IMG/VR virus record: IMGVR_UViG_3300035105_000009
Span: 1-34,521 of that record
Direction: 5' to 3' (one strand)
From: a virus
Lineage: Duplodnaviria; Caudoviricetes
Length of the DNA: 34,521 nucleotides
In this document: one piece after another, positions 1 through 34,521 of the stretch
Position numbering within the stretch: position 1 is the stretch's first letter
Layout: each line of letters opens with the position of its first letter
Position numbers and translations under genes: made by a program
Notes under the pieces: model-generated
The model's input: only the letters and a program-made list of their open reading frames with translations
Told to the model about the DNA's origin: nothing
The model's database searches: none

Positions 1-41
1 CTCATTTTTCTGTGACCGCACAAAAAAGGAAAATATAAAAA

Positions 42-509
42 ATGGGTAGAGACACAAAATCATCAGCGGAAAAGAAAGCATCGGGTAATCCAGGTAACAG
101 GAAAATACCTACCGAAACCGATGTTGATGTCATTGTCAATCCGAGAGCACCAGCTGGGATGGACAGGGCTCAAAAGAAATATTGGAAAAGATATGCAAAG
201 CCGATGATAAACGCCGGGATGCTTACCGAACTTAACGTTGGCGATCTGGTCAGGCTTTGTAAATTCGAGGCTGCTCTTGATTCGATGTTAGATTTCATGG
301 CTGACAATGTCGGGTCAATGGTTCAGGAAAAAAAGAACTATCATGGCGACGTTGTTGATCTGGTCGAGAGCACCTATTCCAAGATTGCCCGTAATTATGC
401 GGCAACGATCCGGCACCTGAAAGCAGACCTGAAATTAAGAACTGACAAAATGGGAGGGACCTTCAAGCCGAAGGAAAAACCGAAAAAGAATGAATTTGAG
501 GGATTCTAA
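42..509 (+). CDS. terS: Terminase small subunit (P27-like)
   Basis: N-terminal GNPGNRKIP motif, 155 aa, directly upstream of terL. Confidence 0.85.
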   Translation: MGRDTKSSAEKKASGNPGNRKIPTETDVDVIVNPRAPAGMDRAQKKYWKRYAKPMINAGMLTELNVGDLVRLCKFEAALDSMLDFMADNVGSMVQEKKNYHGDVVDLVESTYSKIARNYAATIRHLKADLKLRTDKMGGTFKPKEKPKKNEFEGF

Positions 510-3290
510 ATGACGAGAGACTACACATCAATAGCCTTACAATACTGTGATGACGTGATGTCCGGCAAGAATCCAGCAGGGCCTTATGTTGCAGCGGCCT
601 GTCAGCGACACATTGACGATCTCGAACGGGCAAAGACAGACGATTTTCCCTATGAATATGACGAGGTAAAAGCAAACCGCCGTTGCAGATTTTCAGAATT
701 ACTGCATCACGTAAAGGGAAAATGGGCAGGGGAACGGCTCACCCTGGAACCGCACCAGGTATTTATGCAATGCTGCATATGGGGATGGGTCAAAAAATCC
801 AACGGACTGAGGCGGTTCAGCACTATTTTCATTGAGATTCCACGAAAGAACGGGAAAGCACTTGAAATAAACACCCCAATATTTACCCCAGATGGGTGGA
901 AAAAGCATGGCGATTTAAAGGTTGGAGATTATGTTTTTTCACCAGATGGATTGCCAGTGGCTATTACCGCTATTTCTGAACATTATAGCGGTCCATGTTA
1001 CCAATTAAGTTTCTCCGATGGCGATTCTGTTGTAGCTCATTCTGCCCATGAATGGGTTACAGAACGAACTTGGTACACTAAGCGTCCAAGGGGGCATAGA
1101 GACAAAAGGCCGTTACCCCTTGTTGAAACTAAAGAAATAGCATCCACCTTACGCGGAGGATCGCGCGGAGATTTGATTCATCGAATCAAGGTGGCATGCC
1201 CCCTAGTCCTGCCTGAGCGTGTTTTGCCCATCGATCCATATGTTTTGGGGGCATGGTTAGGAGATGGAACGTCCAGGTCAGCGCAAATAACATGCGCAGA
1301 CGAGGAAATCATAAAACGGATTAGATCGGCGGGTTTACCGGTTAGGCCTCTGCCCTCTTCTGATAACTGGAAGGCATTAACCTATTCGTTATCAGATGGA
1401 AATAAGCAGGGTAGAAATGGACTTATATCAAAACTTAAAGCATTAGATTTGCTGCAAAACAAACATATTCCAGTAGAATACTTTATTGCATCAAAACAAC
1501 AGAGATATGATTTATTGAGGGGAATTCTTGATACTGATGGAACTATAAGCAAGGCTGGGCAAATAAGTCTTACCCTAAAAAGTAAACGCCTCATAAAAGA
1601 TGTGTTGATCTTGGTGAGAACGCTTGGAATAAAAGCTAACCTAAAACAGAAAATAGCAAAAATAGGCGATAAGAATTGTGGAATTGTATATCTGATTCAC
1701 TTTTTTCCACAAAATGGAGAACCGTTATTCTACGTTAGACGGAAGGCTACGCGGCAAAAACCCATTCCAACGGGTAAAAATAGGAGAGCATTAAAAACAA
1801 TATGCAACTCAAAGTATGTTGGGCATAGAATAGTTAACTGTATTACTGTTGAGGGTGGCCTTTACTTGGCGGGGAAAGGTTTTACGATAACTCACAATAG
1901 CGTAGATGCGGCAACCGCAGGACTATATATGCTGGCCGCCGATCACGAGAAGGGCGCCGAGATATACAGCGGTGCCACCAGTGAAAAGCAGGCTCTTGAA
2001 GTATTCCGGCCCGCGTGGATGATGGCGCAGAAAAACGAGTCATTACGGGAAGCCTTTGACCTGTCTCTTTCTGGCAATCCGAAAAACCCCACAAGCATAT
2101 TCAAACTGGAAGATATGTCACGGTTTGAACCGCTGATCGGTAAGCCGGGGGACGGGGCAAGTCCCCATTGTGCCATTATCGATGAATACCACGAACATAA
2201 ATCATCGGATCAGTATGACACCATGGACACGGGAATGGGTGCGAGGGAGCAACCATTGATTTTTGTGATCACTACTGCGGGAACCGACACCTCCGCGCCA
2301 TGCTATGACATGCATTTACGTGCCATAAAGGTACTGGAACGGACTATAGAAGACGAGGCAATGTTTTGTATCATGTACGGGATAGGTGCTGATGACGACT
2401 GGAAAGACTTTGAAGTCTGGAAAAAGGCGAACCCAAATTATGGCGTGAGCGTCATGGAAGATTATCTGTATCGGAAATACAAGGAGACAATGACCAACGC
2501 GGCAAAGCAGAACATTAATCTTTGTAAGCACCTCAACCAGTGGATGAACGCCGGTGTTGCGTGGATGAACATGGCGAAGTGGGAAGCCTGCAAAGATGAA
2601 TCTTTGAGGCTGGAAGATTTCATTGGGCAACCCTGTTTTGCAGCGTTTGACCTTGCATCGAAAATTGACATTTCATCATTGTTGCTTATTTTTGAGTACA
2701 CACGTGAGATAGACGGGGTATTTGTGCGGGGGTATGCGGCATTTTGCAAGCACTATCTCCCCGAGGAAACCGTGAAAAATGCGGGGAATGAGCACTATGA
2801 CAAGTGGGTAAAAGAGGGATATATTACCGAAACCCCAGGGGCTAGAACCGACTTTCTTTATATCGAAAACGATTTAAAGGCTATAAATGCCGATTACCCT
2901 ATTTATGAGCTTGCCTATGATCCCCGCGAAAGCACCTATCTTGTCAACAATGTCATGGATTGGCTGGGGAATGAGAAATGCATTGAGATCACCCAGGGTC
3001 CCGCTTTGATGTCCGAACCGATGAAGGAAGTCGAGGCATTAATCTATGACTGCAAGCTCTGGCATAACGGCGATCCAGTTTTAACGTGGATGATGGGAAA
3101 TATTGTCAAGCGCAAGGGCAGGGATACCGGATCGGTAAAATATTACTATCCCACCAAAGAGCGCGACGAGAACAAAATTGATGGAGGTGTCTGTCTTATC
3201 ATGGCTACTGGCAGGGCGATACTGCACCACGAAGACAGCATGTTTGAAGGCATGACAAAAGATCAAATCTTAGAAAGCATGGCGTTTTGA
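510..3290 (+). CDS. terL: Terminase large subunit, intein-containing
   Basis: Walker A IPRKNGK|S split by an intein, Walker B AIIDEYHEH, ITTAG coupling motif, nuclease motifs FDLASKID and KIDG. Confidence 0.95.
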   Translation: MTRDYTSIALQYCDDVMSGKNPAGPYVAAACQRHIDDLERAKTDDFPYEYDEVKANRRCRFSELLHHVKGKWAGERLTLEPHQVFMQCCIWGWVKKSNGLRRFSTIFIEIPRKNGKALEINTPIFTPDGWKKHGDLKVGDYVFSPDGLPVAITAISEHYSGPCYQLSFSDGDSVVAHSAHEWVTERTWYTKRPRGHRDKRPLPLVETKEIASTLRGGSRGDLIHRIKVACPLVLPERVLPIDPYVLGAWLGDGTSRSAQITCADEEIIKRIRSAGLPVRPLPSSDNWKALTYSLSDGNKQGRNGLISKLKALDLLQNKHIPVEYFIASKQQRYDLLRGILDTDGTISKAGQISLTLKSKRLIKDVLILVRTLGIKANLKQKIAKIGDKNCGIVYLIHFFPQNGEPLFYVRRKATRQKPIPTGKNRRALKTICNSKYVGHRIVNCITVEGGLYLAGKGFTITHNSVDAATAGLYMLAADHEKGAEIYSGATSEKQALEVFRPAWMMAQKNESLREAFDLSLSGNPKNPTSIFKLEDMSRFEPLIGKPGDGASPHCAIIDEYHEHKSSDQYDTMDTGMGAREQPLIFVITTAGTDTSAPCYDMHLRAIKVLERTIEDEAMFCIMYGIGADDDWKDFEVWKKANPNYGVSVMEDYLYRKYKETMTNAAKQNINLCKHLNQWMNAGVAWMNMAKWEACKDESLRLEDFIGQPCFAAFDLASKIDISSLLLIFEYTREIDGVFVRGYAAFCKHYLPEETVKNAGNEHYDKWVKEGYITETPGARTDFLYIENDLKAINADYPIYELAYDPRESTYLVNNVMDWLGNEKCIEITQGPALMSEPMKEVEALIYDCKLWHNGDPVLTWMMGNIVKRKGRDTGSVKYYYPTKERDENKIDGGVCLIMATGRAILHHEDSMFEGMTKDQILESMAF
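858..1898 (+). mobile_element. Class 3 intein (347 aa) with LAGLIDADG endonuclease, in the TerL Walker A motif
   Basis: Begins ALEINTPI and ends THN before Ser+1. Carries W in block B (HEW), C in block F (VNCITV) and T in block G (THN). LAGLIDADG motifs LGAWLGDG and LRGILDTDG. AT-richer than the exteins. Confidence 0.93.
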
Positions 3291-3300
3291 AAGGAGAGAT

Positions 3301-3489
3301 ATGCCCGAGCTACCTAACAAAAAATACCTGACACCACAGGAAGTGGCCGCATTTTACAATCTTAACGTCAAAACCCTCTATGGCTGGATAGCGGAGGGAA
3401 AACTTAATGCGGAACGCATAGGGCCGTCACGAGTATTGAGGATAAGGCGTGAGGTAGCAGAACAATTATCACAACCTGTAGTGGCATAA
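3301..3489 (+). CDS. Excisionase-like HTH_17 DNA-binding protein
   Basis: YLTPQEVAAFYNLNVKTLYGWIAEGKLNA..RIRR pattern; AAGGAG RBS. Confidence 0.85.
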   Translation: MPELPNKKYLTPQEVAAFYNLNVKTLYGWIAEGKLNAERIGPSRVLRIRREVAEQLSQPVVA

Positions 3490-3499
3490 TTACCGTTTA

Positions 3500-3515
3500 C
3501 CACAAAATATAGTGT
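3500..3515. promoter_or_regulatory. NrdR-box-like operator
   Basis: CCACAAAATATAGTGT matches acaCwAtATaTwGtgt at 14/16 positions; intergenic. Confidence 0.45.
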
Positions 3516-3583
3516 CAATCCTGCCTGATTAGTCTGAGGAGTCCGTGAAATAATCCAGAACTATGTAAGATAATTGCTCCATA

Positions 3584-3790
3584 GTGAGGGAAACTATGGG
3601 GCATCTGGTAAAATATATCAAATCTCTTGTATCGAAGTCATGGAATGCCTTTGATGTGAGAGATTTTTTCGTTTTCGGCGGTCTCGGAATGCTTGGATAT
3701 GGCCTCTATCTAAAGTGGGGTCAATGGTTGGCATTCATGGTGTGTGGGATTCTGCTTATGATTATTGGCTATCTCATGAGGGGTAGATAA
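3584..3790 (+). CDS. Small two-TM membrane protein upstream of portal
   Basis: Two hydrophobic segments; TAATG overlap with the portal start; exact start uncertain. Confidence 0.7.
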   Translation: MRETMGHLVKYIKSLVSKSWNAFDVRDFFVFGGLGMLGYGLYLKWGQWLAFMVCGILLMIIGYLMRGR

Positions 3791-5016
3791 TGGGAATAGT
3801 CGCACGGATGCCACGGCCAAAAGGGATGAACCCGCAGGAACTTGAAAGAATGATCTTTTCAGTATTCGGCGGCGGGTCCACGGCATCAGGTGTATCGGTA
3901 AACAACGAAACGGCAATGAGACAGGCAACCGTCTATTCCTGTGTCAATGTTCTGTCGAGAACTATCGGGACATTGCCTTGTCATCTCATGAAAATCGAGG
4001 GGCGAAACCGGGAAAAGGCTATTGATGATGACTTGTATTATCTCCTACATGACCAGCCTAATGAGTGGATGACTGCTCCGGAATTTTGGGGCATGGCGAT
4101 GAATCACCTTTCATTGCGGGGCAATTTCTTTGCTTTGAAGAACCGGGGATTGTCATTGACTGGACCTGTCCGTGAATTAATCCCGTTGGCCCCTGGGGTT
4201 GTACATGAAGTCAAGCAGGATGAGAAATATAGGCTCACATATGTGCTGAAATATCCTGATGGAACTCTGAAAAATGTGCCGCAATCCGAAATCATGCACA
4301 TCCGTGGGATGACTATTAACGGATTTATGGGAGTCAATCCAATACAATACATTCGAGAGTCAATCGCTTTGGGGTTGGCCTCTGAGGAGTTTGGGGCGCG
4401 GTATTTCGGAAGCGGGACACATCCCGGCATGGTTGTAGAGCACCCCGGCAAGCTGTCGCCCGAAGGACACAGCAATCTACAGACAGCACTTGCCGAAACA
4501 TACAGCGGCCTCGGCAAATCCCACCGCCTCATGCTCCTGCAAGAGGGCATGAAATATCAGAAGGTTGCCATCGACCCGAAAGACTCTCAATTTATCGAAC
4601 TGAGAAAATACCAAAAGGCGGAAATAGTTGACATCTTCTTCGGGATGCCTCTGACGATCCTATCATCGGAAGACAAAACACCCACCTACGCCAGCGCAGA
4701 GCAATTCGGAATCAGCTTCGTTGTCTATGCGCTCATGCCTTGGATGGTGGGGATCGAGAAGGCGATACTGCGCGACCTTATTCCGCAAACCAAGAAAAGA
4801 ACCCACTATGCAAAGTTTGTCGCCCAGGGGTTACAGCGAGGGAGCTTCAAGGAGCAGATGGACAGCTTTGCAACGGCAATTACGAAAGAGATAATGAATC
4901 CTAACGAGTGCCGTGAGCTATTAGAAATGAATCCGTACGATGGCGGTGATATATATGCTCCAAGAACATCAACAACCAAGGATGACAAGGCGGAGGCTCT
5001 TTCCTCAAATGAATAA
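3790..5016 (+). CDS. Portal protein, HK97 family
   Basis: TVYSCVNVLS, LLHDQPNEWMT, GNFFA, DSQFIELRKY and MNPNECRELLEMNP motifs. Confidence 0.95.
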   Translation: MGIVARMPRPKGMNPQELERMIFSVFGGGSTASGVSVNNETAMRQATVYSCVNVLSRTIGTLPCHLMKIEGRNREKAIDDDLYYLLHDQPNEWMTAPEFWGMAMNHLSLRGNFFALKNRGLSLTGPVRELIPLAPGVVHEVKQDEKYRLTYVLKYPDGTLKNVPQSEIMHIRGMTINGFMGVNPIQYIRESIALGLASEEFGARYFGSGTHPGMVVEHPGKLSPEGHSNLQTALAETYSGLGKSHRLMLLQEGMKYQKVAIDPKDSQFIELRKYQKAEIVDIFFGMPLTILSSEDKTPTYASAEQFGISFVVYALMPWMVGIEKAILRDLIPQTKKRTHYAKFVAQGLQRGSFKEQMDSFATAITKEIMNPNECRELLEMNPYDGGDIYAPRTSTTKDDKAEALSSNE

Positions 5017-5788
5017 CACTACAGAAAAAAGATGCACTAAGTGCGGAGAAACAAAACTACTTGAATATTTTCATGTTGATAATAGGAAAAAAGACGGCCA
5101 TGTTTCTCGGTGCAAAATGTGCCAATCTAAATACGCCTCAGAACATTATAATGCCAATAAGAGTAAATACAGTAAAATGCGGAAGAACTACTACCAAAAC
5201 AATAAAGATGAAATCCTCGAAAACCAAAGAAAATATTATCAAAGTAATAAAGAACAAAAAACAGTTACTGTCAAAAATTGGAGAAAGAATAATCCAGAAA
5301 AAATAAAAGAGATTATAGAAAGATTTAAACAAAGTCATCCAGATTGCGGCATAAAAGCAACAAAGCGCTGGAGAAAGAATAATCCAGAAAAGGTTAGGGA
5401 ATTAAAACGAAATCAATACGCAAGATATAAAAAAAATCCGGCATTTAGAATTTCTGGAAGCATTTCAAACGGGATTCGATATTCTCTTGGGAAGGGTGGA
5501 AAGTCCCAAAATAAGTGGGAATGTCTTGTAAATTTTACAGCCAAAGAACTTATGTGCCACCTTGAAAAACAGTTTAAAGACGGAATGACATGGGACAATT
5601 ACGGAAATTATTGGCACATAGATCATATTATTCCTATTGCAGTTTTTAATTTTAAAACTCCAGAAGATATTGACTTTAAAAGATGTTGGGCACTGGAAAA
5701 CCTGCAACCATTGGAAGCAAAAGAAAATATGAGAAAAAACGCTAAATTTGATGGTGATTTTCAGCCGTCTCTACCCTTGGCAATTTAG
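5009..5788 (+). CDS. Free-standing HNH homing endonuclease
   Basis: Zn motif CTKC..CKMC, Lys-rich helical region, WHIDHIIP...NLQPLEAKEN. AT-rich. ATG 5009 follows GGAGG and overlaps the portal end. Confidence 0.88.
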   Translation: MNNTTEKRCTKCGETKLLEYFHVDNRKKDGHVSRCKMCQSKYASEHYNANKSKYSKMRKNYYQNNKDEILENQRKYYQSNKEQKTVTVKNWRKNNPEKIKEIIERFKQSHPDCGIKATKRWRKNNPEKVRELKRNQYARYKKNPAFRISGSISNGIRYSLGKGGKSQNKWECLVNFTAKELMCHLEKQFKDGMTWDNYGNYWHIDHIIPIAVFNFKTPEDIDFKRCWALENLQPLEAKENMRKNAKFDGDFQPSLPLAI

Positions 5789-5800
5789 GAGGACAAGACA

Positions 5801-6652
5801 ATGAAACTGGCGTACAGGAGTGAAAAGAACGCTGAGGCTGTCGCCCGCTTTTGGGGGAAATCACTCGAAAAGCCCGACTGGTACCGGATTGAAGCGAAAG
5901 AAACCGACGAGACGGCGGAGATAATAATCTATGACGTGATCGGATGGCCTTATAACGATGCCTTTGATCTTGTCCGCGCCCTTGGAAGCATCAAGGCAAA
6001 GAATATCACCGTCCGCATTAACTCGCCGGGCGGAGATGTTTTTGACGGCGTGGCGATCTTCAACGCGCTCAAAGACCACGAGGCCCATGTCACCACGAAG
6101 ATTGAAGGTCTGGCAGCGTCGATGGCCTCCGTCGTTGCCCTCGCCGGTGACGAAGTTCAGGCACACAAGAACGCCATGTACATGATTCACGATCCGTGGG
6201 TGCTGGCGGCTGGCAACCAGTACGACCTTAGAGAGATAGCCGACATCCTCCAGAAGATCGGCGGGAACATGCTGGATATCTATTACGACAAATCGAATAT
6301 CGGCAAGCGTGAACTCAAGGCCATGATGAAAGAAGAAACATGGTTCACGGCTCAGGAAGCCAAAGACCGGGGATTGATCGATACCGTTGTTGATGCAGGC
6401 GCGGCAAAGGCAAAGTTTGACCTGTCTATTTTCGCAAACGTCCCTGACGAACTGGAAGACTCTGACCGGGAGGGGGCAACACTCAGTAAACAAGAGATAG
6501 AGCGTGCCCTGCGTGATGCAGGCGCAAGCCGATCTTTCGCGAAGTCCATAGCTGCGCGACGCAGTAATGGCGACTCCCAGCGCGATGTTGGGAGCGTAAA
6601 GGCAGACATTGGCAAGATACTGAAACTACAACAGATAATAGGAGGTAAGTAA
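5801..6652 (+). CDS. ClpP-type prohead maturation protease
   Basis: RINSPGGDVFDG, GLAASMAS, MIHDPW and ETWFTAQEA motifs; lies between portal and capsid. Confidence 0.93.
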   Translation: MKLAYRSEKNAEAVARFWGKSLEKPDWYRIEAKETDETAEIIIYDVIGWPYNDAFDLVRALGSIKAKNITVRINSPGGDVFDGVAIFNALKDHEAHVTTKIEGLAASMASVVALAGDEVQAHKNAMYMIHDPWVLAAGNQYDLREIADILQKIGGNMLDIYYDKSNIGKRELKAMMKEETWFTAQEAKDRGLIDTVVDAGAAKAKFDLSIFANVPDELEDSDREGATLSKQEIERALRDAGASRSFAKSIAARRSNGDSQRDVGSVKADIGKILKLQQIIGGK

Positions 6653-6654
6653 AA

Positions 6655-7866
6655 ATGGATATCAATCAAGTAATAGAAGACCTGGGGCGGTCATTCGAGA
6701 CCTTCAAGGCCGAGAACGACAAACGCCTGAAAGAGATCGAGACGAAGGGCAACGCTGACCCGCTGCTTGTGGAAAAGGTGGAGAAGATTAACGCGGAAAT
6801 CTCGCAGATTGCGGCGATGAAGAAACAGCTTGAAGCCCTCGAAACCGTGGCCGGACGCGGCGCATTTGGCGGTGGAACATCTGAACTGGATCAGGCGAAG
6901 GCTGAATACAAGGCTGGCTTTGAGAAATGGTTCCGCAAAGGAGTTGAAGGCAATCTCGCTCAGTTAGCGGTACAGGCTTCCGCTTCTACACTGGATGATA
7001 CGGCGGGCGGTTTTACCGTGCCTGAGGAAATGGCAGCGACTATAGATCGGATCGCTGGCGTATCTTCTGCAATGCGGCGGCTTGCCTCCGTGATCACCAT
7101 CGGGACAGACACTTACAAAAAACTCGTAAACCAGGGCGGGGCTTCCTCCGGGTGGGTAGGCGAGAAGGGTACGCGGTCTGAGACCGATTCTCCGACGCTT
7201 AAAGAGATCGCCATCAACACGAAAGAGATTTACGCGATGCCAGCAGCGACGCAGAAACTACTCGATGACTCCAGCGTTGATATAGCTGCATGGCTCGGCA
7301 ACGAAGTAGCAATTGAATTCGCCGAGGAAGAAGGCGCGGCCTTCATCGAAGGCGACGGTGTGTCTGAGCCGAAAGGACTTGAATCATACGACACGGTGGC
7401 AAACGCTTCTTATGCGTGGGGTAAGATCGGCTATATCGCCAGCGGAGCAGCTTCGGCCTTCACCAATGCTGACAAGCTCTTCGACCTTCAGCACGCACTG
7501 AAACCGATCTACAGAAACGGGGCATCATTCTTGATGAACGATGCAACCCTGCTCCATATCCGAAAGTTCAAAGACGGTGAGGGTAATTACCTCTGGAGAC
7601 CGGGCCTGCTGGAAGGCGCGCCTGATACTCTGCTGGGTAAGCCTGTTGAGATCGACGACAACGTGGCAGACATCGGCGCCGGGGCTTATCCGATTTACTT
7701 CGCCAATTTCAAACGGGCTTATCTGATCGTTGACCGCTTCGGCATTCGTGTCCTGCGTGACCCCTATTCGAGCAAGCCCTACATTCTCTTCTATACCACG
7801 AAGAGAGTGGGGGGCGGGATCGTGATGTACGAAGCGATTAAGGCCCTGAAGATAGCGACCAGCTAA
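6655..7866 (+). CDS. Major capsid protein, HK97 fold
   Basis: Coiled-coil delta domain, GGFTVPEE, LLDDSSVDI, GDGVSEPKG, YTTKRVGG. Confidence 0.95.
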   Translation: MDINQVIEDLGRSFETFKAENDKRLKEIETKGNADPLLVEKVEKINAEISQIAAMKKQLEALETVAGRGAFGGGTSELDQAKAEYKAGFEKWFRKGVEGNLAQLAVQASASTLDDTAGGFTVPEEMAATIDRIAGVSSAMRRLASVITIGTDTYKKLVNQGGASSGWVGEKGTRSETDSPTLKEIAINTKEIYAMPAATQKLLDDSSVDIAAWLGNEVAIEFAEEEGAAFIEGDGVSEPKGLESYDTVANASYAWGKIGYIASGAASAFTNADKLFDLQHALKPIYRNGASFLMNDATLLHIRKFKDGEGNYLWRPGLLEGAPDTLLGKPVEIDDNVADIGAGAYPIYFANFKRAYLIVDRFGIRVLRDPYSSKPYILFYTTKRVGGGIVMYEAIKALKIATS

Positions 7867-7874
7867 ACTTAACC

Positions 7875-7890
7875 GGGGGCTCCGGCCCCC
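7875..7890 (+). terminator. GC hairpin with C(UCCG)G tetraloop after the capsid gene
   Basis: GGGGGC-TCCG-GCCCCC; no U-tract, so a weak terminator or a 3' stabiliser. Confidence 0.5.
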
Positions 7891-7920
7891 ACTCAATAAG
7901 ATTTGAAGGAGGCAAAAACC

Positions 7921-8367
7921 ATGAAAGATTCTTATAATCACTTAGTACCGGTTCAGGCCGTAGTGCCGGTTAAAGTTCTGGACGATACCGTTCCCGCTGC
8001 GGCAGAAATTGATCTGGCTGATTTCAACTCGGCTTTGATCGTTATCAGTTGTGGCGACAAGGTTGCTGGTGATACCGGGACAATCGATGTGGCTTTAACC
8101 CATGCCGACGATGATGGCACCGGTTCATCCGGCGATTATGCCGATGTTACTTCGGCTGATGTCCTTGGCCCGGAAGCGGTAACCAGTGGCGTCATCAAAA
8201 GCCTCGCAAGTGGGGCCGTCGCGGCTGCGATTTACAAAGTCGGCTATGTCGGCGGGAAACGATTCATCAAGATCACCGTCACGGAAACTGGTGGCAACGC
8301 CACCGGCACGATGATGTCAATCAATGTCATCAAAAGCCATGGGCTCGATGTACCGGCGATAAGCTAA
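7921..8367 (+). CDS. Putative capsid-associated (decoration/cement) protein
   Basis: AAGGAGG RBS, follows the capsid gene, beta-rich, YKVGYVGGKRFIK motif. Confidence 0.65.
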   Translation: MKDSYNHLVPVQAVVPVKVLDDTVPAAAEIDLADFNSALIVISCGDKVAGDTGTIDVALTHADDDGTGSSGDYADVTSADVLGPEAVTSGVIKSLASGAVAAAIYKVGYVGGKRFIKITVTETGGNATGTMMSINVIKSHGLDVPAIS

Positions 8368-8439
8368 ATAAACTGAGTGCCAGGGGGCTTGCCTACCTCT
8401 CCAGGCAGCCCCCCCCCTCCCAAAAAATGAAAGGAGGTA

Positions 8440-8967
8440 ATGGAGATGGCAGTAGCAAGAATAGGAAGTTTGGGAAACCGATTTGTCGGTCTTTCAACCG
8501 ACACAAAACCAACAACGAACACACAAATTGGCGCAACGTATTTGGAGTATGATACCGGGAAGCTCTACACGACCCCGGACGGCGAGAACTGGATACTGAA
8601 AAGCGCAGAGGGCGCATTATTCCAGACCACGACAATCGACCTCGAACAGGCGGCGGGAGATTATGACCTCTTTACCGCCGGGCTGTCTGATGTGGAGATC
8701 CTACACCTGACAATTATCATTCCTTCTGACCTCACGGCTGAGGCGACCTTAACCTCAATCTCCATCCAGTCAACAGATGACACCCCTGTGGAATTCATAA
8801 GCGCAACAGCCGGGGCGGTGGCGAACCTGACCGCGAACAAATATCTCCAATATAATGCCGGGGAAACAGTAGCCGGAGGGAAGAAAATCCAGCTCACCAT
8901 TGCGGGCGGAGCAACGGCGGCGGCACAGGTCTGCACGGTCTTTATAGCGTATAGAGAGGCGGTGTAA
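8440..8967 (+). CDS. Putative virion decoration protein
   Basis: N-terminal GLSTDTKPT...EYDTGKLY module; C-terminal domain paralogous to 11159-11602. Confidence 0.65.
   Translation: MEMAVARIGSLGNRFVGLSTDTKPTTNTQIGATYLEYDTGKLYTTPDGENWILKSAEGALFQTTTIDLEQAAGDYDLFTAGLSDVEILHLTIIIPSDLTAEATLTSISIQSTDDTPVEFISATAGAVANLTANKYLQYNAGETVAGGKKIQLTIAGGATAAAQVCTVFIAYREAV
8812..8921 (+). repeat. 110-bp perfect direct repeat, copy 1
   Basis: Identical to 11423-11532. Confidence 0.93.
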
Positions 8968-8969
8968 TC

Positions 8970-9824
8970 ATGGGCGATACATTATGGACAAGAGGACTGG
9001 CGGCTCTAAGGGGATTTTTGGGCGGCGGAACGGCAAAATCATCCATAGCTGACGGCGATAAACTATTAGTATCTGATAGTGAGGCAAGCAACGCGCTGAA
9101 AACGGTGCTCTATTCCGTTCTAAAGTCGCAGGTAGTAAGCGATATTGCGCCGATTACTTACGAGGGGTCTATTGATTGTTCAGGCAGCCCCAACTATCCT
9201 GCCGCGGACGCTGGGCACGCCTATATCGTATCTGTAGCTGGAAAGATTGGAGGGGCATCTGGCGTTGTCGTGGCCGCAGGAGATATGGCTATATGTAAGA
9301 CTGATAGTACTGCATCGGGAGATCAAGCCACCGTCGGGGCAAATTGGAATATCATTGAGAAGAACATCGACTTGACGAACATTACTATCACTGGTGGGAC
9401 GATAGATGGGACTACTATTGGGGGCACAACGCCTGCAAACGGTGATTTTCTTCTCTTGACTGGAAATTTTAACGAAATAGTACAAGCATCCTCTGATACC
9501 CTCACAGCAGCAGAAGTCAAGGGAACGGTTATAAACAACTACGGTCAAGGTGCGGCTGATAACCTTCAAGCTCTCCCCACGGCAGAAGAAGGTATGTCCT
9601 TCATGGCTGTATGCGGTACGGCTCAAGCGGCTAACTACTTCGGCTTTCAGGCTGACACGAATGACAAGATATACCTTGACGGTACAGCAGGAAGCGACAA
9701 CGGCATTGTGAAGATAGCGGCTCCAGTTGTCGGTGCGAAGATATACTTCCACACCTTCCAGACAGGAGCTGGTGCTTGGGATTGGATGGCTGATACGATA
9801 ACCGGCGCATGGGTAGCAGCGTAA
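8970..9824 (+). CDS. Putative head fibre/decoration protein
   Basis: Gly/Ala/Thr-rich, ITITGGTIDGTTIGGTTPA fibre-like segment, located in the head module. Confidence 0.6.
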   Translation: MGDTLWTRGLAALRGFLGGGTAKSSIADGDKLLVSDSEASNALKTVLYSVLKSQVVSDIAPITYEGSIDCSGSPNYPAADAGHAYIVSVAGKIGGASGVVVAAGDMAICKTDSTASGDQATVGANWNIIEKNIDLTNITITGGTIDGTTIGGTTPANGDFLLLTGNFNEIVQASSDTLTAAEVKGTVINNYGQGAADNLQALPTAEEGMSFMAVCGTAQAANYFGFQADTNDKIYLDGTAGSDNGIVKIAAPVVGAKIYFHTFQTGAGAWDWMADTITGAWVAA

Positions 9825-9834
9825 GGAGGTAACT

Positions 9835-11154
9835 ATGCTTAGACCAATACCACAGGAAATAGTTTACAAAGGCACAATATCAGACCTCCGCATAAGTGCA
9901 GTTGATGGAACAGCGTTTATTGATAACTGCTCTGCCATTACAACTTACGCCGACAACGCCCACCGAGTAGAGATATACGACTCCGCAGGTAAGAGGCTTG
10001 TAGGCATAGCGAAAGAGGCGGGGAGTGGGGAAAGCTTAGAGATAGCCGACCCGATTGTCTCTATTTCTAAGAGCAATCCCGGCATTATCAATCTTGGTAC
10101 TGGACATGCGTTTAGTGATGGCGACCTGTTGAAGTTCTCTGGTTTATCGGAGATGACAGAGCTTAATGGAGAATATTCTACGCTTGCGGAAACAGCGTCC
10201 GATGCCTGGGTACAAGTAGCACCTACATTAGAATCACAGACCTACATCCTCTCTCTTGCAGTATTCAACGGGAAGCTCTACGGAGGAACTTCTCCTGGCG
10301 GTAGATTATTCGAGTGGAACGGCACGGATGCCTGGGTACAAGTAGCACCTACATTAGAATCACAGACCTACATCCACTCTCTTGCAGTATTCAACGGGAA
10401 GCTCTACGGAGGAACTTATCCTGGCGGTAGATTATTCGAGTGGAACGGCACGGATGCCTGGGTACAAGTAGCACCTACATTAGAATCACAGACCTACATC
10501 CTCTCTCTTGCAGTATTCAACGGGAAGCTCTACGGAGGAACTTATCCTGGCGGTAGATTATTCGAGTGGAATGGTACGGATGCCTGGGTACAAGTAGCAC
10601 CTACATTAGAATCACAGACCTACATCCGCTCTCTTGCAGTATTCAACGGGAAGCTCTACGGAGGAACTTCTCCTGGCGGTAGATTATTCGAGTGGAACGG
10701 CACGGATGCCTGGGTACAAGTAGCACCTACATTAGAATCACAGACCTACATCCGCTCTCTTGCAGTATTCAACGGGAAGCTCTACGGAGGAACTTATTCT
10801 GGCGGTAGATTATTCGAGTGGAACGGCACGGATGCCTGGGTACAAGTAGCACCTACATTAGAATCACAGACCTACATCCTCTCTCTTGCAGTATTCAACG
10901 GGAAGCTCTACGGAGGAACTTCTCCTGGCGGTAGATTATTCGAGTGGAACGGCTGGTACGAAATTAAAGACACCTCCTCATATACTGCGGAAATTACAGG
11001 AGGCAATTGTGCACAGAAGGTAACAGCCCCCTCTACCGATGGAATCATAATAGTCAACGCTAAAGGCGGAAGCACCGAGAATTTCACAAGTGTTGACGCT
11101 GGATTTACTTACAACGCGGCGAGTTACACCGTAATTGTTAAAAAACTTAGGTGA
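9835..11154 (+). CDS. Virion protein with a six-blade beta-propeller inserted in an E1_FCCH-like domain
   Basis: ISKSNPG..GHAFSDGD..SGLSEMTELNG before and DTSSYTAEITGG after six 42-aa repeats. Confidence 0.75.
   Translation: MLRPIPQEIVYKGTISDLRISAVDGTAFIDNCSAITTYADNAHRVEIYDSAGKRLVGIAKEAGSGESLEIADPIVSISKSNPGIINLGTGHAFSDGDLLKFSGLSEMTELNGEYSTLAETASDAWVQVAPTLESQTYILSLAVFNGKLYGGTSPGGRLFEWNGTDAWVQVAPTLESQTYIHSLAVFNGKLYGGTYPGGRLFEWNGTDAWVQVAPTLESQTYILSLAVFNGKLYGGTYPGGRLFEWNGTDAWVQVAPTLESQTYIRSLAVFNGKLYGGTSPGGRLFEWNGTDAWVQVAPTLESQTYIRSLAVFNGKLYGGTYSGGRLFEWNGTDAWVQVAPTLESQTYILSLAVFNGKLYGGTSPGGRLFEWNGWYEIKDTSSYTAEITGGNCAQKVTAPSTDGIIIVNAKGGSTENFTSVDAGFTYNAASYTVIVKKLR
10201..10953 (+). repeat. Six tandem 126-bp coding repeats
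   Basis: Units start at 10201, 10327, 10453, 10579, 10705 and 10831; nearly identical. Confidence 0.97.
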
Positions 11155-11158
11155 TAAA

Positions 11159-11602
11159 ATGAAGAGATACTTACACATAGGGCTCGCATTGGTATCATTC
11201 TGGACGTTGAAAAATCCCGCATCTCAATTGACGGTGAAGAAGCTCATTAATCTTAAACAGGCCGCCGGTGACTACGATCTGTTTACGGCGACAACGCAGA
11301 ATATTTTCATTGATTTCTTGACCATAGTAATTCCGGAGGATTTGACCGAAGAAGAAAACCTAACGGCAATATCTATCCAATCGACGGATGTATCGCCTGT
11401 GGAATTTATCAGCGCAACGGCGGGGGCGGTGGCGAACCTGACCGCGAACAAATATCTCCAATATAATGCCGGGGAAACAGTAGCCGGAGGGAAGAAAATC
11501 CAGCTCACCATTGCGGGCGGAGCAACGGCGGCAGATTGTAATTGCCTTGTGTATGTTTCATACAGGCCGGTTGTCGATGGTGGTTATCTGGCGGCGGCAT
11601 AA
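11159..11602 (+). CDS. Paralog of the 8440-8967 C-terminal domain
   Basis: Shares QAAGDYDLFTA...SIQSTD..PVEFISATAGAVANLTANKYL...; ATG follows AGGTGA. Confidence 0.75.
   Translation: MKRYLHIGLALVSFWTLKNPASQLTVKKLINLKQAAGDYDLFTATTQNIFIDFLTIVIPEDLTEEENLTAISIQSTDVSPVEFISATAGAVANLTANKYLQYNAGETVAGGKKIQLTIAGGATAADCNCLVYVSYRPVVDGGYLAAA
11423..11532 (+). repeat. 110-bp perfect direct repeat, copy 2
   Basis: Identical to 8812-8921; offset 2611 bp. Confidence 0.93.
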
Positions 11603-11630
11603 AATTTGAATCTGAAAAGGGAGTAGCGCA

Positions 11631-11834
11631 ATGCCAAGCGGAAATGGATTCATAATTACAAAGGACACATGGGAGCGCACTCCCCAGGAACAACGTGACT
11701 GGATCATGTTTGAGACTGTCCAGAGCATGAATGACCGCCTGAAGGTACTTGAACGCTGGAACAAGGCCATGTCGTTCGCGGGCGGTATTACCGGCGGCAT
11801 TGCGGCGGTAATCGTAACTAAATTTTGTATGTGA
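11631..11834 (+). CDS. Holin-like small protein (coiled coil plus C-terminal TM)
   Basis: RLKVLERW followed by a hydrophobic tail; upstream of the endolysin. Confidence 0.55.
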   Translation: MPSGNGFIITKDTWERTPQEQRDWIMFETVQSMNDRLKVLERWNKAMSFAGGITGGIAAVIVTKFCM

Positions 11835-11842
11835 GGGAAATC

Positions 11843-11896
11843 ATGAGTAGCAGAAAAATAAAAGACCTAACACCCAGGATGCAGGAGAAAATCTTG
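11843..11896 (+). pseudogene. Orphaned duplicate 5' end of the endolysin gene
   Basis: Encodes MSSRKIKDLTPRMQEKIL, the same 18 aa as 12511-12564. Confidence 0.85.
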
Positions 11897-11902
11897 CACT
11901 TG

Positions 11903-12445
11903 CTATTTATTGCTACGGGATTTGTTGAATTGAATAATAGCGGAAACTCGGTCCCTGCGTGGAATCTCCCATCTATCAAACAGAGCCTTCACGCCTCCGC
12001 GTGCTTTAAGCCCAAGACGAGTCGCAATCTGGCTGAAGCTCAAACCTTCATCCCAATACATTCTTTTAAGTTCATCAAGGTCATATTTGGTTCGACTTCT
12101 GTTTATCCATTCTACAGCATTGGAAAGTTTCTCTACTTTGAGAGGGCAGAAAAAGCCGATGAGGTCGGCAAACTTAAGAATATCTTTTTGTCTGTAAATC
12201 ATAACATTGTGAACCTGTTTCCAGTGTGGTTTGGACATTTTCTTTCGAGAGCTAAGAACACAATGTATTCCAAAGTGTTTAAGATATTCAAGGCATGTGT
12301 TTATAATTACCATGTCAGTATTTGCCATGGAAATATGGTGCATAGCATGGCGTTTTCTGGTGCCGCTTCCCCTAAAGAAAATTGTTCCTTCGCCATCGAA
12401 AATACCTCGAAGCCATCCTTTCTTGAATTCGTCGCTGTGATCCAT
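11903..12445 (-). CDS. Free-standing single-motif LAGLIDADG homing endonuclease with C-terminal HTH
   Basis: GWLRGIFDGEG, ISMANTD, ELKRMYWDEGLSFSQIATRLG; AGGAGG RBS at 12451-12456. Confidence 0.9.
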   Translation of the reverse strand: MDHSDEFKKGWLRGIFDGEGTIFFRGSGTRKRHAMHHISMANTDMVIINTCLEYLKHFGIHCVLSSRKKMSKPHWKQVHNVMIYRQKDILKFADLIGFFCPLKVEKLSNAVEWINRSRTKYDLDELKRMYWDEGLSFSQIATRLGLKARGGVKALFDRWEIPRRDRVSAIIQFNKSRSNK

Positions 12446-12488
12446 GGTTTCCTCCTGTGTTTATTGTTCTCACTTCGTATGCAGGTAA

Positions 12489-12517
12489 ACTATATATGCA
12501 GGGAGATGTTATGTCAA
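12489..12517 (-). promoter_or_regulatory. Sigma70-type promoter for the LAGLIDADG gene
   Basis: TTGACA (12517-12512), 17-bp spacer, TATAGT (12494-12489). Confidence 0.75.
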
Positions 12518-12963
12518 GTAGAAAGATAAAGGATTTAACGCCAAGGATGCAAGAAAAAATACTCTTTTTTGAGCGTTGCCTAAATGAAGCTGGCTTAGGA
12601 CATTTTAAGAAGTGTTCTACTTTTCGGTCTCAACTTGAGCAGGACGCACTCTATATGCAGGGCCGGAAGCCTCTTGAGGAGGTCAACGCGGCACGAAGGG
12701 CGGTTGGCCTGTGGGAGATTGACGAGTCAACCAATAAGCGCAAGGTCACTTGGGTCAAGGTATCTGTCCATACCAGCCGGGAAGCCGTGGACTACTTCGC
12801 CCTTGTGGATGGGAAGTATTGCAACGATCTGAAAGTGGATGTTGACAAGGATTCGATCCCCGACTGGCAGGAGTTCGGGAAAATTGCCGAGGAATGCGGT
12901 TTGACCTGGGGCGGTCGGTGGAGATCGCCTGACTATCCCCATGTGCAATGGAGGGATGTTTAA
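12511..12963 (+). CDS. Endolysin, peptidase M15 (L-Ala-D-Glu peptidase-like)
   Basis: FRSQLEQDALYMQGR, SVH...AVD, GLTWGGRW, DYPHVQ; GGGAG RBS. Confidence 0.9.
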   Translation: MSSRKIKDLTPRMQEKILFFERCLNEAGLGHFKKCSTFRSQLEQDALYMQGRKPLEEVNAARRAVGLWEIDESTNKRKVTWVKVSVHTSREAVDYFALVDGKYCNDLKVDVDKDSIPDWQEFGKIAEECGLTWGGRWRSPDYPHVQWRDV

Positions 12964-13052
12964 TGACTTGGTGGATATGGGCTATGGCTGGTGTAGCTGT
13001 TGGGGTGATAGTTTGGATATTAGGGCAAGCGTATTTTAGAGGTGAATTGTAA
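12963..13052 (+). CDS. 29-aa single-TM peptide (not in the ORF track)
   Basis: MTWWIWAMAGVAVGVIVWILGQAYFRGEL; TAATG overlaps at both ends. Confidence 0.6.
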   Translation: MTWWIWAMAGVAVGVIVWILGQAYFRGEL

Positions 13053-13450
13053 TGGGCGTTTTAGGGAGTCTTTTTGGAAACGCAAAGGTAGTCGATACCG
13101 TAGCTGATACCGTAAAGAGTGGTGTCGGGATGCTTGACAACGCATTCTACACTGATCAAGAGAAAGCTGCCGATGCCGGGAAAATGATGGATACATGGCT
13201 AAAAATTCAGCAGACCACGGCAGGTGAGAACTCCATCCGGTCAATTACGCGCCGGGTGTTGGCATGGGTAATCATGGGAGTGTACGTCGTGATCGTCCTT
13301 TTTGCCTGTGTGGTCTGGAAGTTCGATGCGGCGTGGGCGGGATACATTAAGGGGATACTGACAGAGACGAACTTGAGCTACCTTGCCTTGATTGTGGGGT
13401 TCTTCTATTTTGGCTCTTACGCGGTCGGGCAGTATATAAAAAAGGAATAA
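13052..13450 (+). CDS. Holin-like membrane protein (3TM/GTA-holin-like)
   Basis: FYTDQEKA, RSITRRVLAW, two TM segments, IVGFFYFGS. Confidence 0.65.
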   Translation: MGVLGSLFGNAKVVDTVADTVKSGVGMLDNAFYTDQEKAADAGKMMDTWLKIQQTTAGENSIRSITRRVLAWVIMGVYVVIVLFACVVWKFDAAWAGYIKGILTETNLSYLALIVGFFYFGSYAVGQYIKKE

Positions 13451-13452
13451 CG

Positions 13453-14061
13453 ATGAGAATCACAACCACAATAGCCCCGGCAGTCGAGCCCGTAACGCTC
13501 ACGGAGGTCAAAATCCATCTCGGCCTTGCCACAACGGAAGCAGGGGCGGCGGCCTATACGAATCAAGATGCGCTACTCAACCGGCTCATAACGACTGCAC
13601 GGACACAGGCTGAGCAGGAAACAGGCCGGGCATTTATCACGCAGACAAAAACAATGTATCTGGATGCGTGGCCGGATGGAACCTTTATCAGGCTGCCTTA
13701 TCCCGCTTTGCAATCGGCAACCGTAACATATCGGCTGGAAGATGATGACGACTATGACGAGACCCTTTCCACGGTGGACACAGACATCGTAAGCGAGCCG
13801 GGGCGGGTGGTCTTGCAACCAAACGAATCATGGCCCTCTGGCACCCTCTACACTGACAGACCGATCAAGATAGTCTTTGTGTGCGGGTACGGGGATGATG
13901 CCGATGATGTGCCGGAGAATATCAAGTCTGCAATGCTCCTGAAAATCTCTGACCTCTACGAGAACCGGGGTGAAGTGGTCATGGGGGTGTCGGTGGGCAG
14001 GATCACGGATGCCGTTGACTCATTGCTGAGACAGTATCGTATACATTGGGAGTTTGACTGA
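13453..14061 (+). CDS. Head-tail connector (phiE125 gp8/gp6-like)
   Basis: PAVEPVTLTEVKIHL, TGRAFITQT, GYGDDADDVPENIK, LYENRG. Confidence 0.9.
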   Translation: MRITTTIAPAVEPVTLTEVKIHLGLATTEAGAAAYTNQDALLNRLITTARTQAEQETGRAFITQTKTMYLDAWPDGTFIRLPYPALQSATVTYRLEDDDDYDETLSTVDTDIVSEPGRVVLQPNESWPSGTLYTDRPIKIVFVCGYGDDADDVPENIKSAMLLKISDLYENRGEVVMGVSVGRITDAVDSLLRQYRIHWEFD

Positions 14062-14558
14062 TGCGAGCCGGGCGAATGGACAGAATCGTGACCCTCCGTG
14101 AAAAGGTCACCTCCGAAAACGCATTCGGGGAGCAGATCGAGACGTGGATTGATCTTGTCCAGACCGGAACGGAGATTGCCACGGGAACCCTGACAGCGGG
14201 GACGCTTTACCAGATCACAGCGACAGAGGAAGATCACTTCGGATCGGGGGTTGTAGCATACGACACCTTTATCGCGGCGGGAACCGAGACATGCAACGCC
14301 GCAAACAAGGTCAAACCCGTGACACTCCCCGCTACTGTATGGGCGGAGCGGCTGGAACTGAGGGGTGATGAAAAATATCAATCTATGCAGGTCGTGGGAG
14401 AAATCCAATGCATATATAGAATCCGGTATAGAGATGATGTCTCTACCCTCAATATATTCGTTGATAATGAAGACGAAAAAGAGTATAATATTAGTTATAT
14501 TAAGCAATTAGGGCGTAGGAAAGGTTTGGAAATAACGGCAAGCACCAGGAGCGAGTAG
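14061..14558 (+). CDS. Head closure/head-tail adaptor with internal insertion
   Basis: MRAGRMDRIVTL, FGEQIETW, ATVWA, RIRYRDDV. Confidence 0.85.
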   Translation: MRAGRMDRIVTLREKVTSENAFGEQIETWIDLVQTGTEIATGTLTAGTLYQITATEEDHFGSGVVAYDTFIAAGTETCNAANKVKPVTLPATVWAERLELRGDEKYQSMQVVGEIQCIYRIRYRDDVSTLNIFVDNEDEKEYNISYIKQLGRRKGLEITASTRSE

Positions 14559-14563
14559 GAACT

Positions 14564-15496
14564 ATGGGCGAACTTTACCAACTATCTTTTCCGCAAAGTG
14601 GAAAGTCATATATAGGGATTACAACTAAAACATCTTTATGGAGATATAAAATTCACGAGAAGATGGTTAACGGTAGAAACTACCCTCTTTATAATGCATG
14701 GCGAAAATATGGAGCGCCAGATCTTAAGGTTTTGGCAGTTCTTGAAGATGAGGAGCTGGCTGGCAACGAAATTAGAGCCATAAGAGCTCTAAACACTCTT
14801 GCGCCTAATGGGTATAATCTCTCTTTGGGTGGAGAATTAGCTCCCGGCAAAAACCCTCTTATAGCCAAGAAAATATCAACATCACTTACTGGCAAAAAGT
14901 TGTCTCAAAAAACGAAAGACAAGATAGGTGCTATTCATAGAGGTAAAACACTTTCTGATGGGCATAAGGCTGCAATAAGTAAAAGACATTTAGGCAGTCA
15001 TTTGTCCGAAGAACACAAGGCAAAATTAGCCAAGTCAAACAGAGGGAAACCACATCTGCGGGGGTGGAAACATACTGCCGAGACATGCAAAAAAATAAGC
15101 GAGAAATTAACAGGGAGAAGGAAATCACCTGAAGCGATTGAAAATATGAGGAAGGCAATAACCGGAAGGCATCTATCTGAAGAACATAAAAAAAAGATTG
15201 GATTGTCCGGTATTGGGAGAAAGCACAGTCCAGAATCCATAGCGAAAATGAAAGCATATAAATTCTCTGATGGACATAGGGCAAGCTTAAGCCTCTCGGC
15301 TCTGGGGAATAAGAATGGAACTGGGAATTGTAATTCAAGGCCAGTTTTAGACACAACAACAGGAGAGGTTTTTGTTTGTGCGGCATTGGTTGCTAAAACT
15401 CGCGGAATTAAAAGAACGACATTGCATAATTGGCTTAATAATATCAGCAAGCCACAAAACGGAGAATCCAATAGATATTGTTATGTGGAGGGGTGA
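14564..15496 (+). CDS. Free-standing GIY-YIG homing endonuclease with NUMOD3 repeats
   Basis: GELY..KSYIGIT, PNGYNLSLGGE, repeated H(L)SEEHK.K(I/L) motifs; AT-rich. Confidence 0.9.
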   Translation: MGELYQLSFPQSGKSYIGITTKTSLWRYKIHEKMVNGRNYPLYNAWRKYGAPDLKVLAVLEDEELAGNEIRAIRALNTLAPNGYNLSLGGELAPGKNPLIAKKISTSLTGKKLSQKTKDKIGAIHRGKTLSDGHKAAISKRHLGSHLSEEHKAKLAKSNRGKPHLRGWKHTAETCKKISEKLTGRRKSPEAIENMRKAITGRHLSEEHKKKIGLSGIGRKHSPESIAKMKAYKFSDGHRASLSLSALGNKNGTGNCNSRPVLDTTTGEVFVCAALVAKTRGIKRTTLHNWLNNISKPQNGESNRYCYVEG

Positions 15497-15499
15497 ATA

Positions 15500-17140
15500 A
15501 TGCCGCAACCCGCTTTTAAATTTGAGCTTCACGGCCTGAAAGAGTGTATGGACGCGCTTGACCAGCTTCCGACTCTTTCTATGAAGCGCGGAGTTGTGCG
15601 CAATGCCCTGAAGAAAGCGGCTATCCCCATCAAAGACCGTGCCAAAGAGAACGCGCAGGGCATCAAAATTGATAATCCCGGCGTAATAGCTGAATCGGTG
15701 AAGATTGGAACGAGCTTGAAAAAGTCACAGCGGGGAAGAACGGAGCGGGACAGGGTTACGGTGTACGTGGGATCTTCTCATCCACTCTGTATATTTGGAT
15801 CGGGGACAGTGATTGCGACAAAAGGAAAATCCAAAAAGGTTGGATGTGTCAGGGTGGGAGATGAAGTAATGACGCAGACTGGAGAATATAAAAAAGTGGT
15901 TGCAGTGCAGTCATTTCCGGCAACGCTTAAACCTAATATTGTAGAGATTACAACAGAGAAACATACGCTTAATGTTACGGAAGATCATAAAATTTTAATT
16001 CATAGGGATGGACGGAATAAATGGGTTCTGGCTGGCGAACTTTTGGAAACAGACAAAATGTATGTCAGGAAAAAACTTGGAGCGAACAAAGGTACTGGCA
16101 AGGCTTTAATTTGCCAAAACTGCGGGAAAGAGTTTCGGTCTGGGGTGGATCACGATCCACAAACTAAATACTGCTCTATGGAATGCGTCAGAGATGCCTT
16201 TAAGGGGAAGTTAATTACTTGTAGATATTGTAGAAAGCAATTTCGTTCAAACGGAAAGATAGGAAGACAGCGAATTTATTGTAGCCGAGAATGTTATATA
16301 AAAGATGCCACAAGGAAAAATCTTTTTAGCCATACATTCTCAATTGAATCAAGGAAAAAGATGAGTGAAAAAATAAAGGCAAGATTATTACGAGACCCCG
16401 AATCTCATCCGAATAAAATTATGTGCAAAAAGGGGCATCAAACAGAATATGAGGCGAAGGTAGAAGCATGGTTAAAAGAAAGGGGAGTTAAATATGAAAA
16501 ACAAAAGCAGATAGGCCGTTATTTTGTGGATTTTTATGTCCCAGAAATTCAAACGATATACGAGGCAGATGGCGCATATTGGCATAAGAATCAGATGAAT
16601 GACATAAAAAGAGATGCTGGTATAAAAAAAGTTATGCCCGATGCGAAAATCATTCATATTCATTTCTACGATGAAAGGCATAGTCCTGAAAACATGGATA
16701 GGACGCCGTTACCTGACGTTCACTATGTCGCATGCAACCCAGGCCCTAATTCATATACAAACCCAGAAATGATTGAAACACAGGGAATTGTGTCAATAAA
16801 AAAATGGGAATACAGCCAATCAAGAAAGGGGCCTGCTTCAAAACTGTACGATATATCGGTAGAAGGAGTGCATTCTTTCTTTGCGAACGGGCTTCTTGTC
16901 TCTAATAGCCACCTTTTCGAGTTCGGGACCGCCGAACGATACAAGAAAAGCGGGGCCTATACTGGGTATATTCCCCCGATGCCGTTTATGCGGGAAGCGT
17001 GGGATAGCAAAAAGAAGGTATCCCTTGACATCCTGAAAGAGGAGTTGTGGAAGGCTCTTGAGAAGGCGGCGAAGTTGCTAGCCAAGAAAGCAGCTCGCGG
17101 CACTCTAACTAAAAAGCAAATCGCCGGGTTGAGCAAATGA
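15500..17140 (+). CDS. HK97 gp10-like tail component, intein-containing
   Basis: Exteins join to 173 aa: VRNALKKAAIPIKDRAK...VGSSHPL|SHLFEFGT...PPMPFMREAWD. Confidence 0.88.
   Translation: MPQPAFKFELHGLKECMDALDQLPTLSMKRGVVRNALKKAAIPIKDRAKENAQGIKIDNPGVIAESVKIGTSLKKSQRGRTERDRVTVYVGSSHPLCIFGSGTVIATKGKSKKVGCVRVGDEVMTQTGEYKKVVAVQSFPATLKPNIVEITTEKHTLNVTEDHKILIHRDGRNKWVLAGELLETDKMYVRKKLGANKGTGKALICQNCGKEFRSGVDHDPQTKYCSMECVRDAFKGKLITCRYCRKQFRSNGKIGRQRIYCSRECYIKDATRKNLFSHTFSIESRKKMSEKIKARLLRDPESHPNKIMCKKGHQTEYEAKVEAWLKERGVKYEKQKQIGRYFVDFYVPEIQTIYEADGAYWHKNQMNDIKRDAGIKKVMPDAKIIHIHFYDERHSPENMDRTPLPDVHYVACNPGPNSYTNPEMIETQGIVSIKKWEYSQSRKGPASKLYDISVEGVHSFFANGLLVSNSHLFEFGTAERYKKSGAYTGYIPPMPFMREAWDSKKKVSLDILKEELWKALEKAAKLLAKKAARGTLTKKQIAGLSK
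15788..16906 (+). mobile_element. Intein (373 aa) with zinc-finger repeats and DUF559/Vsr-like endonuclease
   Basis: Cys1 (CIFGSGT), block B VTEDHKIL, block F LYDISVEGVHSFFANG, terminal SN before Ser+1. Internal CxxC..YCSxEC twice and YFVDFY..IYEADGAYWH. Confidence 0.9.
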
Positions 17141-17298
17141 GAAAGGTTACCCGATACAACTACACGGCTTGGGATATCGCACAGAGGACCGGGAAGTCTA
17201 TCAATCAGATTCGGGATGATATCGGGGCCGGTAAGCTGGACATGAAAGACTTGGAAAGCATGGCAACTTATATTGAGGAGCACAGGGAAAGAAGATGA
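17137..17298 (+). CDS. 53-aa HTH-like protein (not in the ORF track)
   Basis: MRKVTRYNYTAWDIAQRTGKSINQIRDDIGAGKLDMKDLESMATYIEEHRERR; ATGA overlaps at both ends. Confidence 0.65.
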   Translation: MRKVTRYNYTAWDIAQRTGKSINQIRDDIGAGKLDMKDLESMATYIEEHRERR

Positions 17299-17699
17299 TC
17301 GGGAAAGCAATCAACAGCATTTTAACAAACGATGCAACGGTAAAAGCTATCACTACGAGATGCTATCCTTTTGTCAAGATTCCACAAAATCCCACGTATC
17401 CCTTTATCGCTTACTCTGTATTTGGGCGGGGAGAAAATGCGCTTCGGGGGCCGAGTGGGAAAGAAAACCCTCGCGTTCAAATTGATTTATGGGTTCAAGA
17501 GACTACAGACGGTGAAGCTGGCTATTCAAATCTCAGGGTGTTGTCTAAGGCTGTGAAGTCAGCTTTAGGGGGGTACAGTGGAACGGTAGAGGGAATAACC
17601 GTCAAATCCATATTATTTATTTCAGATTTTGAGCAAAAAGAACCAGAAGTTGATGCCTTAAGGATAATAGCTGATTACAGTGTTTGGTATACAATATAA
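17295..17699 (+). CDS. Tail terminator/completion protein (DUF3168-like)
   Basis: PQNPTYPFIAY and PRVQIDLW motifs; precedes the tail tube gene. Confidence 0.8.
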   Translation: MIGKAINSILTNDATVKAITTRCYPFVKIPQNPTYPFIAYSVFGRGENALRGPSGKENPRVQIDLWVQETTDGEAGYSNLRVLSKAVKSALGGYSGTVEGITVKSILFISDFEQKEPEVDALRIIADYSVWYTI

Positions 17700-17718
17700 A
17701 ACAAGGAGGAATTAAGCC

Positions 17719-18366
17719 ATGGCAGTAGATATGCTGGAATCACAGGGAACCAAATTAGAGATGAACACCGGGACGGGTGGGGCTATAACCATAACGGAAA
17801 TCAGCCTCACCAATCCTATGATATTAACCGCCGCCGCGCACGGTTTGTCAAACGGTGATGTTGTCGCGGCTGCAAGCTTCGCCGGGGATGATGCGGCGGA
17901 CATCAACGGGAATACCTATGTGGTCTCGCATGTAACAACGAATACGTTTGCGATTGATCTTGATTCAACAGCCCTGACGATCACCGACAACACCGATACC
18001 GCCACAATGACCCCGCAGACGTACACGGAGATCTGCTCAATCACTGATTGGGATTTGCCCGGCGATACCCACAACATGATTGATTACACCGCCCTTGGAT
18101 CGACACGTGCTGAAGAGAAGCCGGGTATTCCCCGTGGCGGTGCGGTGACTTTCTCAGTCAACTGGACTTCCGATGATACCGGATTGCTGGCGGCGGAAAC
18201 GGCTAGGGCGGCAAAGACTCTCAAGACCTTCAAGCTCACCTATTCCGATGATTCGGTTCACACCTTCACCGGCTACGTAATCGGGATTAATGATTCGGGC
18301 GGCGGCGACGACAAGGTGAACGGATCAATCACAATACACAGAGTAGGAGCGTTGACACTCTCATGA
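17719..18366 (+). CDS. Tail tube protein with inserted FCCH-like domain
   Basis: SQGTKL, EEKPG, TFTGYV motifs; insert ISLTNPMILTAAAHGLSNGD..INGNTYVV..NTFAI. Confidence 0.85.
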   Translation: MAVDMLESQGTKLEMNTGTGGAITITEISLTNPMILTAAAHGLSNGDVVAAASFAGDDAADINGNTYVVSHVTTNTFAIDLDSTALTITDNTDTATMTPQTYTEICSITDWDLPGDTHNMIDYTALGSTRAEEKPGIPRGGAVTFSVNWTSDDTGLLAAETARAAKTLKTFKLTYSDDSVHTFTGYVIGINDSGGGDDKVNGSITIHRVGALTLS

Positions 18367-18713
18367 TCACTGGACTAAAGATCACAACAATCGAAGGTAA
18401 GCCTTATTATCTCCGCTACACCTGGGCGGCTCTTGCCGAGGTTGCGGAGAAGTACGGCGACAATCCGAATCTTTTTGAGCCGGAAACGGTGGCCTTTGTC
18501 GGGTCGGCTGGCATGCGGGAGAAACATCCCGAGATGACCCCCGAGAAGATCATGGAACTATCGCCACCGCTGATCCCCTTTGCAAACGATGTCCAAGAGG
18601 CTTTGAAGTTGGCGTACTTCGGCGATGCTCCTGTCCCTGACGGGGACGTAAAAAAAAAGCGGACCCTGACTGGTTGGATCAGGCGTATCGCTCGGCGGTG
18701 GTTGCAGGATTAA
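18363..18713 (+). CDS. Tail assembly chaperone (gpG-like)
   Basis: Lies between tube and tape measure; slippery site near the 3' end. Confidence 0.8.
   Translation: MITGLKITTIEGKPYYLRYTWAALAEVAEKYGDNPNLFEPETVAFVGSAGMREKHPEMTPEKIMELSPPLIPFANDVQEALKLAYFGDAPVPDGDVKKKRTLTGWIRRIARRWLQD
18650..18659 (+). other. Programmed -1 ribosomal frameshift site
   Basis: A9G run containing in-frame A AAA AAG; the -1 frame is open to 18931. Confidence 0.8.
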
Positions 18714-18931
18714 GCCCGGTTGAATTTTGGGAGCTGACGCCGTATCAAACCCGGCTGGCGATGGAAGCAACGCTGGAACGATCTGACAAACAGGCATGGA
18801 TGATAGCGGCGTTCACCCGGACGAAGAAGTTACCGAAGTACGAGAAATTAAGCCGGGGTAAAAAACCAGTCAGGAGCAGTCTGGATTTGAAACGAGCCAT
18901 GCAAGCAACTGCGGCAAAGGAAAAGAGATAA
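18656..18931 (+). CDS. Tail assembly chaperone extension (gpT-like, -1 frame)
   Basis: GLSPVEFWELTP motif; no clear RBS of its own. Confidence 0.75.
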   Translation, partial: KADPDWLDQAYRSAVVAGLSPVEFWELTPYQTRLAMEATLERSDKQAWMIAAFTRTKKLPKYEKLSRGKKPVRSSLDLKRAMQATAAKEKR

Positions 18932-21069
18932 TGGCATCACAGCCTATTGGATCACTAAGAGCAGAACTTTCAGCCGGTCACGCGCAGTTTTCGTCCGATA
19001 TGAAGAAGGCAAAGGACGCCGTCCAGAAAAACGCCTCCGGTATGTCCGCTGCAATGGGGAAGGTGGGTAAAAAGTTTACCGAAGCTGCAACCGCCCTGAA
19101 TAAATACGCTGGCTATGCCGTTGCCGCTGCAATCGCAGCCTCTGTTGCGTTCATAAAGAAGCAGATCACCGTTGCCGATGAAATGGGGAAACTCGCACAG
19201 GCTACCGGCACCACCTCCGAGTATCTATCCTCTATGGCCCTTGTAGCCTCCCAGGGCGGCACAACCCTTGAAACTGTAGCGAAGGGCACCAAGAAGCTCT
19301 CTCAAAATATGTATGACGTGAGCAAGGGCATTGGAGAAGCCAAGGATGCCTTTGAGGATCTGAACATCAAGGTTGCGAACTCTGATGGAACTCTCCGAAG
19401 CTCTGAAGAGGTTATGAAAGACATTGCAACCCGATTCTCCAAGATGGAGGACGGCGCAGCGAAGACCGCCTATGCAATGGACATCTTCGGACGGGCCGGG
19501 GCAGAACTAATTCCCATGCTGAACGGTGGCCGGGACGGGATCGAACAGTTGCAGAAAAAGGCCGAAGAGATGGGGCTGGTTATCTCCACCAAGACCGCAC
19601 TTGAAGCCGCCTACTTCAATGATCAACTTGATATTTTGATGAAATCGGCACAGGGGGCGGGCAGGGGCCTGGCTCTTAGTCTTATCCCCTGGCTAAACGA
19701 AACCCTTGCAGTAATGAAGCTGGCAAAAGAAGAATCCGGCACTCTCATGGCGGCGTGGGTGGGGTTAGGGGCCGTGGGGGAGGCAATCTTTGGGAAATCC
19801 TTAACGCAACAGATCAGAGAAGCAGAGGAAAGAGTAGCGCGTCTATCTGATCAATTAAAGAAAGCTGGGTCTCACGAGACAGCAGGGCTCAGAATACTCG
19901 GCATGGACACATCGGAAGCCGAACTTGCCGAAGCGCGGGCGCAATTAGATGCACTCCAGAGGCAGAAAGAAGCGATAGACGCAGCCGATAAATCCAGAAT
20001 GGAAGCTTCTTTAAGGCGCTATCAGGAAGAGGCAGAACAACGTCGTAAAAATACAGAAGAACTGATCAAACAACAACAGGCCCGGATAGATGCTCAGATC
20101 AAAGCAAAGGAAGCGGAGATAGCCGCAAATGCAGAAGCAAAAAAAGCAGCCGAAGAAAAGAAACAATTAGAACAAGAGGCACAGGCATTATACGAATTGA
20201 GACGAGAACTCTATCTACAGGACGAAGCCGCTAAATTTGCAGAACTGGAAGAATATGAAAAAGAGTATGCAGAGAAACAGGCCAAATTTCAGGAAGCTCA
20301 TAAACGCGCAACATTAACGTCAAAAGATTACGAACTACAACAATTGAGATCATTATATGACGAATACGCAACCTATATAGACGATAAAACAAAACTCGAT
20401 GAATGGTATGCGGCAGAAAAAGAAAAGATACTCGGCAAAAGTGTTGAAAAAGAAAAAAGCAACATAAACGAACTCAAAACAGCTATCGAAGGCTGGGGCC
20501 GCGATAGTACCGATGCGATAGTAGAATTCGCCCGGACAGGTGAGATGTCCTTCAGTGACATGATCGACTCGATGATTGATGATCTTCTGAGGATGATGAT
20601 TTACCAGAATACCACCGGGCCGCTGTTTTCTGGATTCGGGTCTATGATCGCAGGAAAAGGTTTTGGTGCTGGCGTTGCGGCTTTTCAAGGCTCCGCCCAC
20701 GGCAACGTATTCCAGAATGGAAACCTCATACCTTTTGCATCCGGGGGTATCGTTACCCGTCCAACAGTCTTCCCTATGGCGCAAGGTGCGGGGCTGATGG
20801 GTGAGGCCGGAGCAGAGGCAATCATGCCCTTAACCCGTATCGGCGGGGACTTGGGAGTGAAGTCAACCGGCGGCGGGGCAGTCGTGAACATCTATAACAA
20901 TGTGGGAGCCGATGTCTCAACCTCAGAGCGTACCACAGCGGACGGCCAGAAAGCGATTGATGTCTATATTGATCAGGCCGTGGCCAGGAAGCTCGGCACC
21001 TTCGGAAGTCAATCCAACAAGGCGATGCGTCAGAGCTTCGGGGCGCGTCAACAGTTGACGGGGAGATAG
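18931..21069 (+). CDS. Tape measure protein
   Basis: 712 aa, Ala-rich helical; IFGRAGAELIPMLNGG; C-terminal FASGGIVTRPT..MGEAGAEAIMPL. Confidence 0.93.
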   Translation: MASQPIGSLRAELSAGHAQFSSDMKKAKDAVQKNASGMSAAMGKVGKKFTEAATALNKYAGYAVAAAIAASVAFIKKQITVADEMGKLAQATGTTSEYLSSMALVASQGGTTLETVAKGTKKLSQNMYDVSKGIGEAKDAFEDLNIKVANSDGTLRSSEEVMKDIATRFSKMEDGAAKTAYAMDIFGRAGAELIPMLNGGRDGIEQLQKKAEEMGLVISTKTALEAAYFNDQLDILMKSAQGAGRGLALSLIPWLNETLAVMKLAKEESGTLMAAWVGLGAVGEAIFGKSLTQQIREAEERVARLSDQLKKAGSHETAGLRILGMDTSEAELAEARAQLDALQRQKEAIDAADKSRMEASLRRYQEEAEQRRKNTEELIKQQQARIDAQIKAKEAEIAANAEAKKAAEEKKQLEQEAQALYELRRELYLQDEAAKFAELEEYEKEYAEKQAKFQEAHKRATLTSKDYELQQLRSLYDEYATYIDDKTKLDEWYAAEKEKILGKSVEKEKSNINELKTAIEGWGRDSTDAIVEFARTGEMSFSDMIDSMIDDLLRMMIYQNTTGPLFSGFGSMIAGKGFGAGVAAFQGSAHGNVFQNGNLIPFASGGIVTRPTVFPMAQGAGLMGEAGAEAIMPLTRIGGDLGVKSTGGGAVVNIYNNVGADVSTSERTTADGQKAIDVYIDQAVARKLGTFGSQSNKAMRQSFGARQQLTGR

Positions 21070-21071
21070 AT

Positions 21072-21431
21072 ATGGCAGTGCCAGCATGGGATAGTGATTT
21101 ACCTCAAGAGCTATTTGTCAACGGCTACAGTCAGTCACCGCCGAATGTGACTATCAAGTCTGATATGGACGCAGGCCCGGCCAAAGTACGGCGGCGGTTC
21201 ACGGCTGGCGTGGAGCCGGTATCCGGTACGATGCTGATGACAGCCGCACAGTTGGCGATCCTGGATACCTTCTTTAATACGACATTGCTTGGTGGTGCTC
21301 TTCGTTTTTCCTGGACGAAGCCGCCTGCTCATACCGTGTCGTGTGAGATGAGATTTACCGAGCCTCCGACATGGACGGCACTTGAGCCCGGAACGTATGA
21401 AGTCAGCATGTCATTTGAGGTGCTTCCATGA
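21072..21431 (+). CDS. Distal tail protein (gpM-like)
   Basis: SDMDAGPAKVRRRFTA; follows the tape measure gene. Confidence 0.8.
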   Translation: MAVPAWDSDLPQELFVNGYSQSPPNVTIKSDMDAGPAKVRRRFTAGVEPVSGTMLMTAAQLAILDTFFNTTLLGGALRFSWTKPPAHTVSCEMRFTEPPTWTALEPGTYEVSMSFEVLP

Positions 21432-21943
21432 CCACAACATCACTAAACTTCAGAGAAGCCGCTTTCTCACAGGAGACCGGCCGCGTTCCCATCGCCTTGA
21501 TAACGTTGTCTCATGATGACCTTGCCGACGATATAAGGATCAGCACCGATCCGACGCAGGAATTGACCGAACTGACTACTGACACGGAGAAAGTATATGG
21601 CACCGTATCAAACGGTGACAACTACGTCTTCCTTCCCGTCCGAATTAAGCTCCCCGATGATACTGACGAGGGACCAGGAGAGATGCAGCTTGAGATCGAC
21701 AACATTCATCGGGCTTACACCGAGACGATCCGAAGCGTTTATACGCCAGTGACGTGTCGTGTGGACATCGTGCTGGACAACGCCCTTGATACGATTGACG
21801 CAAGCTGGCCGGAATTTCAGCTAGTGAATATAACGTATAACGCAACAACGATAACCGGGACGCTCCGGCTTGAGACGCTTGAGTCCGAGCCATTTCCGGC
21901 GGGGGCGTTTGTGCCGTCGTACTTTCCGGGGCTGTTCGGGTGA
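21428..21943 (+). CDS. Minor tail protein (DUF1833/gpL-like)
   Basis: LITLSH, LEIDNI, EPFPA..FPGLF. Confidence 0.8.
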   Translation: MTTTSLNFREAAFSQETGRVPIALITLSHDDLADDIRISTDPTQELTELTTDTEKVYGTVSNGDNYVFLPVRIKLPDDTDEGPGEMQLEIDNIHRAYTETIRSVYTPVTCRVDIVLDNALDTIDASWPEFQLVNITYNATTITGTLRLETLESEPFPAGAFVPSYFPGLFG

Positions 21944-22011
21944 GGGTAAGGTATAGGCAAAGCCGAGAAAAGGCCGTACAGGGCAAATATGAAGGCCGTT
22001 AAATAGTTGAT

Positions 22012-22401
22012 ATGATTGAATATGTTGGAATACCATTTTTGAAGGACGGAAACGACCGAAACGGGCTTGATTGCTGGAGATTGGTGGTCATGGTTTACAA
22101 GGATCGGCTGGGGATCGACCTCCCCGACTTCGCCGGGGCGTATGTGGACGGGTCTCTTGCCTCGCTGAAAAAGGTCTCCCGGATGATCCGGGACGGGAAA
22201 CAGGCATGGCAGAAAGTTGACAAGCCTCTTCCCTTTGACGTGATCCTGCTCCGCACGGGCAGCATGGTGTATCATGTCGGGCTGGTTATTGATCGGAAGA
22301 GGATGCTCCATGTCATGGAGGGCATTAACTCCACGATTGAAGAGTTTACCGGTATACAATGGAAGAAGAAGGTTGAGGGGTTCTATCGCTATGTCCGATA
22401 G
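22012..22401 (+). CDS. NlpC/P60 tail assembly protein
   Basis: YVGIPF..GLDCWRLV..HVGL..MLH. Confidence 0.88.
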   Translation: MIEYVGIPFLKDGNDRNGLDCWRLVVMVYKDRLGIDLPDFAGAYVDGSLASLKKVSRMIRDGKQAWQKVDKPLPFDVILLRTGSMVYHVGLVIDRKRMLHVMEGINSTIEEFTGIQWKKKVEGFYRYVR

Positions 22402-25400
22402 GCAGATCATCATAACACCCGCGCAGTTTCATGCGCCGAAGGTGATGCAGGTTCCGCATGGCCTGACAATCCGGCAAATCGTAGAACAGGCTGATGCCTC
22501 CGCGTGGACTGATACCTATATCGTGGAGATTGACGGTGTACCTGTTCCTCGCTCTCAGTGGTCCTTGATCCCTGATGAGAAATCCCATGTCCTGATCTAT
22601 GCCCCCCTGCATGGCGGTGGGGGCGGTGGCAAGAACCCGCTCCGAACTGTCCTGACGATTGCAGTCATAGTTGCGGCGACGTATGTGTCCGGCGGGGCCT
22701 TTGCCACCACTGGAGGGTGGTTTGCTGCCGGTTCAATGTCTGCCTCTCTTGCGGCGGCGGGGACGCTTACCGCCGGAATGCTCCTCGTCAACGCCGTTGC
22801 TCCGGTGAAACTGACCGGGACAGTTTCTGCAAATCAGAACTATGAGGACTCCCCCACCTATTCAATCGGCGCAAACTCGAATCAGGAAAATCCGTGGGGT
22901 GTGGTTCCTGTTGCCCTTGGCACGCATAAAGTCTACCCTCCCCTTGGCGCAAAATCATACACGGAACTCGTTGGCTCAGATGAATATCTCAGAATGCTGG
23001 TGGTGTGGGGGTACGGTCCGCTTGATATATCTGATATCAAACTCGGCGATACGCTCCTGTCCTCGTACTCTAACTGCGAGATCGAAACAAACGAAGGGTG
23101 GTCAACGGATACGCCCTTGACGCTTTTCCCGTCGGCGGTCAATCAGGTTTCTGTCGGAACAATTTTAACCTCCGCCACAGGCCAGATCGTGAGAACGGCA
23201 CAGGCGAATGTTGACGAGTTATCGGTTGACATATCTTTCCCCCGTGGGCTGGTCCAGTACAACAACGAGGGTACCCGCACGGCTCAGAGCGTTACCGTGC
23301 TTGTCCAATACCGTGAGGTAGGGGGAGGCGCCTGGACTGATGTAGAAACCAAAACTTTTACCGACTTGACAACCTCCGCAGTCCGCTACGGCTGGCGGTG
23401 GACAGTTGACAACACCAAGCAGTACGAGATCGGTATCACCCGCACAACCGCCGATACCGACGATGATAAAATCATCGACGAGGTGTACTGGACATATCTC
23501 AGGAGCATTGAGACCACCTACCCCATTTCGTTCCCTCACAATCTGGCGGTCTCCGCAATCAGGATCAAGGCCACCGACCAACTGAGCGGCACAATCGACA
23601 ACCTCAATGGCGTTGTATCGTCTTATTGCCCGGTGTGGGATTCTGTCGAAGAAGAATGGGGCTCTGCTGAAGTAGATTATGAGATCACCAACAACCCCGC
23701 CGCCCTTATCAGGTGGGTGCTGATGGGGAGCGCGAACGCGAGGGCGCGGACATCTACGCAGATCGACAATGATACCCTTGGTGAGTTTTACGAGTTTTGC
23801 GAAACCAATGGCTACGCCTTTAATATGTATCGGGATTATACGGCCTCTGTATTCGAGACCTGCCAAGACATAGCGGCGGCGGCGCGGGGATCGGTAACGA
23901 TTAAGGACGGCCTTTGGTCAGTGACTGCTGATACCGGAGAGCAGACACTCGTACAGCATATCACGCCCCGGAACTCATGGGGGTTCAGTGCGGAAAAGAC
24001 ACTGTATAACCGGCCTCACGCCTTCAGGATTAAATTCAAGAACGAGGATAACGGCTGGGATGACGATGAGCGGATTGTCTACGATGACGGCTACACCTCG
24101 GCGAATGCCACGCTTTTCGAGTCGATTGAATTTCCCGGAATAACCGATCCAGACTTGATCTGGAAGTTCGGGCGATTCCATATTGCACAGGCGCGGCTCA
24201 GGCCGGAAGTGTATACGCTTAACATGGACTTTGAGCACCTTGTTTGTCGAAGAGGTGACAAGGTCCGCGTCTCTCACGATATCCCGCTGTGGGGCAGCGG
24301 ATGGGGTAGGGTGAAGTCATTAACTATTGACGGCGGGAACATTACCCATGTTACGCTTGATGAATTGGTGACAATGGAGGCAGGCAAATCCTACGCCTGT
24401 AGGTTCAGGCTGGCGGACGGCAAGACGCTGGTTCTGTCTGTCGTTACTGTTGCGGGAGAGACAGTCGTCCTTGAGCTAGCGACACCTGTTGCGGAGGCTC
24501 TTGGCCCGAAGGTCGGCGACCTTGCGATGTTCGGGGAGGCCGAGAGGGAAACTGTAGAGCTCTTGGTGCATTCGATCACTCGCGCCTCTGATTTCACTGC
24601 CCAGTTATTCCTCGTCGATGTTGCTTCCGATATTTACAATGCCGATACGGGCGAAATACCGCCATTCGACCCGCAGACGACAACGCCTATCGATATTACG
24701 ACACTTGCTCCCGATCCGCCGACAATAAACGGCACAGATACCGGGACGGATGTTTCTACTACTTCCGGGGGCGGGTCTGTATCGTCTCTCATAGTATATT
24801 TGTCCCCGCCTCCAAATGACGTACGAATCAGGGGCTATCGTGTTCGGTATCGAATCACCGGCGAATCACAGTGGCAGTACACGCCGGAGATGGAGACGCT
24901 TACAATAACGATACCGGCAGTGGTAGAGGGAGTGGAATACGAGATACAGGCACAATCAATATCGGTTTATGGAATACCATCAACCTGGACATCAATTGGG
25001 ACCGGGACACCTGCGACACCCCAAATAGTCCCGTCCCATCCCACAAACATATCTGCTTATTTAGTAGCAGGTGGGGAGGCCTATAATTATTGCGCGGTAA
25101 GTGTCACTTTCACGCCTCCGACCGATCCGGTTTTTTCTCATTGCGATGTGTACGCTTCCAACGATGATTCGACATATCATTATGTGGGCCGCAATAGTAC
25201 AGGTTCATTCATTTTTTCTGGAATGGGCTCCGTTTATGAAGCGGATGACATTTGTTATATTAAGCTCCGTAGCGTCTCAATTTATGAATTATCAGAGGAT
25301 ATGCCTGCCGTTGCTGATGATTCAGTCTCGATTACTGGATATATCCGGCTTGCTGGATTTTATGCCGGAGCGCAGTTCTTCGGTGACGCTGCTAATCCGA

Positions 25401-27190
25401 ACAATGCGAAGATTCTGCTCGACAAGGCCAACACCTTAATCCGGCTGGGCGATCTGTCTGCTCCCAATCTCATTATGGACGGGGATTATAGCGGAGTTCC
25501 GGCTGTCAGAAGCTCCAATTACGTCTCTGGTACTTTCGGTGCTGGATTTCTTCTAAAGCCCGACCTGCTCGAAGTCGGCAATATCGCTGCCAGGGGGATC
25601 ATCAGGACATCCGTTTTCGAGTACGATTCCGTGTCGGTGCATTCCGGATCGGACGTCACGGTAAAGGGCGGTGATGTGCTTGCGAGTGATATGACCGCCG
25701 CCGATGACGCAACACTCACCATCGGAGGCCACGATACTTTTGAGGCTGGCGACATTCTGCGCATCACGGAGGGGACTGACGACGAATGGCTAAGGGTAAG
25801 TACAATCATCAATGCTCCCACCTATGGTGTTGTCCGTGATCTGGCCGGTTCTTATGCGGTCAACAACAATCCTGCATGGACGAAGGGAGCGAGCGTATCG
25901 AATTACGGTAAATCCGGTGATGGCGGTATCTATATTACTGCGAGTGATGCCGATGCCCCGAATTTGAGCGTTTTTACTCACGCCGGAAGTCCTTGGAACG
26001 ATATAATCACCCACCTGCGTCTCGGCAATCTCAATGGATATGCGGGGTATGAAGCGGACACGTATGGCATGGCGGCTTATATTAATGCCAACAATTACAT
26101 CAAAATCGATCCGGTAAATGGTATCAGGATGACCGGCAGCATTGTTATTACCGGTGGATCAGGTATAGCTTCTTTATCAGATGCCGGTGCGTTGGCTACG
26201 AAAAGTTCGGTCAACTCCACGACTATTGACGCCGGTAGTATCACCCTTGAAAAGTGTGCCGCTGAAACAACTGCCAGACTGTTCTCCGATGACACAGCCA
26301 AGGCCAACATCGAGGCATGGCGCAAGGCGGGCTCTCCGACCTACATGGACGGCACATATATCTTCGCTCAGTCCATTACAGCCGACAAATTCATATCTAC
26401 CCTTTACGGCGACATGAACCAGGCGATGGCCTACGTCAAGACCGTGCTGGGGGCAGGCGATGAATATGAGCATGATGTTACGGAGGCTGACCTGGAAGCT
26501 GGAACAGACAGCACTATTGATGCTGATACTCATATTGATTACGGTATTTCAATTAGAATAGCCACAGCTACGAAATGGGATGACGGTGGTGCGGTTTGGG
26601 ATACTGGTACGTGGGATGAACCAACTGACGCTTCAGGGTCATGGACTTCTGCTTCAATGGATATGGGGAGTTCTAAGACTTTACAAATGGCTTTGCGATA
26701 TACAGTTGTTGAAGAGACTCCTGCTTCTACAACTCCGGTTATTAAAATCATCTACTCTACGGATAATACGAACTGGGGTACAAATGTGGCACTGAATGAT
26801 AATGTTTGGGAAACGGCGACAATTCAAAACATTACAGAAAGTATTTATAAAGCTGCTGGAACCCTAAAGACTTTTAGATATTTCAAGGTTAAGGTTGAGC
26901 TTTCAACCACAGTAACGACAGACCGGATTATTCTTCGCGCAATGACCTATTTAGGAAACGTGGTTAATATATTCGGTCAGGAAGTAAATAAAACAATAGC
27001 CGCAGGTGGTACGGCAATCTCTTTAAATGGATTTAACGCTACTCCGGCAATTACAGTAACGCCGGTAGGAGCAACAGCATTAGTTCCGTTAATAACAGCG
27101 CAATCTAAAGACAGCGTAACGGTAAAATTATACAATCTGGCAGGGAATTCTGTTGGCGGGGTCTGCAATCTAACAATAATTGGAGTTTAG
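22391..27190 (+). CDS. Tail tip/host specificity protein (gpI-gpJ-like, FN3-like domains)
   Basis: Ubiquitin-like N-terminus, GGGGKNPLR, VDISFPRGL, TNNPA, QHITPRNSWGF. ATG 22391 overlaps the NlpC gene end. Confidence 0.9.
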   Translation: MSDRQIIITPAQFHAPKVMQVPHGLTIRQIVEQADASAWTDTYIVEIDGVPVPRSQWSLIPDEKSHVLIYAPLHGGGGGGKNPLRTVLTIAVIVAATYVSGGAFATTGGWFAAGSMSASLAAAGTLTAGMLLVNAVAPVKLTGTVSANQNYEDSPTYSIGANSNQENPWGVVPVALGTHKVYPPLGAKSYTELVGSDEYLRMLVVWGYGPLDISDIKLGDTLLSSYSNCEIETNEGWSTDTPLTLFPSAVNQVSVGTILTSATGQIVRTAQANVDELSVDISFPRGLVQYNNEGTRTAQSVTVLVQYREVGGGAWTDVETKTFTDLTTSAVRYGWRWTVDNTKQYEIGITRTTADTDDDKIIDEVYWTYLRSIETTYPISFPHNLAVSAIRIKATDQLSGTIDNLNGVVSSYCPVWDSVEEEWGSAEVDYEITNNPAALIRWVLMGSANARARTSTQIDNDTLGEFYEFCETNGYAFNMYRDYTASVFETCQDIAAAARGSVTIKDGLWSVTADTGEQTLVQHITPRNSWGFSAEKTLYNRPHAFRIKFKNEDNGWDDDERIVYDDGYTSANATLFESIEFPGITDPDLIWKFGRFHIAQARLRPEVYTLNMDFEHLVCRRGDKVRVSHDIPLWGSGWGRVKSLTIDGGNITHVTLDELVTMEAGKSYACRFRLADGKTLVLSVVTVAGETVVLELATPVAEALGPKVGDLAMFGEAERETVELLVHSITRASDFTAQLFLVDVASDIYNADTGEIPPFDPQTTTPIDITTLAPDPPTINGTDTGTDVSTTSGGGSVSSLIVYLSPPPNDVRIRGYRVRYRITGESQWQYTPEMETLTITIPAVVEGVEYEIQAQSISVYGIPSTWTSIGTGTPATPQIVPSHPTNISAYLVAGGEAYNYCAVSVTFTPPTDPVFSHCDVYASNDDSTYHYVGRNSTGSFIFSGMGSVYEADDICYIKLRSVSIYELSEDMPAVADDSVSITGYIRLAGFYAGAQFFGDAANPNNAKILLDKANTLIRLGDLSAPNLIMDGDYSGVPAVRSSNYVSGTFGAGFLLKPDLLEVGNIAARGIIRTSVFEYDSVSVHSGSDVTVKGGDVLASDMTAADDATLTIGGHDTFEAGDILRITEGTDDEWLRVSTIINAPTYGVVRDLAGSYAVNNNPAWTKGASVSNYGKSGDGGIYITASDADAPNLSVFTHAGSPWNDIITHLRLGNLNGYAGYEADTYGMAAYINANNYIKIDPVNGIRMTGSIVITGGSGIASLSDAGALATKSSVNSTTIDAGSITLEKCAAETTARLFSDDTAKANIEAWRKAGSPTYMDGTYIFAQSITADKFISTLYGDMNQAMAYVKTVLGAGDEYEHDVTEADLEAGTDSTIDADTHIDYGISIRIATATKWDDGGAVWDTGTWDEPTDASGSWTSASMDMGSSKTLQMALRYTVVEETPASTTPVIKIIYSTDNTNWGTNVALNDNVWETATIQNITESIYKAAGTLKTFRYFKVKVELSTTVTTDRIILRAMTYLGNVVNIFGQEVNKTIAAGGTAISLNGFNATPAITVTPVGATALVPLITAQSKDSVTVKLYNLAGNSVGGVCNLTIIGV

Positions 27191-27202
27191 GAGGAAAGAA
27201 AA

Positions 27203-28198
27203 ATGGCATATGATAGTACAAAACCAGTGACAGGCGGAAGTTTAATTGCTGCTGACGTAAGAGAGAATTTCAGGGCATTAAAAGAGGATGACATCGTTGA
27301 AGGTGTGGCTGCTTTGGGGATAGTTGAGGGAATGATTGCTGCTGGTGCTGTTGTTGAAGCAAAGATTGGCGCTGGTGCTGTTGTTGAAGCAAAGATTGGG
27401 GCTGCGGCCGTTACACAGGCCAAACTTAAAACAAGTCAGGGGAGTGTGTCTGGATGCTCTGCTATCGGTACTCTTTATCTTGCGGGTTTGCCAGGTGGTG
27501 AATATGGATTTACACCACAAGTAAAATCAAACATTGCCAACTGGGCTGCTTTCAATGGGTTTTGTGCTCCTGGAGCTGGAACTTCTCTTTTGCCGCAAGT
27601 TACAACTTCTTACGCTGCGCCAGGCGTGGCCTTTAATGTAGATACAGGGGAAGGGACTAATTGGGTGTACGCTCAACAGAGATACGTAACTTCATCTGGT
27701 GAAGTCTTTTGGATATTTATTCTGAGAACAAAGTTTGATGAAGAAATTACAGGAAAAGATGTTGATGGTAATCCCTTAACTTACACAAGGCCAAAAGGAA
27801 CAATCATCTCAATGTACCAAGCCCCCGACCATCCATGCTTTGGCAACGGAGGTAAGCCGCTTCTTGTGTCCCATCCGTTCGGGAGTTATGACGAGACTAA
27901 ATATGAAATCATAGTCATCAATCCATCGCACGAAGAAGTTGAAGCCATGAAGAAAATGGGCGAACGCGGAGAAAATGAGCCTGATAAAGACCTTCTCGAA
28001 GTGATTATGGAGGAATACGAGATAGACGAGGACTCAACACCTGCATGGCCTACGAAAGCGGTTACAGTCGGTCTTCCAAAGGATTATGAGACAAAAAATA
28101 TGGGAGATAAAATTGCAACTATTAAAAAGGTGATACCAAAGATGGATTTCTTACATGCAAGATCGTTGAAGAAGAAAATAAAGGAGGTAATACCATGA
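27203..28198 (+). CDS. Putative tail fibre/receptor-binding protein
   Basis: 10-aa AGAVVEAKIG repeats (30-bp duplication at 27341-27399); follows the J-like gene; AGGAGG RBS. Confidence 0.7.
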   Translation: MAYDSTKPVTGGSLIAADVRENFRALKEDDIVEGVAALGIVEGMIAAGAVVEAKIGAGAVVEAKIGAAAVTQAKLKTSQGSVSGCSAIGTLYLAGLPGGEYGFTPQVKSNIANWAAFNGFCAPGAGTSLLPQVTTSYAAPGVAFNVDTGEGTNWVYAQQRYVTSSGEVFWIFILRTKFDEEITGKDVDGNPLTYTRPKGTIISMYQAPDHPCFGNGGKPLLVSHPFGSYDETKYEIIVINPSHEEVEAMKKMGERGENEPDKDLLEVIMEEYEIDEDSTPAWPTKAVTVGLPKDYETKNMGDKIATIKKVIPKMDFLHARSLKKKIKEVIP

Positions 28199-28326
28199 CA
28201 GTAGAACAATTGTTCCAGATCATAGGGGAGCTATTCACCGAAAACAGAATGTTACGACAAGAGATGGCAAAGCTCCAAAAAGAAATAACGGAACTGAAGC
28301 CAAAGGAGGAGAAGAAAAATGGCTGA
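28195..28326 (+). CDS. 43-aa coiled-coil protein (not in the ORF track)
   Basis: MTVEQLFQIIGELFTENRMLRQEMAKLQKEITELK...; AAGGAGGT RBS. Confidence 0.65.
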   Translation: MTVEQLFQIIGELFTENRMLRQEMAKLQKEITELKPKEEKKNG

Positions 28327-28783
28327 AAAAGATATAGTAACTTGGTTGAAAGAACAAGGGGCAAAAATGAAAACATACATAAGGGAAAACGAAGGAAGTA
28401 ACATTGTTGATGGGCGACATATGCCTTATAAATGCACGGCTGGAAAACTTACTTGCGGATATGGTAGGAACATCGAGGATAAAGGTATTAGTGAGTACGA
28501 GGCAACGATCATGCTTGACTCTGATATCGCAGATTCATTGACTGACCTACGCAAGATTTTCACCTATGATGAGTTTGATACTTTGAGCTTTAATAGGAAA
28601 ATGGCCTTGACAGACATGGTGTTTAACTTAGGCATGACTAAATTCTTAGGGTTCAAAAAAATGATTCAGGCTATTAAAGACAAGGATTTTGATAAGGCCG
28701 CTATCGAACTCATGGACTCAAGTTACGCTAGACAAGTAAAAATCAGAGCAATCAAAAATAGAGACTTGATTAGAGGAGGTTGA
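28319..28783 (+). CDS. Lysozyme, T4-like (GH24)
   Basis: ENEG..PYKCTAGKLTCGYGRN, DMVFNLG, FKKM, AAIELMDS. Confidence 0.9.
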   Translation: MAEKDIVTWLKEQGAKMKTYIRENEGSNIVDGRHMPYKCTAGKLTCGYGRNIEDKGISEYEATIMLDSDIADSLTDLRKIFTYDEFDTLSFNRKMALTDMVFNLGMTKFLGFKKMIQAIKDKDFDKAAIELMDSSYARQVKIRAIKNRDLIRGG

Positions 28784-28784
28784 T

Positions 28785-29231
28785 ATGGGAGTGTCTCTTG
28801 CAAATTTAGACGTGGGGGGGCTGTTCAGTGGAATAGGATCGCTAGCAAAAGATTTACGAACAGCTGTTACAGGTAAAGAGCCGATTGACGCAAACAAAGC
28901 CGCTGAGTTAGCACTGAAGATACAAGAATTAGAGTCTAACATAGAAAGTGGGAGGGTAAGCATCCTAGTTGCCGAAGCGTCTAGTAAAGACAAATGGACA
29001 TCCAGAGCTAGACCTGGATTTATGTATTTGTTCTACGCCGTGGTAATTTGCTTAGTTATCCTTGCTCCATTTATGGGTGTTTTTTTCCCAGAAGCAATGA
29101 AACAGTTTTATGTTAATGTTGCTGCTGGATTTGTTGCGATACCTGATATTATGTGGCAAACTTTTGGCGTAGGCTATATTGGGTATACCGCTGCGCGGCA
29201 ATACGGCAAAGTTAAAGGATCGGATAAATAA
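28785..29231 (+). CDS. Holin, 3TM (GTA-type)
   Basis: AEASSKDKWTSRARPGFMY; GYIGYTAARQYGK. Confidence 0.85.
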   Translation: MGVSLANLDVGGLFSGIGSLAKDLRTAVTGKEPIDANKAAELALKIQELESNIESGRVSILVAEASSKDKWTSRARPGFMYLFYAVVICLVILAPFMGVFFPEAMKQFYVNVAAGFVAIPDIMWQTFGVGYIGYTAARQYGKVKGSDK

Positions 29232-29244
29232 GGAAGAGGGGAAG

Positions 29245-29493
29245 ATGTTCTGGTTCCTGGACTTGGAGTTCGACACACCGCTCAGATATACTGATTGCGA
29301 TGTTGATCTGTGGGGAGTTGCTAATTTTATTCGGAGGCTGACGGAAGATGGTGATTTCAGAGTAACGGAAAGCGGTGATGTAAGGATTCTCGAACAGGGA
29401 TACGAAAGTAATAAATATGAAACAATGCCCTTTTCTCCTTCATCCCACCCTCTCCAATTCAAACCGCCATACCCAATCGTTACGCTCCCATGA
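29245..29493 (+). pseudogene. Probable truncated minor tail protein fragment
   Basis: LDLEFDTPLRYTDCDVDL and RLTEDGDFRVTESGDVRILE; runs into the convergent gene. Confidence 0.45.
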
Positions 29494-30114
29494 GCCGGGG
29501 TAGAGGGAGTCCCATAATATTTGAAAATCGTCTGTGGGATTATAAACTGGTAATCCTTGGCACGCACAATCTTGTCCGTTACAACAATACTGGACTTCTA
29601 TCCCTTCTTGTATAGCTTCTTGCCATGGTATCTCCTGCACCCTCTCTGGCCGGATACTCTTGATGATAGCCTTGCTGCGAGAAGCCCACTCAGGCATGGT
29701 GACGGGGGATTGCCATTTCCATATATCCGGTTTAGTAAAATTATATACTGTGGTTCCATCTGGGAACGTTTCGACACGCTTTGTTTTTCCATCACGATAT
29801 GCAATCATCGGCACAACAGCCAATGGGCCATCAGCAACACAAGCCCACGTCTCCGCAATAAACACCGTTTCGCCGGGGGAGTAAGGGGATCGTATCCATT
29901 GTTCGCCATCAATGTCACGGCCAGGAATGTAATGCCAGAATTTGCAATGTAATCCGTCAATACAATCCATCATTTTGTGTTCAAATTCATATCCTGGGAG
30001 TGTATCCCAATGGTGGTGATCTTTAGGCTGCGGCTTCATCAACCTTCTCGTCACCGTCTTGCGTCCCTCCAGCCATGCTCTCATCATCTCATCGTTAAAC
30101 GATAGTCGTTTCAT
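29440..30114 (-). CDS. ASCH/PUA-like phage protein
   Basis: MMRAWLEGRKTVTRR, MPEWASR, ERVQEI, WERNDWVW. Confidence 0.75.
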   Translation of the reverse strand: MKRLSFNDEMMRAWLEGRKTVTRRLMKPQPKDHHHWDTLPGYEFEHKMMDCIDGLHCKFWHYIPGRDIDGEQWIRSPYSPGETVFIAETWACVADGPLAVVPMIAYRDGKTKRVETFPDGTTVYNFTKPDIWKWQSPVTMPEWASRSKAIIKSIRPERVQEIPWQEAIQEGIEVQYCCNGQDCACQGLPVYNPTDDFQILWDSLYPGSWERNDWVWRFELERVG

Positions 30115-30494
30115 TTTACCCTCTCCATGTTCTCCATCAGTGCCTGTTTTTCGTGGATGTTGCCGATGACTTCAATGTCGTCAAATTCATACAACACGCA
30201 CTCACCCATTCCGTGATCGCGATAATAGATCAGCACATAGCAGGCAAGTTCGTCATTGTAGGCAATTTCACCTTCAAAATATCCACGATAATCAGGATGA
30301 AAACATTTTGCTTTATCCCCCTCATATATCTTCTTGCCATTGCGGTCGAGGAGTCCGGTGTATTGCATAAGTTTATAACGTTCTCCACGTTCGGGGTTCC
30401 ATCGTCCCTGTTCTTGAACCTCGTTATATACATCTTGTTCGTTCATCCACGCCTTTCGTTCAACGTCCCACGCCCTAAACTTTACCTCCCTCAT
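30111..30494 (-). CDS. YopX family protein
   Basis: MREVKFRAWD, LMQYTGLLDRNGKKIYEGD, EVIGNIHE. Confidence 0.9.
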   Translation of the reverse strand: MREVKFRAWDVERKAWMNEQDVYNEVQEQGRWNPERGERYKLMQYTGLLDRNGKKIYEGDKAKCFHPDYRGYFEGEIAYNDELACYVLIYYRDHGMGECVLYEFDDIEVIGNIHEKQALMENMERVK

Positions 30495-30763
30495 CCTTCA
30501 CCTCCCTTGTTCTCCAGCGGCCCATCCGTCATGCCAAACACACTCCCGTCAACGGTCACGAGATAGGTATCCCATCCAATGCGAGTATCTACGCCATCTC
30601 CATATTTTTTGACTTTCACTGAATCGGGAGATATTACCTTGCCATCCAGTAACCAATCCCACGCTGCTGTGATATGGTCTGCAACTGCCTGCGCTGTTGG
30701 TTCAATTTCGACAACGGTAGCCATGCTTTCAGCCAATCCGCCTCTATGCGCTCTGATTTTCAA
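30491..30763 (-). CDS. Hypothetical phage protein
   Basis: GAGGAGG RBS, TTG start, overlaps the YopX start. Confidence 0.7.
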   Translation of the reverse strand: MKIRAHRGGLAESMATVVEIEPTAQAVADHITAAWDWLLDGKVISPDSVKVKKYGDGVDTRIGWDTYLVTVDGSVFGMTDGPLENKGGEG

Positions 30764-30782
30764 AATATCCTCCTCATGGAGT

Positions 30783-30820
30783 GCCGGGACGGGAAAAGGA
30801 GGGAACCGCCCCGGCTTTTT
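30783..30820 (+). terminator. Hairpin with + strand T-tract, possible intrinsic terminator
   Basis: GCCGGGACGG...CCGCCCCGGC-TTTTT; 13-nt loop. Confidence 0.5.
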
Positions 30821-30821
30821 G

Positions 30822-31649
30822 TTATCTTACGTGAGTTTTGGTGACGGCCTTGAATGCGATCCCCGGTATTATCTTCCGACCATCGTGCATCTTGATAAAC
30901 CTCTTAATTTCCGCTTCATTGACCTTCCCGCAGGATACGGGAAGGGTCCCGGCTCCTATGGCTGCAAATACCGCTTTAGGGTTCGTGATTTGGACCTCGT
31001 AATCCTTTCGAGTTACGGCCCCGGATACCTTTTCCTCTTTCGGAAGTATGACAGGTGGTACAAATACCGGCTCTGCCACCCTTTGCTGGATCTCTTCGGC
31101 CTTCTCCTGGTTGTTCTCCATGATGGCCCGTTCTATCTCTATATGAGATTCTATCTTTTGCCTTTCAAGGTCTGTCAGATCGTCCCTTTTGAGTTCCATT
31201 TCGAGCAGGGTTATGGTTTCCTCGGAGTCTGAGGATTTAGACAGGATCGCATCCAGTTTCTTTTGTGCTTTTTCAAGGGCTTTCTCATGTTCCCGCTGTG
31301 CCTTCTCGCGGAGTTTAGCCTCTTCTTCTCTCCTGATTCTCTCTTGCTCCTGGTCGAAATAGGAGACTTTCTGCAGGGCCATCTTCTTGGCGTTTTCAGC
31401 CACTCCCAGGACTTCATTCTCACGGTCACAAATAGCCGCGTGTGCCGCTTTAGCCGCCTTCTTCATAGGTTCAAAAAAAGATTTCACCTTCTTGATCGAT
31501 GTGTTAATCTCCTTCACAAATTCAACGGCCCTCTCTTTGTCTCTGACAGTGGATACGGTCATTGCAGTGGCCGTCTCCACGAGAGGGTTTATCTCTTCCT
31601 GTATCTTCTGTTCTTCATTGATGTTTATTACCTGTGCTGTCTGTTGCAT
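30822..31649 (-). CDS. Coiled-coil protein of the recombination module
   Basis: 275 aa, helical, FFEPMKKAAKAAH, C-terminal IPGI. Confidence 0.65.
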   Translation of the reverse strand: MQQTAQVININEEQKIQEEINPLVETATAMTVSTVRDKERAVEFVKEINTSIKKVKSFFEPMKKAAKAAHAAICDRENEVLGVAENAKKMALQKVSYFDQEQERIRREEEAKLREKAQREHEKALEKAQKKLDAILSKSSDSEETITLLEMELKRDDLTDLERQKIESHIEIERAIMENNQEKAEEIQQRVAEPVFVPPVILPKEEKVSGAVTRKDYEVQITNPKAVFAAIGAGTLPVSCGKVNEAEIKRFIKMHDGRKIIPGIAFKAVTKTHVR

Positions 31650-31836
31650 TTCCCTTTACCTCCTTGTATTTGCCCGTAGGCTTAAAGACTGTCCCTGGTC
31701 CATTTTCCCAATCCATTCGACCTTCATGGCCAGGGCAGTAATTACGGGGCCATGGTGATGTCCCTCCATGATGTGCACCGTAAGTAAAACCACAATTCCC
31801 GCAAATTTCTTTCAAATAGTCTTGGTATTCTCCCAT
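31615..31836 (-). CDS. Small Cys/His-containing protein
   Basis: CGNCGFTYGAHH..YCP; fits the operon packing. Confidence 0.6.
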   Translation of the reverse strand: MGEYQDYLKEICGNCGFTYGAHHGGTSPWPRNYCPGHEGRMDWENGPGTVFKPTGKYKEVKGNATDSTGNKHQ

Positions 31837-31837
31837 C

Positions 31838-32437
31838 TCATCGCCTCACATAGTTATAGGTATTCAACCTCGACAGAAAAAAGATCCAATCCGCCGTACC
31901 TGTCAGGGTTATAAACTTGTAATTGCCATCCTTCGGTAAATAGAGTACCGCCCTATGCCGTGTTGCCCTGCTCTTGTCGTTTTCCTTGTCTAGCTGGACG
32001 TATGCCGCCAGTTGAGGCCCGGCCATGTCGTAGGCCCCGGTTTTAAAATCAACAATATAGAGCTTATTCCCTATGGTACATTTCAAGTCGTATGTCCCGG
32101 CATAGCGGTATTTTGGGGAGTAGAGCCTGTTTTCATGGTTGATGATTTTAACGGACATTTCGGAGCGCCATGTCTTGAATTGTCCGAGTACCCATAACTG
32201 GGCTGCATTGAGAGAGTCGGTGTCAAGGTCATGGTCAAGGAAATACTCAAGCATGGTATGGACCGCCGTTCCCCACGCCCCGGCTTCCTCGAAAACCTTG
32301 GCATCCACCGTCCCCCCAGTGAACACATTGACGTAGAAGCTCCCTATCTTAATCCACTGGCCTATGATACCAGTTACACTTGGGATCACTACATCATTAT
32401 GCCGGTAGGTATGTGTATCGGACTCAAAGGTCAGCAT
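31838..32437 (-). CDS. PD-(D/E)XK nuclease (phage exonuclease/Cas4-like)
   Basis: PSVTGII, GTAVH, YAGTYD, IVDFKTG, QLAAY. Confidence 0.88.
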   Translation of the reverse strand: MLTFESDTHTYRHNDVVIPSVTGIIGQWIKIGSFYVNVFTGGTVDAKVFEEAGAWGTAVHTMLEYFLDHDLDTDSLNAAQLWVLGQFKTWRSEMSVKIINHENRLYSPKYRYAGTYDLKCTIGNKLYIVDFKTGAYDMAGPQLAAYVQLDKENDKSRATRHRAVLYLPKDGNYKFITLTGTADWIFFLSRLNTYNYVRR

Positions 32438-32439
32438 GA

Positions 32440-33357
32440 TTACCCTTCCTTCTGATAGGGGCATGGTTCGTTATCGGGTCCACAAAAGGCCTTGCCATCG
32501 GCCCAACCTGACAGTGAGCATGTCGCCGGGTCCTTCGTGCATTCGGTGGGATCACTTGACCCACTGTTCGCCTTTGCCAATCCCTTCATGACCTTATCTG
32601 CTTCATCCTTAGTCAGATCATCCAGGGAGTTGACTTTACGGCCGATGATGGGGCCGATGGTTTCCAGTGGATCATCCAGTCCGAGTGTCTTGAACATTCC
32701 TTCAAGCGCCCTTTTCTGGACGGTTTGAATACCCCCACCGTTGCCGGTGCTCGCCTTTCCCTCTCCGTTCCCTTTGCCCTCTGATGCCCGTTGGGGTGGG
32801 GGAGTGGATTTCTTGGCTCCGGTATCTACTTCAACGATATCGGCCTGTAACATTTCATCGTCGGTATAAAGTCCATGTAGTTTTTGAGGAAATGCTTTTC
32901 TGAAAGCTAATGCCTCTGCGCATTTTGCCAGTTGGTTATGAGGCATTTTTCGCCACATGAAACCAAGCTTATCTCCTGGATAGTATTCTTTCCATCGGGC
33001 AGTACCGACAAATGGCCTGTCAATACCTTTCCGATAAACCTTCACACTTGCCCACTCTGGATATCCATCGTTATTATCTGGCCCAAACTCCGGTTCATCT
33101 TGGCCGTCATATTCCCCGGTTTCATCGGCTGCCGATCTAAAATAATCAATAGATGTTTGGAATGATACCCGTTCGCCGTCATTGCTATTACGCTTGACAG
33201 GATGAATTAACCCATCTAGCGGGTGAACTCCTAATCTACGGCAATTATGGAAAAATAGCGCAAGTTCCGATTCTTCCGCTTTTAGAAATACTGTTTTCCT
33301 GATTGTCGCAACTAACTGCTTGTTGATTTCGTAAGGCACTATATTATTATCACCCAT
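32440..33357 (-). CDS. bet: Phage recombination protein Bet/RecT family
   Basis: QTSIDYFRSAA..GEYDG, WRKMPHNQLAKCAEALAFRKAFP, GLYTDDEM. Confidence 0.9.
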   Translation of the reverse strand: MGDNNIVPYEINKQLVATIRKTVFLKAEESELALFFHNCRRLGVHPLDGLIHPVKRNSNDGERVSFQTSIDYFRSAADETGEYDGQDEPEFGPDNNDGYPEWASVKVYRKGIDRPFVGTARWKEYYPGDKLGFMWRKMPHNQLAKCAEALAFRKAFPQKLHGLYTDDEMLQADIVEVDTGAKKSTPPPQRASEGKGNGEGKASTGNGGGIQTVQKRALEGMFKTLGLDDPLETIGPIIGRKVNSLDDLTKDEADKVMKGLAKANSGSSDPTECTKDPATCSLSGWADGKAFCGPDNEPCPYQKEG

Positions 33358-33359
33358 TC

Positions 33360-33530
33360 TTACTCTCCTTCCTCTGCAAACACCCTGATTTCATCTATGT
33401 GCTCGCAAATTGCCCGAGCCTTATTTTTCCCAAATGAAACCAGGGTTCTTTCTTCGTCGTCTTTGTTAAGGTACCGTATATCAAGTACCGGATGCCCCTC
33501 ATAAATTCGTCTTTCTGTGTATGTGTTCAT
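33360..33530 (-). CDS. 56-aa hypothetical protein (not in the ORF track)
   Basis: MNTYTERRIYEGHPVLDI...SFGKNKARAICEHIDEIRVF; GGAGGGAG RBS. Confidence 0.7.
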   Translation of the reverse strand: MNTYTERRIYEGHPVLDIRYLNKDDEERTLVSFGKNKARAICEHIDEIRVFAEEGE

Positions 33531-33664
33531 TCTCCCTCCTTCAACTCCTCTATGGCGTTTTCAACATCTTCAAGTAGATCATAATCTCCGTGCTCTATTG
33601 ATTCGTGCGATACCTGAAAGATATAGTCCCGAGTCCGTTCAAGTAGTTCAATTATCTCCGTCAT
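33527..33664 (-). CDS. 45-aa hypothetical protein
   Basis: MTEIIELLERTRDY...; ATGA overlaps; GAGGGG RBS. Confidence 0.55.
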   Translation of the reverse strand: MTEIIELLERTRDYIFQVSHESIEHGDYDLLEDVENAIEELKEGE

Positions 33665-33918
33665 AGTATCCCCCTCAAAAAGTTTTGTATCCCCGGCCAA
33701 TTTGCGTAAGCCAGACAGCCCGCAATCCCCATAAAAACCATTAATGCTACGATGAAGAACGTACAGATCAGCCAATCCGCGCCCTCGTCATACTCATATT
33801 CATTATGGCAGTATGGACAGAGTGGAGCTTCGATCTCGCCCCCGGATATCGCCAGGTACATCGGGAATATCCGCCCGCATACCGGGCAATGCAGGTGTGT
33901 GTATGATTTTGTTGTCAT
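33661..33918 (-). CDS. Zn-ribbon protein with C-terminal TM helix
   Basis: CPVC..CPYC followed by a hydrophobic segment. Confidence 0.65.
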   Translation of the reverse strand: MTTKSYTHLHCPVCGRIFPMYLAISGGEIEAPLCPYCHNEYEYDEGADWLICTFFIVALMVFMGIAGCLAYANWPGIQNFLRGIL

Positions 33919-33932
33919 TGTTAACCCCTCCC

Positions 33933-34136
33933 TTAATTTCTCAGCGTGTAAACCCAAATGCCGTTTTTCTTCGGCTCGCTCTTAACGTCGAATCCCCTTG
34001 CCCGAAGGTCAGAGATCCGGCCTGTTGAATTGAGGATCGCCATGTCTCGGACGATCTCAACATTGGTAAGCGGCCCCACCTTTAACCTTTCCAATAATCT
34101 ATGATTCTGTGTCCCTGATTGAAATGGATTGTTCAT
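33933..34136 (-). CDS. Winged-HTH protein
   Basis: LLERLKVGPLT..GRISDLRARGFDV. Confidence 0.75.
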   Translation of the reverse strand: MNNPFQSGTQNHRLLERLKVGPLTNVEIVRDMAILNSTGRISDLRARGFDVKSEPKKNGIWVYTLRN

Positions 34137-34145
34137 GGTTCCCCC

Positions 34146-34520
34146 TTAACATTCTGGGCAATCGCCCAAATGTATCCCATATTTATCGCACTCATACAAA
34201 ACCTTGCCCTCACGAAACGCTATCTTGTGTGGATATGACGGATTCTCCCATTCATATAAATCTGTGACTTTTATTTTTACTGCTATATATCTATCTTTTT
34301 GCTTTGATCTAAATTCATCGCAGAAATAGGGACGTGAACATGCGTGAAACTTGCCCTCTCCACATTCCCCACAATTAGGGTTCCATGCCGGATGAGTAAC
34401 AATAGTTCCAATAGTCCACAGCGTTTCATTCTCGGTTCCTTCTTGGGTTTTAAAGTCATGTGAAACCCGCTTAAAAAGAATTACACCTCCCCGTGTCTGT
34501 TTTATCCCTTCACGTTCCAA
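34146..34520 (-). CDS. Phage protein, probably 5'-truncated by the window edge
   Basis: Frame open to the edge; ECGEGKFHAC motif. Confidence 0.6.
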   Translation of the reverse strand: MEREGIKQTRGGVILFKRVSHDFKTQEGTENETLWTIGTIVTHPAWNPNCGECGEGKFHACSRPYFCDEFRSKQKDRYIAVKIKVTDLYEWENPSYPHKIAFREGKVLYECDKYGIHLGDCPEC

Positions 34521-34521
34521 G

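Follow-up and report, generated by a model that had tools for sequence, protein, structure and literature searches.

An antisense LAGLIDADG cassette in a phage lysin gene carries a replacement gene start and likely homes without splicing

Why does a phage lysin gene begin twice? The window analyzed here, a linear virus record of 34.5 kb (34,521 nt) with HK97-type head and tail genes, encodes the same 18-codon peptide at 11843–11896 and again at 12511–12564. The two copies are equal at 18 of 18 amino acids, yet 15 of their 54 nt and 12 of their 18 codons differ, and between them, on the minus strand, lies a LAGLIDADG gene (ORF 11903–12445; LAGLIDADG_3 match, E = 4.8e-10). The second copy has its own ribosome-binding site, AGGGAG (12500–12505, plus strand), 5 nt ahead of its ATG, and opens a 150-aa M15 peptidase ORF (Peptidase_M15_4, PF13539, E = 9.2e-10) that matches a PHROG endolysin (E = 6.3e-17). 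The original prediction held that the element had inserted into the 5′ end of the endolysin gene and repaired it with a recoded, cleavage-resistant start, making splicing unnecessary. Our comparisons argue strongly for a model in which an antisense LAGLIDADG cassette in lysin codons 16–20 brings a ribosome-binding site and codons 1–42 with it and likely homes without splicing. The replacement codons likely keep the lysin working and likely shield it from cutting.

The lysin gene and its insert belong to the phage late region. Upstream are a 67-aa gene (11631–11834, plus strand), the resident ribosome-binding site of the old lysin start, GAGGG (11833–11837, plus strand), and the stranded resident start itself, codons 1 to 16.2 (11843–11889, plus strand), which would serve as a left homology arm. 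The left junction zone (11890–11902, plus strand), which encodes the stub residues K-I-L-H, may be resident or element-derived; in two homologues (P0004 and P0005), residue 19 is H, comparable to this stub. The endonuclease gene has a ribosome-binding site, AGGAGG, at 12451–12456 (minus strand). Beyond it lie the cassette-borne lysin codons 1–42 (12511–12636, plus strand) and the resident lysin body (12637–12963, plus strand), in which H87, D94, and H144, which we take to be the M15 zinc ligands (His/Asp/His), are invariant across 42 sequences. A genome scan found no close lysin; the nearest in named genomes, from Syntrophorhabdus, Dissulfurispiraceae, and Syntrophus bins, reached 59–60%, and an anaerobic host akin to these is only a guess. 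Among the distant lysins, one ORF (L042) is a lysin read through into a second cell-wall-hydrolase-like ORF, and another locus (L041) has a stop at that point.

That the gene is interrupted, and nothing further, favors a self-splicing intron or an assembly artefact, and we consider this reading exceedingly improbable. Positions 11600–13100 gave no Rfam match up to E = 1, and the ORF runs antisense and has no intein domain, so it is not an intein. With a second ribosome-binding site and ATG, the gene has no need of splicing, in agreement with the original prediction. Single contigs in three of four runs (X9, X12, and X14) cover the stub, the endonuclease, and the new start, and both copies are also present on three other viral contigs; together these rule out an assembly chimera, with the reservation that the oil-field runs (X9, X12, and X14) and the contigs may represent one campaign.

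Alleles that have no insert indicate which of the two copies is resident. A pattern scan of metagenome contigs returned 18 loci, none with two start matches; one (L045), which had matched by chance, was set aside, leaving 17 lysins, all of them further than 11 of 54 nt from copy 2. Across 12 loci, there were at most two lysin start copies per locus. In three empty loci (L048, L049, and L054), a window-like upstream gene end, with the same ribosome-binding site before the ATG, continues directly into the lysin; a homologue of the 67-aa gene abuts the lysin start in these loci and in the distant L023. At the 10 codons among codons 1–15 where the copies differ, the three loci carry the copy 1 codon in 23 of 30 cells, the copy 2 codon in 1, and neither in 6, and over codons 1–15, they lie 5–6 of 45 nt from copy 1 versus 12–13 of 45 from copy 2. 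Empty alleles from X20, X21, and X22 (three aquatic runs from two studies, out of four runs compared) pass from 11889 to 12637 with 79 other letters between. The 47 nt on the left and these 79 make 126 nt, or 42 codons; thus, the empty gene is in frame. Because these alleles consist of copy 1 to 11889, the 79 letters, and then 12637 onward, the resident start is copy 1, and it is exactly codons 1–42 that the cassette swaps. Left of the joint, X20 and X21 differ from the window only upstream of 11843; their lysin genes therefore begin with exactly the letters of the stub. The comparison that makes copy 1 resident extends over 47 nt (11843–11889), and stub codons 16–20 may be resident or element-borne; the left junction falls somewhere from 11889 to 11902, inside these codons.

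Since the empty alleles carry copy 1 codons joined to the downstream gene body, insertion into the endolysin 5′ end and the supply of a replacement start, both proposed from the window alone, are borne out comparatively. The right boundary, which a switch in codon usage had placed at about 12633, lies at 12636/12637. Read from copy 2, third positions are G or C in 13 of codons 1–42, in 14 of the 20 codons 43–62, and in 27 of the 38 codons 63–100.

Comparison of invaded loci bears the marks of mobility. An identity island common to the window and a divergent phage (L006) spans 11793–12668, with 0 differences over 796 aligned nt, whereas beyond it, 22 of 162 nt differ upstream and 34 of 174 downstream (12727–12900). 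Not one letter of the cassette differs between two phage backgrounds with lysin bodies 20% apart, and the same cassette on diverged backgrounds is, at the level of sequence, a homing signature. The whole-cassette contig from X9, X12, and X14 has 7 other letters (11837, 11869, 11876, 11887, 12642, 12669, and 12687), three of which fall in the stub, and is invariant over 11888–12641. Two of the three stub changes restore codons of the empty loci, which indicates that the stub is exchangeable resident DNA and that the left crossover fell within it. Presence/absence polymorphism with co-conversion of flanks is thus seen in the run contigs and L006, and the L006-type lysin body occurs in four states: empty (X20–X22), invaded (X9, X12, and X14), broken (L006, in which an 80-nt deletion shifts the endonuclease frame after about 33 residues), and enzyme-less (X18, a contig of depth 3 only, in which the stub runs straight into copy 2 codons 17–20). 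The endonuclease-free locus L049, an independent example of the enzyme-less state, is 12 of 45 nt from copy 2 in codons 1–15, yet only 2 of 81 in codons 16–42, with codons 24 and 27 native-like; from its close relative L054 it differs at 22 of 81 nt in codons 16–42 and at 6 of 114 in codons 63–100. We read the L049 and X18 alleles as probable products of deletion or repair at short identity around codons 15–17. Alternatively, L049 could be an ancestor or source of the tract rather than a product.

The claim that the N terminus is recoded holds in part. Over the 18 shared codons, the changes are synonymous, but over all 42 they are not purely so: codon 36 (12616–12618, plus strand), a candidate escape change, encodes Ser, whereas the residue is Cys in all 79 aligned homologues that cover it, within the conserved stretch F32–Q44 where the tract ends. 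Ser36 of the replacement tract is also found in L049. As to how the recoding arose, the DNA does differ, but some of the difference may come from capture of a natural allele, and part of it builds a predicted endonuclease promoter. Codons 1–15 of copy 2 are 27% divergent, which is inside the range of the lysin body against related alleles (16–39%, codons 63–137), so the tract may partly have been captured. It could also have diverged after duplication in place, and no donor allele for the new codons 1–15 was found.

A divergence within the natural range would also suit an ordinary free-standing homing endonuclease accompanied by an adjoining lysin allele from a donor phage, with a cut outside codons 16–43 or a tract that is not specially resistant, and with the stub left over as a scar from the founding recombination and now acting as a homology arm. 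Codon 2 is Ser in both copies but from different codon families, as two separate alleles might be; T4-type enzymes cut far from their own genes (PMC2988022), and gene fragments next to phage endonucleases have been proposed as recombination substrates (PMC10055350), according to the accessible text of these papers. Nonetheless, we find this explanation unlikely. The invariant core of the X9/X12/X14 contig is confined to 11888–12641, so the cut should fall in the replaced native stretch; moreover, Ser36 is absent from all 79 homologues, and exactly this tract is kept in the endonuclease-less alleles.

The endonuclease is a 180-aa protein with one LAGLIDADG motif (PF14528, E = 4.8e-10) and a C-terminal helix-turn-helix-like (HTH-like) domain, as judged from Pfam, where the match to the tail is weak, a family alignment, a structural model, and fold matches. 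Residues D17-G18-E19-G20 are conserved in 90% or more of 59 aligned sequences of about the same length, and E19 is presumably the motif's acidic catalytic residue; the presence of a single motif leads us to presume a homodimer. The best structural matches of the alignment-based model (pLDDT 95.6, compared with 43 for a single-sequence fold) are homing endonucleases, namely I-Vdi141I, I-OnuI, I-CeuI, and I-CreI, with E about 5e-5 to 2e-4 and TM about 0.4 over the whole protein. At E = 0.001, a full HMMER profile search yielded 556 relatives, versus 2 by a word-indexed homologue search, and the 74 representatives at E = 1e-10 or better point to an uncharacterized family of compact single-motif LAGLIDADG-HTH nucleases.

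How the endonuclease might be expressed is suggested by a predicted sigma-70 promoter at 12489–12517 (minus strand; 11 of 12 positions), with −35 TTGACA at 12517–12512, a 17-nt spacer, and −10 TATAGT at 12494–12489; the replacement lysin ribosome-binding site lies within the spacer. The predicted −35 hexamer is the reverse of nt 2–7 of the new lysin start, inside codons 1–3. Its score was reached in 2 of 5000 shuffles of the region, and the window has just one other 11/12 site, which shortly precedes a second endonuclease gene. In L048 and L049, where codon 2 is Ala, a single change would give the −35 hexamer, which would explain why copy 2 uses a Ser codon from the other family. A 10/12 plus-strand promoter-like site (12279–12307) lies inside the endonuclease gene, aimed at the new lysin start, and is taken out by the L006 deletion.

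The 8-mer TATGCAGG occurs twice around the endonuclease −10 box (12478–12502) and again in lysin codons 48–51 (12654–12661), with a fourth occurrence elsewhere in the window, and a 7-mer of it in stub codons 13–15 is altered in copy 2. The repeat is a possible operator, but taken alone it is not significant, since a comparable one appeared in 643 of the 20000 shuffled sequences and in 21 of the 531 real windows. This direct repeat and the C-terminal HTH-like domain would fit a domesticated DNA-binding regulator, LAGLIDADG and helix-turn-helix being combined in WhiA, with the module spread by ordinary recombination under selection for the phage. Such a role is very improbable given that the Glu at the catalytic position is conserved in the family, that the gene is patchily present, frameshifted in one copy, and lost in others, that relatives occupy an unrelated target gene, and that the phage has at least four other endonuclease or intein genes.

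Together, the alleles are consistent with a homing cycle that starts with transcription of the endonuclease from the predicted promoter, its −35 box spelled by new codons 1–3. Upon co-infection, the enzyme would cut an uninvaded lysin gene within codons 16–43. Repair would then join resident DNA on the left up to about codon 16 and on the right from codon 43, leaving the old start as a stub next to a hybrid lysin, and these are the joints and the outcome that allele comparison reveals. The new tract would resist cutting, and its divergent codons 1–15 would steer left-side repair to the stub, a route by which the endonuclease is inherited, and would slow deletion between the copies. Finally, the enzyme would decay or be lost while the new tract stays, each state being found among the alleles and their order being one that we infer.

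The closest precedents for such a cycle are the WHO elements of Torulaspora and Lachancea, which replace the 3′ half of FBA1, strand the old half, and involve no splicing (PMC7282813; bioRxiv 10.64898/2026.08.13.744650). In the accessible text of these sources, WHO cleavage is demonstrated and WHO endonucleases decay; in that of the 2026 preprint (bioRxiv 10.64898/2026.08.13.744650), gene-end replacement is a rare third category of homing element, found at one yeast gene, and resistant alleles carry rare residues at conserved positions at the cut site. As far as these texts allow a comparison, the lysin cassette resembles WHO in having a LAGLIDADG enzyme and no intron or intein, in swapping part of a host gene for an allelic variant and stranding the old part, in its decaying endonucleases, and in a rare residue at a conserved position, here Ser36. 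In contrast, WHO enzymes have two LAGLIDADG motifs as well as a zinc finger and form tandem clusters, whereas the cassette's has 180 aa, one motif, and an HTH-like tail. WHO swaps the 3′ half of FBA1, whereas the cassette swaps the 5′ end of a phage lysin, with the endonuclease antisense, and replacement of a 5′ end requires a new ribosome-binding site. Unlike WHO, the cassette also has a predicted promoter inside its replacement codons, and cleavage by its enzyme is predicted from comparison of sequences.

Two other systems are informative, again within the accessible text of the sources. Fungal mitochondrial mORFs, in Glomus atp6, atp9, cox2, and nad3 and, as cited there, in Allomyces atp6, bring foreign C-termini (PMC3630166; partial duplications also in PMC6279837). 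Like the cassette, they place an endonuclease ORF between a replacement end and the displaced native end, produce a hybrid gene, and are far more divergent in DNA than in protein; however, mORF ends are C-terminal and mitochondrial, whereas the cassette's is N-terminal, antisense to its enzyme, and in a bacteriophage. The mORF ends are foreign; for the cassette's, which may be foreign too, no donor was found. T4 Seg and Mob enzymes are free-standing and intergenic and cut hundreds to thousands of bases away (PMC2988022), and the HEG-islands of ICP1-like phages include gene fragments as possible recombination substrates (PMC10055350). Free-standing phage endonucleases share with the cassette intronless homing, flank co-conversion, high-identity islands, and gene fragments, but they are intergenic, whereas the cassette sits inside the coding sequence of its inferred target, and the accessible parts of these two papers describe no gene-start replacement. 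Nor did we find a replacement gene start in a phage described in the full-text literature searched, which included few subscription papers and no supplements, and the part of PMC12724721 that was accessible contains nothing relevant to one. By sequence, then, the cassette appears to work like WHO and mORFs and belongs to neither, given its domain layout, its 5′ position, its antisense enzyme, and its phage setting.

The WHO comparison also bears on where the enzyme might cut. Because the preprint describes a trade of conserved residues at the cut site, to which Ser36 may be compared, we lean slightly toward a cut at the conserved motif, codons 32–44, over one at the left junction. A left-junction cut, at codons 16–20, is suggested by the fact that the stubs end there and is possible, though we think it has well under an even chance. 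Inspection of L048 and L054 by eye revealed no convincing palindromic target in codons 13–22 or 32–44. A 7-bp hairpin at 11880–11898 was rejected both as a target, its right arm being out of register in the empty loci, and as a terminator, no T-run following it on the endonuclease strand.

A motif scan gave 58 viral loci, 3 of which are copies of the lysin cassette. Besides these, four loci scored above 160 bits with the family profile (the next scored 81), and all four (L098, L143, L104, and L107) carry the endonuclease antisense next to one and the same target, a small basic phage gene of 60 aa. In two of them, L098 (1013–1612) and L143 (977–1579), a stub some 12 codons long, preceded by a ribosome-binding site of its own, lies at the enzyme stop, and a full, divergent start of the small basic gene lies on the enzyme's other side; the L143 stub was found by eye and, compared with its replacement, is below the 5-of-8 threshold. 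Neither L104 nor L107 shows a stub, and in L107 the endonuclease is downstream of the small basic gene. The stub-plus-new-start layout thus appears to recur in another gene in 2 of the 4 closest endonuclease relatives. A tblastx search of the flanks of 10 endonuclease loci returned only the window's own duplication; since it missed the short L098 and L143 stubs, it says nothing on L141, L133, L090, L091, and L113. Within the window, no second stub-plus-replacement pair was found at 7 identical residues.

The stub itself may do more than mark the insertion. From the old ATG, a 228-codon open frame (11843–12529, plus strand) runs antisense to and in register across the endonuclease gene and ends inside codons 6–7 of the new start; it has no PHROG hit. 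None of the three codons that would close this frame occurs among the 14 Leu and 13 Ser codons of the enzyme gene, the chance of which, expected from the phage's own usage, is 1e-3 to 1.5e-4. In other genes, 15 of 485 overlapping 180-codon windows were equally open, as were 0 of 146 low-GC windows. A function for the frame, in preventing polarity or coupling translation to the new start, is conceivable, although we are inclined to doubt it. Counting against a general role, the frames that open at the stubs are much shorter in L098 (27 codons) and L143 (33 codons), and the one in L006 ends after about 150.

The window carries several other candidate mobile elements and repeats. In the head-completion gene region (14061–15496), the 3′ end of the gene is divergent relative to L006 and L007, and the window's other 11/12 sigma-70 site, at 14461 (plus strand), sits in that divergent end. 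About 100 nt after it comes a GIY-YIG/NUMOD3-type endonuclease gene (14564–15496); at the same position, L006 has a different endonuclease-like ORF and L007 has none. This region is likely a second homing cassette with a promoter inside a swapped gene end. An AT-rich endonuclease VII/HNH-like ORF (4940–5788) overlaps the end of the portal gene and abuts the head protease gene, and no 7-residue duplication of either neighbor was found with it. The large terminase subunit (510–3290) has a LAGLIDADG domain between its ATPase segments, probably an intein, and an HK97-gp10-like gene (15500–17140) contains Hint/intein and DUF559 domains. Two paralogous genes (8440–8967 and about 11160–11602) share a long near-identical stretch (8647–8927/11258–11538). 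A 439-aa gene (9835–11154) has tandem 126-nt repeats at 10200–10950, and where it matches L003 and L004, the alignment is interrupted at 10574/10579 and recurs at offsets.

In its fullest form, our proposal is that a third class of homing element, free of splicing, exists in phages as a 5′ mirror of WHO, for which this family of single-motif LAGLIDADG-HTH enzymes has specialized; that the replacement start rescues the lysin, escapes cutting, and encodes the −35 box; that the stub is a translated 228-codon leader ferrying ribosomes to the new start; and that the whole cycle is present in one lineage. Taken jointly, we put these statements forward tentatively, at a little below an even chance. 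If they are true, the expression of a selfish gene would be written into an essential lysin gene, and the replacement start would escape cutting by giving up an otherwise invariant cysteine. As all allele states are in hand, cleavage, resistance, and inheritance can be tested directly on short DNA substrates. Such a cassette would explain how endonucleases may invade conserved coding DNA without introns, and it predicts hybrid phage genes in which start and body have different histories.
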